In this document: piece by piece, positions 1 to 64,000 of the stretch
How positions within the stretch are numbered: the first letter of the stretch is position 1
How the letters are laid out: every line of letters starts with the position of its first letter
NCBI GenBank assembly: GCA_000002445.1
Contig: CM000208.1
Location: 224,001-288,000 of the forward strand
Length of the DNA stretch: 64,000 bases
Direction of reading: 5' to 3'
Origin: Trypanosoma brucei
Lineage: Eukaryota
Translations under genes and position numbers: made by a program
The notes under the pieces: generated by a model
The model's database searches: none
What the model was told of the DNA's origin: nothing
What the model saw: the letters and a program-made list of their open reading frames with translations, nothing else

Positions 1-39
1 TGCCACATTAGTGTTGTACTTCCTTCACTGATTTGTTCT

Positions 40-75
40 ACCTTACTTTTTTTTTTGCGTTTTTTTTTTAAAAAA
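40..75 (+). promoter_or_regulatory. Poly-T/pyrimidine tract upstream of the first ORF; candidate trans-splicing (SL addition) signal
   Basis: Runs t(10) and t(11) at ~44-70, followed by the ATG at 264. Kinetoplastid mRNA processing uses such polyY tracts. No AG acceptor was mapped. Confidence 0.3.
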
Positions 76-263
76 CCAAGTGCTGTACGGTGTAGTCGCG
101 CAGTTTATTATACTCTTCTCCGGGTAAGACCCGGGGCGCATCCAAGTCAATCAGTAGGAACAATTGGTTTCTGCCTAGGAGTAAGGGTCGAACAAGGACG
201 CGTACCGGCATACGTATCGTCCAGGTTCGTTGGTTACATCTCTTACATTTTGTGTAGTAAACG

Positions 264-3200
264 ATGGCCATGCGGCGGTCATCACCTTCGCCACGACCCC
301 GCGTGAGGTCGGCGTCTGTGGCTTCCATTCCGGATACGCAACGATGTGAAGGAATTCTTTCATCCCGTTCCATTGCAGGTACGGCGCGCTCCATAGAATA
401 TGTGGGCGACCGATGTGTATGGGCTGCAGCAGTTGATGGTCGCGTCTTAGTTTATTCGCTCTCCGATGGTGAAGTAGTTGCAGAGGCGGCCGTACGTGAA
501 AATACCTTTTGTACAGTACTACGCCTCGTGTCAAGAAGACGCATTTGGGCTGGGTTCGCGGACGGTTTTATTTGTTGCTACGACAGTTCGACGGCGAATT
601 TGTTGAATGAGTTTGTTCAGCATGATGGCGCAGTGAACTGCCTGGCCACAACCCCTTATAGTGAGTTTGTTTATAGTGGCGGGGAAGATTGGAAAGTGTA
701 CCAATGGTTGAAGGAAAGTTGCACGTACGTACGGCTCTTCTCTGGTCATTCTAATGCTGTGCGATGTGTTGTTGCGCATATAGTGGAGAGTGCGTCAACC
801 CGTTCTGTATCGGAAGGGGTGCGCTCCCTTGGTGATGACATGTACAATAACGAGGAGGACGAAGGGGGAGAGGGGTGTAATGCTCGGGTTAATGAATCAA
901 TGGAGGAGTACATCATTTCGGGAAGCGACGACATGACCATTAAAATATGGGACCCCCGGGCACCCTTGCAGATTGAACTAAACCTAGCTTGTCTCACTAC
1001 GCTTCGTGGTCACAATGGTGGTGTCCACTCCATGGAGGTTTTCCGTCGGAAGCAGGAGCTTTGGTCCGGTGACGGTGAAGGTGCTCTGCGTGTGTGGGAC
1101 CTCCATGATGTTAGGAAGCCTTCTTGCGTTGCCGTACTGGAGGGCCAACATAGCGCATCCATCTCATCCATAGTGCGTATTGATTCCTGCATGTGGAGCA
1201 GTGGCAAGGACAGCTTCGTTGTTTTATGGGACGCGTACGAAAAGGTAGCCTTACGTCGTTTTGTTCCCGGCGGACGTGCGGCTTCTAGGCCTATCTTCGT
1301 GATGCGACGGCTTTACCGGGCAGCTCATTGGGTTATATGGCTTGGAGGGCTCGATAGGAACATTCATTCTCTCAGTTTTGCAGCGGACGGTGATATAGAT
1401 GGAAAGTTGCTTCGTTCAGAGAAGCGGTGTGCGGCTAACAAACTGCGTTACATGCGCCTACAGGAAAGAACTATGGAACTATGCACTCTCGTAGAGGAAT
1501 TGGAAGAGAAAAACAAGGCATTGGAGACTCAGGTGCAGCAGCTCAACGCACTATTACATAGATCGTTGGAGGCAAGTCAGCCCTTAGACCACGGAAGTGG
1601 CAGAAGCAGATCAGCAGGTAAGGGAGGAGTTACATTTCGCCGCCTAAAAAGTGACGCAGAAGGTGACAAGGCACCATCAAGGCTTGCCGTGGACACAACG
1701 TTGAAGCTACCGAGTGGGATTGCCTCACGGTGCTCGACAGCAGATCCGTCACCGGAAAAATCCTTTAAGAAAGATGTACGGGCGTGGGAAAAGCAGGAAA
1801 AACAGACCATAACGGGTGATATTTCGGACGGGCAAAAACTTATCGATCAGATGGAACTCATCACGTCGGCTGAGTTTACATTGCAGGACGTCAGTGGTGT
1901 TGATGGCACAAGTCGCCTTGCCTTCGAGGCGTACAAGAAAGAGGTAGAACTGAAGTTGGCTGAGGAAGAATTGTCGCGACAAGCGCTGCAGCGTGAGCTG
2001 GCGGAGGCGACAAAGTACAAGACGATGTGGGAAACGAAAAACGACGCGTTACGGGACGCCTACGAACAAATTGAAAACCTACAGCGAAATCTCGAAGGCG
2101 AGCAACGGTACGTCAACGATCTACTGCAAGAGATGGCTCAGTTATCCAACAAGAAAGTGCGTGGGGAGGGTGAGGAAGATTTACCGTGTGCAGATAATCG
2201 CACTCCTACAGAACCTAGAGACCCTAGCACTGGTTACTCACTATACAAGAGCATCCCAGGCAACTACTGGGACAACATCTGCACGAACTATCCGGACGTT
2301 CTTAGGGATACCCTTTTTTCCGAACTCAGTGAATTAGTTAGTAGTTTGGGGGCAGTCGTAACAAATATCGCTTATGCTTCAACGGGAGAATGTCTTTTGG
2401 TCGAGGCGGTTGTAGGACCTACCACAGTTGGGCGAGAGAAAATGCAGAGCTGTCTGGAGCTACATGCATTTCCTCAGACACGTACCCTTCACGAGAGTAT
2501 GTCCACCCCATTTCGTAAGGACGCTTCGGTAAAAAAATCGGAGAAGGATAATGGATGGAAGCTGTTGGTGGAAGCGAAGGAGAGGGCAGAAATGGAGCGT
2601 GATGAGGCCTTGGCAGTGCTTCAGGAGGCTACTGATGAGTTGGAAGCCATGTATGAATATCAGCGTCAAGTTGAGGAGCGCCGTGCGAAAACCCCTGGTT
2701 TATGCGACATCACCGCGTTACGAGACCAGAAAAATAGCAGTGTAACTTCCTCAACTTCTCAGGCGTGTACTAAAGTTCCCATATATGTGGCCACAGCAGA
2801 AGAATATGAAGAGGTTCTTGCAGTTATGGGTAAGTTAGAGAGGGAGCGAGATGAGGTACTTCAGCTGCTTCAAAAGAGTCAGGCCAACTCAGTTTCGACA
2901 ACGAATAAGGCTACATCAACCAGCTTCATTGATTCACAACACCGGCAGCACAGGGAAGACACTGCCGCCTCCCAAACCGTGAGTGTCAACGAATACTCCA
3001 GGGTCGTCGCCGAGAAGGAGGGAGCGGAGGCTGAATGTCGGGAAGCTCGGAGGAAACTTCAGAAGGCCCTTCACGAGTTGGAATCTCTTCAAAAGCTTCA
3101 TCTTCAAGCTGAGGAACAGCGTTCTAGAACGCGAGGGTTGGCGGGGTCCACTAGGTTACACGGTCGAAAGAGTACCAACGAATCTTTATTGGAATCACGA

Positions 3201-4772
3201 GAGGGTACTAAAGTTCCCATATATGTGGCTACAGCAGAAGAATATGAAGAGGTTCTTGCAGTTATGGGTAAGTTAGAGAGGGAGCGAGATGAGGTACTTC
3301 AGCTGCTTCAAAAGAGTCAGGCCAACTCAGTTTCGACAACGAATAAGGCTACATCAACCAGTTTCATTGATTCACAACACCGGCAGCACAGGGAAGACAC
3401 TGCCGCCTCCCAAACCGTGAGTGTCAACGAATACTCCAGGGTCGTCGCCGAGAAGGAGGGAGCGGAGGCTGAATGTCGGGAAGCTCGGAGGAAACTTCAG
3501 AAGGCCCTTCACGAGTTGGAATCTCTTCAAAAGCTTCATCTTCAAGCTGAGGAAGAGTGGCGTAAAAAATTGAACTCGTCTGGGTATTCAGAGAGCTCAT
3601 GGAGAGGTGGGAAGAAGCCCCTCTTGTCCTTCTATCCTGATGGTGACCCAACACTGCGTGGGTTGGGCAGTGGAGAGCATGTGAAAACCGATGATACGGA
3701 CGCACTGTTGTCGGGTGAGGAGGTTGCAGACCACAGGTTGCGGGGGGGGAGGCGAAATCCCAGTAAAGGTTCCACCACATTCGGAAGCAGCGACCGCACT
3801 GCAAGTGCAGATCAACGCCGCAGCAGGCTGTTGCCCACGGCATCGGATATCGACATCGCTACAGGGCACGTCACTCCTGGTTTAGGGAGTTATTTTCACA
3901 ATCTCGCTGCGAAGGAAGAATATGCTAGTGCTGCCACACAGAATCTGACGCGTCCTGTTGATGTCGGCGCACTAGATTTGAAAACAAGCAAGTTTTCACG
4001 TTACCGATGCATGCTTGGAGAAATGTGGGGTCCGCTGGTAAAACGGTATAGAGCGTTGGTGGAAGACGTCTTTCTCATGGAGGTTTTCCGCGCTACGTCA
4101 ATACCACCTAACTACGTTAAGGGTTTGGAGTTTGGCCGTGGTGGATTGTTCGTAGAGGTTGACATCTATGACGTTCACTCCTGCGAAAATGTTAACCTTT
4201 GCCTGCAGCGCCACAAGTTTAGTGTGTTGGATAAGTTGATTCGTCTCAGTCAAAGCTGCAGTGCAACTGCACATGACCCACATCAATTAGGTGAAGAAAC
4301 GTCGGCCTCACAGCGGGGTCCTGGCTGCGTTGCAGAGAGGAACCTAGGTTTAAATGGCGAAAGTCGCAAATTTTTTCAGCAAACGTCACATTGCATTGAC
4401 GAAGCACAGGCGAAGGAACTTGACGCATTCCGCTGCCGGCGGGCTTTCGCCAACAGTTTACGTCGAGGAGAGGAAACGTTGCGTTCGTTACTTATATCGC
4501 AATCGGAAATCGACCCGAAGGTACCCGTGGATTCGTTAGCATTGCAGCGGGAACCAATTTACTGTGTGACCCTTGACGAGTATCGCTGTGTTTTGAGGCA
4601 ACTTGGTGCTGCAAGTCGACGTGTCACTCAACGCCAACGCGACATCAGCGGTGATGAGCAAACGCGGCTGTGGAACGAACATGTGGTGAAGCAAGCAGAG
4701 AAGGAGCGCCGGTTCGCGCGGAGATTGAGCCATCCCTATCCGCAGTTTGCAAAGGGTAGTCACACTGAATGA
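264..4772 (+). CDS. Hypothetical protein with an N-terminal WD40 beta-propeller and a C-terminal coiled coil (1502 aa)
   Basis: ATG at 264. WD-repeat signatures include GH..WD-like segments such as 'GHSNAVRCV', 'IKIWDPR', 'LRVWDLHD', 'VVLWDAYE'. Long heptad-like E/K/Q/L-rich stretches follow. The 4.5 kb ORF is uninterrupted and in the sense orientation of the unit. Confidence 0.7.
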   Translation: MAMRRSSPSPRPRVRSASVASIPDTQRCEGILSSRSIAGTARSIEYVGDRCVWAAAVDGRVLVYSLSDGEVVAEAAVRENTFCTVLRLVSRRRIWAGFADGFICCYDSSTANLLNEFVQHDGAVNCLATTPYSEFVYSGGEDWKVYQWLKESCTYVRLFSGHSNAVRCVVAHIVESASTRSVSEGVRSLGDDMYNNEEDEGGEGCNARVNESMEEYIISGSDDMTIKIWDPRAPLQIELNLACLTTLRGHNGGVHSMEVFRRKQELWSGDGEGALRVWDLHDVRKPSCVAVLEGQHSASISSIVRIDSCMWSSGKDSFVVLWDAYEKVALRRFVPGGRAASRPIFVMRRLYRAAHWVIWLGGLDRNIHSLSFAADGDIDGKLLRSEKRCAANKLRYMRLQERTMELCTLVEELEEKNKALETQVQQLNALLHRSLEASQPLDHGSGRSRSAGKGGVTFRRLKSDAEGDKAPSRLAVDTTLKLPSGIASRCSTADPSPEKSFKKDVRAWEKQEKQTITGDISDGQKLIDQMELITSAEFTLQDVSGVDGTSRLAFEAYKKEVELKLAEEELSRQALQRELAEATKYKTMWETKNDALRDAYEQIENLQRNLEGEQRYVNDLLQEMAQLSNKKVRGEGEEDLPCADNRTPTEPRDPSTGYSLYKSIPGNYWDNICTNYPDVLRDTLFSELSELVSSLGAVVTNIAYASTGECLLVEAVVGPTTVGREKMQSCLELHAFPQTRTLHESMSTPFRKDASVKKSEKDNGWKLLVEAKERAEMERDEALAVLQEATDELEAMYEYQRQVEERRAKTPGLCDITALRDQKNSSVTSSTSQACTKVPIYVATAEEYEEVLAVMGKLERERDEVLQLLQKSQANSVSTTNKATSTSFIDSQHRQHREDTAASQTVSVNEYSRVVAEKEGAEAECREARRKLQKALHELESLQKLHLQAEEQRSRTRGLAGSTRLHGRKSTNESLLESREGTKVPIYVATAEEYEEVLAVMGKLERERDEVLQLLQKSQANSVSTTNKATSTSFIDSQHRQHREDTAASQTVSVNEYSRVVAEKEGAEAECREARRKLQKALHELESLQKLHLQAEEEWRKKLNSSGYSESSWRGGKKPLLSFYPDGDPTLRGLGSGEHVKTDDTDALLSGEEVADHRLRGGRRNPSKGSTTFGSSDRTASADQRRSRLLPTASDIDIATGHVTPGLGSYFHNLAAKEEYASAATQNLTRPVDVGALDLKTSKFSRYRCMLGEMWGPLVKRYRALVEDVFLMEVFRATSIPPNYVKGLEFGRGGLFVEVDIYDVHSCENVNLCLQRHKFSVLDKLIRLSQSCSATAHDPHQLGEETSASQRGPGCVAERNLGLNGESRKFFQQTSHCIDEAQAKELDAFRCRRAFANSLRRGEETLRSLLISQSEIDPKVPVDSLALQREPIYCVTLDEYRCVLRQLGAASRRVTQRQRDISGDEQTRLWNEHVVKQAEKERRFARRLSHPYPQFAKGSHTE
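2769..3557 (+). repeat. In-frame direct duplication: two ~351-bp near-identical copies (2769-3119 and 3207-3557), period 438 bp
   Basis: Both copies encode 'TKVPIYVATAEEYEEVLAVMGKLERERDEVLQLLQKSQANSVSTTNKATSTSFIDSQHRQHREDTAASQTVSVNEYSRVVAEKEGAEAECREARRKLQKALHELESLQKLHLQAEE'. I saw only ~2 nucleotide mismatches (ggccaca/ggctaca; accagctt/accagttt). An ~88-bp divergent linker lies between the copies. Confidence 0.85.
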
Positions 4773-5007
4773 GACGTCCTACTTATGCGGCGGAAGAGAA
4801 GAAAGGAAAGTTACCTCGCGTGGGGGGAGAGGGAAATCTTAGTGAGGAAACTAAGGTGTTCAACATAGTACCAGGTGTTTTCAATACCCGCTAAATACGG
4901 TGAGCCATCACGACCTGGAAAGTGGGAGAAAACTGCATTTCTTCGTTTGATGTCGTTCACGCCTTAAGTGGTTCCCCTGTTGCCACGTGTCAATGTTTAC
5001 CTCCCAA

Positions 5008-5010
<3 letters not shown>

Positions 5011-5044
<34 letters not shown>
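5011..5044. repeat. (TA)17 dinucleotide microsatellite in an intergenic region, followed by a G(10) run at ~5225-5234
   Basis: The 34-nt string 'atatat...' is read directly from the sequence. Confidence 0.95.
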
Positions 5045-5047
<3 letters not shown>

Positions 5048-5802
5048 CGTATCTTATCTTTTTTTGTTTTCAAACTGTTACAACAGCCTTCTATTCATGG
5101 CATCGCGATATCATTGTTGTTACTACTATTGCATCAAATGTCGGTAGCGTCGGTTTGGATAACTCTGTGTTACCAACTCACTCGAGTCCCTCGCAGTGCA
5201 CCTCTTGTTTTTGTGGAGGACACCAGTGGGGGGGGGGGTGAAATTGAGAGACGAAAAATGCACTCTCCATTTGCTGCCCTCTCCGCCTCCAACTGCCGCC
5301 GATGTTTCTGCGTGGTGCGTGGAAAAGAGAGGGGATTAGCGAGAAGGTGGGGAGGGGAACGGGGAAATAACGAACGGTCAACGATCACTTGTAAAAAGGA
5401 AAAGAAAACGATTGCTTCCGGGCGTGTGTCCGTGTGTGGGAGAGAGAAGGGGAAGGCGAAGCAAAGGAAGTTATTTTCCCCTGTTAGATAACGATCTGGG
5501 AGAAGTGTCTGCATACTCCTTTCTTCCACTATTCCCACTCACTCCGTTCGTTTTGTGTGCGTACTTTTTGGTGGTGATTAGCTAGCGCGTAAATCAAAAG
5601 CTTGAACTTGCGTGTAACACTACTTTTTACACCTCACCCTACTCAGTACAGTTATAATCGTTTATTTATTGTCTTCTTTTTTTAAAAAAAATATTATTAT
5701 TTTAACTTTCCTTTGAACACCCACATTTTATGTCGTTCTGTAGTGGTATTCGCGGTTGTCCAGCAGCGAACGGAAAGAGGAGAGGCAAAGAAAAGGGTGC
5801 TT

Positions 5803-8800
5803 ATGAGCGAGCCCAGGGAAGTGGGCTACCGGCACATTTTAAGATCGGCATCGGCCACCAGCAAAGTGAACGCCAAGAACCGGAGCCCAACCGTAACAAA
5901 GAGTCCCAGCACACCTACCGACAGCCGTGGCGTTAGCGCGGCACGTATGCGTTCCTTCTCAGGATCTAGTGTCGCGAGAGCAAACCCTCGGATCCCACAA
6001 AAAGATGACAGTTCGCGGGAGGAGGTGAGGGCTCTTCGCCTGCTGCTCCGCGAGAGGGAAGAGCAGGTGGAACTACTTCATGCGCTCTTGAGTGAAAAAC
6101 AGTTGTTATTAAATCATAACAAAGCGGCCGAGGAGCGCCTCCGGCAATGTGATGAGCAACTTGGGACTCTTGCGGCCGTGCTCGGACTTGAAATGGAGTC
6201 GCAGGAAAAGGACAATTTGCCCCATACCACGAGGCAGGCGAAAGGGAGTGAACTGGGCACTGTGAAAAAAATGCCGAGCGTTCGTTGCATCTTAGACCGT
6301 GTTCAACAGCTAGTGTACGACAAAACGCACCTGGAAAGCGAACTTGATGTGAAACTCCAGGAACTGGAGTGGGCTCAGACAGAGTTAGAAATGCTGCGTG
6401 GAGGCACCCTTTCACAAAAAGTGTCACTGAAGAACGACGCGGGAAAGTGTGGTTCTTTGGCACAAGAGTTGGAATCACAACTTCGTGTTAACGCTGAACT
6501 TGAAAGAACGCTGGCCGATCTGAAGGAAAAATATATTATGTCGGAGAGGATACTGGAGACTTTGGAGAAGGACCACCATCAGGTAAGTCAGGTGCTACAC
6601 GGAAAGGAAAAGGAAGTTCTGGAATTACAACGTAAGGAACGAAGCGTCGCTGCGGAGTCTAGTAAAAGGCGTGAGTACGAAATCTACCACATGCAGTGGA
6701 AAGAACCGAATAATCTCATCACAACGCATCACCGCTGTCATTTTCGTGGAGATAGCTGGGTAGGCTTGTTACGGGAGAAACCACAGGCAATGCAGGCTGC
6801 TCTTTTGAAGGATATCTCGCTGGAACTCCGTGCCCCGTACGGCTTCATAACCATTGCAACCATGGAATCGGTGTCGGAGCTCGTTGTTTTCGATGTTATC
6901 ATTCGTCATCCCGTTTCACTATCTGAAGATGATGTGGAGTTACGGCTTATTGGATGCTCCTTCGATGAGATGTCACTTCTTCTGAAACAAGCGGAGAATC
7001 CGAAGGAAGGTCATGACCTTGTCCTCCACCAGTTGAAGCTCCTGCAAGGGACTATTGTAAGGAAAGAAGAAGAGATAGCCGCGCTGACAAAGCAATTACG
7101 AACAACTAAATTGTCCCTCGAGGAGAGACAACGGCAGTACGATGAAGAGAGTAAGCTGGTTCATATGGCGCTAGACGAAACGGAGGAGACTGTTAAGGTA
7201 ACGTACAGCGAACTGAAGATGCGTGAGTTGAGGGAAGAAGAGCTGAAACTGCAACTTCAGCAGTGCTCAGAAACAATTTTATCGCGGGACCAACGAATTA
7301 TGGAACTTACAGCGCAGCTGCGTGAGCTTAATAGTACTGTGGCAGAGGAAAGTGAAGAAAATGCAAGGATACGCGATGCTACATGCTCCAACGGCCCCGG
7401 AGACAAACACGATGGAAGATCCGCAGAGGGGAGGAAAAAATGTGTTGAAAATGAAAGCGATGGCCTCTGCGATACTCTAGTGAAGATACCTTCCGTAAAA
7501 ATGCACGTTGTCGAGGCGTCATGGAAAGGATTGGATCCCCTGGCATCGACTGAGGCAGTTATGACGCTTGACTCAAGGGCCCAAAGCATTGTGCGCACTA
7601 TTCTTATCGGTGAGATGGCGACTGTTGCTCACGTCCTTCCCTTGAAAGTTCTTTCACTTCAGTGCACTTGTTGCTCGTTGCGCGCGGAGGTACAAGTACA
7701 CATCAGTTCTCAAGTTGAAGACGCAGACCGTTCAACCGAGGGTCTTGATAAATTCCGCCCAAGAACTACCATCGCTTTCCTGGAGGAGTGGTTCAACATG
7801 CGGGAGCTCATTGAAAGTCGGGGACGGAGGGTGCAATCACTCGCAGATGAGCTCACCAGTTTAAACTTGTCAGTTGCCGCATTTAAAGAAAGCGGTAAGA
7901 AAAATGAAGAGGTAGAAAAGGCAGCTACGACTGGAACCCCTTCATGTGCGGGAGAAACCTCGCAGGGTGATGAAGAGAAAAGGGAAGAAAAAAGGCTGTG
8001 TGAATCACTCGACCAACAACTACGACTGGAGCGTACCCAAGTTCGCACACTACAAGCGGAGAAGCGAGCGAAGGAACTTGCGCTACAACGGGCAAACGAT
8101 AAGTTAAACGAAGTTACTGCTGCATTTGAGGCGTTGCAGTCAAATTTCGCTGGGAGAGATCACCGCCCCACTCGTGACGAAGATGCAAATGCCTGTCGTC
8201 TCGCAGACGTTCAGGCAAAAAGGCGCCACGGGAGGAACCAAAAGGACAACAATATGAAGGGCGTGTGTGACGCAGAGTTGGCGGGAGGAAATGAGTCGTT
8301 GAGGGCAGAAAGGGGGGACGTTTGGTCTGCTCTCGCTGACGCTTATGAGGAGTACGATACCTTATACGAAAGGTACGAAAATGCAATGAAGCAACTTCAG
8401 GACCTGGAGAGCTCGCTCCGGGAAAAACTGTTACTGACGAAGCGGTCTCACGTGTACGAGAAACAAGTCGAGGAGTTGACCCAACAGAAGGAAGCACTCA
8501 TAGCAGAGCAGGAGAAGCAACGCGAGAAGGAGGCTCTATTGCGGGAAACTGTTACTTCACATCAGCGCGATATTGACCGACTACAGAAGGAACTTGATCG
8601 TAAGACAGAGTGGGCAGAGGAGGTTATGCGTCGTCTTGTAGAAGAGGAGGATGAATGCTCCAGATTGGAAGGAGCTGTCAGATCCCTTAAGCAACACTCC
8701 ACGGCGGAGGTAGCGACAAAGGAAAAGGTCGTATCGAATGATTTGAAAACTAAAGACATCCAGCGGGTGCTTTACACCTTTTGTACCACTACCTTGGGAA

Positions 8801-9858
8801 TTGACGTACCAGAGCAAGAGCAGTCCGTGGATGGTGTTCTGGCACTTATTGCTCGCGCCTACGCGAACAAAGCCAGTGGTGCCAGCATGCAAGTGGCGTT
8901 TGCCGATAGGGAAGAGGTGTCAACCGCAATTCAGTCGCTCAATACAGCAGTGCAACTGCTCCAACAGTCTTTACCAACAGTAAGGCGCAGAGCATGCTCC
9001 GATGTAAGAAGTAGAGGACGCGCTGCTGTCGATAACTCACCGCGTAGCTCCCCAACTGGTGTAAGGAAAGTGCCTTCGAGGGGGCGGCCCATGACATTCA
9101 GTGGTAGGGGTGCAACAACATCGCCACCAGTGCGGGCACCACAGATATCTGGAAGGAGGTTGTTGGGGCAAGCAACGCCAATGAGGTCAGCACCAACCAA
9201 CACACCGAAGAGACACAAAACACCACAGCAAGAAAAGGTCAATACCGTAGGTCCTTGTCATCCATTGATATCGAGTGCCACGCGCGTCGTGCAACTTGTG
9301 CAGCAACTGACCGGAACTCCCGTACAGCCGAAGGTAAAGCCTACCAAAACGGCAACCAAACCACTTTCGAATACAGCAGGGGAGGAACTTGCTGAAGAGT
9401 TTGTACGTTGGAGCCGTGAACAAACAATTTCTCTTGCGCTGATTGTTAAGGACTACCTCCACGACGCACTGAGGGCAATGAGTCAAGTAGCGTTAGCTCA
9501 TGATGCAGTAACCACAACATATCAAGGACTACCGGTGGATCACACGCTCAATCTGAACACGGCAAAGAGCTGTGTAACACACGCACTGAAAAGCATCGTG
9601 CAGACCATATCTTCCCTACTCTCACATCGGGAAATAAGTGAGATTGAGGGAAAATTCGGAAAAGATTACCTTTCTATGACTCCTGCGCCACGTGGCAAGA
9701 CAACCAAACAAGAGGATCCGCGCCGTCAGTGTTCTGCTCCCGCCTTGGGTCTCGCCCCGCGTCCCGCTAATATAACGTTGTCATCTGGTGATCATTGCCG
9801 AAGTGTGTCACGGGATGTTGACGGGCTTTCGGTGCGCCCGCAACGAGAGGCCCTCTAA
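5803..9858 (+). CDS. Large coiled-coil hypothetical protein (~1351 aa from the first in-frame ATG)
   Basis: The track ORF 5713..9858 begins with TTG, not ATG. The first in-frame ATG is at 5803 ('MSEPREVGYRHIL...'). There are multiple long E/L/K/Q-rich heptad segments ('LRLLLREREEQVELLHALLSEKQLLL', 'LELQRKERSVAAE' etc.). A pyrimidine tract lies just upstream, at ~5660-5712. Confidence 0.6.
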   Translation: MSEPREVGYRHILRSASATSKVNAKNRSPTVTKSPSTPTDSRGVSAARMRSFSGSSVARANPRIPQKDDSSREEVRALRLLLREREEQVELLHALLSEKQLLLNHNKAAEERLRQCDEQLGTLAAVLGLEMESQEKDNLPHTTRQAKGSELGTVKKMPSVRCILDRVQQLVYDKTHLESELDVKLQELEWAQTELEMLRGGTLSQKVSLKNDAGKCGSLAQELESQLRVNAELERTLADLKEKYIMSERILETLEKDHHQVSQVLHGKEKEVLELQRKERSVAAESSKRREYEIYHMQWKEPNNLITTHHRCHFRGDSWVGLLREKPQAMQAALLKDISLELRAPYGFITIATMESVSELVVFDVIIRHPVSLSEDDVELRLIGCSFDEMSLLLKQAENPKEGHDLVLHQLKLLQGTIVRKEEEIAALTKQLRTTKLSLEERQRQYDEESKLVHMALDETEETVKVTYSELKMRELREEELKLQLQQCSETILSRDQRIMELTAQLRELNSTVAEESEENARIRDATCSNGPGDKHDGRSAEGRKKCVENESDGLCDTLVKIPSVKMHVVEASWKGLDPLASTEAVMTLDSRAQSIVRTILIGEMATVAHVLPLKVLSLQCTCCSLRAEVQVHISSQVEDADRSTEGLDKFRPRTTIAFLEEWFNMRELIESRGRRVQSLADELTSLNLSVAAFKESGKKNEEVEKAATTGTPSCAGETSQGDEEKREEKRLCESLDQQLRLERTQVRTLQAEKRAKELALQRANDKLNEVTAAFEALQSNFAGRDHRPTRDEDANACRLADVQAKRRHGRNQKDNNMKGVCDAELAGGNESLRAERGDVWSALADAYEEYDTLYERYENAMKQLQDLESSLREKLLLTKRSHVYEKQVEELTQQKEALIAEQEKQREKEALLRETVTSHQRDIDRLQKELDRKTEWAEEVMRRLVEEEDECSRLEGAVRSLKQHSTAEVATKEKVVSNDLKTKDIQRVLYTFCTTTLGIDVPEQEQSVDGVLALIARAYANKASGASMQVAFADREEVSTAIQSLNTAVQLLQQSLPTVRRRACSDVRSRGRAAVDNSPRSSPTGVRKVPSRGRPMTFSGRGATTSPPVRAPQISGRRLLGQATPMRSAPTNTPKRHKTPQQEKVNTVGPCHPLISSATRVVQLVQQLTGTPVQPKVKPTKTATKPLSNTAGEELAEEFVRWSREQTISLALIVKDYLHDALRAMSQVALAHDAVTTTYQGLPVDHTLNLNTAKSCVTHALKSIVQTISSLLSHREISEIEGKFGKDYLSMTPAPRGKTTKQEDPRRQCSAPALGLAPRPANITLSSGDHCRSVSRDVDGLSVRPQREAL

Positions 9859-10989
9859 CCTAATTGGGTATACCCGAGAGCAAACGTGTAGGCTCGTCAA
9901 ACATTAGCGACGGTTCTGTCACCGAGCTAACCGTCGATACACCACCTGTACACCACGTATATGCTTGCGTGTCCTATTACAACAAATAACTTAAATGCCA
10001 AAAAAAAAAAAAGTATTTAAGGTGCCACACACTCTGCGATTGTACCTTCTCCAGCAGTGTGCCGAGCCTACCTTTAGCACTGTACCTTCTTGATTTGTTG
10101 TTACTTTTGACTACTGTGTTGATGAATAAGCTGAGGCACGCTCAAAGTGTAAAATAATAGTTTCATCTGAAGGGTCACCTTTTTACTGTACATTCTTTCT
10201 TTCCTTTTTTTTAAAAAAAGAAGGGGTTCACAACGTTCAGCGCACACCTGTTCATAACGCCCACGAATGAATAACTTCCCCGAATGGGAATAGTAAAAGA
10301 GAGAAGAAGATATGGCATGACACTACGGAAAACAGCACCACGTTTTTTTTTTGCTTTTCGCTTTGTATTGCTTTCGTGTGTAACTTATGGGTCATTTGTC
10401 TACACCTTTGTTTACCTCTCAACTGTATAAATATAACATAAATATGCGATTGCCTGTATTTATTTGTTCATGTACACTTCACGGAAGAGTTCTTTGTGCT
10501 TTGTAGCTAACTGAGAAGCTCATCCTTTCTCTTGTACCTTAAACTTACTCCCTATAAATGTTGGTCAATTTCTGCCGTTTTGTACTGTGATGGCTGCTTG
10601 CACGTGGATTTTTTTTTTGTGTTTCCACTTTGTGTACGTGACCGGCGTTACGAAAGCATTGTGTATCCTTGCTGTTGGGCGGTATTTTGCCTCTCACTTT
10701 GTACCAATGAAGGGCTATCCACTTGCCTGTAAAAGTTTTTTCTTGTTCTTATTACGGTGAGTCAACATGTCTGTACCTTGACAACTCTGTCCCCTTCGCT
10801 GCGATCTAGCTCCTTTTTTTTTAATTTTGTGACATTATTAAGTGCAATACATTTAGACTGTGATACGACAAACATAAACGCATCACTGTAGTCACAAGTA
10901 ACCGTTACGGCGCACGTCTTTGAGTAATTGATCCGCACGACAGAAGGCGGCACATACCGACAGGAATCACCAACATCTCAACATTGCAA

Positions 10990-12357
10990 ATGCACGACGG
11001 AGATGGCAATATTGAACTCATCATTGGCCCCATGTTCGCTGGTAAAACAACAGAACTGATGAGACGTGTCCAGCGACACAAACACGCCCAAAGATCATGT
11101 TATATCATCAACTATTCACGAAACAGTTACCAAAATCAGCGACTGTCAACTCACGACCAGCTTTCACTGACTGCCAATGTGTCCATCGCAAAACTTAGTG
11201 AAGTGTGTGATGAATGGCGTGACTACGACGTCATTGCTGTTGACAATGGCCAATTCTTCCCTGATGTTGTGGGTTTCTGTGCACGCGCAGCCAATGAGGG
11301 GAAGACTGTCATTGTGTCAGCACTCGATGTAGACTGCCGAGAAACTCCTTTTGATGAGGTTTGCCGTCTTGTTCCCCGTGCAGAATCAGTGTTGAAACTC
11401 AGTGCCGTATGCATGGAATGTCATGAGCACGATGCTTTCTTAACGTATCGCACCATCGAGAGCAACGAGCGTGAACTATATGGTGGAGCCGACATGTACT
11501 TGGCTGTGTGCAGGTGGTGTTACAAACAACTTACCATGAGCCACGTTGATGCGCAGAAGACATCTGCTTCCACAGCTGCAGTTGTGCCAAATGGTGCACA
11601 CGGTCGCATTGAACTCATCATTGGCCCCATGTTCGCTGGTAAAACAACAGAACTGATGAGACGTGTCCAGCGACACAAGCACGCTCAAAGATCATGTTAT
11701 ATCATCAAGTACACTGGGGACACACGCTACAGTGAAGGTGCTATAACTTCTCACGACCAGCGTGCACTGACTGCCAATGTGTCGGTCTCTAATTTACATG
11801 ACGTGGGTGATGAGTGGCGTAAATACGATGTGATCGCGGTGGATGAGGGCCAATTTTTTCCTGGTGTGGCCGCGTTCTGTTCCAAGGCTGCCGATTCGGG
11901 GAAGGTTGTAATTGTGTCAGCACTTGATGCCGATTACCTACAAGAGCCATTTGAAGAAATTTGCCTTCTTGTTTCCCGTGCTGATTCTGTTGTGAAACTT
12001 AGTGCCGTGTGTATGGAGTGTCACAATCGCAAAGCATCTTTTACATATCGTACTGTGAAGAGTGATGAGCGCAAACTTGTCGGTGGCAGTGATATGTACA
12101 TGTCAGTTTGCAGATCATGTTACGAAACTAAAAGGAATATGGTGCAAACTGAAAAGTACATTTACAGTTGTGTTGGGATCAATGAAGGGAGTTACTCGGA
12201 ATGTTCCCCCGGGCCAAGCGAGCGCAGTTCAGCAGGAACCTCCGGCGTCCAAACTTCCGTCAAGGTGGATGAGCAGAACTGCACTGAACCGAACACAGAA
12301 GCTAAAAAAATGCCTCTGAAGAGAAAAAGAAATCAAATGGCCGTTGATACTACTTAG
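10990..12357 (+). CDS. TK: Thymidine kinase, tandem (pseudo-dimeric) form with two homologous TK domains
   Basis: The track start at 10984 is TTG; the ATG is at 10990. The P-loop 'IELIIGPMFAGKTTELMRR' occurs twice, at aa ~10 and ~210. Both halves carry the TK zinc-ribbon Cys motifs ('AVCMECH...VCRWCY' / 'AVCMECH...VCRSCY'). A tandem-domain TK is a described peculiarity of T. brucei (established knowledge). Confidence 0.9.
   Translation: MHDGDGNIELIIGPMFAGKTTELMRRVQRHKHAQRSCYIINYSRNSYQNQRLSTHDQLSLTANVSIAKLSEVCDEWRDYDVIAVDNGQFFPDVVGFCARAANEGKTVIVSALDVDCRETPFDEVCRLVPRAESVLKLSAVCMECHEHDAFLTYRTIESNERELYGGADMYLAVCRWCYKQLTMSHVDAQKTSASTAAVVPNGAHGRIELIIGPMFAGKTTELMRRVQRHKHAQRSCYIIKYTGDTRYSEGAITSHDQRALTANVSVSNLHDVGDEWRKYDVIAVDEGQFFPGVAAFCSKAADSGKVVIVSALDADYLQEPFEEICLLVSRADSVVKLSAVCMECHNRKASFTYRTVKSDERKLVGGSDMYMSVCRSCYETKRNMVQTEKYIYSCVGINEGSYSECSPGPSERSSAGTSGVQTSVKVDEQNCTEPNTEAKKMPLKRKRNQMAVDTT
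11011..11708 (+). repeat. Two 101-nt near-identical tracts (11011-11111 and 11608-11708) at the 5' ends of the two TK domains
   Basis: Identity is 99/101 nt ('attgaactcatcattggccccatgttcgctggtaaaacaacagaactgatgagacgtgtccagcgacacaa[a/g]cacgc[c/t]caaagatcatgttatatcatcaa'). The rest of the two domains is only ~75-80% identical at nucleotide level. Confidence 0.8.
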
Positions 12358-13443
12358 TGCCAGGTGTACTATTGCGCAACGTATTGTGCCATTTTTCTGA
12401 TCTTCAAATTATTAGAGTTGTTGGTAAAACAGCGTTGCTGACCACTTAAAAAAAAAAAAGTATACATAAATAGTGGTTCTTTCCACTGTTTCCCGGGATC
12501 CTCCTCTATTTTTGAAAAAAAAAAATTTGGTTCGTTACTTTTCCCGAGGTAGACGTGTAAAATGTTTTAATGCGGCGCATACACAAGGAGAAAAGATGCT
12601 TATGTGGTCACGTTTACTGTGCTGTGCTCGCCAAGGCTTGTAGTACGCAAGGCACAATTTTCGAAACGCGGTATGTTTTCCTTATGTGCACCATCTTAAG
12701 TTGCTGCTGCCGCTGTTTCCTTAAACTTTCAGGGCATGCATCCGCCACCATTAAGCATGTTTAAACCATTGCCTGTTAGTTGGGTTTTTTTTTCCACATA
12801 ACAAACATTAACCTTATCGTAGCCGTACACCTTTGGGGATGCGGCGAGCAACAGCCATCGACGTGGCAGAAGCTGTCGCCGCTTAGAAGAACATTCACAC
12901 GAACCTGAAGGAAAACATAATACGCGTTTAGGTTTCAACTCGTGAGACGCAGTTCGCCACAGGGAAACGCTCGTACGAGCATAGAATTGCTTTTATAGAA
13001 ATCGGGAAATTAGGAGGGGAGAATTAAGAGATTAGACGTGTTTGAGGGACTATGGTGTTTTCTTGTTAAAGTGGTGAAACGCTTGTCAAGGTGGACCTTG
13101 TGTTTCCTTACCTCTGTTTGTTATTGACTTTTTTTTCCTTTTTCGTCGACCCAACTGCCTGCTAACCTGTGATCTTTGGTCCACCGCCTGTTTGTGCACT
13201 ATAGATTACCGTTGTGGTATTCCTCTCTGTGCTTCGGACTGCTTCCTCTCTTTAACCTGTTTCTTTTTTCCCTTTATAATAACGACGACAATAGTCCTTT
13301 AAGTAGAGGTCCAACCACTGCCATACTGGCACCAGCGGTTACGGTGTAGGTGTGCAATTAATTTTTCGCATAGAAGCTTCGCTACGGCAGGCAATTCCCT
13401 CCGTGCCAACTGTTATTAAAGAGTAGAATCACAGGAGGAAGAA

Positions 13444-16400
13444 ATGTTGCACAAACCATGTGTACAGGTGGTTATGCGGTTCCGCCCAAACCCTGGGGTT
13501 GCTTCTCCTTTTTACTCCACAGATGACACGGGTGCACCATGGCTTACGTACGATGAGCGTACCGTTCGTGTCGTGGAACGCGATCCGCCGATGGACCGGA
13601 AACGCGTGGAACCCAATGGGGGCCCTTGCGGTGACAGCAATGACCCCCCAGTTTCAAAAGCGCTCGTTCCAGCGCCTGTAACGAGCTACACGTTTGATGC
13701 AGTGCTCTCCGATACATCAACCCAGCGCGACGTGCACAAATGTGTTGGGGAACCTGTGATCGGTAATGTGCTGAAGGGTTACAATGCTACAATATTTTCC
13801 TATGGGCAAACAGGGAGTGGGAAGACGTATACGATGTTGGGCCCCTACGGGGGGTTGGCTGATGCTTTCTTCGAAGATAGTCCGTTCTATGGCGAGCGAG
13901 GGCTCGTACCGCGAGTAGTGGAAGAGTTGTTTAATCGTTTGAATACCATGAAATCGGAGGAGTACACGTGGCGGGTCAAGACACAAATGTTTGAGATATA
14001 CAGGGAAAATATTGTCGACTTGCTTATCGAAGGAGACCAACAACCTCAGACAGAGTATCGCATAAGGGAAGGCAAAAACAGTCAAGGTAGTTTTTGTATG
14101 TACGTTGACTCTCTAAAGGAGGTTGAATGCCGTACCGCCGCTGATTTCATGGATATACTGCAGAGGGGTGTGGCGAGCAGGCACACACGTGAAACGGGAA
14201 CAAATGACCGCTCTAGTAGAAGTCATTGCCTGCTCTGCTTATTTGTGGAGCTGAAGCACAATGAAGATTACAGTATGTGGACAGAAAGCAGGCTTAACTT
14301 CGTCGATCTTGCAGGCAGTGAACGAGTTGCGACCTCTCAAGCGGAGGGAGAGACCTTAAAAGAAACTCAATACATTAATCTCTCTCTTTCACTTCTAGGA
14401 AATGTTATCCACCGCCTTGCCGGCGGTAACACTGGACACATTCCCTACCGCGATACGAAACTGACACGAGTGTTGAAGGATTCACTCGGTGGTAATTCAC
14501 TGACCACTCTGCTATGTCACGGCACAACCGAAGCTGCAACAAAGAGTCAAACAATTAATACACTTCGATTTGCTCAAAAGGCACTTCGAATAAAAACACG
14601 TGCTGTCGTCAACAAACCATCGAAAACAACGATCAAACAACAACAGCAGGAGTTCTACAAGGAACACACAAAACAGTTGGAAAAACAAATAAGAGTTTTG
14701 CAAGAAATTATTAGAAGCCGGGAAAACACGGAAGGTGAAAATTCTATGTGCGCAAAATGTGAGAGCATGAGTGCTACGATCGCGTCATTAACAAAAGAAA
14801 TTGAAAGACTTCAGAAAGAACTTATAGCAAGAGAAGAACAGCTACAGCAAACGCAGGAAACAGGAGACTACTACAAAAAGAACTGCGAAACCCTCGAAAA
14901 CGAACTAGCAAAACTGACAGAGGAGCAAGAAGCAAACGACGCAAGGCACATCGAAGCATACACAATTCTTGAAGAAGAAAGTGAGAACCTCAGGGCTGAA
15001 ATTGAAGCGCTACAAAAGCAATTAGCAGAGAAGCCACACAAGGACGCATCCAACTCCGAAGCTCTTTCCAACAAAAATAATACGCGGAAAAATAATTATA
15101 ATGATTATAAAAACCGCGCTACTATGACAGATCGTCGAACACACTCAAATTGTTGCACAATGACTGACCCTGTTACAATTGTTATGCCTGATGTCATGGA
15201 GGATATGCAACGCCGTCTAACAAAGGAACTTATCAACTGTGGTACGATGACAGATATCCGTTCACACTCAAATTGTTGCACAATGACTGACCCTGTTGCA
15301 ATTGTTATGCCTGATGTTATGGAGGATATGCAACGCCGTCTAACAAAGGAACTTATCAATTGTGGAACAATGACGGATATCCGTTCACACTCAAATTGTT
15401 GCACAATGACTGACCCTGTTGCAATTGTCATGCCTGATGTTATGGAGGATATGCAACGCCGTCTAACAAAGGAACTTATCAATTGTGGTACGATGACAGA
15501 TGGCACCATCTCCACTAACCGCGCTACTATGACAGATTGTCGAACACACTCAAATTGTTGCACAATGACTGACCCTGTTGCAATTGTCATGCCTGATGTT
15601 ATGGAGGATATGCAACGCCGTCTAACAAAGGAACTTATCAACTGTGGCACAATGACGGATATCCGTTCACACTCAAATTGTTGCACAATGACTGACCCTG
15701 TTGCAATTGTTATGCCTGATGTTATGGAGGATATGCAACGCCGTCTAACAAAGGAACTTATCAACTGTGGCACAATGACGGATATCCGTTCACACTCAAA
15801 TTGTTGCACAATGACTGACCCTGTTGCAATTGTCATGCCTGATGTTATGGAGGATATGCAACGCCGTCTAACAAAGGAACTTATCAACTGTGGTACGATG
15901 ACAGATGGCACCATCTCCACTAACCGCGCTACTATGACAGATCGTCGAACACACTCAAATTGTTGCACAATGACTGACCCTGTTGCAATTGTTATGCCTG
16001 ATGTTATGGAGGATATGCAACGCCGTCTAACAAAGGAACTTATCAACTGTGGCACAATGACGGATATCCGTTCACACTCAAATTGTTGCACAATGACTGA
16101 TCCTGTTGCAATTGTCATGCCTGATGTCATGGAGGATATGCAACGCCGTCTAACAAAGGAACTTATCAATTGTGGTACGATGACAGATGGCACCGTCTCC
16201 ACTAACTGCGCTACTATGACAGATCTTCGTTCACACTCAAATTGTTGCACAATGACTGACCCTGTTGCAATTGTCATGCCTGATGTCATGGAGGATATGC
16301 AACGCCGTCTAACAAAGGAACTTATCAACTGTGGCACAATGACAGATGGCACCATCTCCACTAACCGCGCTACTATGACAGATCTTCGTTCACACTCAAA

Positions 16401-19400
16401 TTGTTGCACAATGACTGACCCTGTTGCAATTGTCATGCCTGATGTTATGGAGGATATGCAACGCCGTCTAACAAAGGAACTTATCAATTGTGGTACGATG
16501 ACAGATGGCACCGTCTCCACTAACTGCGCTACTATGACAGATCTTCGTTCACACTCAAATTGTTGCACAATGACTGACCCTGTTGCAATTGTTATGCCTG
16601 ATGTTATGGAGGATATGCAACGCCGTCTAACAAAGGAACTTATCAATTGTGGCACAATGACAGATCTTCGTTCACACTCAAATTGTTGCACAATGACTGA
16701 CCCTGTTGCAATTGTTATGCCTGATGTTATGGAGGATATGCAACGCCGTCTAACAAAGGAACTTATCAATTGTGGTACGATGACAGATGGCACCGTCTCC
16801 ACTAACTGCGCTACGATGACGGATATCCGTTCACACTCAAATTGTTGCACAATGACTGACCCTGTTGCAATTGTCATGCCTGATGTTATGGAGGATATGC
16901 AACGCCGTCTAACAAAGGAACTTATCAATTGTGGTACGATGACAGATGGCACCGTCTCCACTAACTGCGCTACTATGACAGAGGTTTGCCGTCAATCTAA
17001 TTCGCTTGATCGGCGTGTGTCTTGTGTATCGGGTACCGCTGAAAATGTGTCGTTGAGTGGGGAAACGTTTTGTAGGAATACATCTGTGAATACCCGTGAG
17101 TGTTCATATATTGCACGAAACACCATATTTGCTTCGAGTGTTGTTTCTTCATTTGTCCCCGTAATTGGGGAAGGACAGTTTGAGTGGTGGTGTTTGGACG
17201 ATGTGTATGCTCATGCTCTTTTGTTTTCTTACTGCAATCCACGCGATGTGGGTATCAATATTGGCTTGTTCGATGACTGTGATGATAAGGTGCTTTTGCA
17301 ATCTCTTGGAGTTGTTCATAGAACACTTGGCTCCATTCGTGCTGATTATGATGGCAGCGTCGTCTCGGTTATTCGTAGGTTTTTGGTTCAGCAACGCGGT
17401 GCCCTTGCAGGAGACGGCGCTCTTGAAGGTTGTGTGCCGTGCGAGGCTCTATTCGAGGTTCTTATATCTGCCAAAAATGCACTCTTGGTGGAGCCAATGG
17501 TCAGCGACTCCTCTACTGTGAAGGGGGAAGATAGGGTTTGTCACGGTGATGGAGAAGGTGCACTTGACAGCTGCGTATATGCTCACTTGCAAGTGGCGAT
17601 GACCGCCGTCTTCAGCATTGCACGTGAGCGCGGTGGATATTTGTCGGATATTTTCGCATCTGTGAAGGTTCAGAAAGCACTCGAAGCAATGCGTCAGTTC
17701 TTCACTTCCAGCAATTTATTTTCGAGTGGAAGTAGCAGCGTTTCTAGTACCTCCGAGGCCAACGGAGATAGTAGCAGCTTCCTCGAAGACATGCTGAGGG
17801 AAACAGAGGTCCCGCGTTTTGTACTAGGAGGTGCATTGCAACGGGCAGCCGCGCTGCTCAAGGATGATGTGGTGACCAAATTGCAGAGGCGGAGATTGTG
17901 TGGCGGACTCTCGTTGGAGGAGGCCCTTCTTGCGTGTTATTTGGCTGAAGAAAGAATCACCGCCCTCACTGAAATCGAAAATTTGAGAGAAGAAATGGTA
18001 CAGCCTGTTACACGCGAAGCGCTGGATTTAATTGACGGTGCGGTGAGGGCTTTTCTCAAGAGTGAAGAGTCCGAGGATTTCTCCGCTGAAGCCACAAACC
18101 ACATGAAAAGCAGCTCCTTCACTACCGCACTGGCATTTCTCTTCACGTACGTCGCTGCTCAAACAGCGACTGAAACCGTCGGGCTTCCTCAAGATAGCAC
18201 AGAACATGTTAGAGATGCGCTAAATGTAGTTGCGCAGACACTACTAAGGCGTTCAGTGTCACAAACTTCAAGATTTGATGTAGCACAGAGTAATACAGCG
18301 ATAGACCCAGAAAGCATGCAACAATCGTTGAGGATTATAATGGATTATGCGGAAAGTCAAGGTTACTACCCAGTCACATGCGATACGTCAGAAGCAGGCA
18401 GCCGGTCCAATCATCACTGCCAGTACTCCCAGCAAACCCGTAGAAAGGACACGCCCGACATCGACGTCACGAAAAGGGAGGCACTTATGGAAAAAATGGA
18501 TTCGCCTCGTACCACTCCAAGAAGTTCACCGCACCCTCGGTTATCCTCGCCACAAGAGCAACGACCTCAAACGAGCGTGGTTGTAGTATCGCAACCAAAT
18601 GTAACAAGCCACCACATCAACAACCTCGTTCACAGAGGAAGGATGACTAACCCTGTTGCAATTGTTATGCCTGATGTCATGGAGGATATGCAACGCCGTC
18701 TAACAAAGGAACTTATCAATTGTGGTACGATGACAGATGGCACCATCTCCACTAACCGTGCTACTATGACAGATCTTCGTTCACACTCAAATTGTTGCAC
18801 AATGACTGACCCTGTTGCGATTGTTATGCCTGATGTCATGGAGGATATGCAACGCCGTCTAACAAAGGAACTTATCAATTGTGGAACAATGACGGATATC
18901 CGTTCACACTCAAATTGTTGCACAATGACTGACCCTGTTGCAATTGTCATGCCTGATGTTATGGAGGATATGCAACGCCGTCTAACAAAGGAACTTATCA
19001 ATTGTGGTACGATGACAGATGGCACCATCTCCACTAACCGTGCTACTATGACAGATCTTCGTTCACACTCAAATTGTTGCACAATGACTGACCCTGTTGC
19101 AATTGTTATGCCTGATGTTATGGAGGATATGCAACGCCGTCTAACAAAGGAACTTATCAATTGTGGAACAATGACGGATATCCGTTCACACTCAAATTGT
19201 TGCACAATGACTGACCCTGTTGCAATTGTTATGCCTGATGTCATGGAGGATATGCAACGCCGTCTAACAAAGGAACTTATCAATTGTGGAACAATGACGG
19301 ATATCCGTTCACACTCAAATTGTTGCACAATGACTGACCCTGTTGCAATTGTCATGCCTGATGTTATGGAGGATATGCAACGCCGTCTAACAAAGGAACT

Positions 19401-22113
19401 TATCAATTGTGGAACAATGACGGATATCCGTTCACACTCAAATTGTTGCACAATGACTGACCCTGTTGCAATTGTTATGCCTGATGTCATGGAGGATATG
19501 CAACGCCGTCTAACAAAGGAACTTATCAATTGTGGAACAATGACGGATATCCGTTCACACTCAAATTGTTGCACAATGACTGACCCTGTTGCAATTGTTA
19601 TGCCTGATGTCATGGAGGATATGCAACGCCGTCTAACAAAGGAACTTATCAATTGTGGAACAATGACGGATATCCGTTCACACTCAAATTGTTGCACAAT
19701 GACTGACCCTGTTGCAATTGTTATGCCTGATGTTATGGAGGATGTGCAACGGCGGCCATCAAACAGACTTGATGCTTCCACCTCATTAAAGGTGAGCAAA
19801 AACAATGGCGACGTGGCTGTGTACGAAGCTGTTCGCTTTGGTGACGAAAAAGTAGTGGTGGATAGTTGTTCTGTGGCGTCAGTGAGTGATAGTTTCCCGC
19901 GGGATTTGTCAAGTGAGGTGGGTAAACTTCAGTTAAGGGTACTAGATCTCGGGAAAGAGGTTTACATGCTTCAGAAAGAACTTATGGCAAGAGAAGAACA
20001 GCTACAGAAAACGCAGGAAAGGGCAGACTACTACAAAAAGAACTGCGAAACCCTCGAAAACGAACTAGCAAAACTGACAGAGGAGCAAGAAAGAAACGAC
20101 GCAAGGCGTACCGAAGCATACACCATTCTTGAAGAAGAAAGTGAGAACCTCAGGGCTGAAATTGAAGCGCTACAAAAGCAATTAGCAGAGAAGCCACACA
20201 AGGACGCATCCAACTCCGAAGCTCTTTCCAACAAAAATAATACGCGGAAAACGGATAGCGACCACGCTGTTGACGGGAAGGAAAATTTGGGTCTTCATCA
20301 TGTGTCCTCTGTGAGATCACTAGTTCACTTGAGGGAAAATAAAGCAAGGGAACATCTTCGAAGTCGTTCGTTGTCCAATGGCAGGGAGCCCCCTGGTGGT
20401 GTTCTACCTACCGAGCTGAGGACATGGCCGCAGACGGCGCAGCAAAGTGCCCCCGCTGCTTGCACCCATGAAAAAGGTGTGGAACGAAAACTTTCAGAGG
20501 AACTCGATGAGAGCGACGTCGTGAACCACCTCACCGCTCAGGCAACTCCTGAAATGCTGAATCTGAAACCCGAACTATTTGTAAAAAACCCTGCTTCGTT
20601 CGATCGTTTGGTGTCATATCTTACGCGACTCGTAGAAAGGGCTGAAAGGGAACCCGGAGCGCTGAGTTGTGAGGAAAGACACCTTTCTGAGGTATTGAAG
20701 GTGTTCTCCACTTTTTACTGTGGTTATCGTTCCATTGAAAGTGGTACCGGCACTTGTCCCATTGTTGATGGGAATCTGCGTTCACGCGGTGGGAGTTCAC
20801 ATTCACTGCGTCCTAGGGCAAAAGGAATGTGGTCTCCAGAATCCTTGCGGGTTTCCCCTGATGTTGGAAGGAACGTTGACGCTGTGAAGGAAGACCAAAA
20901 TGGTAAGCATCTCGGCCCAGTGCCTTCCGCAAGTACGACATTTCGAACCGGGCGTTCTGAGAGGTGTACTTCCTCCGTTCGTGGCGTGGCGTTGGTGGGT
21001 GGGCTTTTGGCGTCGAGGAGACGCTCGTCAACTGCTCCTTCACCGACAGAGGGGCCGCGGGTCCCTCTGCAGAGGGAAGAAATAGAAGACCTGGAGGGAA
21101 TGTCAGAGTTGGTGTCTTCCATCGAGGACATGCAGTCGCAGTTAGCCTACTTCAATTTTAGCAATGAGCCAGAGCTGAGGGAGTCCATCAAGCAACTGCA
21201 ACAGCACCTCGAGGAACTCAGAGCAGTCCTGGAGAGCCAAATGTCAACGACAAAAATGTCACGATCACCCTCCTATATATCTAGTTTCAGGGGAAGCTGC
21301 TTCTCACAGGGTAACCAACAGGGTCAAGGTGTGCAAGAGGGGAAGCCACCACTAAAAGCAGAAAGCAACGGATGTCAACCTGCGACCGACAGCGCGTGTG
21401 ATACAAATTATTCAAACGGTGGCCAGACAGGCTATTTAGCTGTATGTAATGCTGTAAACACTTGCTGTGGAGGGAGAGGTGCGTTCCATCGTGGTTCGAA
21501 TAGATGCTCCCACTGGGTACCACTGAGAATGCACAGGGCAAATCACGATGAGAACGTCGGGTTGGCGATGAATGAGCCTGGTGGCTCTATTCCTCAAGGA
21601 CGGTCAAATGCTTTTGACGACGGCTCGCAACGCAAGTGTATGGCGCCGAATCGACGCAACCAGAGTGCAGTGATGAGGCGGTTGCTGGACTCTATGCGAT
21701 TTGACCTTGACTCGTATGTGTACACGGCTGCCGAACAGAATGCCGCTAGCGCTGCTTTGCTAGAGGAATCGTCTTCTCTCAAGGAAAGAGAAGCAGATAT
21801 GTGGTTACGTCTCAACCAAACAGAGTTCTGCGAGATGGCAAGGATAGAAATGAGGCTGAAAAGGGATGACTTACGGGAGCTTCAGCATGAAATCCACCGC
21901 ATGCACTTGTTGCACGATAAAGAACTCGTAGAGCGGAAACGGAGGTTGTTGATTTATTCCTATAGAAAATTGCTGGATTTTGCAAAGCGAATGTCCGATA
22001 TTCTTAAGGCACGCGAGTTCTGTACGGGCACGCTGGAAAGCCAGCGGCTGCTGCTATTAGACGAAACGTCAGATTTCACAAAAGATGTAGAAAAGTACAT
22101 TGAGGTTCTGTAG
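13444..22113 (+). CDS. Kinesin-like protein with an N-terminal motor domain and a very long repeat-rich tail (2889 aa as assembled)
   Basis: ATG at 13444. The motor motifs are present: P-loop 'GQTGSGKTYTM', switch I 'SSRSHCLL', switch II 'DLAGSE', and the neck-proximal 'LRFAQKALRIKTRAVVNK'. A single uninterrupted ORF runs through two repeat arrays. Gene length and repeat copy number may be affected by assembly collapse. Confidence 0.75.
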   Translation: MLHKPCVQVVMRFRPNPGVASPFYSTDDTGAPWLTYDERTVRVVERDPPMDRKRVEPNGGPCGDSNDPPVSKALVPAPVTSYTFDAVLSDTSTQRDVHKCVGEPVIGNVLKGYNATIFSYGQTGSGKTYTMLGPYGGLADAFFEDSPFYGERGLVPRVVEELFNRLNTMKSEEYTWRVKTQMFEIYRENIVDLLIEGDQQPQTEYRIREGKNSQGSFCMYVDSLKEVECRTAADFMDILQRGVASRHTRETGTNDRSSRSHCLLCLFVELKHNEDYSMWTESRLNFVDLAGSERVATSQAEGETLKETQYINLSLSLLGNVIHRLAGGNTGHIPYRDTKLTRVLKDSLGGNSLTTLLCHGTTEAATKSQTINTLRFAQKALRIKTRAVVNKPSKTTIKQQQQEFYKEHTKQLEKQIRVLQEIIRSRENTEGENSMCAKCESMSATIASLTKEIERLQKELIAREEQLQQTQETGDYYKKNCETLENELAKLTEEQEANDARHIEAYTILEEESENLRAEIEALQKQLAEKPHKDASNSEALSNKNNTRKNNYNDYKNRATMTDRRTHSNCCTMTDPVTIVMPDVMEDMQRRLTKELINCGTMTDIRSHSNCCTMTDPVAIVMPDVMEDMQRRLTKELINCGTMTDIRSHSNCCTMTDPVAIVMPDVMEDMQRRLTKELINCGTMTDGTISTNRATMTDCRTHSNCCTMTDPVAIVMPDVMEDMQRRLTKELINCGTMTDIRSHSNCCTMTDPVAIVMPDVMEDMQRRLTKELINCGTMTDIRSHSNCCTMTDPVAIVMPDVMEDMQRRLTKELINCGTMTDGTISTNRATMTDRRTHSNCCTMTDPVAIVMPDVMEDMQRRLTKELINCGTMTDIRSHSNCCTMTDPVAIVMPDVMEDMQRRLTKELINCGTMTDGTVSTNCATMTDLRSHSNCCTMTDPVAIVMPDVMEDMQRRLTKELINCGTMTDGTISTNRATMTDLRSHSNCCTMTDPVAIVMPDVMEDMQRRLTKELINCGTMTDGTVSTNCATMTDLRSHSNCCTMTDPVAIVMPDVMEDMQRRLTKELINCGTMTDLRSHSNCCTMTDPVAIVMPDVMEDMQRRLTKELINCGTMTDGTVSTNCATMTDIRSHSNCCTMTDPVAIVMPDVMEDMQRRLTKELINCGTMTDGTVSTNCATMTEVCRQSNSLDRRVSCVSGTAENVSLSGETFCRNTSVNTRECSYIARNTIFASSVVSSFVPVIGEGQFEWWCLDDVYAHALLFSYCNPRDVGINIGLFDDCDDKVLLQSLGVVHRTLGSIRADYDGSVVSVIRRFLVQQRGALAGDGALEGCVPCEALFEVLISAKNALLVEPMVSDSSTVKGEDRVCHGDGEGALDSCVYAHLQVAMTAVFSIARERGGYLSDIFASVKVQKALEAMRQFFTSSNLFSSGSSSVSSTSEANGDSSSFLEDMLRETEVPRFVLGGALQRAAALLKDDVVTKLQRRRLCGGLSLEEALLACYLAEERITALTEIENLREEMVQPVTREALDLIDGAVRAFLKSEESEDFSAEATNHMKSSSFTTALAFLFTYVAAQTATETVGLPQDSTEHVRDALNVVAQTLLRRSVSQTSRFDVAQSNTAIDPESMQQSLRIIMDYAESQGYYPVTCDTSEAGSRSNHHCQYSQQTRRKDTPDIDVTKREALMEKMDSPRTTPRSSPHPRLSSPQEQRPQTSVVVVSQPNVTSHHINNLVHRGRMTNPVAIVMPDVMEDMQRRLTKELINCGTMTDGTISTNRATMTDLRSHSNCCTMTDPVAIVMPDVMEDMQRRLTKELINCGTMTDIRSHSNCCTMTDPVAIVMPDVMEDMQRRLTKELINCGTMTDGTISTNRATMTDLRSHSNCCTMTDPVAIVMPDVMEDMQRRLTKELINCGTMTDIRSHSNCCTMTDPVAIVMPDVMEDMQRRLTKELINCGTMTDIRSHSNCCTMTDPVAIVMPDVMEDMQRRLTKELINCGTMTDIRSHSNCCTMTDPVAIVMPDVMEDMQRRLTKELINCGTMTDIRSHSNCCTMTDPVAIVMPDVMEDMQRRLTKELINCGTMTDIRSHSNCCTMTDPVAIVMPDVMEDVQRRPSNRLDASTSLKVSKNNGDVAVYEAVRFGDEKVVVDSCSVASVSDSFPRDLSSEVGKLQLRVLDLGKEVYMLQKELMAREEQLQKTQERADYYKKNCETLENELAKLTEEQERNDARRTEAYTILEEESENLRAEIEALQKQLAEKPHKDASNSEALSNKNNTRKTDSDHAVDGKENLGLHHVSSVRSLVHLRENKAREHLRSRSLSNGREPPGGVLPTELRTWPQTAQQSAPAACTHEKGVERKLSEELDESDVVNHLTAQATPEMLNLKPELFVKNPASFDRLVSYLTRLVERAEREPGALSCEERHLSEVLKVFSTFYCGYRSIESGTGTCPIVDGNLRSRGGSSHSLRPRAKGMWSPESLRVSPDVGRNVDAVKEDQNGKHLGPVPSASTTFRTGRSERCTSSVRGVALVGGLLASRRRSSTAPSPTEGPRVPLQREEIEDLEGMSELVSSIEDMQSQLAYFNFSNEPELRESIKQLQQHLEELRAVLESQMSTTKMSRSPSYISSFRGSCFSQGNQQGQGVQEGKPPLKAESNGCQPATDSACDTNYSNGGQTGYLAVCNAVNTCCGGRGAFHRGSNRCSHWVPLRMHRANHDENVGLAMNEPGGSIPQGRSNAFDDGSQRKCMAPNRRNQSAVMRRLLDSMRFDLDSYVYTAAEQNAASAALLEESSSLKEREADMWLRLNQTEFCEMARIEMRLKRDDLRELQHEIHRMHLLHDKELVERKRRLLIYSYRKLLDFAKRMSDILKAREFCTGTLESQRLLLLDETSDFTKDVEKYIEVL
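14819..15091 (+). repeat. 283-nt coiled-coil block 'A' (copy 1), directly 5' of repeat array 1; ~96% identical to 19969-20251
   Basis: Encodes 'LQKELIAREEQLQQTQETGDYYKKNCETLENELAKLTEEQEANDARHIEAYTILEEESENLRAEIEALQKQLAEKPHKDASNSEALSNKNNTRK'. Confidence 0.85.
15131..16985 (+). repeat. Kinesin tail repeat array 1: ~13 tandem units of 123 nt (41 aa) or 159 nt (53 aa)
   Basis: The short unit is 'TMTD[I/L/R]RSHSNCCTMTDPVAIVMPDVMEDMQRRLTKELINCG'. The long variant adds 'TMTDGT[I/V]STN[R/C]A'. I counted 7 short and 6 long units from the translation. Synonymous variants (gttatg/gtcatg, caactgt/caattgt, ggtacg/ggcaca/ggaaca) distinguish the copies. Confidence 0.9.
18643..19752 (+). repeat. Kinesin tail repeat array 2: ~9.5 units of the same 123/159-nt repeat
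   Basis: Same unit as array 1: 2 long and ~7 short copies. It is separated from array 1 by ~1.66 kb of unique coding sequence (16986-18642). Confidence 0.9.
19969..20251 (+). repeat. 283-nt coiled-coil block 'A' (copy 2), located 3' of repeat array 2
   Basis: Encodes 'LQKELMAREEQLQKTQERADYYKKNCETLENELAKLTEEQERNDARRTEAYTILEEESENLRAEIEALQKQLAEKPHKDASNSEALSNKNNTRK'. It is in direct orientation relative to copy 1. Confidence 0.85.
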
Positions 22114-23600
22114 CAGAAAAGGATGCACTTGTCGTAATATGACGTGAGGAACCAGCAGTGGGGCTTCTACCTTCGTGTCAGCGTCTCTTTCGGTTGCGGT
22201 TCGCGACAAAACAAAGCAGAATATTCATCATCAGTGTTTTTATTTGTGCATAATCCAACGATGTTGGATTAACTAACTAACGAGTGGCTTTGCTCTCTCC
22301 TTTTGTTACTGAAGGCATTGTACTTGCGATTCTCAGAATATCAACCGGAAGTGAGAGGTTGAATTTGTCCTTGCATAGAGAAAAAGCAAAAAAAAATTGT
22401 TGGTTTACATAGACACCATTAGACGCACGGTAAATTAGAAAGTAAGCAGTGAGAGCTCTGAAGAAAGATATTGATATCGATATATTAACGGATAGAAGTA
22501 ATGATAACTAAGTGCTATCCCATCGGCGACGAGTGAGGGGAATCGGGGGTGATAATGACAAACATTCTTTGCGCGATGGCGGTGTTGGGTTGGTATCTAA
22601 AGTGCAAAGAGGTGACAAAGATTTTTGTGCACATGTATTTATATATCTACACATACATAACAAGCCATCACCAATCCGAAACAACAAACAAGGGAAGGGG
22701 GAGAAGTGGTGGAATAGATGAGGAAATATGAACCCATCTTGCCAACGGCTAAATGCGTATAAATAAATGTATAGACACGTGAAAGGAAGTAAGGAATGAG
22801 GTCAGGGATGGTACCCTTTTTTGGCAATCGGTGTCCTGGTTCTCTTTATTAGTATCTCCTCTTTCAGTGTGACTTAAGTTGTTGAACGCGCCGCCTACAC
22901 CACGATTTTACGTACTTTCCATGTTTTAGGTTTATCCTTTCTCACCCTTCCGGTGTTGTGGTGTAGTTGAGTTGGATAAAGGATCGGTAGCGACAAAAAT
23001 ATCAACGAAAGAAGCATAAACAAAACAGTAAATATACCACTGTTTCTAATATAATTATTACCACTACTCTCTTTGGCTCACTTTATATTAATTACATTGC
23101 GTCGCCCTCTTTTCTGGATTCTTCCATGAGTTGCGTCGCCTGGGGATACAAATAAACAGTTTCCCTCCACCCACTTTTTTTTCGAGTGAGGGGGAGAAGC
23201 AGTGAAGGGAAGGAGGGAGTATTTGCAGAGGCGCAGCTGCGTGCGATTGCCGTTCTTTTTGTTAGAGATGTGGGTAACATGTTCGCTCTTTGACTTCTTT
23301 GTTATGGTTGTTTGGTGTTTTTTTTCTACCTATATTGTTGAAGAAATCACTCCACTGCCCTTCTGGGGTCCGATGGTGTGTTTACATACTGTCTTGGGGT
23401 ACAGGCTGTGAACTACCACGGAGCACAGTCCACCGTATAGACGGTGGCGGTGTTGGTGTTTTGGCGATACCTCGGGTCTACTTACCCGCAGTAAGGAACG
23501 CACACCCATTGATCCATTTATTTATTCTGCTCCTGCCTTCTTTTTCGTACGTTTCCAACACAGAAACGTTGCAATATACAGGGAAGTGGTAATAGTGGCA

Positions 23601-24116
23601 ATGCGTCGAGGGCACCACCGACTGCGTGTAAATGTGTCTGGGGAATATGCGGGGAGGGCGCTGAATTTGTTGCTGGTGAGCGGGCGCCACGTAGCAACAC
23701 GGAAACTCTCCAACTTTGAAGAAGTTGCTACGTTGCGCCGGGAGCTTGCGGCCGCCCAACAACGCATAGCGGAGCTACAGTTGAGTCAAGTTGCCGTTCA
23801 CGAGGCCCTGCTGAAGCGACTGGAGGAGTCTCACCAGGCTGTGCATAAGGCGGCAATTCATGCACGGCACGCCGCATTGGCATTGCAGTGCAGCCACGAT
23901 TTGATGGAGAGAGAGTTGCGTCGCGTGCTGTCCATCACGCCAACCAGCAGTAATATGAGCGGAGTTGAAGTGGATCGTCTGCGACGGGCTGCTGTGGAGG
24001 CGGGCGCGAGGGAAATTGTAAGAAGGAACATAGGCTTCCGAGTAGAAAAGCAATTGGAAGATCAGTTGCAAGTCGAGAAGGATAGTGGGGAGAGCAACAC
24101 GATCAAAGGTGGATGA
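23601..24116 (+). CDS. Small hypothetical protein (~171 aa), Arg-rich N-terminus, coiled-coil-like
   Basis: The track ORF starts at a GTG (23586); the first ATG is at 23601 ('MRRGHHRLRVN...'). It is in the sense orientation of the unit and has no recognisable domain. It could be a spurious ORF in a 1.5 kb intergenic region. Confidence 0.35.
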   Translation: MRRGHHRLRVNVSGEYAGRALNLLLVSGRHVATRKLSNFEEVATLRRELAAAQQRIAELQLSQVAVHEALLKRLEESHQAVHKAAIHARHAALALQCSHDLMERELRRVLSITPTSSNMSGVEVDRLRRAAVEAGAREIVRRNIGFRVEKQLEDQLQVEKDSGESNTIKGG

Positions 24117-24474
24117 CTATCCTTTTTTCTTCCTATTTCAAGTTGGATGTGCGTTCGGCACAGCGCGAGTAACATCCGTCAAATTTAGTCGGAGCAACCT
24201 CTCTCACCTTGTCTTTGTTGTGGTGGCGGTTGTGTTTGTGTGCCGCTTTTGCGAGCATTTCCACTTATTCCTTAACTCGTGAAAATGTTGTGTCTGGCAT
24301 CAAGCTGCTCCTCCTCGTGCCACTTCCCCCCTGTAGAGGTAATACACATTTCACCCCGCACAGCCACACAAACACAAAATATACATTAGCAGAAAAGGGG
24401 GACTCCAAGTGTTTTGTATATTTGCCTATATACACACATTGAACAAATACGCTGTTTTACATGAAAATTGGATT

Positions 24475-26865
24475 ATGGTAGTACTGCGGCCAAAGATAAC
24501 TTTAACATCCGTGCGAGGTCGCATACAGGTAACTGCCGAAGACGGTGAGCGAGTAGGACCATGGGGTGGCACTGAGTGTTTTCTCTCGCGACAGACAGGA
24601 CAAGGGCCGTGTCTCGTCGTTCGTTCAAGCCGACATAAGCGCCATCAGGGAACTTTTTTCCGACTAGAAGGTGTGCGGCAAGTGCTTTCCCTATACGCGA
24701 TGGAGGGAAAACTGACAGTTGTTGTGCCGCATCAAAAACGCCTCTGCAGCGTGTTCATCGAGACATTTGCAGACGTTGACGCGCTACAGATGATGGCGGC
24801 CACTTTGCAGGATCGCAGTCGGTGGAAGGATATAGAAAAGAACGTCGCATGCCGAGTGCAGCGCATTACCCGCACGAACGTAGTGGATACAAAAAGGATC
24901 ACAAATATGGACGGTGGTACTGATACCCATTTGGACTACAAACAGTTTGAATGGGGTGGGGGTGAAGACGACAGTTGTGCAGTGGGAGGAGTTAGTTGCA
25001 ACCCCCTGGAGGGTGCGCGTGGGGAAAGGAACGGAGACGGCGTTGAGTCGATTCTGCAGGAGCGCCCAACGGGTCTCCCTTCTGCACATAGTGGGGGCAA
25101 GCTGCCGAAACATATGGGGGGAGACGAGTTGAATCCACAGTTGGAGGGGTCAACAACACCCGGTAGGATGCAATGGACAACGGATCAAATAGTTGCGACG
25201 CGGCTTGTCTGCACTGGGAGCAATGTTTTTATAACAGGCTCCGCTGGCACGGGCAAGACAGAGTGGCTACTCCATCTGGTAAGAAATGTCCTACCTCGTG
25301 ACGATAGAACAGTCGTAACCGCCTCTACGGGTATGTCCGCCCGCTTACTAGGTGGGTGTACGATCCATTCTTTTGCGGGTATTGGGCGAGGAGAGGGAGG
25401 TTTTAACAGAGTATACAACCGTGTGAAAAGCAAACCGGAGGTGGTGCGCGCATGGCGGCAATGCCAAACGCTGATTATCGATGAGATTGGGAACATCTCC
25501 CCCGATACATTTTCCATGATTGACGAAATTGCTAGAAGTCTGCGTGGGGCACCGGAAAAACCATTTGGTGGCATTCAGGTTATTCTCCTTGGCGACTTCC
25601 TGCAGCTCCCACCTGTAGATTCACCCAAGGCTCGTAACGAGTGGACAAACGGGAATGACACTGACACGGACAGCAATCCCATCCCGGGCAAGTTGAAGTG
25701 GTGTTTTGAAACTGCCACGTGGGAGAGTCTGAAGCTTGCTCTCGTTGGGTTCAGGAAGAGCTACAGGCAGATGAACGACCCCGACTTTGCACTGTGTTTA
25801 GAGGACATACGCTTTGGTCGCTATACGAGACGTGTTGAGAGGATTTTGAACGAGTGCAGTACCCGTCAGATAAAGGAGCGGCATGGTATCGAACCGACAC
25901 TGATCGTCGCCCGACGTGACGAGGCGACAGAGTACAATGCGGAACGGCTCAAGATGCTTGAGGATGTACATTTTCACCGCTATGAATCAGAGGATTATGC
26001 GGCTATTCCAGGGATGAACTTGGAAAAGGAGGTTTCTCTTCAACAATTACTGGAGTTGCGCATAGGTGCACAAGTCGTTCTCCTAGCGTCACTACCTGAT
26101 GCTCCTCATCTTTCTAACGGTGATCAAGGTGTCGTTGTTTCCTTTGCCGAGCAAACCCGAGGTCCAGCTCTTCCAGTGGTTTGCTTCGCCACTAGTGGTG
26201 GTGAGGAGGTGCTGGTCCCCCGTGTTTCCATGGAGGTGTTGGGTCCTGAGGGAAGAGTAATTGCAACCCGCACCCAAATTCCCTTACAGTTATCATGGGC
26301 CATAACGGTACATCGCGCGCAAGGGATGACACTTCCCCTGGTGAGTGTGCGATTGAACAAATGTTTTTTTGACTGTGGCCAGGCGTACGTAGCATTGTCA
26401 AGGGTGCGGTCCCGGGAGGATCTGATGCTTACAGCGTTCGATCCGTCAGCTATATTTGCTGACGCCCGGGCTGTTGCCTTCTATGAGAAGAACTTCCCCG
26501 CTCAGCGGCAGAGTGTCGAAGATACCGAGTGCGAGCTAGTACCTATCAAGGGGAAAACAAGGGCAAAACACCCGCGTTCTCAGGGAGAGAAAAACAGTGT
26601 TGATGAGGGGGGAAATGCCCCTGAGGAGCACCCACTGAGAACAGATGCCGCCTTCACGGCTTACCACGACCTTGATAGCCAGGTCAGCACTGACATGCCA
26701 CTAGTGCCGCAACCACCGAGAAAAAAGAGAATGTTGGTGGAAGAGCTGCCTCAAGTAACGTCTAGCGCCATTCCGAACTTCACGCAAGAGAGCAACAACG
26801 GTGACGCAAATTCACAACTTCAGCACCCCTTTTCTCAGAACAATCTAATGGTGGACGATGATTGA
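24475..26865 (+). CDS. PIF1-family 5'-3' DNA helicase
   Basis: PIF1 motifs are present: Walker A 'FITGSAGTGKT', motif II 'LIIDEIGNIS', signature motif III 'VILLGDFLQLPPV', 'SWAITVHRAQGMTL', 'GQAYVALSRVRSREDL'. The track start is a GTG at 24409; the first in-frame ATG at 24475 gives 'MVVLRPKITLTSVRGRIQV', an Arg/hydroxyl-rich mitochondrial-presequence-like N-terminus. Confidence 0.8.
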   Translation: MVVLRPKITLTSVRGRIQVTAEDGERVGPWGGTECFLSRQTGQGPCLVVRSSRHKRHQGTFFRLEGVRQVLSLYAMEGKLTVVVPHQKRLCSVFIETFADVDALQMMAATLQDRSRWKDIEKNVACRVQRITRTNVVDTKRITNMDGGTDTHLDYKQFEWGGGEDDSCAVGGVSCNPLEGARGERNGDGVESILQERPTGLPSAHSGGKLPKHMGGDELNPQLEGSTTPGRMQWTTDQIVATRLVCTGSNVFITGSAGTGKTEWLLHLVRNVLPRDDRTVVTASTGMSARLLGGCTIHSFAGIGRGEGGFNRVYNRVKSKPEVVRAWRQCQTLIIDEIGNISPDTFSMIDEIARSLRGAPEKPFGGIQVILLGDFLQLPPVDSPKARNEWTNGNDTDTDSNPIPGKLKWCFETATWESLKLALVGFRKSYRQMNDPDFALCLEDIRFGRYTRRVERILNECSTRQIKERHGIEPTLIVARRDEATEYNAERLKMLEDVHFHRYESEDYAAIPGMNLEKEVSLQQLLELRIGAQVVLLASLPDAPHLSNGDQGVVVSFAEQTRGPALPVVCFATSGGEEVLVPRVSMEVLGPEGRVIATRTQIPLQLSWAITVHRAQGMTLPLVSVRLNKCFFDCGQAYVALSRVRSREDLMLTAFDPSAIFADARAVAFYEKNFPAQRQSVEDTECELVPIKGKTRAKHPRSQGEKNSVDEGGNAPEEHPLRTDAAFTAYHDLDSQVSTDMPLVPQPPRKKRMLVEELPQVTSSAIPNFTQESNNGDANSQLQHPFSQNNLMVDDD

Positions 26866-27408
26866 GGAAAGAAACTAAGAGATCACACAGTAGCGCGTTA
26901 GTTGTGATAACCTAAAGGGTAGGGACACTGTTAGATGTTGTGTTTCAACGGATTCCTGTCTGCCCCAACCTGCATCCTTTACCTGCGCTTCTACTTCATA
27001 GATTTATCTGCTTGTTCATTTCACCCGGAGATACACTCCTTTGAGCACAAGCTGGTTAAACAAATAAATAATATATATGTATATGTATATGTACTTATTA
27101 AGGGTGTGATTGCGAGCTGCCGTCGATGCCACCGGAGATTCATCACTGTTGCCTTCACATCTTTCCCCGTATTTCTCCCATCGTTTTCCTTTAAAACATA
27201 ACATGGGTACCCACGAAGGACTTGATAGGTAAGACGGATTTACCTCCTAAAATTCCCTGGTCGATATTACTCCGCCATTGGAACACAGTCGTGCTGTTTC
27301 CCAGCGGAAGACGGTCAAGAGTTGGTAGAAAATAGATAATAAGGAACCAACAGCAGCGAGGAAGTCCTGTTTGTTTTAAGTAATTTACAGTAAGTACATA
27401 TATACCAC

Positions 27409-28302
27409 ATGCCGCAGGATAAACGATTAATTATAACTCGGGCGGTTCTCCACAAAGTGCAGCGTGTTTGCGGTAGCGCGGATGCCGCGTCGGCGGAGGG
27501 TATCTTTATTGAATTTGTTGTACCCGCGGTGGTAGTAACACAGTGCCCAGAACTAACGGGAAAGTACGTCTTCCAGCTCCCCAACCGCACGTATGTGATG
27601 AATGGCCGCACGACATGTCTTATTGTTCCACGCCTCCTATCAGGTGGCGCGTTTAAAGTAAACAAGAGACACGGCTATTACGACGCTGTGGTTACGGCTG
27701 AGGCCATATGCAAGCGAGGGGATACAGAGGCTGCACGGCGGGCAGCGCAAGTCGCCAAAACGTTTGCCCACTTTGTTGTAGACTCGCGTATTGTATCAAA
27801 GCTACCGTCGTGCATTACCGATGGGGCGGTAGTGACGAAGGTGGCAACAATGAAGGTCCCATCTACTGTAGCCGACGAAAAATCTGATAGGAAGAATGAG
27901 CAGGGGCGAAAAGGTTCGCAGAAGCCCCCAGATGGGGCGATTGTTAAAGGTAGCCAGCAATACGTTGAAACGGAAAAAGCGCCAGTGGGGATGCCCCCGC
28001 TGGTGAAACTTTCAAGGAAGTGCATTACCCCCCTGCACAACCTTGATGAGCAAGGTAATCTAACCCTCCGCCTTGCGCAGGGAGCATCGGGCTCTGTTGT
28101 CCGCGTTCGCCAAGCCGGGCAGCTTGTGGTGCGTGTCGGGCACGGTGGGATGGTTCCTGGCGAAGTGTGTGACAACGCAAAGAGTTTCGTCTACACTTTG
28201 AAGCGGGAGTTCCCAACAGTGTGGAAATACATCCACGAGTTTCAGATGACGTCCGCGGTAACGGAGCCCATTCGCTTCATGGAGGTTCACATACAGAAGT
28301 AA
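27409..28302 (+). CDS. Hypothetical protein (297 aa); weak resemblance to a ribosomal L1-domain-containing fold
   Basis: ATG at 27409. The ORF is clean, in the sense orientation, and its composition is not low-complexity. The L1-domain guess rests only on the general pattern ('LIVPRLL...', 'LTLRLAQGASGSVVRVR...GHGGM') and is unverified. Confidence 0.5.
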   Translation: MPQDKRLIITRAVLHKVQRVCGSADAASAEGIFIEFVVPAVVVTQCPELTGKYVFQLPNRTYVMNGRTTCLIVPRLLSGGAFKVNKRHGYYDAVVTAEAICKRGDTEAARRAAQVAKTFAHFVVDSRIVSKLPSCITDGAVVTKVATMKVPSTVADEKSDRKNEQGRKGSQKPPDGAIVKGSQQYVETEKAPVGMPPLVKLSRKCITPLHNLDEQGNLTLRLAQGASGSVVRVRQAGQLVVRVGHGGMVPGEVCDNAKSFVYTLKREFPTVWKYIHEFQMTSAVTEPIRFMEVHIQK

Positions 28303-28690
28303 CTGGATACGTGTATGTTTTAAAACCTGAGCTTATTGAGTCTCTTCCCCCCTGCACAGTTCCTTTTCACTCGGTTTGTGTGCTGTTCTATTTTTTAGTT
28401 CTACCCGCGTCTGCCTTTCCCCATCCCCATTATGTTTTCTTTTTTGCAACCAGCATCTTGGTGTGTTATTCGTATCAAGACTAAATTGTAAGGCGAGGGA
28501 GAAGGGGGAACAAACTTCGTAGGAGTGTAGCCGGTATCACAAAGAAACACCCCACCAGAGTTGGGACTCTAGTTTTGTAAGGTATCAACGAGGCGTAGGA
28601 GTACGTGTACTTTCGAGCTTCTGGCTCCGCCGTTGACGATTGTTGTGGCTTTTGTTTATTCATTGCAGTTCGTTATCCCGTGAGCATCTG

Positions 28691-30628
28691 ATGCAGAACG
28701 TTATCCTTGCCCATGACGGTTCGGTTGTTGCCCCACGTCGGTATTCCACAACGCAACAGCAGACGGCCCAGCAGCCTAGCTCATCCACACACTCAACGCG
28801 TAATCAGAAGCACCACCATCAACAGCTGCAGCAGCAATCGGATGCAGATGATAATTGCGCCTATCTGCAACGCCATTGTATTCCATCAAAGGTAGAGGGT
28901 TTATTCAGCAATGTGTTGAATGATCTCCCGAATGACCCTTTGCTCCACATTGTCGAGCAACTACGTGCCAGTAACAACAGCAACAACCTTAGCAATGGCG
29001 GCAATCCCCCTAACCATAGTAAACAGGCAACGAATGAGTCCATACGGGAGGGTGCCACCGGTAGCGGCACTACTGAAGGTAAGGAGCCAGTCCCACCAAC
29101 TACACCATGTGCGCCCTTCACCCGAACTGCATTGGTGAGTGAGGGCTTGAATCCTGAGCCACCGACACGCGGCAACAACCCCGTCAGCGGTGCTGAAGAC
29201 CCTTTTGTGCATTCTATGAATGTGGCCACAGAGTCTGGTTGCCGCCCTGTCGGTGAAAATTTGAATACCCCACCAGCGAGCGTAGATGCGGCGGGATTAT
29301 CACTAGCTAACGCGACACCAACGACGACACCTCTAACGACATCTGCCACGCCTTCAGTAACGACGTGCGAGTCCATGAATGCCTTCACGCTTGCATCTGG
29401 GCGAGCAAGGACTCCAACGCCGCCGGCATTTTCCGAATTAAGTTGCACCAACTATCGTGGGAGTGTCAACGGTGCGCGACCCGCTACCCACGCAATGCGG
29501 CCGTCGTCAAGAGGGAGCAGCAGGAATGAGGTGGTTCAGGGGGTATGTGGTGTCCGTTTTGGGGCAACCAACGACATATTCTATGGGGGGCCAATGCCAC
29601 CCACACTGGATCGCGACGAAAGCACACGTAGCGACCTTTCGGCCTTCAGCGTGGCGTCCATGGACTTGCAAGACTTTCTACAGGAGTTCCGCAGCGCCAA
29701 GGTCGAGAGCGTAGGGGCAGAAGCGAAGATGGTGGATATCAACGCCCTCTCCGACATCATTCAGAATGTAAATATTCCACTTCCAGATACTCCAATCATT
29801 GCGGACTTGTTTGATGAAGTTAGGAATATCGCCGCACTGCGCTACGACACTGAAGCATCACCCGATCAAGCGAATGACATGGAATGTCAGAAGCGCATAT
29901 CGGCGACAACGACAGTGGTGACGGGGTCTGAGTCGAATTTAATTGACTGTATATATTTCGAAGCCTTTCTAGCGCGAATGGCGTTCATGATCCAAGGCCG
30001 TTACCCGATGGAAGTCTTGCGCGGGACTTTCTATTCTATAGGTGAGTCGGCTCGGCAGAAGCCATCGGCGGATGGCGCAGCACAGCCCTCATCAGTGACA
30101 CCACCACAGACAACGCAGCAGCAGCAGCAACAGAAGGTGTGTGCAGAAGATATCCGCGGCCCCAGCACAAGCTCCTTTGGTGTTGCGAGCAGGCCGTACC
30201 GTGTGGCTGCAAAGTCGGGTTGTAGAAACAGCAACAGCGGTGCACTCTCCGCCGACAGCAGTAGCAATACACACACCTCTCCAACTGTCATTCCCACCAC
30301 CGCCGCCTGCCCAATAAACTGCAGTGCAGCAGAACAAGCAGCCGAGCCCTCGGCACTCCTTAACGGTGTGCCACTCGCCATATGCGTGGAGGAGGGTCTC
30401 TGGCGTGGGCTCGGCTTGCCTGCAACTCGTGAAGAAGTGGAGCGCGCCCTGCATACTCTTGGAATACCGGTGGACGGCAACTACAAGTGTCACGTCAATG
30501 ACTTTGTGCGTCTGGTCACCGTTCTGACAAGTGGAGGGATGTCAGGGCTCTCGTGTGAGAAAACGTCACCTTGGGGCCCTGTGGGGATTGGGCGTGAGAG
30601 TTCATTTCTGCAGCAGCCGCAGGAATAA
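28691..30628 (+). CDS. Low-complexity (Q/S/T/P-rich) hypothetical protein (~645 aa)
   Basis: The track start at 28640 is TTG; the first ATG is at 28691 ('MQNVILAHDG...'). It has poly-Q and T/S/P-rich segments. The C-terminal region is more complex ('...ERALHTLGIPVDGNYKCHVNDFVRLVTVL...'). Confidence 0.5.
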   Translation: MQNVILAHDGSVVAPRRYSTTQQQTAQQPSSSTHSTRNQKHHHQQLQQQSDADDNCAYLQRHCIPSKVEGLFSNVLNDLPNDPLLHIVEQLRASNNSNNLSNGGNPPNHSKQATNESIREGATGSGTTEGKEPVPPTTPCAPFTRTALVSEGLNPEPPTRGNNPVSGAEDPFVHSMNVATESGCRPVGENLNTPPASVDAAGLSLANATPTTTPLTTSATPSVTTCESMNAFTLASGRARTPTPPAFSELSCTNYRGSVNGARPATHAMRPSSRGSSRNEVVQGVCGVRFGATNDIFYGGPMPPTLDRDESTRSDLSAFSVASMDLQDFLQEFRSAKVESVGAEAKMVDINALSDIIQNVNIPLPDTPIIADLFDEVRNIAALRYDTEASPDQANDMECQKRISATTTVVTGSESNLIDCIYFEAFLARMAFMIQGRYPMEVLRGTFYSIGESARQKPSADGAAQPSSVTPPQTTQQQQQQKVCAEDIRGPSTSSFGVASRPYRVAAKSGCRNSNSGALSADSSSNTHTSPTVIPTTAACPINCSAAEQAAEPSALLNGVPLAICVEEGLWRGLGLPATREEVERALHTLGIPVDGNYKCHVNDFVRLVTVLTSGGMSGLSCEKTSPWGPVGIGRESSFLQQPQE

Positions 30629-32762
30629 GTGGGCCACATCGTTGAGGGTAATGTGACGTGGCTTAACCATGCGTCCCCACCTGCTTATTCATATGATGTG
30701 CTGATGTTTTGAGCAGTAGAGGCGGTCGCGGCAGGCTGATGAGGTACAGATCACATTAAGTGGGAAGAAGGAGAGTCCATGAAACAAGTGGAGTGGGGAG
30801 GGGAAAGTAAAGGAAATTGTATGATTGCTATCAATTAATATAATGCTCTGCGGTCTACCAAAAATAAGAGGTGTGCCGTCCCTACCCCTCCTGTGCTTCA
30901 TGCGTGCAAAGTGGAAAAACTCCACGCGCGCACCTTTGTGTCTATATATCTATATATTGTTATATATGAATGCATATGATTGTTCATCATTAGTTTGAAA
31001 GTGTTTTTTTTCTTAGTTTGGTTTGTGTGTAAACGTTTCCTTTGGTTAAAGTTTGTGTTCACGAACCCGATATGCGCGTTTCTGCTTTCTTTCCCTCCGT
31101 GCGCATGTGCATGTGTATGATTGCTTTTGTCGCTTTAAACATTCAACGTATGAAAAAAAGGACTCGGCCCCCTCTTTTGTCTTGTTAATTTTTGTATCTC
31201 CTGTGCATGACCTTCCTTCATTCTTCTTTTAGAGAGGGGGGAAACTACTAAATAAAAACTTTCATCATTTGATGTTTCTGTTGTTATTAAGCGTCTGCTA
31301 CGTCTTCTTTTTCTTTTCTTTTTTTTGCTGGGGATTTTTTGACTGTCACTCACTTCACTCCCCCTCTCTCCCTCCGGTGCATGGAACGAAGGCGGTGACG
31401 ATATTCCGCCAAACACAAGGGGGGGAAGGGGAGGTTTGTTTTTCTTTTCCTGGTTTGTTCGCTTGCGTGTAGGTGCGAGTTCCCCAATGTTTTGTGCGGT
31501 GTTTCCTTTCCAAAGTACGGGGAGGGGAAGGAGGAAAAAGGAAGGGTATCACATATGTTGTATAACTAAATGGAGGAGGGAAGGAAAGTCAGGAGGAGAA
31601 ATAGAATAGAAAGTGAGTATGAGCGAACAAAAGGACGGAAGATTCGTGTGAGTGAAAGTTGCGGAGCAGTTCACTGTCGTGTCATCGTTATTAGTGTCTA
31701 TACTACAACCTTTTTCTTTTTTTTCGGTGGGCCTCTTCCTTTTCTTTTTTTCTCTCACTCACCATTTCAGCGCGGTTCCCTCTTAACCCCGACCCGGTAC
31801 ATCCACAAACTCACCCTTTGCTAAGGTTACATGCGGAAAGGAGGGAAAGGGAGAGTGTGTGCATGAGTATATAAAGATGCGTTTTTGGTGCTGCTTCTGG
31901 AACGGTTGTAAATGTGATGGAGTGCCATGAATGAAGCGGAGCATTCTTTTTTTTAAAAAAAGAGAGAGAACGTTGAGGATATGACGTAAACGGTGCAAAT
32001 GCTTTCCACACCTGCATTACCCCACCACACTTCACCTACAAGAAAAAATAATTTTTTTCATGGCCTTTCTTTTTTTTTTTCTCTTTCTCTCTCTCTTTTA
32101 TTCTTCGCACCTTCATTATGTCGTAGTTCGTCATTTGTAGCAGCTTCCTTGTAGAGTGGTGAGGTGACTGGCGAAGGGCAAATTCACTTATGCTATTTAC
32201 ATATTCCACAACTGATGCCTGGGAATTATATTGCATCAGCTGAACGCAAGTAACTGGAGCGGTGTCATGCGCAGTGGGGGAACTTAACAAAGCGCGATCA
32301 GATACGAATGGTTGGTATGGGCGTCAAATCAACGAAGGGAGAGACCAAATGGGGAAAGGTCAACTCACATTGGCTACATGAATTCTTGTGTTAACCAGGT
32401 GTTAAAACGGCAGCTCCTAAGTTTACTCGAACTAGGCGTAGGGATGCGATTTTCGCGCACCAACTTGACGGTGATATCCCCCGCTGTGTTTTGTGTCGGC
32501 AATTTTTTGACTTCCACTTATTGTTGGTGTTGCCCCATCACGGTGGATCACACTTGACACTTTTACTCACCTGCAGTCGCGCAATTGAATAATAACAATA
32601 GCGATAACTGATGAGCAGTTTTTTGATCCCTTGCTCTTTTTTATTGGCTACCGCCTAGTTATAAACCCACATTTGGGGTTGGGAAAAGGGAGGAAAGAAA
32701 CGAAGCAGTTAACTCAATCGCGAAGCCGATACACACATTTGTAAGTGTCAGGAGGAGGTGGC

Positions 32763-33389
32763 ATGACATTAGGGCCCACAACCAGAGTAACTGTCAATGT
32801 TACGGGTACAGTAACTGTGCCGCTGCATCTCAACGCGCTTGAAAGCCTCGATGACGCCCCCCTTCAAGAGGAAATCATGAGGGAGGCGGTTCGGCTCTCA
32901 CTGGCGGAGCAACTGGGTGGATTCGACAACTTCACGGTTACTTCTGCACGCAAGGGTGGTAATCATGTCTGCGAGGCGCGACTGGATGTGGGCGACCTCT
33001 GCTCAATCATTGCTGACGTGAAGAACGCTTATGAGCATGGAGAGCGACGGCTTCGAGAACTGCAACAACTGATCACTGCGATTCGTGAACAGTTGAAAGA
33101 AAGCGGAAGAGAAGGCGGGAGCGAAGACGAGGACATCACCGTCCCCGGCATAGTAAAGGTCGTGAGTGACATGGTGGAAGATGCATTACGAGGACCCGGT
33201 GAGTCTTCGCTTTCAGCGGCCATCCGCGAGGTTTCGAATGATAAGAGTTGGTTGGAGGAGGTGCCTGTTGGAGATCGTAGCGGCGGGGCGGCGAGCAAAT
33301 CTGATGAGGACAGCCCAAGTGGAGTCGGTTACACGCGCTTGCCTGACAGCGGTGAAGACAGCAATGGGAGTGAAAGACAACTGGAGTGA
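32763..33389 (+). CDS. Hypothetical acidic protein (~208 aa)
   Basis: The track start at 32745 is GTG; the ATG is at 32763 ('MTLGPTTRV...'). Sense orientation; no recognisable domain. Confidence 0.45.
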   Translation: MTLGPTTRVTVNVTGTVTVPLHLNALESLDDAPLQEEIMREAVRLSLAEQLGGFDNFTVTSARKGGNHVCEARLDVGDLCSIIADVKNAYEHGERRLRELQQLITAIREQLKESGREGGSEDEDITVPGIVKVVSDMVEDALRGPGESSLSAAIREVSNDKSWLEEVPVGDRSGGAASKSDEDSPSGVGYTRLPDSGEDSNGSERQLE

Positions 33390-33658
33390 CTGTGGGGACT
33401 CCAAGCTACACTGCTCTTGATTCTTGTTGTCGTTATTTCTTTTTCTTCTTTTCGAACCAGGGTCACCGTTGCGCTGGTCTAATCTCGGCATGAGAGTTTT
33501 CATGAAACTAGCTCATGTTTTCCCCCTCCTTCCTGTGATGTCCATATTATCATTGAAGAGGGTTGTGAAGCCCCATCACACGCTCTTAATACATAAACAG
33601 AACTAATTGCTTTGGTGTGAGCCGTGGTATCCATTAAGTGGAAGTTAACGCAGACGAC

Positions 33659-35065
33659 ATGCTGCGTGGCGTGACAGCACTTTTGGAAGCTATTGACGAA
33701 CGTGCAGAGCAACACGCCCGTCAGGCAGTAGAAAGGAACGTCGAGATCAATGTGTCATCCTGTTCTACGGAAGGCCACGACCCTGCACAACAGGGAATGT
33801 TGAGATGCAACGTTCCTGATGGTTCAGTTGCGATTGACCCCGCCGGGTCTGGTGTTGTCTATCTTCCAACATTCCCGGAGCCACCCTTCCCACTCCATGG
33901 GTTTGCGGCGCCTCCCCATCATGATGACGCCGTCGCCCCTTCCCTTAACACGTGGAGTCACATAGAGGGCAATGGAATTGCAACAACAGCATCTGCACTC
34001 GCGGCCGTGGGCAGGGATTCCAGTTCGCCTCTTACGGGGCAGAAGGAAAAGCAAATTGAGGCGCTAACTCAAATGGTTCAGCGGTACCAGGCAGCGGCAG
34101 AAGTTGCAAAGCAAGAATTGCTGCAACAGTCTCTGAGAGTGTGCAAACTAGAGGAAGCACTGCAAGACACAAAAACGGAATTGGAGGAACACAAGGTAAA
34201 GTCGCGTTTGTTGTTGGAAGAGCGCCAGCGTCAGTGCGAGGAGCTTCACGCACTTCTCGAGCGCAGGAAAGAAAGTGTCCCATTTTACCATAGTGATGAT
34301 ATCCCGGGGCAAGCGGAAAGTCACGTCGAAGGGGTGGAGGGTGTCAAAACCGAGGAGGGAGATGTGGGAGATTTGAGAAACAGCGTTACTTCCTTACAGC
34401 GGCAGCGTGAGTGGCTTGAAGCGCAAGTGGCGGCGGGGAGGCGTGAGACGACAGAGTTTCGTCAACGGCACAGCGCAGTATTGCAAGATCTGGAGTTCCT
34501 CAAAGCAGACCTAAAGGGGGTGCAAGAGGCTTTGGACAGCGAAGTAGCGGCACATAATCATAGCAAAGCGCTTTTGCAGAGCCGACAACGTGAGCTAAAT
34601 GAGTTGCGAGCAGCTGTGGAAAGAAATGGAGGGACTTTCACCGCCTCTGGGGCCCTTGTTGCTTTACGTCCCGATGGAAGGAAAGAAGGTGATGTGCTGC
34701 TTTCCCGCCAATTGTTGGAAAAACATAAGGCGATGGAAACGGCGCTGCGTGACGCCGCAGAATGGCGTCGACGATGTGAAAGGATGACGAATAGGCTTGA
34801 AGAAGAGCGCACAGCACGTGTATCCATAGAGGCGCCCTATCCGATGGGTGAAGTGGGCGAGCCGCATAGTGTCACATTTTTCGGTGAAGAGTACAACGGT
34901 GTTGTTGGCCAATTCATAGGGAAATGTGGTCATGTTCTCGATTCAACGGCACTCCACGCCGCAAGACTGCTGCGTCGGTCGTCACCACTTCGGATCTTTA
35001 CAATGGTGTACATTGTTTGTCTTCACGTACTGATTGTTGTGGTTCCGTTAATGCTGTCCAGTTAG
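33659..35065 (+). CDS. Coiled-coil hypothetical protein with a C-terminal hydrophobic (tail-anchor-like) segment (~468 aa)
   Basis: The track start at 33638 is GTG; the ATG is at 33659 ('MLRGVTALLEAIDE'). The central region has heptad E/L/Q/R-rich segments. The last ~25 aa, 'IFTMVYIVCLHVLIVVVPLMLSS', are strongly hydrophobic. Confidence 0.55.
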   Translation: MLRGVTALLEAIDERAEQHARQAVERNVEINVSSCSTEGHDPAQQGMLRCNVPDGSVAIDPAGSGVVYLPTFPEPPFPLHGFAAPPHHDDAVAPSLNTWSHIEGNGIATTASALAAVGRDSSSPLTGQKEKQIEALTQMVQRYQAAAEVAKQELLQQSLRVCKLEEALQDTKTELEEHKVKSRLLLEERQRQCEELHALLERRKESVPFYHSDDIPGQAESHVEGVEGVKTEEGDVGDLRNSVTSLQRQREWLEAQVAAGRRETTEFRQRHSAVLQDLEFLKADLKGVQEALDSEVAAHNHSKALLQSRQRELNELRAAVERNGGTFTASGALVALRPDGRKEGDVLLSRQLLEKHKAMETALRDAAEWRRRCERMTNRLEEERTARVSIEAPYPMGEVGEPHSVTFFGEEYNGVVGQFIGKCGHVLDSTALHAARLLRRSSPLRIFTMVYIVCLHVLIVVVPLMLSS

Positions 35066-35435
35066 GTGGTTGACTGATGAGTGATGAGGTGGCTTTGTGC
35101 GCATACAGTTTAACGGCAACACGCGGAGTGTGCAGGCGAAGTTGCATTCCGTGGTGTTCACTCCTTCGCAATGCTTGCCGCAAAAAGCAGCGGCCTGATA
35201 CTACCTTTCGGTCCCTTATTGGTTTCACTCCCTGTTCGTTTCCCTGTTGAAATGATTGTTGGTGTTCCTTGACTGAGTTGCTCTTCCTCCCCCTAGCGGA
35301 TCAATTCATTTTTTTTCTCGAAACCCACATGTTTTTCTTAACCACGATGTGGAATCACTGCTGCAGTTCCAACAGGAGGAACAATAGAGGTAAAGAAAGT
35401 GGTAGATATAAAGACGAGTAAAAGCAACCAGCACG

Positions 35436-37265
35436 ATGGAGTTAATTGATCCCGTAGTCCCCTATGGTGACCGAGAGGTGCAAGAGGCTTTGCGACTGCT
35501 CGAGGAGCCCATCATCGTATTTGGTGAAACAATGTCAGAGCGTCGGCAACGTCTACGCAAGCACATGGTGGAAAAGGGATACGGAAGCTTGGATGCAGTC
35601 CGCGGGATACAACATTATTCAGGCTTCACTGCTGCAGCTGCGGCAACTCCGCGTGTTGGCAGAATGATTTCTGGTGCGGTTGAAGCAGGGGGAAAACTTT
35701 CCGATGCGCCATCAGAACTCGTCAAGAAGCGTGTGGCCCTACTTCCTGTTACGCTGGAGCGGGCGGAACGGCGGATCGCAAAACTAAAGGAGGCGTTTGT
35801 TGCACCCACTGCCGTTCGTGCCGCGCACCACTCGATGGTTGATCGGCTGCGCGGCCTCCGCTTAACGAAGTCAGTTCGCAACGTGAAAGTTGTTAGACAA
35901 CGTGATGGGCCGTCGACATCTGAATCTGCGTCTATTTCAGAATTCTTTTGCATGCCCTTCACCTGCTGCGCGGCAGTCCCAGCGTTGGATCATATCGCGG
36001 TAACTGGTGCCGTGAACGGTGTCGTAACGATGTGGAGTGCTTCAACTTGTCGTGCTCTTGGAAGTGGATCCACGTGTGAGACTGGCTGGGGGCCAGTGCG
36101 GCATCTTGCGGCGCATCCCATTCAGCCACTCTTTTTTAGCACAACAATGTTCGACTCGCGCATCGCAATGTGGCGCATTTCCACGCAACCCCTGGACGAT
36201 ACGAGTAACGCAGGTGAAAGTGGCTCCAGCGTGGCCGGTGCTAATGGTGGAACAGGTGCAGTTGCAGACACCAACTTGTTCCTCAAGCGAGTGGCGCTAA
36301 GTAGCTCGAAACATACAGCAGGTATTAACCGAATCGCAGTGGACCCCACTGGTGTTTGGCTTGCTTCTGCAAGTGATGACACCACTGTGCGCTTGTGGGA
36401 CATCAATAACGACACCCCACTTCTTCCGCTGGTTTCTCACAACGGATATGAAGATGTGTGTGGTATCCTTGATGTGCGGTTTCATCCAGACTCATCACTT
36501 TTAGCTACAGCTGACAAAGCAGGGCGCGTAGTTGCGTGGGATCTAAGGAGCGGGGCGGTCTCCTTCACCGCGGCTGGGAAACACGGCGGTCATTTGCAAG
36601 CCTGTACATGTCTTTCATGGTCGCTGTGCGGTTTTCGGTTCGCTACGGGTGGTGCCGACAACAATGTGCACGTCTGGGATGCGCGTTACCTGTGTCGCGG
36701 AGCGGCCGGAGCCCCATGCATACTGGCGGGTCACGACGACGTCGTCACATCCGTGGAGTTCTGCAGAAACCCCAGCTTCCCAGCCGTTCCAGCCGCACTC
36801 GTTTCCACATCTCTCGACGGAACGGTAAGATTATGGGATATGAATGCCACGGGTGCAAGTGTGCAGGTGTTGCGAGGGCCTTCTCCCGTTCGTGGACAGT
36901 GTTGGCCCGCAGAAGGGGGGCAAACGGGGGAAACGTTGTTTACCGTAGCCCATAGTAAGTACTGGTCGTTGTGGAGTTGTGTTGCGGATGGGGAGAGTTG
37001 CGAAGTCACTCGCAGAGAGACAGAGGACACTGTTGTCTCGGAGGTGGTGACACTGTTAAGGGACGACGTCGTGACGAGTGGCTTCAGAGAAGAGGAAGGC
37101 GATGGGGATGACGAAGAGGAAGAGGAAGACGAGATGATGGCATTGCGAAAACATAATAAGACAGCCACTGGGGAAAGTTGTTTGGCCCCCAACAATGGTG
37201 ATGAATGTGCCCACGAAAGCACCGATGATGATGAGGATGAAATGCAACTACTGAAGAGAAAGTAA
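35436..37265 (+). CDS. PRP4: WD40-repeat protein with an N-terminal PRP4-like motif; candidate U4/U6 snRNP Prp4 orthologue
   Basis: ATG at 35436. The N-terminus 'EALRLLEEPIIVFGETMSERRQRLRKHM' matches the PRP4-like/SFM motif pattern (ep..lFGE..eRr.RLr). WD repeats follow ('GHDDVVTSVEF', 'VRLWDINNDTPLL', 'VVAWDLRSGAV', 'VHVWDARYL', 'VRLWDMNATGASV'). The C-terminal tail is acidic. Confidence 0.6.
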   Translation: MELIDPVVPYGDREVQEALRLLEEPIIVFGETMSERRQRLRKHMVEKGYGSLDAVRGIQHYSGFTAAAAATPRVGRMISGAVEAGGKLSDAPSELVKKRVALLPVTLERAERRIAKLKEAFVAPTAVRAAHHSMVDRLRGLRLTKSVRNVKVVRQRDGPSTSESASISEFFCMPFTCCAAVPALDHIAVTGAVNGVVTMWSASTCRALGSGSTCETGWGPVRHLAAHPIQPLFFSTTMFDSRIAMWRISTQPLDDTSNAGESGSSVAGANGGTGAVADTNLFLKRVALSSSKHTAGINRIAVDPTGVWLASASDDTTVRLWDINNDTPLLPLVSHNGYEDVCGILDVRFHPDSSLLATADKAGRVVAWDLRSGAVSFTAAGKHGGHLQACTCLSWSLCGFRFATGGADNNVHVWDARYLCRGAAGAPCILAGHDDVVTSVEFCRNPSFPAVPAALVSTSLDGTVRLWDMNATGASVQVLRGPSPVRGQCWPAEGGQTGETLFTVAHSKYWSLWSCVADGESCEVTRRETEDTVVSEVVTLLRDDVVTSGFREEEGDGDDEEEEEDEMMALRKHNKTATGESCLAPNNGDECAHESTDDDEDEMQLLKRK

Positions 37266-37661
37266 CTCTTGGGATTGTTACTTCAGGTTGCAACATTCAT
37301 CAGTCTTCATTCTCCCGAGTTTTGGTATCTGGCGCCAACAAAGGGAAACGCAGTGGCCGCAGGACTCCATGGACTTCTAGTCGCTAGCTTCAACTCAAAT
37401 GCGACACACTGGGGGGGGGGTTGTTTTGTGCTCGTGTAATCCCTTCAACGTGTACTTTTGTTTGTGGTTTTCCGACCTTCTATTTGGCTGATAGCATGGA
37501 CCCTTGTCCGTTTTATTCTCTTGTTTACTCGCTCGCCACATTTTTTTTCCTTTTAATGAAAACCGTAGCATTAACCGTAGCACGACAAAGTGGACGGGGG
37601 AAAAGAAGGAAAGGGGGAAGGCAAATCAGGAAGGGAGTTGATAAAAGGCCCGCAACTTTAA

Positions 37662-40600
37662 ATGCCACGTGGAGGAGTCCGTTCTGATTCACACGTGGCG
37701 GCAGAAAAACCGCCGCGTTTACCTAATGCCGACTATTTCATTGACTCCATCAACCCTGATGATCCATCATCTATAGTTGCAGCTATGCGCTTCCTCATTG
37801 AAATGTCTGCCAACCTTTCGGATCACGGAAACCAAGCAGAAAGCATTAAATGTGCAGAGTCTGTTCTCTTACTGAGACGCGCACATGAGAATGCAGTAGC
37901 ACCACTCATTGGACCGCTCGTTGAAGAGGGGTTGTTACCTCTTTGCAGTGTAGATCACGCCGCAGACATTGTTCTCCGGTGCAACAGCAATGCTGTGAGC
38001 GCCTTTAACCAACGGTGCTTCGACATGGCTGAACTGTTTCTAGGTAAGGCGCTCTTCTTAACTGATAGTCGCACTACCGAGGAGCTGAATTACTTCCCTT
38101 CTGCGGAAGCACGCCGCCTGCGCCTACGTGCCGCCACACTGAACAACCTTGGTTGTATGGAAAAACGCCGTGGAAGATTGGAGGAATCGCTCCGGTATTT
38201 GCGGCAGGCCGTGGATATGGAAGTGGCACTCGACAGGACAACTGGTGGATCACCGTCAACATACCTCAACATGTGCACCGTACTCAACGAACTCCAACGG
38301 CATGACGAGGCGGTTATTGCGGTTGAAAACGCCCTTTCTGCTATGAACGAGCAGATGCTTCGGCAGCAACACAAGCAGCAACTACCAACATGTGCTATGA
38401 TGCTCGTGGTGGGGTTATATAACCTGGGAGTTTCGCTTGAGCTACGTAACCGCAGCGGTGATGTCGAGAGGGCAAAGAATGTATATCAGCAGGCATTGGA
38501 GGCCAGCCGCAAGTATTTTGTTGATCCGGCATGCCCAACAGTAGAAATGGCAATGATGGCAATCCAGCGAATGCACGCAGACCCGGTGTTCAGGGAGGAG
38601 CGACTTGAGAAGGAAAAGAAGGAGCGTGGTAAGACGGCAAAGGGACCACTACCACCTATATCAAAAGCAGCATCCGCGGATCATTTTTCGTCGGCAACAG
38701 AACCGCCGCCGCAACAACAACAAGCTGCACAAGAAACCGCTACGTCAGTTATGTCTGTTATACCAAGCACTCCAACACGCATCTCGTCGGCGTCGAAGGC
38801 GTCGATATTAACCCCGCCCCTTTCTTCGGCCACTCGACCGCAGATGCCCAGAAATATGCTACCGGACCACGAATCGACCAACCGGAAGGGGCCCCCTGAG
38901 CGGTCTGTTGCGCCCGATATGCAGAGGGAGCCCCAAGGAGGGAGTGAAGAAGAGTCCCCGGGACCGCAGGATCCACAATGGTCATCAACGCCAGGTGGAA
39001 GACCGTCGTTTCCACGGACTCAGGCGTCAGCCTGTTCTCCACCATCGCCACAATTCACGCTTTATCGACCGGAAACACGTCTGGAGGCATCTGTTCAAGA
39101 GGAACAACCACCACCTGTAATCGAGATTGAGCCGGAGTCCACCCAACTGTCAGCGCCCGTACCATTACAACTGCTGCCCCAACAGCGGCAAAGCGAGGAA
39201 GCGTGCTTAAACCCTCTTGAGGATGCAAAAGCAGCCCCATGCAGTGAGTCTAGTTCTGCCAAGTCTGCAGCTGCGTTGGTGGCGAAGCCAGGGGTGCCGG
39301 GTCTTATGAAAGTGAACACGCAGGTAACTGAGTGGCGATCCGGGGTAGTCCGCGGTCAGTCGCCGAAGTCTTTGTCCGACGAATTGCGTGCGCAAACGGT
39401 ACCGGAAGTCACGAAGAAGGCCCCCAGCATGGGTTGGTCGGGCTCTTCCCTATTTAGTCGCTTGGAGAGCATGTCGGTTAAGAGCGGTCCCTCTTCGCAG
39501 GATCCTTTCGTGTGCTCAACAACAGCTAAACAAGCTGCCTCAGGACCACTGGGGGCCACAAAGCGGTCGGGCATTAGGCCACTGGTGCTTTCCCCTATTA
39601 GGTCCCAGTCGCTAAAATCGGGAAGCACAGCCAGTGCCGGGGTGTCGGACGGGCAACATCGCATTGCTCTCTCCTCTGTGTTCGAGTCAAAGGATGCGAG
39701 GAAGCTAAGTAAAGGATCTAGTTCCTCTCGGTTAGATACGATGAGTCTCTTTGGTCGACGTCGCTTTGCAAGCATCACATCGCTTGCACCTAAAGACAGT
39801 TCGGAAACGGCTTCGACGAGCCGGCCTATCCTTTCCGCGCAACAGGCTGCCTCAGTGGAAAAGCATCTCATGCGCGCCCAGCTTGGACAGAAAAAGGCAG
39901 AGGAACTACGGGGAAGCCTTTCCGCAGCAGGTCGCAGCGCTGCACTTGCCAGGGCGAAGGAACGAGAGCAAAAGCGTCTAGCCAAAGAGGAGGCCAAAAA
40001 CGACGTCGCATTAGCAGGGGTGCTGTATGAGAAATTTGTTGAGGGAATGCGCACTGATGAACTTAGGCGCTGTCACCGAGCCGCTGTAGCCATTCAGCGT
40101 ATATGGCGTGGTAGCCTCGCGCGCACACTGCTGACAAGGATGGTTATTGCCTCCAAGAAGATTCAAAAAACTTTCCGCATTTACCTCGTGAAGTTACAGG
40201 CCATTAGGCTGGCGGAAAAGGTGATGGAAGAGCGGCGGCAATCCGCACGGTTGAAGAAGGAAATGGAAAATGCCATAATAATTCAGAACCGTGTGCGACA
40301 GTTCCTACGACGACTGGAAATACGGAGGTGCTACCTGGCGCGGAAGATGCGTCACCGAAATGCAGCGTGCCGCATTCAGCGTGGTTTCCGTGCCTTCCTC
40401 AGGTGGCGTGAGGAGCACCTCGCGGCTCTCATTGAGGCTCAGCGAGCTGAGGAAGAGCGAATCTATGAAATGGAGGTACGCGCTGCGCGGCGTATTCAGG
40501 TGGCTTATAGGTGCTACCTGAAGCGAAAAATGGAGTTCCTCTTCGAACAGGAGCAAGAGCGCCGCAAACATGCCGCAGAGGTCATTCAAGCTCGGATGCG

Positions 40601-42932
40601 CGGTGTACTGGCGCGCGCTTGGTTCCGCTACTACAAGGCTTATCACTACGAGCAGGAACTCAAATCGGCAACTAATCAGAAGCGAATCGTGGTGATGCAA
40701 ACAGCTACGAGAGCCCTCCTTTCTTCACGCCTTCGCAGACGGATGGAAATGGACTTACTTTACCAACTCCAACAACAAATCCTGAACAAGTCTGCAACCA
40801 AGATACAGTGCCAGTGGCGCAACCGCTTAGCGCGAATCAAGTTAGATCGATTACGTGCAGAAAAGGCGGTGTTGGAGCGTCGGGTAACGCGTGTTAAGCG
40901 GTGGTACCAGACACGTGTTCTGCGTCGAAGTTTCCTGCAAGTAAGAGAGAACAGGCGCCAAAACGACGCAGCCACCTGCATCGCGCAGTGGTACCGGATG
41001 TGTAAAGTGAGAGAGAAAGAAAGAGAAACTGCACGATACCATGCAATTAAGGCACGTGAGGCTCGTTTGGCGCGTCTTCAGGCAGACTCTGTTGTGCTGC
41101 TACAGGCCAGTTGGCGGGCCCATAACAGTTTCGTCTACGTCAGAAGTGTGCGGAGTTCATTCTTGCGCCTTACGCTCTGCGCGGAGTTCTTTCAGCGTAT
41201 TGCCAGGGGGTTTCAAGGACGAATGGAACTCTTCGCGTATAAGTGTTTTCTCATCCGTCAGGCACAGGAGCGCGTTGAGGCCCAGCGTCGAGCAAGGGCC
41301 GCTTGCGTTGTTCAGCGTGCCTGGAGGTGCGCATTTGCAAAGGATAGGGTGGTGCATATGCGAAGATGTCACGTCGCAGCAACCATGATCTCAAAACACT
41401 ATCGTGCTCGCTTATGTAGAATGGAGCTGCAACGGCTACGGGAGGCCAAGAGGTTCGAAGAGGAGACGGCAGCAGCCATGCGGATACAGAAGGCCGCACG
41501 CCACTTCTTACGCCGTCTGGATTTGCTTCGTCATGAGAATCGTAAAAGGAAGCGGAAGGAGAGGATGTTTATCCTCATGCGCCGCGACGAGGCCGCGACG
41601 ACGCTCCAGGCAATCTGGCGCGGACGAGTAACACGGCGAGTACTTGAAGAGGAAAGGAGAGAATTAGCGGCATTAGAGGTACATATCCGGAAGGTGCAGC
41701 GCGCGTGGCGAACGCATAAATTCCGCTGCGGAATAAATGCGACGGTATTGAAGCATACTGACCTCCGGAAGAGGCGCTCCACAGCGGCGCTCAAGATTCA
41801 ATGCTTCTGGAGGAAAATGGTTGCTGCAGAAAAGGTGGCCGTCCTCCGTCAGTTGCATAGGCGCCGTGTAAAGAATGCAAGAATTATCCAACGGTGGTGG
41901 CGGTGCATGCTGGCGAAAATGGAGTTGGAGGCGCGTAGGTTGAAACGACAAGAGGAAGTAGCGTATCAACTCTATTATATGGAAAGATGGGATGAGGCCG
42001 TTAGTCTCATTAACGCCTTCTTGCAGACAATGCTCTCGCAGCAGCATAGGCTGGTGGTGAAGAGGAAGAGACTACTTGAGCAACTGACGGATAAGGAACG
42101 GGAACGGTACCTCCGCAGACACGCGGCCATTATAAAAATTCAAAGGTTCTACCGCGGACACTACGAGCGTATGTATGCACGTGGGGTTAGGCGAAAGAAG
42201 ATGGAAGAGGAGCAACGCAAACGCGAACAGGAAGCCTTGGAACAGCGAAGCGCTTTGGCTATACAGTGCGCTTATAGGGTGTTTAGGGCGTGTTGTGAAG
42301 TCACAGCACGTCGTAGGGCAAAGAGAGAGAAACAGTTGGCCGAGGAGCTGGAACACTACACGACAATGGATCCACAGGATGTCGTGCGCAACCTGTTCTG
42401 GATGCACGAGTCACATATGAAACGCGACCACATCAGGGGGCGTCTCAATGTCAAGGCGCGAAGCGACAAGGCTGCGGTCGTGATTCAGAGGGTGGTTCGA
42501 CGCTGGCTTGCAGAACTCCGTATGGCTCGCAGAAGGGAGAAGAGCAAAGCACTGAGGGCTGTTGCGATCATTAAAAGCTACTGGAAGAAATACCTTGAGT
42601 GCAAGCGCGCTAATCTGTTAGAAATACAGAGGCGTGCGGCTACGATCATTCAGGCACAGTTTCGGGGCTACATTCACCGATGCGAGTGGGAAGAACGGCG
42701 ACAAGCATCTGAGAAAGAGAAAAGACAACAGGTATTGGGAGAGAATAAGTTCGACGCTACGGCCACCGTTTTGCAGTCCTTCTGGCGTCGCATCACGGCG
42801 CAACGCTTGGTGAACCGGATGCGAGAGGAGCGCATGGAAGAAAAGAACTTCCATGTTACCAATGAGGCGGCCCGTACCATTCAGCAGGTGTATCGGTGTT
42901 ATAGAGAACGCCGCATGAATCAAAATCAATGA
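37662..42932 (+). CDS. Very large IQ-motif-rich protein (1756 aa) with N-terminal TPR-like helices and ~20 IQ calmodulin-binding motifs in the C-terminal half
   Basis: ATG at 37662. The IQ consensus [IVL]QxxxRGxxxR recurs: 'IQRIWRGSLAR', 'IQNRVRQFLRR', 'IQRGFRAFLRW', 'IQVAYRCYLKR', 'IQARMRGVLAR', 'IQCQWRNRLAR', 'VQRAWRCAFAK', 'IQKAARHFLRR', 'LQAIWRGRVTR', 'VQRAWRTHKFR', 'IQCFWRKMVAA', 'IQRWWRCMLAK', 'IQRFYRGHYER', 'IQCAYRVFRAC', 'IQRVVRRWLAE', 'IQAQFRGYIHR', 'LQSFWRRITAQ', 'IQQVYRCYRER'. Confidence 0.7.
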   Translation: MPRGGVRSDSHVAAEKPPRLPNADYFIDSINPDDPSSIVAAMRFLIEMSANLSDHGNQAESIKCAESVLLLRRAHENAVAPLIGPLVEEGLLPLCSVDHAADIVLRCNSNAVSAFNQRCFDMAELFLGKALFLTDSRTTEELNYFPSAEARRLRLRAATLNNLGCMEKRRGRLEESLRYLRQAVDMEVALDRTTGGSPSTYLNMCTVLNELQRHDEAVIAVENALSAMNEQMLRQQHKQQLPTCAMMLVVGLYNLGVSLELRNRSGDVERAKNVYQQALEASRKYFVDPACPTVEMAMMAIQRMHADPVFREERLEKEKKERGKTAKGPLPPISKAASADHFSSATEPPPQQQQAAQETATSVMSVIPSTPTRISSASKASILTPPLSSATRPQMPRNMLPDHESTNRKGPPERSVAPDMQREPQGGSEEESPGPQDPQWSSTPGGRPSFPRTQASACSPPSPQFTLYRPETRLEASVQEEQPPPVIEIEPESTQLSAPVPLQLLPQQRQSEEACLNPLEDAKAAPCSESSSAKSAAALVAKPGVPGLMKVNTQVTEWRSGVVRGQSPKSLSDELRAQTVPEVTKKAPSMGWSGSSLFSRLESMSVKSGPSSQDPFVCSTTAKQAASGPLGATKRSGIRPLVLSPIRSQSLKSGSTASAGVSDGQHRIALSSVFESKDARKLSKGSSSSRLDTMSLFGRRRFASITSLAPKDSSETASTSRPILSAQQAASVEKHLMRAQLGQKKAEELRGSLSAAGRSAALARAKEREQKRLAKEEAKNDVALAGVLYEKFVEGMRTDELRRCHRAAVAIQRIWRGSLARTLLTRMVIASKKIQKTFRIYLVKLQAIRLAEKVMEERRQSARLKKEMENAIIIQNRVRQFLRRLEIRRCYLARKMRHRNAACRIQRGFRAFLRWREEHLAALIEAQRAEEERIYEMEVRAARRIQVAYRCYLKRKMEFLFEQEQERRKHAAEVIQARMRGVLARAWFRYYKAYHYEQELKSATNQKRIVVMQTATRALLSSRLRRRMEMDLLYQLQQQILNKSATKIQCQWRNRLARIKLDRLRAEKAVLERRVTRVKRWYQTRVLRRSFLQVRENRRQNDAATCIAQWYRMCKVREKERETARYHAIKAREARLARLQADSVVLLQASWRAHNSFVYVRSVRSSFLRLTLCAEFFQRIARGFQGRMELFAYKCFLIRQAQERVEAQRRARAACVVQRAWRCAFAKDRVVHMRRCHVAATMISKHYRARLCRMELQRLREAKRFEEETAAAMRIQKAARHFLRRLDLLRHENRKRKRKERMFILMRRDEAATTLQAIWRGRVTRRVLEEERRELAALEVHIRKVQRAWRTHKFRCGINATVLKHTDLRKRRSTAALKIQCFWRKMVAAEKVAVLRQLHRRRVKNARIIQRWWRCMLAKMELEARRLKRQEEVAYQLYYMERWDEAVSLINAFLQTMLSQQHRLVVKRKRLLEQLTDKERERYLRRHAAIIKIQRFYRGHYERMYARGVRRKKMEEEQRKREQEALEQRSALAIQCAYRVFRACCEVTARRRAKREKQLAEELEHYTTMDPQDVVRNLFWMHESHMKRDHIRGRLNVKARSDKAAVVIQRVVRRWLAELRMARRREKSKALRAVAIIKSYWKKYLECKRANLLEIQRRAATIIQAQFRGYIHRCEWEERRQASEKEKRQQVLGENKFDATATVLQSFWRRITAQRLVNRMREERMEEKNFHVTNEAARTIQQVYRCYRERRMNQNQ

Positions 42933-43400
42933 TGTAAACACAGCAGTTAGTTATTATACTAGATGTTTTATTGCAAAATTCACCCTCCCTTCTCTCCCCA
43001 CGATCCGTACATACACTTTCGTCTTTACTTCTTTCCCCTCCATTTGATGTTGCTCCTCTATCTTTGTGAGAGCGGTGGGATGAGGTTGCTTACGTTGTAA
43101 TGCAGTTTTTCTCAACCCCATGTCTGTATGACAGCAGTGCAACGAAGATATGTAAGAGGTATTTTAGAGGACAGAAACACAAACAGCAGCAGCAACGGAG
43201 GGGCTCTAGTGACCACTTGGATGCCTTTCTTCTTTTTTTCTATGTGTGGTGGTCTACCCACCGAAGGGTAGAAGGGAATGTGTATTCCCCTCTCCTCTCT
43301 CTTTTGCCATTGTCCTTATACACATTGTTGTCCCGTGTATTCTCCCCGCATTTCTTTCATCATACATGTAACATGCCATGTCGCGAGCAAGGGTTGGGGT

Positions 43401-45221
43401 ATGGCCGCCGTGGAGCCATACAGACGCTTTGTGTCGATAGAGCTTCCCTTTTGCCTTCCTGTAACGGTGGAAACCAACACCGACGGTACCCATTCCTCAT
43501 GTGCCACGGCCACGGCGGATCGCCACACGGTAGAGGCATTTGTTCCCCCGTCATTCCTTCGACCTTGTATCGACGACATCATACCGACGGCACGGGAGAA
43601 GGCGGAACGTCAGGAAGGAGGTAACGACACCGCGGGAAAGGGTGAACCGAAGGAAATGTTGGGTATTGCAACAACGACGGAATATTGCACGGGGGAAATA
43701 TTCTCAGGGTGGCGGTCGCTGGATTTTGACGCGGATCTGGAGAGTCGTTTGGAGGGAACTGCCGACGGAAACCGTAGCAAGCTGACGACTACGGCAAATG
43801 AAGAAGGGGAGGCAGAAAGAGAACGAATAAGGCGCGAGTCCTTTCCCTCCATTACCCCCCAGCTCTTGCTTCAGGGATTCTTTCGTAATGATCTCCTGGT
43901 GGAGGTGAAACGCACGCGACGGGTTAAACGATTGCGTAATGTGGAGACGGGACGTGTGGTAAAAGAAACTTACGTTGATGGTGGCACTGATCACAAGCAA
44001 ACGGGGGTAACTGTATTAGGTGTTGTGTCACGCGAAGTAGACATTGTTAAACCGGCGGATTTCTGTTTTTCCCCTTTCACGAGCGAAAATATTGAATCAT
44101 TTCCAGAACTGTGCAGTGGGAACATTTTTCCACCAGGTCACTTTATAGGCGAGAAGAGTCCGTTCGAGGTCGCTTTAGTGTATGATTCACACTCGGGGAA
44201 GAGGGACATGGACCGCCTGGATAACACTGCAACATCATTTAACTGCGATGAGGCACCACTGTGGGAGTTTGAGGGCGTTCCCACGCTGACGATGGCAGCA
44301 GGCGACCCAAACATTCCACCGCCACCGAGTCAAGCGCAGATGGATATCCTCCGCCGCCTGAACGAAGGTTTTGATGAGCAAGGCTGCATAGAGGTGCGAG
44401 CCGTGAAGGCGCTCTTGGAAGAGCGTCCGGTATGGGTGACGAAGGACCTCATAGACGCCATTTTCGAAACGGGTGTATGCCCTCGCACACACATAAATAA
44501 AAAGGCTGTGGCGTGCTTGACGTATATCATTAAAAATGGGCCGTTTAATAGGATGCGCATCCGTATGGGGTTCAACCCATATGCCAACCCCAGCTCAGCA
44601 TGCCTGCAAAGAATCGCTGTGAAGATCTGCCGTCGCTCTGAGTTAGGTACATGCCTGCGTGACATTAGTCGCGTTCCCTACATCAATGAGGTGCTGCAAG
44701 AAATACTTGACAGTAAATCCCACAAGCGAGGCTCAGAGGAGGATAGCGGTGCTTTCAAACGGCCAAGTTCGCTGCCATACCGCCCACGGGGAACACTTTT
44801 CGAGAGGCTCGCAAGGGCTATTGGGCTAGGACAACTTTATGTCGCCCTTCAGTTAATTGATGTGAGTGATGACGCCTTTCTACAAGAACTACTTTCAACC
44901 GTCTCCGCAGATGCAGAAATTCCCCTTGAAGACCGTACGTGGCGATGTGGTTGGATAGGTAGTGGGTGTTACCAGCGAGCTATCAATCACATAATTAGTA
45001 CCTTTACAACATTTATTCGAGAAGAGGTAGAACCAGTGCTGCAGAGGAGACGAAGCGGCCAAGAAAACGACCAAGTTGGGGAAAGTGCAGGTGAGCGGTC
45101 TCCGTATGCCTCCTCCACCTCCAGTGTGTCACCAGAGAGTTATGGTGATGATGATAATGAGGACTCACTCGAGAGTGTTAGTCCTGTAGACGATTTGTCC
45201 CAGCATCCAGATGACGGATGA
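43401..45221 (+). CDS. Hypothetical protein (~606 aa) with an acidic C-terminus
   Basis: The track ORF starts at the ATG at 43278, but that lies inside a C/T-rich tract typical of a 5' flank. I prefer the ATG at 43401 ('MAAVEPYRRF'). No confident domain assignment. Confidence 0.5.
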   Translation: MAAVEPYRRFVSIELPFCLPVTVETNTDGTHSSCATATADRHTVEAFVPPSFLRPCIDDIIPTAREKAERQEGGNDTAGKGEPKEMLGIATTTEYCTGEIFSGWRSLDFDADLESRLEGTADGNRSKLTTTANEEGEAERERIRRESFPSITPQLLLQGFFRNDLLVEVKRTRRVKRLRNVETGRVVKETYVDGGTDHKQTGVTVLGVVSREVDIVKPADFCFSPFTSENIESFPELCSGNIFPPGHFIGEKSPFEVALVYDSHSGKRDMDRLDNTATSFNCDEAPLWEFEGVPTLTMAAGDPNIPPPPSQAQMDILRRLNEGFDEQGCIEVRAVKALLEERPVWVTKDLIDAIFETGVCPRTHINKKAVACLTYIIKNGPFNRMRIRMGFNPYANPSSACLQRIAVKICRRSELGTCLRDISRVPYINEVLQEILDSKSHKRGSEEDSGAFKRPSSLPYRPRGTLFERLARAIGLGQLYVALQLIDVSDDAFLQELLSTVSADAEIPLEDRTWRCGWIGSGCYQRAINHIISTFTTFIREEVEPVLQRRRSGQENDQVGESAGERSPYASSTSSVSPESYGDDDNEDSLESVSPVDDLSQHPDDG

Positions 45222-45969
45222 CAATGTCAACTTATGGCATCCTCCACCTTGGTCCCCGGAGGAAAATAACTGTTTAGTTATTTTGTTTAGCTGCATTGTA
45301 CGATTGGCACGGTGTCGCCATTGGTTGGCAAAGTTGATCGGTATCGCCGCATCGTGCACTCAGCGTGCCTACCGTGTGCGGCTAAGGGGTTCTCCTCTGT
45401 GACGGTTGGGGTGGAGAGCGACCGACTTCATTACTGTTATCCATTTTGTCTGCGCAGGCTTCATTCGATGCACCCATGGAAACAGTACGGAGGGGTTAGC
45501 GAAGAGAGCAAACGCAAGATTACAGAATCTTGCCAACCCTCTCCCCAACTTGCCCTCGTGCCCACATGTGGCTGTCAGCAATAGTAGTTGGCACATTTAC
45601 CTGCATTGTTGGAGGGAAAGGAAGAGGAGGCTGTCGATATCCCGCCCTTCCCGTTTGTTTTCCCATATCTCTTGTGAACCGGCACATTGGGTCTCAAACT
45701 GGAATGTAATTTTTTCAGCTGTTCCGCAATGTTGCTGTTGTGACGATCAGTTTGCCTCACGTGCCGTCGCCCCTCATCTTCCCCCCTCCAGTTTCCGTTA
45801 ACATCCTGTTATTTTCGTGCGCGTGAGAGCACGCAAACATACCTGAAGCGAGTGCAATACAAAACGTCTACCAGCCGCTGTTTGTCTTCCCATTTCACAT
45901 TTCATACCTACTAAAACACGTATAATCACGTCTTCACTTTATGAAGTATAGAGTCGCAACGTGCCAAGC

Positions 45970-47124
45970 ATGGCAGCAGTGATGAAATTAGAAAAGTTCT
46001 TCGTTGCAACGCTTATCGTTGCCGTCACGAGGTGCTTCGCAGAGGAAGTGGACACCGTTGCTCCAGGTAAGGCACCACCACAGGACGTAGTAAATACCTT
46101 GTGTGGGGCGAAGCATTTATTAGAAGCAGTAAATAAAAAGGCGGGGACTCTTGCGAGCGAAGTAGAAAAGCATGTCACTGATGCGAAGGCTTCTCTAGAC
46201 GGAACTGTCAAAGCGTCAAAGAGCACGCAGACCTTGTACGAAAAACTGCAGAAGGATGTAATGGATGCGGGCCTTACCGCTGTTGTTGTAGAACGGATGA
46301 AGGGAATTGCCGACGCCGCTGTCGAGGTGGCGGCGAGTGCCGAGGAAGCTTATGAAAAAGTGATACGAACGAATGAAAGTGTTGGGACAGCCGCAGCGGA
46401 GATAGAAACGAGTTCGAACCACTCCGCGAACCTTATCGACAAAATACTAATGGCCACCGCGGGGGTGGAAGATAAGGAAACAGAAGAAGACTTTTGCAGT
46501 GGTGTTGAAAATAAATATGGTGATGGCCTCAAGAATGCGAGTCGGCCGCATTGTCGACTATTTGACAACTGTAAGTTGGACGATATTAATGGCAAGGCAT
46601 GGCAGCCCACGCACATGGAGCTGGTAATCACATACCATGGGATATGTTATCGTCTTGACGCGGTAGAACTGTCTATGGGAATTGCAAAGGACGCGGCTAC
46701 GAAGGCATCGCAGATGAAGACGCGTGCTGAAGAGGGAATGGCGTCAGCTTATCAAGAGTCGATTGTCGTGGCGAGGGAAATTGCCGGGGAGGCGGAGAGA
46801 AAAAGACTACTAGCAGAAAAGGAGCTGGCGGAAACAAGGGAGAAAGCGGCTGCAGATGCCAAAGCTCGGAAAGAAGCGGAGGAAGAAATGAGACGGAGGG
46901 CCGAAAGGGAAAGAGCGGAAAAAGAGGAAGCTGTCGCTAGGGCGGAGCGAATGGAAAAAAAGGGGAAAACAGTAGCCGAAGTTGTGGTGAAGGCTGAACA
47001 TGATCAAAAGGCAAAAGACGGTGCAAGTGACATCAGCAGCCGGAGAATCGGATCCCTATGGAGTCCATTGCGCGACGTTTGGTTAATACTTCCTGCCGCC
47101 TCGCTGTGTTTATGGACTCAATGA
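45970..47124 (+). CDS. Putative secreted/GPI-anchored alpha-helical surface glycoprotein (~384 aa)
   Basis: The track start is a GTG at 45961; ATGs are at 45970 and 45982. The N-terminal signal peptide is 'MAAVMKLEKFFVATLIVAVTRCFA|EE'. The mature part is Ala/Glu/Lys-rich and helical, with ~6 Cys and NxS/T sequons (NES, NHS, NAS). A charged coiled segment precedes the hydrophobic C-terminus 'GSLWSPLRDVWLILPAASLCLWTQ', which is compatible with a GPI-anchor signal. Confidence 0.55.
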   Translation: MAAVMKLEKFFVATLIVAVTRCFAEEVDTVAPGKAPPQDVVNTLCGAKHLLEAVNKKAGTLASEVEKHVTDAKASLDGTVKASKSTQTLYEKLQKDVMDAGLTAVVVERMKGIADAAVEVAASAEEAYEKVIRTNESVGTAAAEIETSSNHSANLIDKILMATAGVEDKETEEDFCSGVENKYGDGLKNASRPHCRLFDNCKLDDINGKAWQPTHMELVITYHGICYRLDAVELSMGIAKDAATKASQMKTRAEEGMASAYQESIVVAREIAGEAERKRLLAEKELAETREKAAADAKARKEAEEEMRRRAERERAEKEEAVARAERMEKKGKTVAEVVVKAEHDQKAKDGASDISSRRIGSLWSPLRDVWLILPAASLCLWTQ

Positions 47125-48365
47125 AAGAAACTTATAGGACTGTTGAAATTCACACGAACACGTCATATGATACGAACTCTACAGTCAAGCGATTTGAATT
47201 GTGCCGCACCTCTCCCGGTGCGTGCCCTCAATATTTCTATTCGTATTCACCTAGCCTTCGTTAAGGGTGAATACGGTAACGTATAATTTTTGCTTTATAA
47301 AGGGAAAATGAAGGGAACTTATTAGTGTGAATAAAGCGGGTGACGGAGGGCTCCCTCAGTGTTTATCCGATTACGATGTGAATGTTATTTGTCTTCCTCA
47401 AGTGAAGTTTGGTGTCGTGATGCAGTTGGAACATGCCATTGGTTGCGCGACATGATGTTTTGCTGCTGTTTCTTTTAAAAGGAAAAAAAACAAAGTATTG
47501 ACAACAACAATAATAATAATAATAGAGTGAATAGATACGCGATGGAAAGGAGGATGGGGGCGGTTGCTGTCATCCCACGCCTAAACACTATGCGCTGTTC
47601 GTCACCTGCATGGTTAACAACCCCGTGACTTATCTCATAACATCCCATTCCGACACAGCATTCGTTCCCGTAAGCGAAGTTTTTTTTCCCCCTTCAATGT
47701 GCTTTTGCGAGGCGATTATCCTTAAGGAAGATCCACGTATGTGTTTATGTATTTTCGTATTCATGAATTTGTGTACTTATATATTCGCACAAGTAAAATG
47801 AAGGAACAACTGTTTTTGTCTCATATTGTTTTCTTTTTTGTTTTGTTTTCAATGGGAGGACGGTTCTCTTCATTGGGGGAAACCCCGTTTGAAATTTTAA
47901 CGGGGAAGCGGTTTAGGGCCAATAAAACCGTCTAATGTTGATGAACTTTCCACACATCAAGAAATTTCGTACCACAATCAGCACCTACCTCTGTTTCTTG
48001 CGTTGCGGTTTGTAAAGTTGCTGGTGACGCAGTAAAGTGGAAATAAATAAATAAACATAAATAAAATTCTGCAGCGCGGAGGGGGAACATATGATTTATT
48101 ATGAAAATGTGTGTTCTCGAATATGAATCTCCCTTTTTATCCTTGTGTGTTTTTGCTATTTTTTCTTTTATTAAGTACCCAACACAGTTGATAGGCTGTT
48201 CGTACCGCTGCGTCCGAAGTAAAAAATTTTTTATTTTTTATTTTTCCTTTGAACAGTAATAACGATAGCAGCAGCTATAGCACCGACCATCACCACTAAT
48301 AATAATATTATTGTTGTTGTTATTGTTGCCGCCCCTTCAAATATTATCGGCATTACGTGTGAATA

Positions 48366-48848
48366 ATGAAAGCCCGTTCCTCCCGCCCAGTGACAACAAT
48401 AACGGTGACATCAGAAGAAACCATTCAAACGCACAATGCACGTGATACCCCACGGACATTTGAGTACAAAACCAAAAGGAATGAACTCATGCGAAGGTTG
48501 GAGGAAATGCGAAATGCGTTGGAAGAAGATAATAATAATAATAATAAAGGATCACGTGTGAAACTTTGTTATTATGATATTACATTTAATTGCAGGGATC
48601 CCGTCGATGTTACTGTTATGAGTGGCTTTCAGAGATTTGAGGGACTCGGGGACACATTAAGCGGACACATGAAATGCGAAGAAGATGACAGGCACAAATT
48701 TGTGGGGTTAATTAAAGAAATTATTCAATTGGATGTGAGTCACCGCGCGAGGAATATGGACAAAAGTGAAATTGCGGTAGTGAGGATTGCAGCAAACTTC
48801 AAGGAACTTAACAGCACCTTCACGAGAAGCGCGGCAACACTCCTTTGA
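48366..48848 (+). CDS. Small hypothetical protein (160 aa); last candidate gene of the plus-strand unit
   Basis: ATG at 48366. It contains an (AAT)n-encoded poly-Asn run. No recognisable domain. Confidence 0.4.
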   Translation: MKARSSRPVTTITVTSEETIQTHNARDTPRTFEYKTKRNELMRRLEEMRNALEEDNNNNNKGSRVKLCYYDITFNCRDPVDVTVMSGFQRFEGLGDTLSGHMKCEEDDRHKFVGLIKEIIQLDVSHRARNMDKSEIAVVRIAANFKELNSTFTRSAATLL

Positions 48849-51800
48849 GTACAGCTGTTGTTTGCCTGCTTGTTTATTTTGTTGTTGTTGTTTTCTTTTT
48901 TCATTTTCCACCTTCAACATTACCAACTCCAATCCTCCACCCGTGTCGTTGCCGCAACCCCTTCAGCATTCAAAATAAAAAAAAAGAAACATATATAAGC
49001 GTGCGTGTGTGTCTGAGTAATTGGATATTGTATTTTTGACATCCGTTCTATTCAAAAAAGGAACCTGACAAAACAAGCGCATACCGTTTTCCTGCATAAT
49101 TTTTTTTTCTATTTATGTACTCATACATGCGCTTACTAACACTAAGCGAGATGAAAGATATCATATCATGTGATGCGGTGCAAGTTTTGGCATTTTTTTT
49201 TTAATTTTTTACTTGCACTTCAATAACAGGACGATAAACGGAAGTGAGGTACGTCAAGACAAGCCAAGTGTGTCGAAGAAATTTATCAGCAGAAGTCGTT
49301 TCGGCATGCATTTACGCATATTTTTATGTTTATGCATATAATATAAAAGCATATTCATATACTCATTGGTTTATTATGAGCGTGGTGTAATGGTGAATGT
49401 CATTCAAACATTTACACTATACACTTCTTTTACGTTTCATTGGTGCACTAACATTAAAAGTGGGAGTGCCCAGATGAAAGATATTTGGCTGAATATTTAT
49501 ACCGCCACGTAGCGCATAAATAAACAGACATATATTTTTATAAATACAAATTTATCGACGCAATGCAACCGGAGCACCACGGTGGCCCCTACGAGTTATA
49601 TGCCCACTTCTCCTCAAAGAAAAAATATTTTATCTTTTTTTTCATTTTATTTTCCTTTTTACACCTGTGCTGGGAAACTAAACGTATGTCCCGTAGTTTT
49701 TTTTTTATGTACGTGTAGGGGAGGACGGTGGGGAAATGGTCGACGTTGGACGCTTCGAATGGGAGCTCAACCATAACACTATTTTTAGCGTGTGCTTTTT
49801 TTTCTTTTTTAGTTCCTTCTACTGTTCGCGGTGCAAAACAAAAGAACAAATCGCGTACCGTCATATCGCTCGTTTTTTTATTATTATTTACTATTTCCCC
49901 CCCCCCCTCCCTTTGTGGCGTTTCGTTGTCCCCAATTGCTTTTTCTTTCCTTTCCTTCATGTTTGTCCATTTACTGACTGTCAGGATCGAAGAACAATTG
50001 AATAATGGTAATAACAAAGGGCAACTGCACACTTCGCCGTCTAATATGAGGAACGGGATTTTTGAATTGTGATGCCTTCAAGTTCCCTCAAGTCCCAAAA
50101 AATATATATATAGTGTTTCTTTTTGTCCCCTTTACTTCAGCGGTCATGCAAAATCAGCTCCTTCATTTGTTACGGTGCTGAAATTTACTTGAAGTTGTCG
50201 TATTTTAGGGAACCCATGCATGAACACTAACAACAATATTAGTGAAACAATTGCTTAACATATGTGTCTCTGCTGTGATTTCCTTCTTGTGAATTACCTA
50301 ACGGTGTTCAAAAAGTCATTTCGTTGATGCAATTTGTTTCCCCTCCCTTGTTTTGTGGTGACGTACTTTTGACACCGCTGTTGTTTTGCTGGGTCTGATG
50401 GAAGGTTCGGGGACGCAGAAACGGAAAAAGCGAAGGGGAGACATACACTTCTTTTATAATAATAATAATGAGGCTGACTTCCCTATCCTTTTGGCCTCCA
50501 TTAAATTCCTTTTCTTTCCGCCTTGAGCTGCTAGAGCTTTTCCCCAAACTGTATAAACTGCAGAGGGCCACTTAGAAGCCGTGCCGTAGCGAGAGGTTCC
50601 GAATTGACAAAAAGAAGAGCGCGTCAGTCCTCCCTCACAGGTTAACCGCTTTCTAAATAGTTGGAAATTACACAAATATCAACACAGTCCCGCTCACTTA
50701 TTCGCAAGCCGACTTTCGCGTCACAACATTGCGGCCCTCATAAGAAAGCCCTCGCTGTCATCCATTGGAAACCCGTCTCGGTTGACTTCAATAATGTATG
50801 AAACAGGAAGAGTAGCCACCGGGGGAAAGAGGCAGAGAGAGGAACGCCGACGCGTTCCGCTATTCTGGGTGTCAGTTCCATCATGCGTTATCATGGTCTC
50901 GCTTCGGTGCGACTTCTTGAACATTCCAGTAGGGGGCTGTGACAGCGACTTGGCTTTACGGGATTGTTGTTCTGCAGCGCTTCTGGGTTCATTTATTCCT
51001 TCAGCTTTCGCACTTGGGGCCATTCGAGGAAATCGGCGAAGGGTTTCTGGCACCTCAGTCTCATTTAAGTGTGGTTTTCTCCCCCCCCCCCCCAATTTCC
51101 TTGCCGAGTGCCCATCGCAGGTGCCCTGTCAACCCAGCATTCCCGAGAAGGTACTTGGGAAACACCGAATAAGTGCGGCTCCCCGCCCCTCTTTTCTTTC
51201 GTTGCTTCGGTGTGGCCCCAGTGTTTTCTGTCGCCCAAAACCACATTCACCATGTCTGCCCACGTTACTGCGAAAGCAGGGCCCTTAAGAGGCAGCCCTC
51301 AATGCATAGGATGCCGTTCAACTCTTTTCCCAACCTCTCCATTGATGCGATGACGCGTGGTGCGGTGCCTTGTACGAATCCCTGTCACCTCGGCGGCGAT
51401 CCCGCGCTCCCCGACGGCAAGTTTCTTCGCCAAAAAAGCGCCGTTCTCCCAGGGAGGAAAATACCCAAACATTCTTTCACGAGCGGATGTACCCTAAACC
51501 GATCCCCACTTACAGGCGAAAAGCCCGTTGTTTACCATTCCCCCCTTTGTTCTCTCCCTCTCTTTGCCCCATTTACTCCACGCACTCCCCACACGTTTCA
51601 AAAACTTCGCGATCCCCGTGCACGACGTCCAATTTCTCTTTCCCTCCTCATTTCCTCTAACCCTCACAATCTTCAACCTCACCAGCTCCACCATATCCTT
51701 AAACCCCCTCGCCTTCTCTGTTGCGTCTTTGGCTTTTGCTTGAACGAAGGCATACACCAATTTCAATCTCCCTGATATATTACAAAGCCCCCACAGGGCC

Positions 51801-54258
51801 CACTTATCTTGAGTTCACCATTATCCGCAGACGTAAATCTACGAAAGGCAAACAGGACGCAACCAAAGTAATGACTTCTTTTGCGGGCATTCTATGTGTA
51901 GTTTCGGAGGTGAAGGGGAAAGCACACCGAAGTGAAAACTTAGCACCGCAGAAGCACTCCCCGACTAGGCTTAAATACGTTAACATGAGAATATAAGATA
52001 ACATAAGTGAAGCAACGAAAAGAACATAAAAGACTAATATACCAGAAAACACCGCCAACCCCAGCGTAGAGCCTCATCCCGAAAAAAACGAGAGTAAAGA
52101 TCGTTATTTCTGATATCGGGGTAAAGATGGCAACTCGCACACGGAGGATCAGCTTAAAGTACATCTTCTAATTGCGCACCGCTGAAAAGACAAATAATTA
52201 CTTGCGTTAAGTGTCAACTAGATCCCCTCGACCCACAGAGGAAATATCCACCGAAACCAAAGACTACATTTCACTGTGAACAACGAAACACGGGCGGTGC
52301 CTCGGATGGCAAAAAGGTTGTCCCTTTTGAGGATGGCTCATTAAAACATGGTGGGCTTTTGGCGCCCTCAAGGGAGACATCCATAACAATTAGGGGAAGC
52401 TGACTACCAACATTCTACATTTATCAAAGCCTACAAACGACCCCCTCCAACATGGGTGCCGGCAGCTCGTCTGCGTCTATTCGTGGTGGAGCGTCCGTTG
52501 TTGAGGAATCGAAAACAGAAGGAACTCCAGAAAGCATGGTAACTCCGCTTGGGCTTTCGGATGAGGAGCAGCCCAAGGTCACATCAACCTACTTCCCCAC
52601 CCTCAAATATAAAACGGCTCTAATGGAGTCATGGAAAAGCCGGAACCGTTGCGCAGAAGAAGGATGTTAAGTTGATAACTGGTGAATGTATGGAACAGGT
52701 ATTTTCAGTTGCCAACAGAAGAGCCCTAATACGATAAAGATCAGTTAAAGGAGAGTTCCCCCCGTCTTATGTGATCTGCTTTAAACACTCTGAGATAACA
52801 ATATGGAAAGCTTTGAGGAACTCTGGAAGCAGTTGCAGTTGGATCCCTTGCGATGCAACACTTGGGAATGACAGGGAGATTTGTACGTTGAAAGCCTTAG
52901 AGGCTATCGTATTCGTGGAGGGTGGTCGTTTGACCGACATTTGGGAGGCGGAGCGCGACAGAGTACCGTGCCACACGTGAGAAAGTTGTTGAAGAGAGGA
53001 GAATATCTCAATGATACCATTGCACATTTTATTTGCCAAATTGCGGCTCAAGCAGTTACTAGGAGGAAGGGGTGCGGAGCCGCGGCGCCCGGAAGAATCA
53101 TGAGGCGCATAAACATCAAGGGGGTGGACCTCATTGTACTAATGAAGAAGGTGTCGAATGAAACAGTTGTGCGGGAATGAGGATATGGGGCTTCAAAACC
53201 ATTCATCATCAGGGGGGGGGAATGTTGGAGGCTGCTAAAGTTGGTATTCGTGCCGTATCTGTTAACCACTTGGAATCTGGTTGTTAGTGGTTACCGCCTT
53301 CCAAAGAGGCAGCCGATGCATACAAGGGCGGGCACATATGCACAGCCCTCTCGCAAAGATACACTCAACACATTCACTCACACATACTTAAACGGACCCG
53401 CAGAATGTCAAGTGCTTTACTCTTTTTGAGCAACCGACTCCGAAAACTTGCCCCTTCGGATAAAAAAAGTGAGTGTTTGTGATGAATAAATACGGAAACA
53501 CTTCCTATCATATGTGGGACACTGAGGTACACGAAACATACGGTGACGGAAAAGGGGGATTCAAAACCCTCAATCATGACACGACTTTACTAAATCCTTC
53601 TATTTCTATCTGTTTCAAGCACTTGGTCATAACTGGAACACTCAGTTCCTCCTTCTGTTGCAGCAATAAAAGAATAGACTTTTGTATACTCCTCTCAGTC
53701 AATCCCTTGTCTCTTTCAATATGCATCAAAACTGTCTCATGAAGGAGTTCCATAACCTCGTCCCGCAATTTGTCAGCGCGTTGAATAAACACGCTTGCAA
53801 TTATATCTTGTAGTTCTCGCAGTTCCGGAAGCCACGGCGTGGTGGAGTGGGCACAACCACAAATAACTAAAAAACTAAGACCCCCTCTAGTGAGATTCAA
53901 CAAAGACAAAAGGTAAAACACGCAAAAAGTCAGTAGTCTACACGGAAAAAAGGAATATTTCAAAACATCCACCAACAAATTACCGCCCCCTCCCTCCCCC
54001 CCCAAAAAAAAGGGGGATCGCAAAAAGAAACTACATTCAAGGACACCAAAAGCACTCGCCGTTGCAAAACATTACTATAGTCACCAGCATGCGCCAGCTG
54101 GGATCCACTACTTTTCCGATTGAAAAAAAAATACTACGAGATCAAAAATAGAAAGCATACTAATCACTGAAGGGAACGACCCTGTCTTATACCACAGGTA
54201 CAGAAGGAAATATATACTCGTCTTCAATGCAATACACATAAATTCGAACAGACTCCGG
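48849..54258. other. Convergent strand-switch region (probable RNA pol II termination zone) between the plus- and minus-strand units. About 5.4 kb with no convincing CDS.
   Basis: Coding strand polarity flips from + (genes to 48848) to - (CBP1 stop at 54259). Only short, compositionally odd ORFs lie in between. There are AT-rich blocks (49050-49560) and homopolymer runs: C12 at 51083-51094, C11 at ~49896, G9 at ~53212, C-rich at 53984-54003. No tRNA cloverleaf was found by eye. Confidence 0.6.
52452..52670 (+). CDS. Speculative 72-aa ORF with an N-myristoylation consensus (MGAGSS...)
   Basis: ATG in a 'ccaacATGG' context. The translation is 'MGAGSSSASIRGGASVVEESKTEGTPESMVTPLGLSDEEQPKVTSTYFPTLKYKTALMESWKSRNRCAEEGC' (Gly2, Ser6). 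It is an isolated short ORF inside the strand-switch region, so it could be chance. Confidence 0.2.
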   Translation: MGAGSSSASIRGGASVVEESKTEGTPESMVTPLGLSDEEQPKVTSTYFPTLKYKTALMESWKSRNRCAEEGC

Positions 54259-55653
54259 TTACGAGAGTGGTTCGTTCCTCATGAATTTCTCAATTATAGT
54301 GGATGCCGCAGCAGGTTGATCCATCGGCACCATGTGACCCGCACCGTACACCTGCACAAAACTGAAGTGCATTGACGATGTGTTTGATGATACGCTACGT
54401 ACAAGACCCGCAGCACTACCATCAATAGATGAGAATGGGGTACCAGGGGCCTTCACAAACTCTTCACTTCCAGACCACTGAAGTGCAAGTGTCCACTCCT
54501 TATTTCCAATCCAGTTGCAGATAAAGTCCATATCACCGGCATAAATCATTACTCGAACTCCATCTTCGAGGAGTCCACTAATTGTGTAGTTAAAGTTCTT
54601 AAACCAGTCAACGGCAAACATCAGGTTCACCTCCATGTTACAAGCTTGCCAAGTCATTGGATCTACACCCAGAGACCTCTGAACATCCTCACGGTTCATA
54701 AAGTTGTCAACTCCCGTTGTGTTGTAACATAATGGCCCATCACATGTTTTGCGGATATCATAAACGTTCAGGCCTGTAGCTGAAAACAGAGCTACCATCG
54801 GACCACAAGTCACACGGGAAAGCTTGCACGACGAGTCCGCGGATGATGAATTATCAGCGTCACAAGCAGAAATAGTACTTTGACAAGCGGGCACCATCGC
54901 CGACATCATCACATGAACAAAGGAAGATACACACGGACTTCCAAGAACTTCCTTGCACCAGTCCCATGCAAGTCTGGGATATGACGCATATTGTGTATAC
55001 GGATCTGTTAAACCGTTTCCTACAGCCAATCCTGCAAGAGGAATGTATATGCCTTCACCCTTTTTATTGCCTTGGTTAATGCGGTAAGCTGTAGCCGGAG
55101 CAAAGTGGCCACCGTAGCTTTCCCCAACAACAAAGAAGTCGTTTTCACGCAGGTCCTCGTGCTCACCAAAGAAGGCCTGTAGAAAGTTGTACATGTCCTC
55201 CGACACCTCCGCTTCATTCTTATCATAATCCGCTTTATCCGCATACGAAAAGCCCACACCGGCAGGTTGATCGATATATATTACATACGCGTGGTTGTTC
55301 CACGAGTACGTATTGTTGTATATGTCACCAGTCGTTTCGTTCATGAGGCAAGGTCCATTCTCTGCAAGTAGCGCAAACATGGAACTACATCCAGGACCGC
55401 CTGTCATCCACAGGAGCACTGGGGCATTGGGATTGCCATCACGTGGTCCAAATGCCCAGTAGAAGTAATGTTTGTCACTCTGCTCTCCAGGAATATCAAA
55501 ATATCCGCTCCATTGATTAACGCCGGGGTCACAAGGCTCCCAACCAGAGCCCGTCGTGCGAAGCGTCGGACGGCGGATAGCCTGAAGGGCGCTTGCACTC
55601 TGCAATAAGAGTAGCAACGAGATAAGAAAAAGCGACGTGTGGCACAGCATCAT
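54259..55653 (-). CDS. CBP1: Serine carboxypeptidase (S10 family; CBP1 / serine carboxypeptidase III), array copy 1
   Basis: 464 aa with an ATG start. Signal peptide 'MMLCHTSLFLISLLLLLQSASA'. Catalytic serine motif 'VVGESYGGHFAPA'. 'WMTGGPGCSS' is conserved. Confidence 0.9.
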   Translation of the reverse strand: MMLCHTSLFLISLLLLLQSASALQAIRRPTLRTTGSGWEPCDPGVNQWSGYFDIPGEQSDKHYFYWAFGPRDGNPNAPVLLWMTGGPGCSSMFALLAENGPCLMNETTGDIYNNTYSWNNHAYVIYIDQPAGVGFSYADKADYDKNEAEVSEDMYNFLQAFFGEHEDLRENDFFVVGESYGGHFAPATAYRINQGNKKGEGIYIPLAGLAVGNGLTDPYTQYASYPRLAWDWCKEVLGSPCVSSFVHVMMSAMVPACQSTISACDADNSSSADSSCKLSRVTCGPMVALFSATGLNVYDIRKTCDGPLCYNTTGVDNFMNREDVQRSLGVDPMTWQACNMEVNLMFAVDWFKNFNYTISGLLEDGVRVMIYAGDMDFICNWIGNKEWTLALQWSGSEEFVKAPGTPFSSIDGSAAGLVRSVSSNTSSMHFSFVQVYGAGHMVPMDQPAAASTIIEKFMRNEPLS

Positions 55654-55974
55654 TTGTATGGGAACTTACTTCTACACAGATGATCGAAAGAAACAAATCA
55701 CAATCGGAGAGGAACGGGAGGCAACGGAATGCCGAATTTGGAAACCATGAGAGAGCACCCAACATAGTCACGAAGTTGCAGTATGCTGACCAACGTCCAA
55801 AAAAACATCCGTACAAAGCATGTCGGAAGCAAAGCATTGAGAAACAGCAAAATATTTAAAGTCTTTAAAAGAATAAAAAACACTCGCAGCCACATACCGT
55901 CATAAGTCAGGGCTTTTTAAAAGCAGTAAAGGAATCAATTCAATGCAATACACATAAATTCGAACAGACTCCGG

Positions 55975-57369
55975 TTACGAGAGTGGTTCGTTCCTCATGA
56001 ATTTCTCAATTATAGTGGATGCCGCAGCAGGTTGATCCATCGGCACCATGTGACCCGCACGGTACACCTGCACAAAACTGAAGTGCATTGACGATGTGTT
56101 TGATGATACACTACGTACAAGACCCGCAGCACTACCATCAATAGATGAGAATGGGGTATCAGGGGCCTTCACAAACTCTTCACTTCCAGACCACTGAAGT
56201 GCAAGTGTCCACTCCTTATTTCCAATCCAGTTGCAGATAAAGTCCATATCACCGGCATAAATCATTACTCGAACTCCATCTTCGAGGAGTCCACTAATTG
56301 TGTAGTTAAAGTTCTTAAACCAGTCAATGTCAAACATCAGGTTCACCTCCATGTTACAAGCTTGCCAAGTCATTGGATCTACACCCAGAGACCTCTGAAC
56401 ATCCTCACGGTTCATAAAGTTGTCAATTCCCGTTGTGTTGTAACATAATGGCCCATCACATGTTTTGCGGATATCATAAACGTTTATACCTGTAAGCAAA
56501 AAATCAGATACAAAGCCGCTACAAGCAGCACCAGCCATCTCACAGTAAGAATCCGCGGATGATGAATTATCAGCGTCACAAGCAGAAATATTACTCTGAC
56601 AAGCGGGCACCATACTGTTCATGGAGTCATATGTCTCGCGGGATATACATGAATAGCCGAGAACTTCCTTGCACCAGTCCCATGCAAGTCTGGGATATGA
56701 CGCATATTGTGTATACGGATCTGTTAAACCGTTTCCTACAGCCAATCCTGCAAGAGGAATGTATATGCCTTCACCCTTTTTATTGCCTTGGTTAATGCGG
56801 TAAGCTGTAGCCGGAGCAAAGTGGCCACCGTAGCTTTCCCCAACAACAAAGAAGTCGTTTTCACGCAGGTCCTCGTGCTCACCAAAGAAGGCCTGTAGAA
56901 AGTTGTACATGTCCTCCGATACCTCCGCTTCATTCTTATCATAATCCGCTTTATCCGCATACGAAAAGCCCACACCGGCAGGTTGATCGATATATATTAC
57001 ATACGCGTGGTTGTTCCACGAGTACGTATTGTTGTATATGTCACCAGTCGTTTCGTTCATAAGGCAAGGTCCATTCTCTGCAAGTAGCGCAAACATGGAA
57101 CTACATCCAGGACCACCTGTCATCCACAGGAGCACTGGGGCATTGGGATTGCCATCACGTGGTCCAAATGCCCAGTAGAAGTAATGTTTGTCACTCTGCT
57201 CTCCAGGAATATCAAAATATCCGCTCCATTGATTAACGCCGGGGTCACAAGGCTCCCAACCAGAGCCCGTCGTGCGAAGCGTCGGACGGCGGATAGCCTG
57301 AAGGGCGCTTGCACTCTGCAATAAGAGTAGCAACGAGATAAGAAAAAGCGACGTGTGGCACAGCATCAT
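55975..57369 (-). CDS. CBP1: Serine carboxypeptidase (S10; CBP1), array copy 2
   Basis: 464 aa. The N-terminal ~235 aa and C-terminal ~100 aa are identical to copy 1; the central segment is divergent. The 'GESYGG' motif is present. Confidence 0.9.
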   Translation of the reverse strand: MMLCHTSLFLISLLLLLQSASALQAIRRPTLRTTGSGWEPCDPGVNQWSGYFDIPGEQSDKHYFYWAFGPRDGNPNAPVLLWMTGGPGCSSMFALLAENGPCLMNETTGDIYNNTYSWNNHAYVIYIDQPAGVGFSYADKADYDKNEAEVSEDMYNFLQAFFGEHEDLRENDFFVVGESYGGHFAPATAYRINQGNKKGEGIYIPLAGLAVGNGLTDPYTQYASYPRLAWDWCKEVLGYSCISRETYDSMNSMVPACQSNISACDADNSSSADSYCEMAGAACSGFVSDFLLTGINVYDIRKTCDGPLCYNTTGIDNFMNREDVQRSLGVDPMTWQACNMEVNLMFDIDWFKNFNYTISGLLEDGVRVMIYAGDMDFICNWIGNKEWTLALQWSGSEEFVKAPDTPFSSIDGSAAGLVRSVSSNTSSMHFSFVQVYRAGHMVPMDQPAAASTIIEKFMRNEPLS

Positions 57370-57983
57370 TTGTATGGGAACTTACTTCTACACAGATGAT
57401 CGAAAGAAACAAATCACAATCGGAGAGGAACGGGAGGCAACGGAATGCCGAATTTGGAAACCATGAGAGAGCACCCAACATAGTCACGAAGTTGCAGTAT
57501 GCTGACCAAACAAGGAATTATCTATTATTTGAGGAGGAGGAGAAACATTAAACGCCAGCGAGCTACGTTAATGCGGCCATTGAAATTGAGAAACTCATCA
57601 TTTCTGGCAGCAGCAGAAGTGAGGTACCAGAAAGTAGAACATTCCCCCTCTATTGTGCAGTGGCATATGCATTCAATTGTAACACAGGCATTGGACCCGC
57701 AAATATGCCACTTCATAGAAGTGCATAGCAAGTCTATACGGCAGTAAAGACACAATGTAAAACATAAAGTCCAGAACCGGTAAGGGCATCCAAGAGACAC
57801 AAGGTCCACAAAAACATCCGTACAAAGCATGTCGGAAGCAAATCATTGAGAAACAGCAAAATATTTAAAGTCTTTAAAAGAATAAAAAACACTCGCAGCC
57901 ACATACCGTCATAAGTCAGGGCTTTTTAAAAGCAGTAAAGGAATCAATTCAATGCAATACACATAAATTCGAACGGACTCCGG

Positions 57984-59384
57984 TTACGAGAGTGGTTCGT
58001 TCCTCATGAATTTCTCAATTATAGTGGATGCCGCAGCAGGTTGATCCATCGGCACCATGTGACCCGCACGGTACACCTGCACAAAACTGAAGTGCATTGA
58101 CGATGTGTTTGATGATACACTACGTACAAGACCCGCAGCACTACCATCAATAGATGAGAATGGGGTATCAGGGGCCTTCACAAACTCTTCACTTCCAGAC
58201 CACTGAAGTGCAAGTGTCCACTCCTTATTTCCAATCCAGTTGCAGATAAAGTCCATATCACCGGCATAAATCATTACTCGAACTCCATCTTCGAGGAGTC
58301 CACTAATTGTGTAGTTAAAGTTCTTAGACCAGTCAATGTTGAACATTTTGCTAGCATCAAAAACGCAAGATTTCCAAACAGTAGGGCGGACACCAAGTGA
58401 CTTCTGAACATTCTCACGGTTCATAAAAGCGGGTATGGCATCAAATTTGTAGCAAAGTGTTGCGTTGCATTTTCTTCGGATATCATAAGTACTTATTTTT
58501 GTCAAAGTGAAAAGATTAGTCACAGGATCGCATGTCACACGAGACAACTTACACAAATACTGCGATGATGAAGCGCCAGCGTTGCACGCGTTGATCACTT
58601 TCTGGCAAGCGGGCACCATACTGTTCATGGAGTCATATGTCTCGCGGGATACACACGGACTTCCAAGAACTTCCTTGCACCAGTCCCATGCAAGTCTGGG
58701 ATATGACGCATATTGTGTATACGGATCTGTTAAACCGTTTCCTACAGCCAATCCTGCAAGAGGAATGTATATGCCTTCACCCTTTTTATTGCCTTGGTTA
58801 ATGCGGTAAGCTGTAGCCGGAGCAAAGTGGCCACCGTAGCTTTCCCCAACAACAAAGAAGTCGTTTTCACGCAGGTCCTCGTGCTCACCAAAGAAGGCCT
58901 GTAGAAAGTTGTACATGTCCTCCGATACCTCCGCTTCATTCTTATCATAATCCGCTTTATCCGCATACGAAAAGCCCACACCGGCAGGTTGATCGATATA
59001 TATTACATACGCGTGGTTGTTCCACGAGTACGTATTGTTGTATATGTCACCAGTCGTTTCGTTCATGAGGCAAGGTCCATTCTCTGCAAGTAGCGCAAAC
59101 ATGGAACTACATCCAGGACCACCTGTCATCCACAGGAGCACTGGGGCATTGGGATTGCCATCACGTGGTCCAAATGCCCAGTAGAAGTAATGTTTGTCAC
59201 TCTGCTCTCCAGGAATATCAAAATATCCGCTCCATTGATTAACGCCGGGGTCACAAGGCTCCCAACCAGAGCCCGTCGTGCGAAGCGCTAGAGATAAACT
59301 ACGATAGACAGTATTTGCTAAAACTACGACCAGGATGCAAGCAGCCAGTAACGATAGCATTACCGGATACGAAATGAGCCGCAT
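57984..59384 (-). CDS. CBP1: Serine carboxypeptidase (S10; CBP1), array copy 3, with a divergent signal peptide and central region
   Basis: 466 aa with an ATG start. The N-terminus 'MRLISYPVMLSLLAACILVVVLA' differs from copies 1 and 2. From 'RTTGSGWEPCDPG' onward it is identical to them up to the central variable block. Confidence 0.9.
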   Translation of the reverse strand: MRLISYPVMLSLLAACILVVVLANTVYRSLSLALRTTGSGWEPCDPGVNQWSGYFDIPGEQSDKHYFYWAFGPRDGNPNAPVLLWMTGGPGCSSMFALLAENGPCLMNETTGDIYNNTYSWNNHAYVIYIDQPAGVGFSYADKADYDKNEAEVSEDMYNFLQAFFGEHEDLRENDFFVVGESYGGHFAPATAYRINQGNKKGEGIYIPLAGLAVGNGLTDPYTQYASYPRLAWDWCKEVLGSPCVSRETYDSMNSMVPACQKVINACNAGASSSQYLCKLSRVTCDPVTNLFTLTKISTYDIRRKCNATLCYKFDAIPAFMNRENVQKSLGVRPTVWKSCVFDASKMFNIDWSKNFNYTISGLLEDGVRVMIYAGDMDFICNWIGNKEWTLALQWSGSEEFVKAPDTPFSSIDGSAAGLVRSVSSNTSSMHFSFVQVYRAGHMVPMDQPAAASTIIEKFMRNEPLS

Positions 59385-60913
59385 ATGTAATCTGACGTCT
59401 CTTGCTACTGTATCTAGGTGTATGTATATCTTTTTTATTCTGATTATTATTTATTTAAAAATAAAATACTCTTTGCATCTTTTTTTTTTTGAGTTAAATA
59501 CAGTTTGAAGATAGTCCGCGGTGGTTATGTTGTAACGCCAAGAGTAAGGTAGTGAGATAAATGGGTGAGAAGTTCAGTTGCTCATGTGAACAGCCCCTCT
59601 CTTATTCCTCTCGGGTTTGTTGTTGGTGTCGTGTTGTTAATTTCACTGTAGCTGTTACAACCTCTTTATTGTTAATTTTCATTTCCTTTATTCTCTTCTT
59701 TGTTTTTTCTCTTCTTGTGTGACGTGTCTTCTGGTTTCTCCTTCCTCCTGTTCCGCTTCTTGTTACTTTCCCCCTTTTGTGTTGCTGTTTTCTCTCCCTC
59801 CCCCCCCCGCACTGCACGTGTCTTTTGATTTTCTCTTTATCACACTTCGCGTTACTCTGTTCGTAGCCAAAACAGCAAACACAAACATATATATATATAA
59901 ATATATATTCACTTGTCCGTATGCGCATGGGTTTAATCATTCACCGTGGGGTTTGGAAAAGCTGCTGTGAGGTGCTCCTTTCCTCCCCATTCTATTCTTT
60001 CATGCCCTTCATTTTCCTCTTGTTATTTTGTGTGGTTCATTGCCTGAAACAGCACACGCGGAGTCGTGTCATTTTCACGGTGTAATCGCCGGTGCTCACA
60101 GTGAACAAAAAAATGTAATATAAATACGGGGACCGATGGGTTATGCCGTCGCGACTTGAAAAAAAACGCAAGCGAGGCGATACAATAACAATACACTCGC
60201 ACAAATGCAAGATGACAAGGATATTGAAAAAGACCAGAGGGAAGTGAAAGAAAAAAAAAAAGATCGTCACATCCAATTGTGATTGCACTCCTTCTCGTCA
60301 GTTCGGATACGTGTGTCTCATGCATTTTTGATATGTTCTCGTGAAGCACCCTCACAAACCGTTGTGGTAAACAAAGAGATAGGTGATTCCTTTATTTTTT
60401 TTCTCTTTTTTTCTTTTTTAATACCCTAACTTCCCACAAGTTCTGAGAGAGCGTTATAAATAAATCTCCTCCACGTCGCCAGTAGGGGATAGGACTCCAC
60501 ACGTAAAAGCGCCGGGAAGTGCAAGGACAAAAAAACCAATAAAAACGAGAGGTGCGCCGCCCCGTGGCCAGCGCTGACGAGAAGGAATTAGTGCCTTCAA
60601 CCAACAATTCACTAAAGTCAGCTCTCATCTAGGGATGAAAACGTTGCACGTGCATATAATAAATGTGCAAACACAAATATTTCACATTCTCTCGTTGCGG
60701 CAACACTGTCCTACAGGCCGATCTTATGAGCTGCTCGAGAGGCTTGTTGCACCCGCATACACATGCCAACAAAGTGTTCACCGACATCGATGAGAATTTG
60801 AATTTCCCACCGGCATCATATCAGGCATGCTGTCCCGCTTCTCCGCTCTCGTCTCACGGTTCCTTTCCACCAATGCACTCACCACTTTATCTATCTCCTC
60901 TCTCCGTCTCCTT

Positions 60914-62524
60914 TTACGCCCGTGTCATGATGATGTCGTCGATCTTGAGGATCATCATCACACATTCCGCAGCGAGCCTGACAGCCGACGTCGACACCAG
61001 TAGCGGCTGCACGACATTCTCCTCCACCATATCTGTCACACAACCTTTTCGTACGTTAACACCAGCGTTCTTGTTTCCACTGGCATGCGCATTGCGGAGC
61101 TCCGTTACGATAGAAATAGGCTGAAGGCCGGCATTTTCGGCTAGTGTGTATGGGACAACCTCGAAAGCATCTGCGAAGGCACGCATGCAAAAGGTTTGCA
61201 TACCCTGAGCGCGCTCCCGTGCGTATTTGCTGAGTTGAAGGCACACCTCAGTTTCGCCAGCGGCACCACCAGCTACAATGGCGCGCTTCTTCACGATGGA
61301 ACGGATCACACAAAGCGAATCATGTAGCGCACGCTCAGCCTCCTCCAGCATCAGGTTATTGCTTCCGCGTAAGAAAAAAGTAACAGTTTTTCCAAAGAGC
61401 TGCAGGTTAATCTTCTCCGACGGAGGCTGCACCCCCGTGATTCGGATAATCTTTCCGCTCGGGGTGTTTTCCTCTACCACAAGATCTGCATGGCCAAATT
61501 TCTCCGGCTTCAAGTTCTCTATGTTCGCCACAGGGAGGCACCCGATCGTTTTGGTAATAAAGTCGATGTCGCTGCGCTCAACGTCCTTTACCACCATGAT
61601 CTTCATCTTGGCGAGGAAGTCGAGACTCTGCACGGTCACAGCGTCACGAAGAACGGATTTTTGCACCAGCAGCACATTTACACCTGCATCCTTAATCTGT
61701 TTGCAAAGGTTCAGAAGGTACTTTCGTTCCTCCTTTAACGCCCGATCCATCTGGTTGTAGTCGCTGATAGTAACAGTACTCTCCATGTCCGTCTTGGGTG
61801 GCGAAAGCTGAAACTGAATAAGGGCTATTGTGGCGTTTGCAATGCGCACTGGACCACCGGCGACGTGGGACGCCTTCTGCTTGAACACCATACCGTTCGA
61901 AAGCATTACCGACTCGTCGATTGTCCCTCCGAGGGCCGTCACGATGCGCACATCTCGCAAATCCACGTCGCCGTTATCCCTCATTATTTGCCTCACCGCA
62001 TCCACAGCCATTGGGGCTATCAAATCGCTATTCTGCGAAATGATTTTTGAGTTTAGCGACGTGATGGCGGCCCTAATGAGCGTCTCCCTGTCGTTGATGT
62101 CAATTTTCACGCTCATCCCTTCCAACACCTGTTCAGCTAATTTAGCACATTCGTTGAAACACTCGGATATCTGCGTCGGATGAATTCCCTTCAACAGCAG
62201 TTCCTCCACAGCACGTAGCAGAGCGCCACAGAGCACTACAACACTTGTAGTCCCGTCTCCCGCCTCCACATCCTGTGCTTTGGAAAGTTCCACCAACATC
62301 TTGGCACACGGGTGAGTTACCTGCAGTTTGGAAAGGATCGTCGCACCATCGTTACTGATGATTACCTCACCGCGAGGTTCAATAATCATCTTATCCATGC
62401 CTCGAGGGCCGAGAGAAGTGCGAATACAATCCGCCACAGCTTTGGCAGAGGTGATGTTACTTAGACGCACATCAGTTTGTGTGTTTGTGTCTTTCTTGTT
62501 TTCATTTGCCTTCTTGGTAGACAT
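60914..62524 (-). CDS. CCT4: T-complex protein 1 (CCT chaperonin) delta subunit
   Basis: Chaperonin signatures are present: 'AVADCIRTSLGPRGMDKMI', 'ATILSKLQVTHPCAKMLVELSKAQDVEAGDGTTSVVVLCGALL', and 'AVTVQSLDFLAKMKIMVVKDVERSDIDFITK'. The track start (62581) is a GTG; I call the ATG at 62522-62524 ('MSTKKANENKK...'). Confidence 0.85.
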   Translation of the reverse strand: MSTKKANENKKDTNTQTDVRLSNITSAKAVADCIRTSLGPRGMDKMIIEPRGEVIISNDGATILSKLQVTHPCAKMLVELSKAQDVEAGDGTTSVVVLCGALLRAVEELLLKGIHPTQISECFNECAKLAEQVLEGMSVKIDINDRETLIRAAITSLNSKIISQNSDLIAPMAVDAVRQIMRDNGDVDLRDVRIVTALGGTIDESVMLSNGMVFKQKASHVAGGPVRIANATIALIQFQLSPPKTDMESTVTISDYNQMDRALKEERKYLLNLCKQIKDAGVNVLLVQKSVLRDAVTVQSLDFLAKMKIMVVKDVERSDIDFITKTIGCLPVANIENLKPEKFGHADLVVEENTPSGKIIRITGVQPPSEKINLQLFGKTVTFFLRGSNNLMLEEAERALHDSLCVIRSIVKKRAIVAGGAAGETEVCLQLSKYARERAQGMQTFCMRAFADAFEVVPYTLAENAGLQPISIVTELRNAHASGNKNAGVNVRKGCVTDMVEENVVQPLLVSTSAVRLAAECVMMILKIDDIIMTRA

Positions 62525-63472
62525 TTTGGGGGTCTTCTTTTTTGTTTTCTTTTTATCGTTAGCTTGTATCGACGTATGCACTTACAAATCCTAATTATTC
62601 TCGTTTCCCTTCAAATATTTCCCTTTTAGTTGTATAATCTTCATATACACGCGCGCATGCGCCAAACAAAAAGAAAAAAAGTAAAGAAGAGGAAACGAGA
62701 AACACCAGGGAAGTATTAAAGAGGGAACGCTATTGCCCATGCCAATGGTACAAATAAGTGACTTTATCTTCACACCGCACCTCCGCGAAACAAATATATG
62801 CATGCATTTCCCTATTCATTTCACAAGCACAGCACCTGACTTTTTTTTTTTCGCATAAGACACTAAAACCGAGGGACTGCTATAGCCAATACGCTTAAAC
62901 AAATCCCCACATACCAGGGCATCAAAACAAAATGCATTGTCCAGTACACTCCCCTCACCCGGGATGGGCGAAATTAAATTGGATTGCTCTGTTCTGTGAA
63001 ACAGAAAAAACAAAAAAAGAAACAAGTCAAGGAGAAAACATCGAATGTCTATGTACACAACTTGACACCACTCTTCTGCCTCACCTCCAAAGGGTAGAAG
63101 CATTCACAAACGTCTGCAAGCACACCTGCACACCCCTCTCTTCTTTTCTTTTTTCGGAGGGGGGTGCTGTGGCAAAAAAAAAAAGATAAATTAGAAGAAA
63201 AAAAAAGAGAACCACTGCGTCAGCCAACCCTCGACATATCTCTCCATTCACTATCTGTAGCACCCGCCTATTCCGCCTCCTCCATACGGACTCAACCATA
63301 TCACCAACACCCTACACCCATACATATATTTACATATAGATAGCACACGCGTGGCAAATCACCATTCTGTGGGAAGCAAGAAAAGATTCCCTTAAGTAGC
63401 ACCAAAGCCCTCGCTCATAAGAACATACAAATACAAACACCTATATGTCGGCAACTCACCCGTCGGTCACCT

Positions 63473-64000
63473 TTAGAACTCGACAGAAAAGTATGGGTGC
63501 TCCAATGCCTGAGCTGCGGTTAATCGTTCACTTGGCTCATACCTCAGCAGCCAACGAAGAAGATCAATCCCCTGCGGGCCAAGTTTCGCATAGGCGGGAT
63601 TCGTTTGAAACTGCTCTTCACAGGTCGCTGCAAGGGTTTGCTGAAACTCCGGTCTGCTCAGCATGTTGGAAGAGTTGGGATATGTGTCCATGGATGGCCA
63701 CACTTGTCTATTTGGAGTACCGAGGAACTGAAATATTCGTAGCAGTTGATCCGCATCATTCTTCCCCGTGAAGAGAGGAGCGCCAATGGCCATCTCAGCA
63801 AAGATGCACCCAACCGACCAAATATCAACAGGTGTGCCGTACTGCGTGGAGCCTAACAACACGTCTGGTGAGCGATACCACAACGTCACCACCTCCTGAG
63901 TGAACTTTTTAACAGGAATACCAAATGCGCGCCCCAGCCCAAAGTCAGCCAGTTTGAGCTCCTTTTCGCGCGATATTAAAAGGTTAGGTGGTTTCAAATC
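63473..64000 (-). CDS. CRK1: cdc2-related protein kinase (CDK family), 3' portion only; the gene continues beyond the window end
   Basis: Kinase subdomains VI-XI are present: 'KPPNLLISREKELKLADFGLGRAFGIPVKKFTQEVVTLWYRSPDVLLGS', 'VDIWSVGCIFAEM', and the C-terminus 'ALEHPYFSVEF*'. The symbol CRK1 comes from my recollection of the T. brucei gene order CBP1 x3 - TCP1-delta - CRK1, not from a search. Confidence 0.65.
   Translation of the reverse strand, partial: DLKPPNLLISREKELKLADFGLGRAFGIPVKKFTQEVVTLWYRSPDVLLGSTQYGTPVDIWSVGCIFAEMAIGAPLFTGKNDADQLLRIFQFLGTPNRQVWPSMDTYPNSSNMLSRPEFQQTLAATCEEQFQTNPAYAKLGPQGIDLLRWLLRYEPSERLTAAQALEHPYFSVEF

What the first reader, a model, noticed from the sequence alone, without database searches (positions are those of the whole stretch)
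11011..11708. Homogenised 101-nt tract at the 5' end of both thymidine-kinase domains, the footprint of intragenic gene conversion
The two TK halves are diverged paralogous domains overall (~75-80% nt identity, many aa differences). Their first ~34 codons, covering the P-loop GPMFAGKTTEL, are 99/101 nt identical, synonymous positions included. Purifying selection on the protein cannot explain identical synonymous sites. Recent conversion between the two halves of the same gene can. T. brucei TK is known to be a tandem pseudo-dimer, with one half reported to be catalytically impaired. Conversion restricted to the ATP-binding segment is a notable detail.
Basis: seen in the sequence. Interest (0 to 1): 0.5.

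Follow-up and report, generated by a model that had tools for sequence, protein, structure and literature searches.

The report
Gene-conversion tract in trypanosome thymidine kinase
The two halves of the Trypanosoma brucei tandem thymidine kinase gene share a 101-base stretch that is almost identical because one half keeps being copied onto the other; this is real, but I recall it being noted when the enzyme was first characterised.

Summary
The ORF 10990-12357 (+) is the 455-aa tandem thymidine kinase of T. brucei brucei TREU927 (100% identical to XP_822346.1). Positions 11011-11111 and 11608-11708 are 99/101 nt identical, with a 71-nt exact run. The rest of the two TK domains is 68% identical in DNA and 59% in protein, with pS 0.61. 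No shuffle out of 200,000 gives such a run. Synonymous sites in this segment are free to vary: against T. congolense the tract has pS 0.83. The RNA shows no unusual fold. Three other assemblies carry the tract, so it is not an artefact. Two of them (DAL972 and GCA_003543875.1) carry the same T>C change at the homologous positions 11103 and 11700. That is a concerted change within the species, with a chance probability of about 0.008. Intragenic gene conversion is therefore well supported and seems to be recurrent and short-tract. The tract runs from the start of inter-domain homology to the most diverged block, which has a codon indel and holds the DTRY active-site motif that domain 1 has lost. 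The tandem structure and the inactive domain 1 are published. From memory, the 2012 JBC paper also reported a nearly identical 89-bp stretch and suggested genetic exchange. I file it as already known, with low to moderate interest.

The parts
10990..12357 (+). Coding sequence of the tandem thymidine kinase (455 aa plus stop), equivalent to T. brucei brucei TREU927 XP_822346.1
   Evidence: ORF listing and translation. 100% identity over 100% of the length to the TREU927 protein, which lies on a 4.05-Mb contig.
11005..11523 (+). TK domain 1 (PF00265, full length), reported in the literature to be catalytically inactive
   Evidence: Pfam TK match, E = 3e-52, profile positions 1-176 of 176. Asn replaces the conserved Glu of the DEGQFF motif, and the DTRY motif is lost. 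The literature reports the N-terminal domain as inactive.
11602..12123 (+). TK domain 2 (PF00265, full length), the active domain, with a solved structure
   Evidence: Pfam TK match, E = 1.9e-59. Residues 203-384 correspond to PDB 5FUV/5FUW/5FUX/5FUY.
11011..11111 (+). Homogenised tract, copy 1. It encodes IELIIGPMFAGKTTELMRRVQRHKHAQRSCYII plus the first two bases of the next codon, and includes the P-loop.
   Evidence: 99/101 nt identical to 11608-11708, with a 71-nt exact run at 11011-11081. pS is 0.09 in the tract against 0.61 elsewhere.
11608..11708 (+). Homogenised tract, copy 2
   Evidence: Same as for copy 1.
11112..11150 (+). The most diverged block, immediately 3' of the tract in domain 1 (partner about 11709-11753 in domain 2). 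It contains a one-codon indel. RNS-Y at 11119-11130 replaces the DTRY motif found at 11719-11730.
   Evidence: Codon alignment. Sliding windows show 49-51% nt identity and pN 0.45-0.49. DxRY is conserved in the other kinetoplastid TKs.
11245..11247 (+). AAT (Asn) in domain 1, where domain 2 (11845-11847, GAG) and other TKs have the conserved Glu of DEGQFF
   Evidence: Codon and protein alignments.
11103..11103 (+). Strain-polymorphic synonymous site (TAT/TAC), offset 92 in copy 1. It changes together with 11700.
   Evidence: TREU927 and T. equiperdum OVI have T at both 11103 and 11700. DAL972 and GCA_003543875.1 have C at both. The chance that two of six SNPs fall at partner positions is about 0.008.
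11700..11700 (+). Partner of 11103 in copy 2 (offset 92)
11088..11088 (+). One of the two intra-tract mismatches in this strain (copy 1 C, copy 2 T). It is absent in DAL972 and GCA_003543875.1, where copy 1 is also T.
11150..11183 (+). Possible second, weaker or older homogenised patch (partner 11750-11783), 32/34 nt identical
   Evidence: Longest run with 2 mismatches or fewer outside the main tract. Codon-shuffle p is 0.02 for that criterion and 0.08-0.29 for the others, so it is not significant after multiple testing.

Best explanation
The 101-nt near-identity is a tract of non-reciprocal homologous recombination (gene conversion) between the two TK domains of a single gene, and it has happened repeatedly. 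The sequence shows that the two domains are old paralogues. Outside the tract they are as different from each other as from the T. cruzi or T. congolense TK. Their first 33 codons, in contrast, have been overwritten by one another recently enough that synonymous sites still match. My inference on mechanism is as follows. A break or a replication lesion in one P-loop segment is repaired using the other segment, 597 nt away on the same or the sister chromatid. The heteroduplex or synthesis tract is short. It cannot spread 5' because inter-domain homology starts at 11011/11608. It cannot spread 3' because it meets a block with about 50% identity and a codon indel. Copying the degenerate RNS-Y motif of domain 1 into domain 2 across that block would presumably inactivate the enzyme and be removed by selection. 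The process reinforces itself, because each conversion restores the perfect homology that the next one needs. The strain comparison indicates at least one further short conversion within T. brucei. If the 11082 mismatch is older than that event, the converted stretch covers 16-29 nt, spanning offsets 77-92 and bounded by the retained mismatch at offset 71 and the N/K difference at offset 101. The most parsimonious history is a T>C mutation at 11700 followed by conversion of copy 1 from copy 2. One consequence is that the catalytically dead domain 1 keeps an intact, T. brucei-specific P-loop segment identical to that of the active domain.
For: - Step change in divergence: the tract has pS 0.09 and pN 0, and the rest has pS 0.61 and pN 0.23.
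- No shuffle out of 200,000 reproduces the run.
- Codon identity at conserved residues is 29/31 in the tract and 42/80 elsewhere, p = 1.9e-5. Other conserved motifs such as YDVIAVD share only 1/7 codons.
- There is no intrinsic synonymous constraint. T. brucei against T. congolense in the same segment gives pS 0.83, with 7/22 same codons and pN 0.19.
- Both T. brucei domains share the lineage-specific residues VQRHKHAQ, where other species have RRELFAR or NRNYLAS.
- The RNA fold has z = -0.25.
- The tract is present in DAL972, GCA_003543875.1 and T. equiperdum OVI.
- The paired SNP at 11103/11700 and the loss of the 11088 mismatch occur in the same two assemblies. The chance of two SNPs at partner positions is 0.008, and the chance of 3 of 6 SNPs falling in 15% of the gene is 0.045.
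- T. brucei homologous recombination works down to about 50 bp, is impeded by mismatches and uses short-patch repair (PMC1904282).
- Templated RAD51/BRCA2-dependent conversions in T. brucei have a median insert of 29 bp and leave the donor intact (PMC13233330).
Against: - No conversion event has been observed directly.
- The direction of transfer cannot be determined, because no outgroup has unconverted copies.
- The within-species argument rests on only two haplotype classes in four assemblies. One of these is a reference-guided assembly, and the polishing history of another is unknown.
- A 16-29 nt tract is at the short end of what homologous recombination normally produces.
- The role of selection in fixing the 3' boundary is inferred, not tested.
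Confidence: 0.88

Rival explanations
1. A single past event explains the tract. This could be one conversion, or a partial re-duplication or unequal exchange that replaced the 5' end of one domain. The copies have simply been decaying since then, and the paired SNP is a parallel mutation.
For: Two mismatches (11082, 11088) have accumulated in the tract. The 11082 mismatch is shared by all four assemblies, so the tract is not being erased continuously. T. congolense has three- and four-domain versions, which shows that the locus undergoes unequal exchange.
Against: The same T>C change is at homologous positions in both copies in two assemblies, with chance about 0.008 before even requiring the same base change. 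The 11088 mismatch is absent in the same haplotype, so one short conversion explains all three tract SNPs. Unequal crossing-over changes the number of domains and does not homogenise a 101-nt patch while leaving both flanks diverged.
Confidence: 0.08
2. Selection on the nucleotide sequence itself keeps both copies identical without any exchange. The constraint could be an RNA structure, a binding site for a regulator, or extreme codon preference.
For: Both tracts lie at the start of a domain, and each is in the same mRNA.
Against: Synonymous sites of this segment are saturated between T. brucei and T. congolense (pS 0.83). There is no excess folding energy (z = -0.25). Synonymous polymorphisms exist within the tract among strains. 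Elsewhere in the gene, conserved residues share codons only 52% of the time.
Confidence: 0.02
3. The tract is an assembly or consensus artefact: repeat collapse or read mis-assignment copied one domain's sequence onto the other.
For: Short repeated segments can be cross-polished. The T. congolense IL3000 TK is clearly mis-assembled into single-domain contigs.
Against: Four assemblies show the tract with the same boundaries: TREU927, DAL972, GCA_003543875.1 and T. equiperdum OVI. The tract is only 101 nt, shorter than Sanger reads, and has unique flanks on both sides. The two mismatches are preserved in a copy-specific way.
Confidence: 0.01

Closest known systems
T. brucei tandem thymidine kinase (Tb927.10.880), described by Ranjbarian et al., J Biol Chem 2012;287:17628 (PMC3366807)
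   Same: It is the same gene. It has two TK1-type domains, it is described as a monomeric pseudodimer, and only the C-terminal domain is active. From my memory of the abstract, which the tools could not verify, that paper already notes 'nearly identical 89-bp sequences present in both domains' and proposes exchange of genetic material between them.
   Different: I measure 101 nt with 2 mismatches (71 nt exact) in TREU927, not 89 bp. The strain comparison showing a concerted SNP, the cross-species control at synonymous sites and the explanation of the boundaries were worked out here. As far as I know they are not in that paper, which I could not read.
Concerted evolution by gene conversion between tandem paralogues or internal repeats, for example mosaic VSG formation and the BRCA2 BRC repeats in T. 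brucei
   Same: Both involve short, templated, homology-bounded, non-reciprocal transfer between diverged copies. The tract lengths of tens of bases match those measured for VSG mosaics, which have a median of 29 bp. Recombination depends on local identity.
   Different: Here the donor and the acceptor are two domains of one housekeeping enzyme gene, and the result is homogenisation, not diversification. Dependence on RAD51 or BRCA2 is assumed and was not tested for this locus.
Multi-domain TK of T. congolense (three domains in P0002; four according to the review PMC10208901)
   Same: It is a tandem array of TK1 domains in a related African trypanosome. Some of its domains have also lost the catalytic Glu (DGGQFF).
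   Different: In T. congolense the domains are 82-90% identical in protein outside the tract segment. The two IL3000 contig versions look roughly 90% identical in DNA by eye over their whole length. This points to recent duplication or whole-domain homogenisation, not a single 101-nt patch in otherwise old paralogues.

Membership tests
TK1-family tandem thymidine kinase of T. brucei | Two complete PF00265 thymidine-kinase domains in one ORF | tested here: met
   Pfam TK matches with E = 3e-52 and 1.9e-59, each covering profile positions 1-176 of 176.
TK1-family tandem thymidine kinase of T. brucei | Sequence identity to the annotated T. brucei TK and to the crystallised domain 2 | tested here: met
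   100% identity to XP_822346.1. Residues 203-384 match PDB 5FUV and 5FUY at E about 1e-119.
TK1-family tandem thymidine kinase of T. brucei | Domain 1 lacks conserved active-site residues, and domain 2 keeps them | tested here: met
   DNGQFF in domain 1 against DEGQFF in domain 2, and RNS-Y against DTRY, in alignment with 11 other kinetoplastid TK domains. The inactivity itself is taken from the literature and was not tested here.
Gene-conversion tract (concerted evolution between paralogous segments) | An abrupt, statistically significant drop in divergence compared with the flanking paralogous sequence | tested here: met
   97-98% identity in the tract against 68% outside it. No shuffle out of 200,000 reaches the observed run.
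Gene-conversion tract (concerted evolution between paralogous segments) | Synonymous sites are homogenised, and this cannot be attributed to a constraint on those sites | tested here: met
   pS is 0.09 in the tract and 0.61 elsewhere. The cross-species pS in the tract is 0.83. The RNA fold has z = -0.25.
Gene-conversion tract (concerted evolution between paralogous segments) | The paralogues share lineage-specific or strain-specific changes (concerted substitutions) | tested here: met
   The VQRHKHAQ residues, specific to T. brucei, are in both domains. The paired T/C polymorphism at 11103 and 11700 separates strains, with chance about 0.008.
Gene-conversion tract (concerted evolution between paralogous segments) | Reproducible in independent assemblies | tested here: met
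   DAL972, GCA_003543875.1 and T. equiperdum OVI all carry it.
Gene-conversion tract (concerted evolution between paralogous segments) | Non-reciprocal transfer with the donor left unchanged, and dependence on the homologous-recombination machinery | not testable with these tools
   This needs experimental lineages or RAD51/BRCA2 mutants. I infer it only by analogy with VSG mosaics.

The most novel reading that the evidence does not exclude
Conversion between the two TK domains is still going on within present-day T. brucei populations, as very short patches of about 16-29 nt. The intact P-loop of the catalytically dead domain 1 would then be maintained mainly by this copying from the active domain, and not by selection on domain 1 itself. 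This would be a natural, countable case of short-patch templated repair at a housekeeping locus. It would use the same kind of event that builds mosaic VSGs, and it could be measured from population sequence data.
Probability: 0.45. Interest if true: 0.35.

Novelty: already known. Interest (0 to 1): 0.25.

Why it matters
The case shows cleanly how intragenic conversion can keep part of a degenerate pseudo-enzyme domain identical to its active partner while the rest drifts. It also shows how local homology and a diverged, indel-bearing block set the limits of a tract. There are practical consequences. The duplicated 101 nt affects primer, guide-RNA and RNAi design and read mapping for an essential drug-target gene. 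Residues in this segment of domain 1 should not be read as independently selected. The concerted SNP among strains suggests that the locus could serve as a small natural reporter of short-tract recombination in T. brucei. None of this changes current understanding of the enzyme or of trypanosome recombination.

Tried and rejected
- I tried to read the primary paper (Ranjbarian 2012) by DOI, PMC id and PubMed id. It is not held.
- Full-text searches for '89-bp', 'nearly identical' and related phrases found no paper repeating the statement. Valente 2016 is also not held. The claim of prior publication therefore rests on my memory of the abstract.
- I tested the RNA-structure explanation and rejected it.
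- I tested the codon-bias or synonymous-constraint explanation with a cross-species comparison and rejected it.
- I looked for further copies of the tract in the window and found none.
- I looked for additional conversion tracts in the rest of the domains. Only one weak candidate appeared, at 11150-11183, and it is not significant after multiple testing.
- I tried to use T. congolense to date the event or polarise the SNPs. The IL3000 contigs are collapsed single-domain versions, and one carries an apparent frameshift (inferred from the upstream in-frame translation). Synonymous sites are also saturated, so T. congolense cannot serve as an outgroup.
- The SNP at 11864 (Gly/Asp) makes domain 2 match domain 1 in DAL972. 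I considered it as another conversion and rejected that, because the flanking differences 4-5 nt away are retained and Asp is the consensus residue in other species.

Full report
**What is there**

The finding lies inside one ORF, 10990-12357 on the + strand. Its 455-aa product is 100% identical to the annotated thymidine kinase of Trypanosoma brucei brucei TREU927 (XP_822346.1), which lies on a 4.05-Mb contig. Each half is a complete Pfam PF00265 TK domain, with E = 3e-52 and 1.9e-59. Residues 203-384 are the crystallised TbTK domain, PDB 5FUV/5FUW/5FUX/5FUY.

**Check of the observation**

- The repeat finder reports a 104-nt direct repeat at 11011-11114 and 11608-11711, 97% identical, and separately a 300-nt repeat at 11150-11449 and 11750-12049, only 73% identical.
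- A protein-guided codon alignment shows 99/101 identical bases between 11011-11111 and 11608-11708. The mismatches are at 11082 (A/G) and 11088 (C/T), and both are synonymous.
- The first 71 nt are exact and occur nowhere else in the window.
- The three bases upstream (AAT against CGC) differ, and so does the base after the tract (11112).
- The next 15-codon windows fall to 49-51% identity and include a one-codon indel.
- Outside the tract the aligned core is 68.4% identical, with pS 0.61 (dS about 1.25) and pN 0.23. Inside it, pS is 0.09 and pN is 0.

**Is it more than chance or protein-level selection?**

- No site shuffle or codon shuffle out of 200,000 each reached the observed runs.
- Among degenerate codons with a conserved amino acid, 29/31 are identical codons in the tract against 42/80 elsewhere (Fisher p = 1.9e-5).
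- Other strongly conserved motifs do not share codons. YDVIAVD shares 1 of 7, and KLSAVCMECH shares 4 of 9 degenerate codons.
- The decisive control is the same segment compared between species. T. brucei against T. congolense (locus L004) gives pS 0.83, with only 7 of 22 conserved residues on the same codon and pN 0.19. So neither the synonymous sites nor the second half of the peptide are intrinsically constrained.
- The two T. brucei domains share lineage-specific residues (VQRHKHAQ), where T. cruzi has RRELFAR and T. congolense has NRNYLAS.
- The RNA of the tract folds no better than shuffles do (z = -0.25).

**Age of the paralogues**

Outside the tract, domain 1 and domain 2 are 59% identical in protein. 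That is the same as either domain against the T. cruzi TK (58-60%) or the T. congolense domains (55-60%). The domains are therefore old or fast-evolving paralogues, and the tract is a recent overlay on them.

**Independent assemblies and a concerted polymorphism**

I fetched the gene from T. b. gambiense DAL972 (L002), a second T. brucei-group assembly GCA_003543875.1 (L001) and T. equiperdum OVI (L003). All three have the tract with the same boundaries, which excludes an assembly artefact.

- OVI differs from the window only at 11416.
- DAL972 and L001 are identical to each other and differ from the window at six sites: 11088 C>T, 11103 T>C, 11416 G>A, 11700 T>C, 11864 G>A and 12087 C>T.
- Sites 11103 and 11700 are the same position (offset 92) in the two copies, and they carry the same change.
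- The probability that any two of six random SNPs fall on partner positions is 0.008, before even requiring the same base change.
- Three of the six SNPs lie in the 15% of the gene occupied by the tracts (p = 0.045).
- The change at 11088 removes one of the two intra-tract mismatches.
- The most parsimonious history is one mutation (11700 T>C) followed by one conversion of copy 1 from copy 2. That conversion would span at least offsets 77-92. It would be bounded by the mismatch at offset 71, which all four assemblies retain, and by the N/K difference at offset 101. Its length would be 16-29 nt. This step is inference, and the polarity is uncertain because T. congolense is saturated at synonymous sites.

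**Why the tract sits where it does**

The 5' edge is where homology between the domains begins: the N-terminus MHDGDGN against the linker PNGAHGR. The 3' edge abuts the most diverged block of the domain. That block contains the indel and the DTRY motif, which is conserved as DxRY in other kinetoplastid TKs but reads RNS-Y in domain 1. Domain 1 also has Asn in place of the Glu of DEGQFF, at 11245-11247. This fits the literature statement that only the C-terminal domain is active.

T. brucei homologous recombination falls off steeply below about 50 bp. It is impeded by mismatches and shows short-patch repair (PMC1904282). Break-induced templated conversions in VSG genes depend on RAD51 and BRCA2, have a median insert of 29 bp, need less than 50 bp of flanking homology and leave the donor intact (PMC13233330).

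My reading is that the P-loop segment is the only stretch with enough uninterrupted identity to keep recombining. Each event renews that identity. Selection would also remove any tract that carried the defective motif of domain 1 into domain 2. The restriction to the ATP-binding segment therefore follows from homology and selection, and says nothing special about ATP binding.

**Rivals**

- A single old event followed by decay and a parallel mutation is possible but disfavoured by the paired SNP.
- Nucleotide-level selection is rejected by the cross-species control, the within-tract polymorphism and the fold test.
- An assembly artefact is rejected by four concordant assemblies.
- Unequal crossing-over would change the number of domains and would not homogenise a 101-nt patch.

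**Comparison with what is known**

The tandem TK, its pseudodimer nature and the inactive N-terminal domain are published (Ranjbarian et al. 2012, as cited). I could not open that paper, and no paper in the library repeats the relevant sentence. From memory, its abstract ends by saying that nearly identical 89-bp sequences present in both domains suggest that exchange of genetic material between them can further promote evolution. If that recollection is right, both the observation and the interpretation are already in the literature. Three things were added here: the statistics, the cross-species control and the strain-level concerted SNP that implies recent short-tract conversion.

**Verdict**

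Interest is low to moderate.

Noticed in passing
window 13444-22113 (+), repeat arrays at about 15112-16982 and 18643-19751: The downstream 2889-aa kinesin ORF contains two large arrays of 123-nt and 159-nt units (41 and 53 aa, with the motif TMTDPVAIVMPDVMEDMQRRLTKELINCG) that are 91-98% identical at those periods. The orthologue called in DAL972 is only 1966 aa. The difference could be a difference in repeat copy number or a collapse of the repeats in one assembly.
   Followed up: partly
L004:3282-4100 and L005:245-1015 (T. congolense IL3000 contigs); protein P0002: In this IL3000 assembly the T. congolense TK appears as two single-domain genes on 5-6 kb contigs. They look roughly 90% identical in DNA (judged by eye) along their whole length, and one appears frameshifted at its 5' end. 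An older 637-aa protein record shows three tandem domains, and a review says there are four. The locus looks collapsed or mis-assembled. Some T. congolense domains have also lost the catalytic Glu (DGGQFF).
   Followed up: partly
window 11150-11183 and 11750-11783: There is a second short patch of high identity between the domains (32/34 nt, encoding HDQ..LTANVS). It could be an older or shorter conversion tract, but it is only marginal by permutation (p = 0.02-0.29 depending on the criterion).
   Followed up: yes
window 11416 and 11864: There are non-synonymous differences between strains. GAA (Glu) in TREU927 is AAA (Lys) in the three other assemblies, within the CMEC cysteine motif of domain 1. 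GGT (Gly) in TREU927 and OVI is GAT (Asp, the consensus in other species) in DAL972 and GCA_003543875.1, within the FFPG/D motif of the active domain 2.
   Followed up: no
protein hits P0003-P0006, P0012, P0025, P0038 and others: Many TK proteins of 340-470 aa from metagenomes and from parabasalids (Tritrichomonas, Histomonas, Trichomonas) cover 66-82% of the tandem query. Tandem TK1 architectures therefore appear widespread outside trypanosomes. I did not check whether their domains show similar homogenised patches.
   Followed up: no

What the first reader, a model, noticed from the sequence alone, without database searches (positions are those of the whole stretch)
13444..22113. Giant kinesin whose tail carries two arrays of a Cys-rich 41/53-aa repeat
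Downstream of a canonical N-terminal kinesin motor lies 15131-16985, ~13 copies of a 123-nt unit (159 nt with a 12-aa 'TMTDGTISTNRA' insertion). A second array of ~9.5 copies lies at 18643-19752, with 1.66 kb of unique coding sequence between them. Each unit holds a conserved 'SNCC' dicysteine and a 'TMTD' sub-repeat. This is architecturally analogous to the Leishmania K39 kinesin repeat antigen, but with an unrelated repeat sequence. Near-identical repeats varying only at a few synonymous positions point to ongoing concerted evolution. Proteins like this are often immunodominant antigens or cytoskeleton-associated repetitive proteins. Repeat number is probably polymorphic and may be collapsed in the assembly.
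Basis: seen in the sequence. Interest (0 to 1): 0.6.

Follow-up and report, generated by a model that had tools for sequence, protein, structure and literature searches.

The report
Known flagella-connector kinesin with repeat tail
The giant repeat-bearing kinesin is real, but it is the already characterised Trypanosoma brucei protein FCP4/TbKin15 (Tb927.10.890), which ties the tip of the growing flagellum to the old one; its Cys-rich repeats are a T. brucei expansion of an older single motif, and their role is untested.

Summary
The ORF at 13444-22113 (+) encodes 2889 aa with an N-terminal kinesin motor. It carries two arrays of a 41/53-aa unit: 13 units, then 8 units plus a 16-aa stub, separated by 1.66 kb of unique sequence.

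The gene is not new. The protein is 100% identical to T. brucei TREU927 'kinesin, putative'. Published knockout primers for Tb927.10.890 (FCP4/TbKin15) abut the start and stop codons exactly. The literature places it at the flagella connector and the bloodstream-form groove, where loss releases the new flagellum tip early.

New details:
- A 298-nt coiled-coil segment is duplicated, once before array 1 and once after array 2.
- Units differ mostly at synonymous sites (pS 0.156, pN 0.0105), which argues for selection on the peptide.
- Units group by type (short or long), not by array.
- T. b. gambiense keeps the two-array layout with other copy numbers (22 or 26, and 5), across an assembly gap.
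- The unit matches a TMTD-containing repeat in T. theileri and a single-copy 'CGTMTD...KELLGCMG' element in another trypanosomatid orthologue.

The K39 analogy is architectural only, and antigenicity is untested. Most likely the arrays are a sequence-constrained modular tether or docking region. Interest is low to moderate.

The parts
13444..22113 (+). Complete ORF of Tb927.10.890 (FCP4/TbKin15), 2889 aa, about 323 kDa, pI 5.4
   Evidence: 100% identical to the TREU927 protein. Published knockout primers end at 13443 and start at 22114.
13678..14589 (+). Kinesin motor domain (aa 79-382) with intact P-loop, switch I and switch II
   Evidence: Pfam PF00225, E 1.2e-91. Motif positions. Matches to solved kinesin motors at E about 1e-50 to 1e-62.
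14794..15091 (+). Neck coiled-coil segment CC-A (aa 451-549), the ancestral copy of a 298-nt duplication
   Evidence: the repeat finder family D3. This region aligns to the neck of orthologues P0004, P0125 and P0128.
15130..16983 (+). Repeat array 1: 13 units (6 x 123 nt and 7 x 159 nt), preceded by a 13-aa TMTD lead-in
16984..18651 (+). Unique middle region (aa 1181-1736), predicted all-helical at low confidence. aa 1286-1596 are homologous to the T. theileri orthologue.
   Evidence: sequence. (E 5e-11 against P0127). (AlphaFold2 pLDDT 36, helices only, not reliable).
18643..19755 (+). Repeat array 2: 8 full units (2 x 159 nt and 6 x 123 nt) plus a 16-aa partial unit
19954..20251 (+). CC-A' (aa 2171-2269): second copy of the neck coiled-coil segment, 94% nt identity to CC-A
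   Evidence: pS 0.076, pN 0.053. Also present in T. b. gambiense P0002.
21631..22083 (+). Conserved C-terminal domain (about aa 2730-2880) with the '[FC]-[NC]-TGTLESQRL' motif. It defines the kinetoplastid orthologue group.
   Evidence: An exhaustive HMMER search of the tail gave only 17 hits, all aligned here. Alignment A1 has invariant E94, M98, E102, F159, T161, L164, E165 and R168. Motif position.

Best explanation
The feature is the gene Tb927.10.890 of Trypanosoma brucei brucei TREU927 (chromosome 10). It encodes FCP4/TbKin15, a 323-kDa kinesin with an N-terminal motor.

Shown in the literature. The protein sits on the new-flagellum side of the procyclic flagella connector and at the bloodstream-form flagellar groove. 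Its loss makes the new flagellum tip detach prematurely. The published model is that the plus-end-directed motor holds the distal ends of the growing axoneme's microtubules, while the long tail reaches the membrane junction.

Shown here. One third of the protein (986 aa) consists of two arrays of a 41/53-aa unit. Each unit is a helix-prone 'PVAIVMPDVMEDMQRRLTKEL' segment followed by two or three 'N-C-x-TMTD' sub-motifs. The arrays are bracketed by two copies of the neck coiled coil and separated by a 556-aa unique region. The unit's amino-acid sequence is under purifying selection. Unit types are shared between the arrays. Copy number differs between T. brucei subspecies assemblies. The unit is an expansion of an ancestral TMTD-containing element that is repeated in T. 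theileri and single-copy in other trypanosomatid orthologues.

Inferred. The arrays act as a sequence-specific, modular part of the tether. That could be a multivalent docking surface for junction partners, a length-setting stalk between the axoneme tip and the junction plate, or both. The conserved C-terminal domain would then provide the ancestral anchoring or cargo function. Exact copy number is probably not critical.

The confidence of 0.6 is for the whole statement. Identity is about 0.99 and the inferred role of the arrays is about 0.45.
For: Identity:
- 100% identity over 100% of the length to 'kinesin, putative [T. brucei brucei TREU927]' on a 4,054,025-bp contig.
- The four knockout primers published for Tb927.10.890 match once each, at 12686-12705, 13422-13443, 22114-22134 and 22438-22452. 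They abut the ORF exactly.
- The gene order thymidine kinase, kinesin, PIF1 helicase, ribosomal L1 is the same in the T. b. gambiense locus.

Function, from papers: flagella-connector localisation, the deletion and RNAi detachment phenotype, and the offset between the N-terminal tag and mAb62 come from PMC6771564. Groove localisation, the RNAi phenotype in bloodstream forms and the model linking axonemal plus ends to the junction come from PMC9826329. Thin intraflagellar filaments link flagella-connector layers to axonemal doublets, and the membrane-axoneme distance in the new flagellum is about 61 nm (PMC4731218).

Motor competence: the Pfam motor hit and intact nucleotide-binding motifs.

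Constraint on the repeat: among 20 complete units pS is 0.156 and pN 0.0105, a ratio of 0.07. The 59-nt helix-coding core is identical in all 21 units except at two synonymous sites.

Shared unit types: pS between arrays (0.166) is about the same as within array 1 (0.159). Units cluster by short or long type, with S-L pS 0.20 against S-S 0.11 and L-L 0.10.

Copy-number tolerance: 13+8 units in TREU927 against 22 or 26, and 5, in DAL972.

Ancestry: the unit aligns to the T. theileri repeat 'KELVHANTMTD' with score 50, against shuffles of 31.6 +/- 3.7 (0 of 300 reach it). It aligns to the single 'DCGTMTDSAPITPPQVIAGLKELLGCMG' of P0004 with score 52, against 31.7 +/- 4.1 (0 of 300). The same element, 'ECGTMTQ...LTCMG', is conserved in P0125. 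In T. theileri the TMTD repeats lie directly upstream of a region homologous to the T. brucei middle region.
Against: - No experiment addresses the repeats themselves. All functional data concern the whole protein.
- I could not read the primary paper (Varga et al. 2017). It may already describe the repeats, or include truncations that contradict this reading.
- Structure prediction of a 4.5-unit segment was uninformative (pLDDT 38), so 'helix plus loop' is only a weak indication.
- Low pN/pS among units undergoing gene conversion is not a formal dN/dS test, because the unit pairs are not independent.
- The Cys residues are absent from the T. theileri unit. Whatever the Cys do is not the ancestral function.
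- The kinesin-15 family assignment and plus-end directionality are taken from the literature and were not verified here. PDB similarity ranks kinesin-1 and KIF4 above KIF15.
Confidence: 0.6

Rival explanations
1. The Cys-, Met- and His-rich units are chemical anchoring modules. The NCC/NCG cysteines would be S-palmitoylated, or would bind metal or form redox cross-links. The arrays themselves would then attach the tail to the flagellar membrane, or build the dense plate or cap on the new-flagellum side of the connector.
For: 68 of 111 Cys lie in the arrays. The arrays are 6.9% Cys and 11.8% Met, against 2.3% and 2.2% elsewhere in the protein. Every unit keeps H-S-N-C-C and I-N-C-G. The protein works at a membrane junction.
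Against: The homologous T. theileri unit has no Cys ('VHANTMTD'). No known palmitoylation or zinc-binding signature was matched: Pfam gave only the motor, the overlapping Microtub_bd hit in the motor region, a below-threshold MAD match and spurious summed hits. No acylation data were found. Structure prediction was uninformative.
Confidence: 0.15
2. The arrays are a K39-like immunodominant B-cell antigen. On this view their main biological or practical significance is seroreactivity.
For: Tandem-repeat cytoskeletal proteins of trypanosomatids are often strong antibody targets; this general background comes from the K39/rKDDR paper PMC6355020. Two independent mouse monoclonals raised against flagellar cytoskeletons give an FCP4-dependent flagella-connector signal. 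The mAb62 signal is offset from the N-terminal tag.
Against: The epitopes are unmapped, and mAb62 does not work on western blots. No paper on the serology of this protein was found. The protein is a low-abundance, cell-cycle-restricted intraflagellar component. K39 is a different kinesin, LinJ.14.1180, with a 39-aa repeat. Selection on the peptide sequence points to a cellular function, not to a by-product.
Confidence: 0.1
3. The repeats are a functionally neutral expansion by slippage or unequal crossing-over. They would serve at most as a passive spacer, and the high identity would reflect recent amplification only.
For: Copy number differs widely between subspecies assemblies. Most orthologues, from 947 to 5131 aa, carry no such arrays (self-BLAST of P0004, P0124 and P0125 found no internal repeats) and differ hugely in length. 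Unit identity is very high.
Against: Synonymous divergence among units is substantial (pS 0.156) while non-synonymous divergence is 15-fold lower, so units are old enough to have accumulated changes that were filtered. The TMTD and KEL elements are conserved to T. theileri and beyond.
Confidence: 0.15
4. The arrays are microtubule-binding repeats like those of MAPs or the T. brucei MARPs. They would give the tail a second, ATP-independent grip on the axoneme.
For: Repetitive microtubule-associated proteins with 38-aa units exist in T. brucei (my own knowledge, not checked here). The protein acts at microtubule ends.
Against: Units are acidic, with net charge -2 per unit. Net charge is -29 for array 1 and -17 for array 2, and pI is about 4.8. 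That is the opposite of typical lattice-binding repeats. No similarity to any MAP family was found.
Confidence: 0.07
5. The two-array layout or the open reading frame is an assembly artefact.
For: Each array (1.85 kb and 1.1 kb) is longer than a Sanger read, with units 93-98% identical. The DAL972 assembly is broken exactly here.
Against: DAL972 independently shows array, 556-aa unique region, array, with the same junctions. The junction sequences are unique. The N-terminally tagged protein localises, and deletion using the flanks removes it. Only the copy number is in doubt.
Confidence: 0.03

Closest known systems
FCP4/TbKin15 (Tb927.10.890), flagella connector protein 4 of T. brucei
   Same: It is the same gene. 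The protein is 100% identical, and the published knockout primers flank the ORF exactly.
   Different: Nothing differs. The papers I could read describe it only as a large kinesin of nearly 3000 aa and do not discuss the repeat arrays. The primary paper, Varga et al. 2017, was not available.
Leishmania K39 kinesin (LinJ.14.1180), source of the rK39/rKDDR antigens
   Same: Both are large trypanosomatid kinesins with an N-terminal motor and a long run of near-identical repeats of about 40 aa in the tail.
   Different: It is a different gene, not an orthologue; the tail search found no such protein. The unit length is 39 aa against 41/53 aa. From my own recollection, not checked here, the K39 unit is coiled-coil-like with no Cys or TMTD motif. 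K39 is a proven serodiagnostic antigen, whereas this protein has no serology.
Kinetoplastid orthologue group sharing the C-terminal 'FNTGTLESQRL' domain (T. congolense TCIL3000_10_750, T. vivax TVY486_1000870, T. theileri TM35_000123060, a Bodo saltans kinesin, and unnamed Logan assemblies)
   Same: Motor 37-40% identical, C-terminal domain about 30% identical. A TMTD element is present in T. theileri, P0004 and P0125.
   Different: Lengths range from 947 to 5131 aa. Self-BLAST of P0004, P0124 and P0125 showed no internal repeats. T. theileri has 32-aa Cys-free units, of which at least 2 are visible in a partial model. The T. congolense and T. vivax models are fragments, so their repeat status is unknown.
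KIF15 / plant KIN-12 (POK) kinesins ('kinesin-15' in the nomenclature quoted by PMC9826329)
   Same: N-terminal motor and a very long tail. Plant KIN-12D/POK2 and KIF15 dominate the non-kinetoplastid hits to the full-length protein. The literature assigns TbKin15 to this family.
   Different: There is no tail homology. In the PDB search KIF15 (179 bits) ranks below kinesin-1 (214 bits) and KIF4 (205 bits), so similarity alone does not place the motor.
Repetitive cytoskeletal and flagellar proteins of T. brucei (MARPs, ClpGM6, FLAM3, FAZ1)
   Same: They are high-molecular-weight proteins at flagellum or cytoskeleton junctions, with long near-identical tandem repeats and variable copy number (my own knowledge; GM6 repeats as antigens appear in the listings).
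   Different: No sequence similarity was found (one search returned only the T. brucei proteins as repeat matches). Those proteins lack a motor domain.

Membership tests
Kinesin superfamily (N-terminal motor type) | Kinesin motor domain above the Pfam gathering score | tested here: met
   PF00225, 307.6 bits against a cut-off of 29.3, aa 79-382.
Kinesin superfamily (N-terminal motor type) | Intact P-loop, switch I and switch II, with the motor at the N-terminus | tested here: met
   GQTGSGKT at 121-128, SSRSH at 257-261, DLAGSE at 288-293.
FCP4/TbKin15 = Tb927.10.890 | Sequence identity to the TREU927 protein | tested here: met
   100% identity and 100% coverage, 2889 aa.
FCP4/TbKin15 = Tb927.10.890 | Published locus-specific primers flank the ORF | tested here: met
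   Primers from PMC6771564 match at 13422-13443 (-) and 22114-22134 (+), immediately outside the start and stop codons.
FCP4/TbKin15 = Tb927.10.890 | Localisation to the flagella connector or groove, and the tip-detachment phenotype | not testable with these tools
   Taken from PMC6771564 and PMC9826329.
Kinesin-15 (KIF15/POK-type) family | Phylogenetic placement of the motor within the family | tested here: inconclusive
   Full-length search: plant KIN-12/POK and KIF15 are the commonest non-kinetoplastid hits. PDB search: kinesin-1 and KIF4 score above KIF15. No phylogeny was built; the assignment is quoted.
Leishmania K39-type repetitive kinesin antigen | Orthology to LinJ.14.1180 and a 39-aa repeat unit | tested here: not met
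   The unit is 41/53 aa. The exhaustive search with the unique tail found no Leishmania K39 protein.
Leishmania K39-type repetitive kinesin antigen | Seroreactivity of the repeat in infected hosts | not testable with these tools
   No literature was found.
Kinetoplastid orthologue group with conserved C-terminal domain | C-terminal domain of about 150 aa with the TGTLESQRL motif | tested here: met
   aa 2861-2869 read TGTLESQRL. It aligns with 16 other proteins at E from 6e-78 to 3e-4 (alignment A1).

The most novel reading that the evidence does not exclude
The Cys/Met/His-rich TMTD units are not a passive stalk. They would be the material that builds the new-flagellum side of the flagella connector or groove junction. 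On this reading each unit is a lipid-modified, metal-bridged or redox-bridged docking module. The arrays multimerise or insert at the membrane to form the dense cap and filaments seen by electron tomography. Copy number, which varies between strains, would set the strength or length of the tether. The bracketing duplicated coiled coils would let the molecule fold back or zip into a bundle.
Probability: 0.15. Interest if true: 0.55.

Novelty: already known. Interest (0 to 1): 0.27.

Why it matters
The flagella connector is a mobile transmembrane junction that templates cell morphogenesis in T. brucei, and FCP4/TbKin15 is one of its few functionally validated parts. A third of this protein is a selected, lineage-expanded repeat with an ancestral TMTD core, flanked by duplicated coiled coils. 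That gives concrete constructs to test how the axoneme tip is tied to the junction: array deletions, Cys-to-Ser variants and copy-number variants. It also offers a candidate epitope for the widely used mAb62 marker. For genome annotation it flags a locus whose repeat number is unreliable in short-read and Sanger assemblies. It does not reveal a new kind of system.

Tried and rejected
- The word-index homology search with the unique middle region returned nothing, not even the protein itself. The search with the C-terminal alignment returned one hit. Both are uninformative, not negative evidence.
- AlphaFold2 single-sequence models had pLDDT 38 for a 189-aa repeat segment and 36 for 426 aa of the middle region. 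No fold searches were run because the models are meaningless.
- The primary paper, Varga et al. 2017, is not held under either its DOI or its PMC id.
- The exact-protein look-up for other assemblies encoding the TREU927 protein found none, so copy number in other strains could only be compared with DAL972.
- The supplements held for the cell-cycle phosphoproteome paper have no entry for Tb927.10.890. TMTD as a phosphosite therefore remains an idea only.
- Literature searches for palmitoylation and for tandem-repeat serology gave nothing on this protein.
- The Pfam hits Ribosomal_L19e, CheY-binding and PEPCK_N have '0 stretches'. They are sums of weak per-repeat scores and were rejected as spurious.
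- Antisense ORFs of 618 and 391 aa inside the arrays were rejected as genes. One reverse frame of the unit simply lacks stop codons.
- I considered that the two DAL972 gene models reflect a true partial gene duplication. This was rejected: their unique parts differ at only 3 of 1169 positions, which fits redundant contigs or alleles of one locus.
Full report

Yes. The window holds one uninterrupted ORF at 13444-22113 (+), 2889 aa. Pfam places a kinesin motor at aa 79-382 with E 1.2e-91. The P-loop (GQTGSGKT, aa 121-128), switch I (SSRSH, 257-261) and switch II (DLAGSE, 288-293) are intact.

Tandem Repeats Finder reports arrays at 15112-16982 and 18643-19751, with periods 123 and 159 and higher-order periods 282, 405 and 441. 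They are the only strong tandem repeats in the 64 kb. A 59-nt core of the unit occurs 21 times, all in this ORF, against none expected by chance.

Parsing the protein gives:
- Array 1: 13 units, 6 of 41 aa and 7 of 53 aa, in the order SSLSSLSLLLSLL. The last unit decays after 'TMTE'.
- Array 2: 8 full units (LSLSSSSS) plus a 16-aa stub.
- Spacer: 556 aa (16984-18651).

SNCC occurs 21 times, TMTD 51 times, and N-[CR]-[GCA]-TMT-[DE] 52 times. Of 111 Cys, 68 lie in the arrays. The arrays are also Met-rich, at 11.8%. Together they make up 986 aa, a third of the protein.

**2.

A 298-nt direct duplication lies at 14794-15091 and 19954-20251, 94% identical. The first copy encodes the neck coiled coil, the second a copy of it placed after array 2. 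The order along the protein is therefore:

motor, CC-A, array 1, middle region, array 2, CC-A', tail.

In orthologues only the neck position aligns to both copies. CC-A is therefore the ancestral copy and CC-A' the secondary one. The two copies differ with pS 0.076 and pN 0.053.

**3. What it is**

The protein is 100% identical over its whole length to 'kinesin, putative [Trypanosoma brucei brucei TREU927]' on a 4,054,025-bp contig. A paper that deleted Tb927.10.890 (FCP4/TbKin15) gives four primers for the regions 'immediately upstream' and 'immediately downstream' of the ORF (PMC6771564). Each matches the window once:
- 12686-12705 (+)
- 13422-13443 (-)
- 22114-22134 (+)
- 22438-22452 (-)

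They touch the ATG and the stop codon. The neighbouring genes fit, and the same order is found in T. b. gambiense: thymidine kinase upstream, then PIF1 helicase and ribosomal L1 downstream. Identity is settled.

**4. What is known about it** (from papers, not tested here)

- Deletion or RNAi gives aberrant or premature loss of the flagella connection.
- The protein is 'nearly 3000 amino acids' and may span hundreds of nanometres.
- The mAb62 signal depends on it and is offset from the N-terminal tag.
- In bloodstream forms it localises to the flagellar groove, and RNAi releases the new flagellum tip early.
- It is described as a kinesin-15-family, plus-end-directed motor that links the plus ends of the growing axoneme to the membrane junction.
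- Electron tomography shows thin filaments between the connector layers and axonemal doublets, and about 61 nm between membrane and axoneme in the new flagellum.
- None of the papers I could read discusses the repeats. The primary paper (Varga et al. 2017) is not held.

**5. Anatomy and evolution of the repeat**

Each unit is a helix-prone segment, PVAIVMPDVMEDMQRRLTKEL, followed by two sub-motifs (short unit) or three (long unit) of the form x-N-C-x-TMTD. The 12-aa insert, GT[IV]STN[RC]ATMTD, is itself a diverged copy of that sub-motif.

Among 20 complete units, mean pairwise pS is 0.156 and pN is 0.0105, a ratio of 0.07. The helix-coding 59 nt are invariant except at two synonymous sites. 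The units are therefore not just young copies. Synonymous changes have accumulated while amino-acid changes were removed. This is not a formal test, because unit pairs are not independent and gene conversion acts on them.

Divergence between arrays (pS 0.166) is about the same as within array 1 (0.159). Units group by short or long type, with S-L 0.20 against S-S 0.11 and L-L 0.10. So both arrays draw on the same two unit types. That fits either exchange between arrays or a duplication that happened after the two types arose.

Units are acidic, with net charge -2 each. The arrays carry net charges of -29 and -17 and have pI about 4.8. This argues against MAP-like binding to the microtubule lattice.

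**6. Other assemblies**

T. b. gambiense DAL972 has two gene models at this locus, separated by a 100-N gap. After the gap the sequence restarts in the neck and runs to the stop, with 22 units, the same 597-aa start-to-start spacing across the middle region, then 5 units and a stub.

The unique parts of the two overlapping contigs differ at only 3 of 1169 positions. They are therefore redundant contigs or alleles of one locus, not an old duplication.

The two-array layout is real in an independent assembly. Copy number is variable or unreliable.

**7. Relatives**

An exhaustive HMMER search with the unique tail (aa 2250-2889) found only 17 proteins in 1.84 billion. All align over a C-terminal domain of about 150 aa with an invariant ...F.TG.LE..RL core. 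Those with names are:
- T. congolense TCIL3000_10_750, a tail fragment
- T. vivax TVY486_1000870, a 153-aa fragment
- T. theileri TM35_000123060, a partial model
- a 956-aa Bodo saltans kinesin

Full-length unnamed orthologues from Logan assemblies are 2972, 3027 and 5131 aa long and show no internal repeats.

The T. theileri model starts inside 32-aa repeats, 'AQRAQQEKELVHANTMTD...'. These are followed by a region homologous to the T. brucei middle region (E 5e-11).

The T. brucei unit aligns to the T. theileri repeat with score 50 and to a single 'DCGTMTDSAPITPPQVIAGLKELLGCMG' element in P0004 with score 52. In both cases 0 of 300 shuffles reach the observed score, about 5 sd above the shuffle mean. 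The same element is conserved in P0125, just upstream of a conserved tail motif.

The repeat is thus a lineage-specific expansion of an old TMTD/KEL element. The double Cys is a T. brucei-lineage addition, since the T. theileri unit has none. In the 5.8-billion-protein search, only the T. brucei proteins matched the repeats.

**8. How it most likely works**

Shown. The protein has a competent-looking N-terminal motor. The gene product acts at the new flagellum tip and is needed to keep it attached (literature). The tail has a conserved C-terminal domain. The arrays are under selection for their peptide sequence but tolerate copy-number change.

Inferred. The motor engages axonemal plus ends and the conserved C-terminal domain provides the ancestral anchoring. 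The arrays, with the middle region, form a modular, sequence-specific stretch of the tether that docks junction partners, sets its length, or both. I put about 0.99 on identity and about 0.45 on this role for the arrays.

Rivals:
- Cysteine-based anchoring by palmitoylation, metal or redox chemistry: 0.15. It fits the composition but is not ancestral.
- Neutral spacer: 0.15. It is contradicted by pN/pS.
- K39-like antigen as the main significance: 0.1. It is untested.
- MAP-like microtubule binding: 0.07. The units are acidic.
- Assembly artefact of the layout: 0.03.

**9. Comparison with known things**

It is FCP4/TbKin15 itself. The K39 kinesin of Leishmania (LinJ.14.1180, 39-aa units) resembles it only in architecture.

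The kinesin-15 assignment is quoted from the literature. My similarity searches are inconclusive on it: plant KIN-12/POK and KIF15 dominate the full-length hits, but kinesin-1 and KIF4 outrank KIF15 in the PDB search.

**10. Verdict**

The gene is in the reference annotation and has been studied functionally, so the finding is 'already known'. The added value is descriptive:
- exact repeat anatomy
- the duplicated coiled coil
- evidence of selection on the unit
- the ancestral TMTD element
- documented copy-number disagreement between assemblies

Interest is low to moderate.

**11. What led nowhere**

- Two word-index searches were uninformative.
- Both structure predictions had pLDDT below 40.
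- No other assembly encodes the identical protein.
- No phosphoproteome, palmitoylation or serology data were found for this protein.

Noticed in passing
window 14794-15091 and 19954-20251: A 298-nt direct duplication (94% identical) of the neck coiled-coil segment brackets the two arrays. In T. b. gambiense the second copy carries residues of the first ('EANDARHIEAY'), which suggests gene conversion between the copies. It could allow fold-back or bundling of the molecule.
   Followed up: partly
L001 9794-9893 (T. b. gambiense DAL972, FN554973.1): A 100-N gap splits the orthologue into two gene models. Their overlapping parts differ at 3 of 1169 unique positions but carry 26 against 22 units in array 1. 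Either the repeat number is heterozygous or the locus is mis-assembled.
   Followed up: partly
window 15105-16961 (-) and 18630-19805 (-): Antisense ORFs of 618 and 391 aa lie inside the arrays. One reverse frame of the unit has no stop codon, so these are repeat artefacts and not genes.
   Followed up: yes
window 13444-22113 (Pfam scan): The Ribosomal_L19e, CheY-binding and PEPCK_N 'hits' have good whole-protein E-values but zero significant stretches. They are sums of weak per-repeat matches and could mislead automated annotation; the same families are precomputed for the database entries.
   Followed up: yes
window 264-4772 and 5713-9858 (+): Two large upstream ORFs carry the FAZ1 conserved domain, and the first also has WD40 propellers. 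Genes for flagellum-attachment-zone-type proteins therefore sit next to the flagella-connector kinesin.
   Followed up: no
window 10984-12357 (+): The thymidine kinase ORF has two TK-domain stretches, so it is a tandem-domain enzyme.
   Followed up: no
window 54259-59384 (-): Three tandem genes of 464-466 aa encode serine carboxypeptidases (Peptidase_S10). Only the first was scanned; the others are inferred from their size and spacing.
   Followed up: partly
window about 47100-54200: Plus-strand genes end near 47.1 kb and minus-strand genes begin near 54.2 kb, which makes this a convergent strand-switch region. GC drops to 0.38 at 48-50 kb. No tRNA gene was found there.
   Followed up: partly
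P0127 (T. theileri TM35_000123060), aa 1-65: The partial T. theileri orthologue begins inside 32-aa TMTD repeats that lack Cys. Its true repeat number is hidden by the truncated gene model.
   Followed up: partly

What the first reader, a model, noticed from the sequence alone, without database searches (positions are those of the whole stretch)
37662..42932. Protein with ~20 tandemly spaced IQ motifs, a candidate multi-calmodulin/light-chain scaffold
The C-terminal ~950 aa consist almost entirely of IQ-type motifs ([ILV]QxxxRGxxxR/K variants), spaced 20-30 aa apart. That greatly exceeds a myosin neck (1-6 IQs). The N-terminal half has TPR-like helices and a Ser/Pro/Thr-rich low-complexity middle. 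There is no motor domain, so this is not a myosin. It could recruit many calmodulin or centrin-like EF-hand proteins, which would be plausible for the trypanosome flagellum or cytoskeleton, but no function is evident from sequence alone.
Basis: seen in the sequence. Interest (0 to 1): 0.5.

Follow-up and report, generated by a model that had tools for sequence, protein, structure and literature searches.

The report
Trypanosome flagellar-rod protein with 26 IQ motifs
This is the already-described Trypanosoma brucei gene Tb927.10.970, a paraflagellar-rod protein whose tail carries about 26 calmodulin-type docking motifs; what appears to be new is that the spacing of those motifs has stayed almost exactly fixed across very distant relatives, as if the tail were a rod of set length.

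Summary
The ORF at 37662-42932 (+) encodes a 1756-aa protein with three parts: an N-terminal TPR solenoid, a ~470-aa Ser/Ala/Pro-rich linker that is probably disordered, and a 951-aa, ~93% helical, very basic tail full of IQ motifs. T. brucei has 22 core motifs. The family alignment shows 26 positions, 6 of them complete IQxxxRGxxxR. Pfam sees 9-12 individually. Spacing is 23-41 aa (median 34) plus two long gaps, not 20-30.

It is not new. Published RNAi and qPCR primers map inside the ORF, so it is Tb927.10.970. Marques et al. [quoted passage not shown] They cite TrypTag for a paraflagellar-rod location and show that knockdown in bloodstream forms causes lethal endoreduplication, the usual outcome of flagellar defects.

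Calmodulin binding is still untested. My added finding is that all 25 inter-motif distances are essentially invariant in 28 orthologues out to a diplonemid (0 indels at 28% identity), while the TPR domain and linker vary greatly in length.

Best reading: a fixed-geometry calmodulin (or EF-hand light-chain) scaffold or strut in the paraflagellar rod. It resembles ASPM and myosin necks only through its IQ motifs.

The parts
37662..42932 (+). Complete ORF of Tb927.10.970 (1756 aa, 203.6 kDa, pI 10.5), stop codon included
   Evidence: ORF listing. Identical to XP_822355.1/Q38CE3. The published primers 970RiF, 970RiR, 970qRT_F and 970qRT_R map at 38132-38150, 38626-38645, 41547-41566 and 41708-41727.
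37719..38591 (+). N-terminal TPR-like alpha-solenoid (aa ~20-310), probably a protein-protein docking module
   Evidence: AlphaFold2 pLDDT 86.4, pTM 0.81, 15 helices. Foldseek against the PDB: KLC1/KLC2 and LGN TPR domains, TM ~0.46, E ~1e-4. Pfam TPR_2/12/10/1/8 above cutoff when scanned alone.
38130..38219 (+). The one sequence-canonical TPR repeat (aa 157-186), containing the family signature RLRLRAATLNNLGCMEKRRG
   Evidence: Pfam best stretch. Invariant columns R152-R170 in alignments A1 and A2.
38637..40046 (+). Ser/Ala/Pro-rich middle linker (aa 326-795), hypervariable and probably disordered
   Evidence: Composition S 16%, A 11%, P 10%. No Pfam match. The aligned linker region is 120-626 aa across orthologues, with a median of 21 indel events.
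39741..39782 (+). Conserved island in the linker, MSLFGRRRFASITS (aa 694-707; family consensus NPFGRRxFGS), containing the published cell-cycle-regulated phosphosite T706
   Evidence: G698 and R699 are invariant and F702 nearly so. Residue 706 is T. The phosphosite is reported in PMC9464253.
40077..42929 (+). IQ array (aa 806-1756): 26 IQ-type positions, ~93% predicted helix in 7 long helices, net charge +140, pI 11.3. Length and register are invariant across 28 orthologues.
40092..40124 (+). Complete IQ motif 1 (aa 811-821, IQRIWRGSLAR)
   Evidence: I, Q, R, G and R are invariant in 14/14 sequences. G is kept in 28/28.
40584..40616 (+). Complete IQ motif 2 (aa 975-985, IQARMRGVLAR)
   Evidence: Q, R, G and R are invariant in 14/14 sequences. 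G is kept in 28/28.
41190..41222 (+). Complete IQ motif 3 (aa 1177-1187, FQRIARGFQGR; F/W at the first position)
   Evidence: Q, R, G and R are invariant in 14/14 sequences. G is kept in 24/28.
41604..41636 (+). Complete IQ motif 4 (aa 1315-1325, LQAIWRGRVTR)
   Evidence: Q in 14/14, G in 13/14. G is kept in 27/28.
42138..42170 (+). Complete IQ motif 5 (aa 1493-1503, IQRFYRGHYER)
   Evidence: Q, R, G and R are invariant in 14/14 sequences. G is kept in 27/28.
42648..42680 (+). Complete IQ motif 6 (aa 1663-1673, IQAQFRGYIHR); best Pfam IQ stretch at aa 1657-1675
   Evidence: G is kept in 25/28.
42369..42401 (+). Conserved non-IQ insert DPQDVVRNLFW (aa 1570-1580), inside the 74-aa gap and at a predicted helix break
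   Evidence: P1571, V1575, R1576, L1578, F1579 and W1580 are invariant. The insert is present out to the diplonemid sequence. AlphaFold2 breaks the helix at aa 1568-1580.

Best explanation
The ORF is Tb927.10.970, a structural and regulatory scaffold of the trypanosome paraflagellar rod (PFR).

Proposed mechanism, with shown and inferred steps marked:
1. Shown by prediction: the N-terminal TPR solenoid is of the peptide/cargo-binding type. Inferred: it anchors the protein to a PFR or assembly partner.
2. Sequence variability is shown; disorder is inferred from composition. The linker is hypervariable and carries a small conserved RRxF(G/A)S island around the published phosphosite T706. Inferred: a flexible, phospho-regulated tether.
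3. Shown: the 951-aa tail is almost entirely long alpha-helix, extremely basic (+140), and carries 26 IQ-type sites at fixed positions. Six are complete IQxxxRGxxxR motifs.
4. Inferred: these sites are occupied by the acidic EF-hand protein calmodulin (and/or calmodulin-like light chains), which neutralise and stiffen the helix as in a myosin lever arm.
5. Inferred from the near-absence of indels over ~947 residues at down to 24-28% identity: the loaded rod has a defined length and register and is built into the PFR as a strut or ruler-like element. It would position calmodulin and could make PFR mechanics or signalling Ca2+-sensitive.
6. The phenotype is published; its cause is inferred. Loss compromises flagellar function, which in bloodstream forms blocks cytokinesis and gives multinucleate 8C/16C cells.
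For: Identity:
- Four published primers map in the ORF.
- The protein is identical to XP_822355.1.

IQ nature:
- Pfam IQ 103 bits, with no competing family.
- The core motif is strongly enriched over shuffles.
- A profile of the protein's own repeat units hits only IQ proteins in the PDB. These include chains solved with calmodulin (fusion constructs with NaV, neurogranin and neuromodulin IQs), myosin Va/Ic necks and axonemal IQ proteins RSP23, FAP305, SPATA17, DRC9/10 and CFAP91.
- The within-unit conservation profile reproduces the IQ consensus, with Q at 0.95 and R at +5 at 0.89.
- Q is invariant in 14/14 sequences at 21 of 26 sites.

Geometry:
- 19 of 25 inter-motif distances are identical in 28/28 orthologues; the other six are identical in 24-27.
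- The array is 941-952 aa everywhere, with a median of 0 indel events. The TPR domain has a median of 4 and the linker 21 in the same proteins.

Structure and charge:
- AlphaFold2 predicts ~93% helix in 7 helices of 61-199 residues with no confident compact fold, pTM 0.22.
- Net charge is +112 to +182 in all orthologues.

Location and partner availability:
- TrypTag places it in the PFR.
- It is in the DRC1-APEX2 proximity proteome.
- Calmodulin is found throughout the PFR and in the PFR-axoneme links, and its RNAi abolishes PFR assembly.

Phenotype class:
- In the same screen, knockdowns of flagellar and PFR proteins are enriched in the >4C pool.
Against: - No binding experiment exists for calmodulin or any other partner.
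- Only 9-12 of the 26 units are Pfam-significant. Four T. brucei units lack the Q, and one site (aa 1243) lacks Q in all 14 trypanosomatid sequences and in 20 of the 28 orthologues. Full occupancy is therefore uncertain.
- The protein was not among the PFR2-dependent proteins in the 2009 PFR proteome, and no PFR sub-domain was assigned to it in the files I could search.
- The tertiary arrangement of the seven helices is unknown (pTM 0.22), so 'extended rod' is not demonstrated.
- The irregular spacing matches no known lattice period.
- Reciprocal BLAST found no orthologue in Euglena, which has a PFR, or in Strigomonas.
Confidence: 0.6

Rival explanations
1. The IQ sites are mainly occupied by EF-hand proteins other than canonical calmodulin. 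Candidates are the PFR EF-hand proteins PFC1, PFC6, PFC7 and Tb5.20, centrins, or calmodulin-like light chains. The six complete motifs might bind calmodulin while the ~20 incomplete ones bind specialised light chains, as happens in some myosins.
For: - Only 6 of 26 sites keep the full IQxxxRGxxxR consensus.
- Only 9 of 26 units are Pfam-significant on their own.
- The PFR contains several EF-hand proteins besides calmodulin.
- From established knowledge (not tested here): incomplete IQ motifs in myosins often bind essential or regulatory light chains rather than calmodulin.
Against: - Calmodulin is abundant throughout the PFR and is required for its assembly.
- Nothing in the sequence favours a specific alternative partner.
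Confidence: 0.2
2. The tail is a purely structural helical filament of the PFR lattice. The IQ-like residues would serve helix-helix or lattice contacts, or electrostatic binding to other acidic partners, with little or no EF-hand protein bound.
For: - The length and register invariance is what a lattice element would show.
- PFR 'wires' are interpreted as helical bundles.
- The linkers also carry some conserved residues.
Against: - A conserved net charge of +112 to +182 and pI 11.3 make self-association unlikely.
- The conserved positions are exactly those of the IQ consensus (A-4, A-3, I0, Q+1, aromatic +4, R+5, basic +10), not a heptad pattern.
- The unit profile finds only IQ proteins in the PDB and no coiled-coil proteins.
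- AlphaFold2 gives no confident helix packing.
Confidence: 0.12
3. The protein is primarily a dedicated cell-cycle or cytokinesis regulator, the framing under which it was validated. It would be controlled by G2/M phosphorylation at T706, with PFR localisation being secondary.
For: - Knockdown gives 8C/16C multinucleate cells and severe growth loss.
- T706 phosphorylation peaks in late G2/M.
- T706 lies in the only conserved island of the linker.
Against: - The same paper states that flagellar, dynein, IFT, radial-spoke and PFR knockdowns generally fall in the >4C pool, because flagellar beat is needed for bloodstream-form cytokinesis.
- Localisation and proximity proteomics place the protein in the flagellum.
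- The protein has no catalytic or known cell-cycle domain.
- New-flagellum and PFR assembly is itself cell-cycle timed, which can explain the G2/M phosphorylation (inference).
Confidence: 0.06
4. It is the trypanosome orthologue of ASPM/Asp, a calmodulin-binding spindle-pole and microtubule minus-end protein. Reciprocal-BLAST tables in two papers suggest this.
For: - The best human BLAST match listed is ASPM, E = 4e-12.
- 'Homo sapiens: yes' in the reciprocal-best-BLAST table.
- Both proteins have long IQ arrays, and knockdown of this one gives a division defect.
Against: - No ASH, calponin-homology or other ASPM domain is found at E<=10.
- ASPM has no N-terminal TPR solenoid (established knowledge).
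- The ASPM IQ number varies 2/24/61/74 between species; here it is fixed.
- The reported localisation is the PFR, not the spindle.
- The similarity can be explained by the IQ repeats alone.
Confidence: 0.02

Closest known systems
Tb927.10.970 as described by Marques et al. 2022 (Nat Commun 13:5326, PMC9464253), and as listed in the TrypTag-based PFR proteome (bioRxiv 10.1101/2024.04.19.590284) and the DRC1-APEX2 proteome (PMC8141408)
   Same: It is the same gene; the published primers map in the ORF. [quoted passage not shown] PFR localisation and the lethal endoreduplication phenotype are published.
   Different: I found nothing published on the motif count, on the complete versus incomplete classes, on partner binding, on the invariant register, on conservation out to diplonemids, or on the extreme positive charge.
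ASPM / Drosophila Asp (IQ-array spindle-pole proteins)
   Same: Very long arrays of IQ motifs that are presumed or known to load many calmodulins. It is the best human BLAST match.
   Different: ASPM has ASH and calponin-homology domains and a C-terminal region, and no TPR. None of those domains is present here. The ASPM IQ number changes greatly between species, whereas here number and spacing are fixed. Location also differs: spindle versus flagellar PFR.
Unconventional myosin lever arms (e.g. myosin Va, 6 IQ motifs spaced 23/25 aa)
   Same: A single long helix stiffened by calmodulin or light chains bound to tandem IQ motifs, with conserved spacing. The unit profile matches myosin Va and Ic necks.
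   Different: There is no motor domain. There are 26 sites rather than 1-6. Spacing is 23-41 aa and irregular, leaving 0-17 uncovered residues between footprints. The protein begins with a TPR domain.
Axonemal IQ proteins solved in situ (Chlamydomonas RSP23 and FAP305, SPATA17, CFAP91, IQCG/DRC9, IQCD/DRC10, Sp17) and the PFR protein PFC15
   Same: The top PDB matches to this protein's repeat profile are flagellar IQ proteins. PFC15 is a PFR protein with 2 IQ motifs linked to a proposed Ca2+/calmodulin network.
   Different: Those proteins carry 1-3 IQ motifs as local calmodulin docking points, not a ~950-aa array, and they have different architectures.
TPR domains of kinesin light chain (KLC1/2) and LGN/GPSM2
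   Same: These are the best structural matches to the N-terminal domain: TPR superhelices that bind cargo or partner peptides in their groove.
   Different: TM-score is only ~0.46 with 14-20% identity. There is no KLC heptad region. Leishmania-clade orthologues carry large insertions. Any ligand is unknown.
Helical molecular rulers (e.g. CCDC39/CCDC40, the 96-nm axonemal ruler). This is an analogy from established knowledge only.
   Same: A long helical protein whose length appears to be under strong constraint.
   Different: There is no sequence relationship. No periodic lattice binding has been demonstrated. The ruler idea here is an inference from the absence of indels.

Membership tests
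IQ calmodulin-binding motif (Pfam PF00612) | Sequence match to the family model above the curated threshold | tested here: met
   103.1 bits against a cutoff of 20.3, with 12 stretches. 9 of 26 isolated units match at E<=0.01.
IQ calmodulin-binding motif (Pfam PF00612) | Consensus [FILV]Qxxx[RK]Gxxx[RK] ('complete' motif) | tested here: met
   6 sites (aa 811, 975, 1177, 1315, 1493, 1663), conserved in 24-28 of 28 orthologues. The other ~20 sites are 'incomplete' and lack G at +6.
IQ calmodulin-binding motif (Pfam PF00612) | Physically binds calmodulin or an EF-hand light chain | not testable with these tools
   No multimer prediction or experiment was available. No binding data were found in the literature searched.
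Myosin | Myosin motor (head) domain N-terminal to the IQ neck | tested here: not met
   A Pfam scan at E<=10 returns only IQ and TPR families.
ASPM/Asp | N-terminal ASH/microtubule-binding region and calponin-homology domain(s) preceding the IQ array | tested here: not met
   No such Pfam domains at E<=10. The N-terminus is instead a TPR solenoid.
ASPM/Asp | Orthology supported outside the IQ repeats | tested here: not met
   The N-terminal profile search finds orthologues only with the TPR + IQ architecture, plus generic TPR proteins. The ASPM hit in the literature has E = 4e-12 and can be explained by the IQ repeats alone.
TPR superfamily | Pfam TPR models above threshold, and a helix-turn-helix solenoid fold | tested here: met
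   TPR_2 35.8/27, TPR_12 35.6/30.1 and TPR_10 34.2/27.5 bits/cutoff when the domain is scanned alone. AlphaFold2 pLDDT 86. Foldseek matches TPR superhelices. In the full-length scan these hits fall below the cutoffs.
Paraflagellar rod (PFR) component | Localises to the PFR | not testable with these tools
   Literature only: TrypTag PFR localisation is cited in PMC9464253; the protein is listed among 151 TrypTag PFR proteins; it is in the DRC1-APEX2 flagellar proximity proteome.
Paraflagellar rod (PFR) component | Abundance depends on PFR2 (the criterion for the PFC cohort) | not tested
   It does not appear in the chromosome-10 entries of the 2009 PFR2-RNAi table that I read. Absence from a 2009 proteome is weak evidence.
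Paraflagellar rod (PFR) component | Phyletic distribution tracks organisms that have a PFR | tested here: inconclusive
   Present in trypanosomatids, Paratrypanosoma, Bodo and a diplonemid. Absent from the aflagellate Perkinsela. Also not detected by reciprocal BLAST in Euglena gracilis or Strigomonas.
Fixed-length helical rod / molecular ruler (functional class, not a sequence family) | Length and register conserved far beyond sequence conservation | tested here: met
   The array is 941-952 aa in 28 orthologues at 24.5-56% identity, with a median of 0 indel events. 19 of 25 inter-motif distances are identical in all 28.
Fixed-length helical rod / molecular ruler (functional class, not a sequence family) | Extended conformation that spans or sets a lattice period | not testable with these tools
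   AlphaFold2 gives long helices but no reliable tertiary arrangement, pTM 0.22. The PFR period of 54 nm and wire length of 40-45 nm cannot be matched to the protein without imaging.

The most novel reading that the evidence does not exclude
The 947-residue IQ array is a calmodulin-loaded molecular ruler or strut of the paraflagellar rod. On this reading its exact length and the irregular but invariant positions of its 26 sites encode where calmodulin sits in the paracrystalline PFR lattice. Ca2+-dependent changes in light-chain binding would then tune PFR stiffness or assembly. This would explain mechanistically why calmodulin depletion abolishes PFR assembly, and it would be the first defined-geometry multi-calmodulin scaffold in an extra-axonemal flagellar structure, conserved since before kinetoplastids and diplonemids diverged.
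Probability: 0.25. Interest if true: 0.65.

Novelty: already known. Interest (0 to 1): 0.4.

Why it matters
Calmodulin is spread throughout the paraflagellar rod and is needed to build it, but how it is held there is unclear. The known candidates are PFR1/2 and the two-IQ protein PFC15. A PFR protein with up to 26 fixed-position IQ sites is the obvious candidate for the main calmodulin dock, which makes the question directly testable.

The protein is essential in bloodstream-form T. brucei. Its full-architecture orthologues were found only in kinetoplastids, a diplonemid and unnamed environmental sequences, and it has no true human orthologue, so it also has some value as a parasite-specific vulnerability.

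The finding as handed over (many IQ motifs, TPR, no motor, probably flagellar) is already in the literature. The added value here is the invariant register, the motif census and the rejection of the ASPM 'orthology'.

Tried and rejected
1. A higher-order ~140-200-aa super-repeat anchored on the six complete IQ motifs. BLAST between segments gave in-register and out-of-register matches of similar strength. Inconclusive, so not claimed.
2. A single-sequence phmmer search of the array against the PDB returned nothing at E<=0.01. I replaced it with a repeat-unit profile search, which worked.
3. A word-indexed homologue search with the N-terminal profile returned one fragment only, because the candidate limit was swamped by generic TPR proteins.
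4. Foldseek against AFDB50 was not available on the machine, so named non-euglenozoan relatives of the TPR domain could not be retrieved. The TPR + IQ proteins from other protists (P0073, P0067, P0082, P0106) stay taxonomically unassigned, and their orthology is open.
5. Literature searches by accession (Q38CE3, XP_822355, EAN77527) found nothing. The gene-ID search found one paper with the ID in its main text.
6. The AlphaFold2 model of the array is too uncertain in its tertiary structure (pTM 0.22) for a fold search, so none was run on it.
7. ASPM orthology, suggested by reciprocal-BLAST tables, was rejected on domain content and evolutionary behaviour.
8. The antisense ORF at 39356-40054 (232 aa) lies inside the gene on the non-coding strand of a + strand gene cluster, with no supporting evidence. 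I treated it as a mechanical ORF.
9. A tRNA scan of the window, including the strand-switch region, found none.
Full report
**1. What is at the coordinates**

It lies in a run of + strand genes. A PRP4-like WD40 gene sits upstream and a gene with a TFIIIC Tau95 domain sits downstream. The translation is identical to T. brucei brucei TREU927 XP_822355.1 / UniProt Q38CE3, annotated 'hypothetical protein, conserved' or 'Tetratricopeptide repeat, putative'.

**2. Checking the observation**

Pfam finds the IQ calmodulin-binding motif at 103.1 bits (cutoff 20.3), with 12 individually scoring stretches. Apart from TPR models it finds nothing else at E<=10: no myosin motor, no calponin-homology or ASH domain, no other repeat family.

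Counting by pattern within aa 790-1756, compared with composition-preserving shuffles:
- The core [ILV]Qxxx[RKWYF] occurs 20 times, against 4.3 +/- 2.0 (maximum 13).
- AxxIQxx[aromatic]R occurs 16 times, against 0.18.
- Strict IQxxxRGxxxR/K occurs 5 times, against 0.01.

An alignment of 14 trypanosomatid orthologues (33-51% identical overall) shows 26 IQ-type positions:
- The Q is invariant in all 14 sequences at 21 positions.
- It is present in at least 12 of 14 at four more.
- It is absent only at aa 1243, where the flanking I and R are kept.
- T. brucei itself has Q at 22 of the 26.
- Six positions (aa 811, 975, 1177, 1315, 1493, 1663) are complete IQxxxRGxxxR motifs, kept in 24-28 of 28 orthologues.

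Taken as isolated 22-mers, 9 of the 26 units match Pfam IQ at E<=0.01.

This is not met in spirit. Pfam sees about half of the motifs, and no alternative family appears. A profile built solely from the 26 units retrieves only recognised IQ proteins from the whole PDB. These are the flagellar proteins RSP23, FAP305, SPATA17, CFAP91, DRC9, DRC10 and Sp17; myosin Va and Ic necks; and IQ motifs of sodium channels, rdgC phosphatase, neurogranin and neuromodulin, several of them solved as fusions or complexes with calmodulin.

The intervals are 23, 40, 31, 40, 30, 37, 36, 30, 29, 40, 30, 40, 26, 32, 40, 30, 34, 30, 84, 41, 74, 29, 26, 41 and 36 residues. The median is 34 and only one interval is <=25. 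The two long gaps hold conserved non-IQ sequence: W1443, and DPQDVVRNLFW at aa 1570-1580.

**3. The other two parts**

The N-terminal ~310 residues are a true TPR-type solenoid:
- Scanned alone, they pass the curated cutoffs of five Pfam TPR models.
- AlphaFold2 with the orthologue alignment gives pLDDT 86.4 and pTM 0.81, with 15 helices in hairpins.
- Foldseek against the PDB returns TPR superhelices only. The best superpositions (TM ~0.46) are on the cargo- and peptide-binding TPR domains of kinesin light chains and LGN/GPSM2.

Residues 326-795 are Ser/Ala/Pro-rich (16/11/10%), match no Pfam family and are hypervariable in sequence and length. One small island, NPFGRRxFGS (T. brucei MSLFGRRRFASITS, aa 694-707), is conserved. 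It contains T706, the phosphosite reported to peak in late G2/M.

**4. It is a known gene**

A full-text search found Marques et al. 2022 (PMC9464253), whose Fig. 7 shows 'Tb927.10.970' with a TPR motif, phosphorylation sites and IQ motifs. The paper's two RNAi primers and two qRT-PCR primers all map inside this ORF. Three match exactly and one has a single mismatch, probably a strain SNP. The ORF is therefore Tb927.10.970.

The paper reports:
- TrypTag localisation to the paraflagellar rod (PFR) in insect-stage cells;
- in bloodstream forms, a severe growth defect with 8C/16C multinucleate cells after knockdown.

Two further sources list the gene. It is one of 151 TrypTag PFR proteins in a 2024 preprint, and it is in the DRC1-APEX2 proximity proteome of the detergent-resistant flagellar skeleton. 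I found no test of calmodulin binding and no dedicated study.

**5. The published phenotype does not require a cell-cycle function**

The same screen states that endoreduplication is the common result of cytokinesis failure. It also states that knockdowns of dyneins, IFT, radial-spoke and PFR proteins are enriched in the >4C pool, because flagellar beat is needed for cytokinesis in bloodstream forms. The Tb927.10.970 phenotype therefore belongs to the flagellar class.

**6. New here: conservation of geometry**

An exhaustive profile search with the N-terminal domain found many generic TPR proteins. It also found a tier of long proteins with the same full architecture, including the DPxxVVxxLFW insert. 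One of them is from the diplonemid Namystynia karyoxenos. All orthologues have 22-31 core IQ motifs and 5-9 complete ones.

In an alignment of 28 orthologues, 19 of the 25 inter-motif distances are identical in every sequence. The other six are identical in 24-27 of 28.

| Region (T. brucei length) | Length range in 28 orthologues | Median pairwise indel events vs T. brucei |
|---|---|---|
| IQ array (947 aa) | 941-952 aa | 0 (maximum 3) |
| TPR domain (271 aa) | 172-467 aa | 4 |
| Middle linker (485 aa) | 120-626 aa | 21 |

The array keeps this length at 24.5-56% identity. The diplonemid sequence is 28% identical to T. brucei with no indel at all.

Within the units, conservation follows the IQ consensus: A at -4 and -3, I at 0, Q at +1 (0.95), an aromatic at +4, R at +5 (0.89), and a basic residue at +10. 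The linkers between units are less conserved in sequence (0.46 against 0.60) but fixed in length.

The array has net charge +140 and pI 11.3, and is similarly basic in all orthologues, +112 to +182.

AlphaFold2 predicts the array as ~93% helix in seven helices of 61-199 residues: aa 798-996, 1003-1167, 1185-1317, 1326-1472, 1477-1567, 1581-1687 and 1695-1755. There is no confident tertiary packing (pLDDT 61.5, pTM 0.22).

**7. How it most likely works**

Shown:
- true IQ motifs under strong purifying selection;
- a long, basic, helical tail of fixed length and register;
- a TPR docking-type domain;
- a variable linker with one conserved island that holds the published phosphosite.

Published:
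- PFR location and essentiality;
- calmodulin present throughout the PFR and in the PFR-axoneme links, and required for PFR assembly.

Inferred:
- The IQ sites carry calmodulin and/or related EF-hand light chains, which neutralise and stiffen the helix as in a myosin lever.
- The minimum spacing of 23 residues lets all sites be occupied at once. This rests on established knowledge of the IQ-calmodulin footprint of about 23-25 residues.
- Selection against even single-residue indels over ~947 residues implies that the loaded rod has a defined length and angular register. It is therefore probably a built-in strut, ruler or positioning element of the PFR, not a loose calmodulin reservoir.
- If fully extended, 947 helical residues would span about 140 nm (0.15 nm per residue, from general knowledge).
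- I could not relate this length to the 54-nm PFR period or the 40-45-nm 'wires' seen by cryo-ET.

I put 0.6 on the calmodulin/EF-hand scaffold in the PFR and about 0.25 on the stronger ruler or lattice reading.

**8. Comparison with known systems**

- It works like a myosin neck or an ASPM IQ array but is a member of neither family. The motor, ASH and CH domains are absent.
- ASPM's IQ number changes from 2 to 74 between species, whereas this array is frozen.
- Two papers flag a human homologue. Where it is named, it is ASPM at E = 4e-12. I attribute this to IQ-repeat similarity.
- Its repeat units are most similar to those of axonemal IQ proteins.
- Within the PFR, the only other IQ protein noted is PFC15, with two motifs.
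- A second, distinct TPR + IQ family exists in Bodo saltans (CUG69916.1). TPR + IQ proteins also occur in other protists. Whether they are related by descent is open.

**9. Verdict**

As a discovery it is already known: the gene, its architecture, its location and its phenotype are published. The invariant register, the motif census, the conservation out to a diplonemid, the extreme charge and the rejection of ASPM orthology are, as far as I could search, new. Together they turn a descriptive annotation into a testable hypothesis about how calmodulin is built into the paraflagellar rod. Interest: 0.4.

Noticed in passing
window 39741-39782 (aa 694-707 of the target protein): This is the only conserved island in an otherwise hypervariable linker. 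The family consensus is NPFGRRxFGS; T. brucei has MSLFGRRRFASITS. It has an RxxS-type basophilic context at S704 and contains the published G2/M-regulated phosphosite T706. It could be a kinase or docking motif.
   Followed up: partly
P0072 (Bodo saltans CUG69916.1), P0129, P0140, P0157, P0136, P0142; also P0073 (MMETSP transcript), P0067, P0082, P0106: A second, distinct family has the same overall architecture: an N-terminal TPR domain with the 'RLRxxTxNNxGCxERRRG' signature, followed by a C-terminal IQ array. It occurs in Bodo saltans alongside the true orthologue (CUG89195.1). TPR + IQ proteins also occur in other, unnamed protists. Whether T. brucei has this paralogue, and whether TPR + IQ is an ancient flagellar architecture, was not resolved.
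   Followed up: partly
window 54259-55653, 55975-57369, 57984-59384 (all - strand): Three tandem, near-identical serine carboxypeptidase (Peptidase_S10) genes, each ~360 bits to PF00450.
   Followed up: partly
window ~47200-54200: A convergent strand-switch region between the + strand and - strand gene clusters, with GC falling to 0.38 at 48-50 kb. No ORF of 250 aa or more, and no tRNA genes were found.
   Followed up: partly
window 13444-22113 (+): A 2889-aa kinesin with its motor at aa 79-382 (PF00225, 308 bits). It has odd secondary Pfam hits (Ribosomal_L19e, CheY-binding, PEPCK_N) with no individually significant stretch, which suggests a long repetitive or low-complexity tail. Long antisense ORFs (15105-16961, 18630-19805) overlap it.
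   Followed up: no
window 264-4772 and 5713-9858 (+): Two adjacent large genes both carry the FAZ1 conserved domain (PF23398), and the first also has WD40 propellers. They may be flagellum-attachment-zone-related paralogues, lying in the same gene cluster as the PFR protein.
   Followed up: no
window 10984-12357 (+): A thymidine kinase with two matched TK stretches (PF00265, 371 bits), i.e. a tandem-domain TK.
   Followed up: no
window 43278-45221 (+): The gene immediately downstream of the target carries the TFIIIC Tau95 HTH domain (PF09734, 78 bits), making it a candidate RNA polymerase III factor subunit. The listed ORF overlaps another mechanical ORF (43100-43624), so the true start codon is uncertain.
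   Followed up: no
window 38626-38645 (- strand match): The published primer 970RiR differs from the window by one base (C in the primer, T in the window). This is consistent with a SNP between the laboratory strain used for RNAi and TREU927. T. brucei isolates in the protein cluster differ from the window protein at aa 206, 325, 1044, 1648 and 1707.
   Followed up: yes
window 39356-40054 (- strand): A 232-aa antisense ORF lies entirely inside the target gene's low-complexity region. There is no evidence that it is a gene, so I treated it as a mechanical ORF.
   Followed up: no

What the first reader, a model, noticed from the sequence alone, without database searches (positions are those of the whole stretch)
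45970..47124. Lone candidate GPI-anchored, alpha-helical surface glycoprotein embedded in a housekeeping gene cluster
The ORF has a clear cleavable signal peptide (MAAVMKLEKFFVATLIVAVTRCFA). Its mature domain is Ala/Glu/Lys-rich and predicted helical, with a handful of Cys and N-glycosylation sequons. It ends in a hydrophobic tail preceded by small residues ('DISSRRIGSLWSPLRDVWLILPAASLCLWTQ'), as expected for a GPI-attachment signal. The composition recalls trypanosome three-helix-bundle surface proteins (VSG-like fold; GARP/BARP, haptoglobin-haemoglobin-receptor-like). A single-copy member outside the usual surface-gene arrays is worth characterising.
Basis: partly seen in the sequence, partly recalled or inferred. 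Interest (0 to 1): 0.55.

Follow-up and report, generated by a model that had tools for sequence, protein, structure and literature searches.

The report
Known trypanosome flagellar-pocket surface protein ESP6
The ORF is a real Trypanosoma brucei gene, already catalogued as ESP6 (Tb927.10.990): a predicted lipid-anchored protein that published work detected on the bloodstream parasite's surface and placed in the flagellar pocket; here it is predicted to have the three-helix-bundle shape of known trypanosome host-ligand receptors, but its ligand and function are still unknown.

Summary
**Observation:** correct. Window 45970-47124 (+) is a 384-aa ORF with an N-terminal signal peptide, three N-glycosylation sequons, five cysteines in the mature part and a short C-terminal hydrophobic tail.

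**Identity:** it is not new. The protein is 100% identical to T. brucei TREU927 XP_822357.1 on chromosome 10, which is Tb927.10.990.
- Savage 2012 predicted a GPI anchor with two predictors.
- Gadelha 2015 found it 405-fold enriched in the bloodstream-form surface proteome, named it ESP6, tagged it with GFP and saw it only in the flagellar pocket.

**Extra detail:** helix 3 runs about 75 residues past the bundle as an E/K/R/A-rich solitary helix. This probably acts as a stalk of about 11 nm, and it is 18 residues shorter in T. congolense.

**Function:** most likely an orphan low-abundance receptor. This is inferred, not shown. The locus is already known and of modest interest.

The parts
45777..45791 (+). 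Polypyrimidine tract (TCTTCCCCCCTCC) followed directly by AG. This is a candidate trans-splice acceptor about 180 nt upstream of the start codon.
   Evidence: It is the longest pyrimidine run in the 748-nt intergenic region. Its use as an acceptor is inferred from the general rules of trypanosome trans-splicing and was not shown here.
45970..47124 (+). Coding sequence of ESP6 (Tb927.10.990), 384 aa plus the stop codon.
   Evidence: It is an exact match to XP_822357.1/EAN77529.1/Q38CE1.
45970..46041 (+). Signal peptide, residues 1-24 (MAAVMKLEKFFVATLIVAVTRCFA), with predicted cleavage before E25.
   Evidence: Hydropathy and the -3/-1 rule. Published SignalP probability is 0.999. AF2 confidence here is low, as expected for a signal peptide.
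46081..46269 (+). Bundle helix 1, residues 38-100. It contains conserved Cys45 near its N-terminal end, which is presumed to be membrane-distal.
   Evidence: AF2 with DSSP, pLDDT up to 97. Cys45 is conserved in T. congolense.
46279..46458 (+). Bundle helix 2, residues 104-163. It carries sequons N135 and N150.
46459..46605 (+). Loop between helices 2 and 3, residues 164-212. This is the putative membrane-distal head. It holds Cys176, Cys195 and Cys201, sequon N189 and the conserved RPHC motif.
   Evidence: pLDDT is low, 41-63. C176, C195 and R192-P193-H194 are invariant between T. brucei and T. congolense. The distal position is inferred from the topology of HpHbR and GARP.
46606..46794 (+). 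Helix 3, bundle part, residues 213-275. It contains conserved Cys226.
   Evidence: This part is 24% charged and 30% hydrophobic, like helices 1 and 2.
46795..47019 (+). Helix 3, solitary part, residues 276-350. It is an E/K/R/A-rich stalk, about 112 Å long if fully helical.
   Evidence: DSSP gives one continuous helix 213-350, while helices 1 and 2 have only 63 and 60 residues. The stretch is 59% charged, 76% E/K/R/A and 13% hydrophobic. It is 18 residues shorter in T. congolense, whose model also has a long helix 3, residues 204-324.
47020..47121 (+). C-terminal GPI-attachment signal region, residues 351-384. It has a small-residue cluster G351-A352-S353-D354 and G361-S362 (candidate ω sites), a polar spacer, and the hydrophobic tail V370-W382.
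   Evidence: Published GPI predictions are. pLDDT is below 40. The exact ω site is not determined.

Best explanation

**Processing (inferred).** The precursor enters the ER through a 24-residue signal peptide. Its C-terminal 23-33 residues are probably exchanged for a GPI anchor. The mature glycoprotein of about 35-36 kDa travels to the flagellar pocket and surface of bloodstream forms.

**Architecture (predicted).**
- An elongated bundle of three helices, about 9 nm long.
- A loose, cysteine-stapled loop (the 'head') between helices 2 and 3, at the end far from the membrane.
- Helix 3 continues about 75 residues beyond the bundle as a highly charged solitary helix. This would hold the bundle roughly 11 nm above the lipid anchor, level with or above the VSG coat.

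**Function (inferred).** Its fold and location match the haptoglobin-haemoglobin receptor, the factor H receptor and ISG65. It therefore most likely acts as a low-abundance receptor that binds a host (or tsetse) macromolecule along the side or distal end of the bundle, for uptake or immune modulation.

**Status of each step.** Shown in published work: identity, expression in bloodstream forms, surface-label enrichment and the pocket localisation of a tagged copy. Predicted: the signal peptide, GPI anchoring, the fold and the stalk. Inferred only: receptor function and ligand.
For: **Identity.** The protein is 100% identical to XP_822357.1 from TREU927 chromosome 10. The T. b. gambiense, T. b. 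equiperdum and T. equiperdum copies differ at 1-5 of 384 residues, so it is invariant. The ESP6 name is linked to Tb927.10.990.

**Published experiments.**
- 5 peptides and 405-fold enrichment in the fluorescein-labelled surface fraction.
- The endogenous sfGFP fusion was exclusively at the flagellar pocket.
- hyperLOPIT placed it in secretory/endocytic clusters.

**GPI and signal-peptide predictions.**, plus the sequence features. The computed mass of residues 25-351, 35.5 kDa, matches the 35 kDa listed for mature ESP6.

**Fold.**
- AF2: pLDDT 88-97 over most of the three helices.
- Foldseek: E 2.8e-5 to 4e-3 for the same set.
- Four cysteines (45, 176, 195, 226) are conserved between the species.

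**Stalk.** Helix 3 has 138 residues against 63 and 60 for helices 1 and 2.

**Paradigm.** Bloodstream receptors of this fold carry C-terminal extensions that raise them within the VSG coat.
Against: - No ligand, phenotype or binding data exist for ESP6 in any source I could search.
- Several members of the same fold (GARP, MISP) have no known ligand.
- GPI anchoring has never been shown biochemically, and no ω site is clearly optimal.
- The AF2 alignments contained effectively two distinct sequences. AF2 may simply reproduce trypanosome bundles it saw in training. The head loop has low confidence.
- The charged helix shows no more i/i+3 and i/i+4 salt-bridge pairing than its composition gives (shuffle p about 0.07). 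pLDDT falls to about 60 over residues 331-350.
- RT-PCR in 2012 did not detect the transcript in bloodstream forms, although proteomics later did.
- Banerjee 2026 found that three GPI-anchored receptors once thought pocket-restricted are on the whole cell surface. 'Pocket only' for a weak GFP signal may therefore be incomplete.
- A 2026 screen of 37 putative surface proteins against complement components found new binding partners only for two other proteins, and only one of those was confirmed. Whether ESP6 was in that panel could not be determined.
Confidence: 0.5

Rival explanations
1. ESP6 has the three-helix-bundle fold but is not a receptor. It would be a passive surface or pocket component (spacer, coat filler or glycan carrier), like GARP, BARP or MISP, which have no known binding partner.
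For: GARP and MISP are among the top structural matches. The review read states that GARP has no known binding partner. The title of the MISP paper listed says the family is dispensable for development in the tsetse. Only about 30% identity is shared with the sole orthologue, and no clearly conserved surface patch stands out: distal halves are 33% identical and proximal halves 25%.
Against: GARP, BARP and MISP are abundant, multi-copy, insect-stage coat proteins. ESP6 is single-copy, of low abundance, found in bloodstream forms and concentrated in the endocytic pocket. That profile matches HpHbR-type receptors.
Confidence: 0.3
2. ESP6 is not membrane-anchored at steady state. The C-terminal tail would be a weak or unused GPI signal, and the protein would be secretory or endosomal cargo, or a secreted protein passing through the flagellar-pocket lumen.
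For: There is no biochemical proof of a GPI anchor. No candidate ω site has the ideal small-x-small pattern at a typical distance: G351-A352-S353 would need a 33-residue signal, and G361 has Leu at ω+2. The hydrophobic tail is short and contains Pro375. hyperLOPIT assigns the protein to 'secretory/endocytic' clusters, and a sequence-based predictor listed 'Endoplasmic_reticulum'.
Against: Four independent GPI predictors agree. The 405-fold enrichment came from surface labelling of intact cells. The fusion protein, presumably tagged at the N-terminus as the paper states for predicted GPI proteins, showed a pocket-membrane pattern rather than ER or lysosome. The T. congolense orthologue keeps a C-terminal hydrophobic tail despite 17% identity there.
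Confidence: 0.08
3. This is a structural sub-rival and is compatible with either function. Residues 276-350 would not be a solitary helix but would pair with a second ESP6 chain as a parallel coiled coil. That would make a two-GPI homodimer, or the stretch could be largely flexible in solution.
For: AF2 was run on a monomer and cannot show dimerisation. One heptad register puts mostly Ala, Leu, Val and Met at a/d positions, 16 of 26. Salt-bridge spacing is not significantly above the composition-matched expectation. T. brucei ESP6 has an unpaired fifth cysteine, C201, which is not conserved. HDX data for ISG75 show that helices predicted in membrane-proximal regions can be dynamic.
Against: Only 13% of residues in 276-350 are hydrophobic, and the core 288-322 has 5-10%. 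That is far below typical coiled-coil seams. Many of the 'a/d' residues are Ala.
Confidence: 0.2

Closest known systems
ESP6 / Tb927.10.990 (Gadelha et al. 2015, PMC4587319; Savage et al. 2012, PMC3378594)
   Same: It is the same protein: 100% identical sequence, same chromosome-10 locus, predicted signal peptide and GPI anchor, and no transmembrane helix.
   Different: Nothing differs. The fold assignment and the stalk description made here add to what those papers report.
Haptoglobin-haemoglobin receptor (TcHpHbR 4e40; TbHpHbR 4x0j, 5hu6)
   Different: No sequence similarity is detectable, and structural-alignment identity is 11-14%. The ESP6 extension is predicted to be a continuous charged helix, not a separate C-terminal domain. 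No kink is evident, and the ligand is unknown.
Factor H receptor (Tb927.5.4020, PDB 6xz6; Macleod et al. 2020, PMC7067766)
   Different: The PDB entry labels FHR a 'GARP domain-containing protein'. ESP6 matches no Pfam family at E ≤ 1 apart from one sub-threshold noise hit. FHR has a known ligand.
ISG65 (complement C3b receptor; 7pi6, 8ovb) and the ISG superfamily
   Different: ISGs are type-I transmembrane proteins encoded by multigene families, and their spacer is intrinsically disordered. ESP6 is single-copy, predicted to be GPI-anchored, and its spacer is predicted helical.
GARP / BARP / MISP insect-stage coat proteins (2y44, 5vtl)
   Different: They are abundant, multi-copy and insect-stage, and have no long C-terminal helix. 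ESP6 was detected in bloodstream forms and is single-copy.
ER/K single α-helix (SAH) domains (for example in myosin VI/X and caldesmon; from my own knowledge)
   Same: Residues 276-350 are 59% charged and 76% E/K/R/A, carry many i/i+4 opposite-charge pairs and almost no hydrophobic seam, and are predicted as one uninterrupted helix.
   Different: Known SAH domains are cytoplasmic. An extracellular SAH used as a stalk would be unusual. The salt-bridge pattern here does not exceed the composition-matched expectation (p about 0.07), and there are no biophysical data.

Membership tests
ESP6 / Tb927.10.990 orthogroup | Sequence identity to the annotated T. brucei protein, and the same locus. | tested here: met
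   Exact-sequence look-up gives XP_822357.1/EAN77529.1 on a 4,054,025-bp contig, which is TREU927 chromosome 10. [quoted passage not shown] The molecular weight of 41,881 matches the 41,882 listed for Tb927.10.990.
Trypanosome three-helical-bundle surface proteins (HpHbR/GARP/FHR/MISP/ISG65 fold) | Elongated bundle of three long antiparallel α-helices. | tested here: met
Trypanosome three-helical-bundle surface proteins (HpHbR/GARP/FHR/MISP/ISG65 fold) | [quoted passage not shown] | tested here: inconclusive
   A 49-residue loop (164-212) between helices 2 and 3 lies at the correct end and holds conserved Cys176, Cys195 and RPHC. Its pLDDT is 41-63, and model coordinates could not be inspected.
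Trypanosome three-helical-bundle surface proteins (HpHbR/GARP/FHR/MISP/ISG65 fold) | Secretory signal peptide plus a C-terminal membrane attachment (GPI signal or TM helix). | tested here: met
   Published predictor outputs are. These are predictions, not biochemistry.
Trypanosome three-helical-bundle surface proteins (HpHbR/GARP/FHR/MISP/ISG65 fold) | Detectable sequence homology to a member (Pfam GARP domain or PDB chains). | tested here: not met
   Pfam gave no family at E ≤ 1 except a noise hit. phmmer against PDB sequences gave only noise. A two-species profile against PDB sequences gave 0 hits at E ≤ 10. The relationship is at fold level only.
Trypanosome three-helical-bundle surface proteins (HpHbR/GARP/FHR/MISP/ISG65 fold) | Binding of a host ligand (applies to the receptor subset only). 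| not testable with these tools
   No binding data were found. Whether ESP6 was in the Cook 2026 screening panel is unknown.
GPI-anchored proteins | C-terminal signal made of a small ω residue, a polar spacer and a terminal hydrophobic stretch with no cytoplasmic tail. | tested here: met
   The hydrophobic stretch V370-W382 ends 2 residues before the C-terminus. A polar spacer and several small-residue candidates lie upstream: G351, A352, S353, D354 and G361. BigPI, FragAnchor and two later predictors are positive. The exact ω site is unresolved.
GPI-anchored proteins | Covalent GPI demonstrated (PI-PLC/GPI-PLC release, CRD epitope or metabolic labelling). | not testable with these tools
   No such experiment was found in the papers read.
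VSG-like fold (VSG N-terminal domain, TfR/ESAG6-7, SRA) | VSG N-terminal-domain architecture or sequence domains. | tested here: not met
ER/K single α-helix (SAH) domain | Long helix rich in E, K and R with i/i+4 ion pairs and no hydrophobic seam. | tested here: inconclusive
   The composition and the predicted continuous helix fit. However, ion-pair spacing does not significantly exceed shuffled sequences (p about 0.07), and stability as a monomer cannot be computed here.

The most novel reading that the evidence does not exclude
ESP6 would be an orphan receptor shared by T. brucei and T. congolense for an unidentified host serum (or tsetse) macromolecule. Its ligand-binding three-helix bundle would be held above the VSG coat by an extracellular ER/K-type single α-helix. 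That would be a rigid-spacer answer to the 'receptor under a coat' problem, distinct from the disordered linkers of ISGs and the added C-terminal domain and kink of TbHpHbR. The 18 extra stalk residues in T. brucei would track its thicker coat.
Probability: 0.2. Interest if true: 0.6.

Novelty: already known. Interest (0 to 1): 0.3.

Why it matters
Invariant, surface-exposed proteins of bloodstream African trypanosomes are few. The ones understood so far (TfR, HpHbR, FHR, ISG65, and in 2026 the C3bBb receptor) each revealed a nutrient-uptake or complement-evasion mechanism, and they are drug-delivery or vaccine leads.

ESP6 is nearly invariant across T. brucei subspecies, sits at the endocytic pocket and is predicted to have the receptor fold, yet it has no assigned ligand. 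That makes it a reasonable but already listed candidate for de-orphanisation.

The predicted charged helical stalk, if real, would add a new variant to the ways receptors cope with the VSG coat.

Tried and rejected
**Homologue searches**
- Word-indexed search with the full protein, with the bundle region only (residues 25-273) and with the T. congolense protein found nothing beyond the query clusters.
- An exhaustive phmmer search of 1.84 billion representatives found only the T. congolense protein TCIL3000_10_850 (E 4.5e-21). There are therefore no T. brucei paralogues, and no detectable T. vivax, T. cruzi or Leishmania relatives at E ≤ 0.001. This agrees with Savage 2012.

**Sequence-level links to known families**
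- Pfam, phmmer against PDB sequences and a profile search against PDB sequences all gave nothing. Membership of the Pfam GARP family or the VSG families is rejected.

**Synteny and structure libraries**
- Synteny of the T. congolense gene could not be checked because the protein is not in the contig index. No eukaryotic genome collection was available to examine the T. vivax and T. cruzi syntenic intervals.
- The AFDB50 fold library was unavailable, so structural neighbours among unsolved T. brucei proteins could not be ranked.
- AF2 coordinates are not exposed, so disulphide pairing and helix packing were not inspected directly.

**Ideas tested or set aside**
- Salt-bridge periodicity of the stalk was tested by shuffling. 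It did not exceed what the composition gives.
- I considered explaining pocket retention by GPI valence (one anchor means pocket). I dropped it as evidence because Banerjee 2026 found localisation independent of anchor number.
- I considered a type-I transmembrane topology. I rejected it because the hydrophobic tail is 13-15 residues, is interrupted by Pro, and ends the protein.

**Literature**
- Searches for ESP6, Tb927.10.990 and Tb427.10.990 found no functional follow-up.
- Tb927.10.9900 (COQ8) is a false text match.
Full report

Yes. On the + strand an ORF runs from ATG at 45970 to TGA at 47122-47124 and encodes 384 aa. Its features are as follows:
- Residues 7-24 form the only strongly hydrophobic N-terminal stretch. 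Ala at -1 and Cys at -3 before Glu25 fit the proposed cleavage after MAAVMKLEKFFVATLIVAVTRCFA.
- There are three NxS/T sequons (N135, N150, N189).
- The mature part has five cysteines (45, 176, 195, 201, 226).
- The extreme C-terminus has a 13-15-residue hydrophobic tail (V370-W382). It is interrupted by Pro375 and followed only by Thr-Gln. It is preceded by a polar spacer and clusters of small residues (G351-A352-S353-D354 and G361-S362).

That arrangement is what a GPI signal looks like. It is too short and too terminal for a transmembrane anchor with a cytoplasmic tail.

The gene is single-copy in the window. It sits in a + strand polycistron of housekeeping genes: thymidine kinase, a PIF1 helicase, a PRP4-like WD40 protein, an IQ/TPR protein and a TFIIIC Tau95-like protein lie upstream. 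It lies about 5-7 kb before a convergent strand-switch region. Beyond that region lie three tandem serine carboxypeptidase genes and a TCP-1 subunit on the - strand. A pyrimidine tract followed by AG at 45777-45791 is a plausible trans-splice acceptor. This last point is inferred.

**2. What is it?**

The translated sequence is an exact match to XP_822357.1/EAN77529.1/Q38CE1 of T. brucei brucei TREU927, on the 4.05-Mb chromosome 10. The T. b. gambiense, T. b. equiperdum and T. equiperdum copies differ at only 1-5 of 384 positions, so the protein is invariant. [quoted passage not shown] The literature links that name to Tb927.10.990.

- **Savage et al. 2012 (PMC3378594).** They picked Tb927.10.990 in a genome-wide screen as a high-probability GPI-anchored protein. 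It was positive in both BigPI and FragAnchor, with a signal peptide and predicted N-glycosylation. It was shared only with T. congolense, and transcript levels were low.
- **Gadelha et al. 2015 (PMC4587319).** They identified it with 5 peptides and 11 PSMs, 405-fold enriched in the fluorescein-labelled surface fraction of bloodstream forms. Predictor values were signal peptide 0.999, GPI specificity 0.998 and no TM helix, and it belonged to no multigene surface family. They named it ESP6 and tagged it at the endogenous locus with superfolder GFP. It was one of four proteins localising exclusively to the flagellar pocket.
- **Moloney et al. 2023 (PMC10361982).** They quantified it in hyperLOPIT spatial proteomics and allocated it to secretory/endocytic clusters.

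I found no functional follow-up under any of its identifiers.

**3. Relatives**

Word-indexed searches found nothing outside the T. brucei cluster. An exhaustive phmmer scan of 1.84 billion representative proteins found exactly one other protein. It is TCIL3000_10_850 of T. congolense IL3000: 351 aa, E 4.5e-21, 27-31% identity.

The two proteins align end to end, and Cys45, Cys176, Cys195, Cys226 and an RPHC motif are conserved. The family therefore has one gene per species in T. brucei and T. congolense, with no paralogues and no detectable homologue in other kinetoplastids. There is no Pfam domain. No PDB chain is similar in sequence, even when searched with a two-species profile at E ≤ 10.

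**4. Fold**

AlphaFold2 on the five-sequence alignment gave mean pLDDT 73.7, with pLDDT 88-97 across most of three long helices:
- H1, residues 38-100.
- H2, residues 104-163.
- H3, residues 213-350.
- A low-confidence loop, residues 164-212, between H2 and H3.

Fold searches of this model:
- **Foldseek against the PDB.** Eight of the top ten hits are trypanosome three-helix-bundle surface proteins, and ISG65 ranks 11th. They are factor H receptor 6xz6 (E 2.8e-5), T. congolense and T. brucei haptoglobin-haemoglobin receptors, MISP 5vtl and GARP 2y44.

Three caveats apply:
- The alignments hold only two truly different sequences.
- The two runs share them.
- AF2 was trained on several of the matched structures.

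With three helices, the N- and C-termini lie at opposite ends of the bundle. As in HpHbR and GARP, the N-terminus, Cys45 and the Cys-containing H2-H3 loop would form the membrane-distal 'head', and H3 would run down towards the anchor. This topology is inferred.

**5. An added feature: the stalk**

H3 has 138 residues, while H1 and H2 have 63 and 60. About 75 residues (276-350) must therefore project beyond the bundle.

This stretch is what makes the protein look Ala/Glu/Lys-rich. It is 59% charged, 76% E/K/R/A and only 13% hydrophobic, against 24-29% charged and 25-30% hydrophobic in the bundle helices. Its length would be about 112 Å if fully helical. pLDDT is 89-95 up to about residue 320 and falls to about 60 by 350.

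The composition resembles ER/K single α-helix domains (my own knowledge). However, the i/i+3 and i/i+4 ion-pair count does not significantly exceed composition-matched shuffles (p about 0.07). I therefore treat 'solitary rigid helix' as probable, not established. A dimeric coiled coil or a partly dynamic segment remain possible.

The T. congolense stalk is 18 residues shorter. Published work shows that bloodstream-form receptors of this fold need membrane-proximal extensions to work within the VSG coat. TbHpHbR gained a C-terminal domain relative to TcHpHbR, and ISGs use disordered linkers. The ESP6 stalk would be a third, helical variant of that solution. This is inferred.

**6. How it most likely works**

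- **Shown in the literature:** the protein is made in bloodstream forms, is accessible to surface labelling, and a tagged copy concentrates at the flagellar pocket.
- **Predicted:** cleavage of the signal peptide, exchange of the C-terminal 23-33 residues for a GPI anchor (the ω site is unresolved), N-glycosylation, two conserved disulphides, the bundle and the stalk.
- **Inferred:** ESP6 is a low-abundance receptor that binds a host (or vector) macromolecule on its bundle or head. This follows from the fact that every functionally understood bloodstream member of this fold (HpHbR, FHR, ISG65) is a host-ligand receptor. I put this at roughly 0.4-0.5.

The main rival (about 0.3) is a non-receptor surface component like GARP or MISP. 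A minor rival (about 0.08) is that the protein is not anchored and is luminal or secreted cargo.

Two recent papers temper the inferences:
- Banerjee et al. 2026 show that TfR, HpHbR and FHR are on the whole cell surface regardless of GPI number. 'Pocket-exclusive' for a weak GFP signal may be incomplete, and GPI-valence arguments do not apply.
- Cook et al. 2026 screened 37 putative surface proteins against complement components. New binding partners were indicated only for Tb927.11.1470 and Tb927.10.3620, and the latter failed validation by SPR. Whether ESP6 was included cannot be read from the held text.

**7. Comparison and novelty**

ESP6 works like, and is predicted to be shaped like, the HpHbR/FHR/GARP/ISG65 three-helical-bundle group. 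It meets the architectural criteria: signal peptide, three-helix bundle and C-terminal anchor signal. The head is inconclusive. It fails the sequence-homology criterion, so it is a fold-level member only. It is not VSG-like.

The gene, its predicted anchor, its surface association and its localisation are all published, so the finding as stated is already known.
- The demonstration that the family has exactly two detectable members.
- The description of the charged helical stalk and its length difference between species.

**8. Verdict**

The locus is already known. Interest is modest (0.3): it is a legitimate orphan receptor candidate, but not a surprise to a specialist.

Noticed in passing
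window 54259-59384 (- strand): There are three tandem serine carboxypeptidase (Peptidase_S10) genes of 464-466 aa. The second and third are 93% and 82% identical to the first. The divergence is concentrated in the N-terminal signal region and around residues 240-350.
   Followed up: partly
window ~51776-54258: This is a convergent strand-switch region between the + strand polycistron that contains ESP6 and the - strand carboxypeptidase/TCP-1 unit. It contains no tRNA genes and no Rfam matches, although trypanosome convergent switch regions often hold tRNA or snRNA genes. The 'often' is from my own knowledge.
   Followed up: partly
window 13444-22113 (+): This is a 2889-aa kinesin with an N-terminal motor at residues 79-382. 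Its very long tail gives high-scoring Pfam 'hits' with zero accepted stretches (Ribosomal_L19e, CheY-binding, PEPCK_N). That suggests a repetitive or low-complexity tail.
   Followed up: no
window 10984-12357 (+): This thymidine kinase ORF has two TK-domain stretches in one polypeptide, that is, a tandem or pseudo-dimeric TK.
   Followed up: no
window 264-4772 and 5713-9858 (+): Two adjacent large ORFs both carry the FAZ1 conserved domain. The first also has N-terminal WD40 propellers. They may be a paralogous pair of flagellum-attachment-zone-type proteins.
   Followed up: no
window 43278-45221 (+): The gene immediately upstream of ESP6 encodes a protein with a TFIIIC Tau95 HTH domain (E 1.4e-21). 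TFIIIC subunits are poorly characterised in trypanosomatids (my own knowledge).
   Followed up: no
window 46570-46572 (Cys201) and the T. congolense orthologue P0005: T. brucei ESP6 has an odd number of mature cysteines. C201 is not conserved, whereas the T. congolense protein has several extra cysteines (C113, C133, C159, C170, C230). This suggests species-specific disulphides or a free thiol.
   Followed up: no
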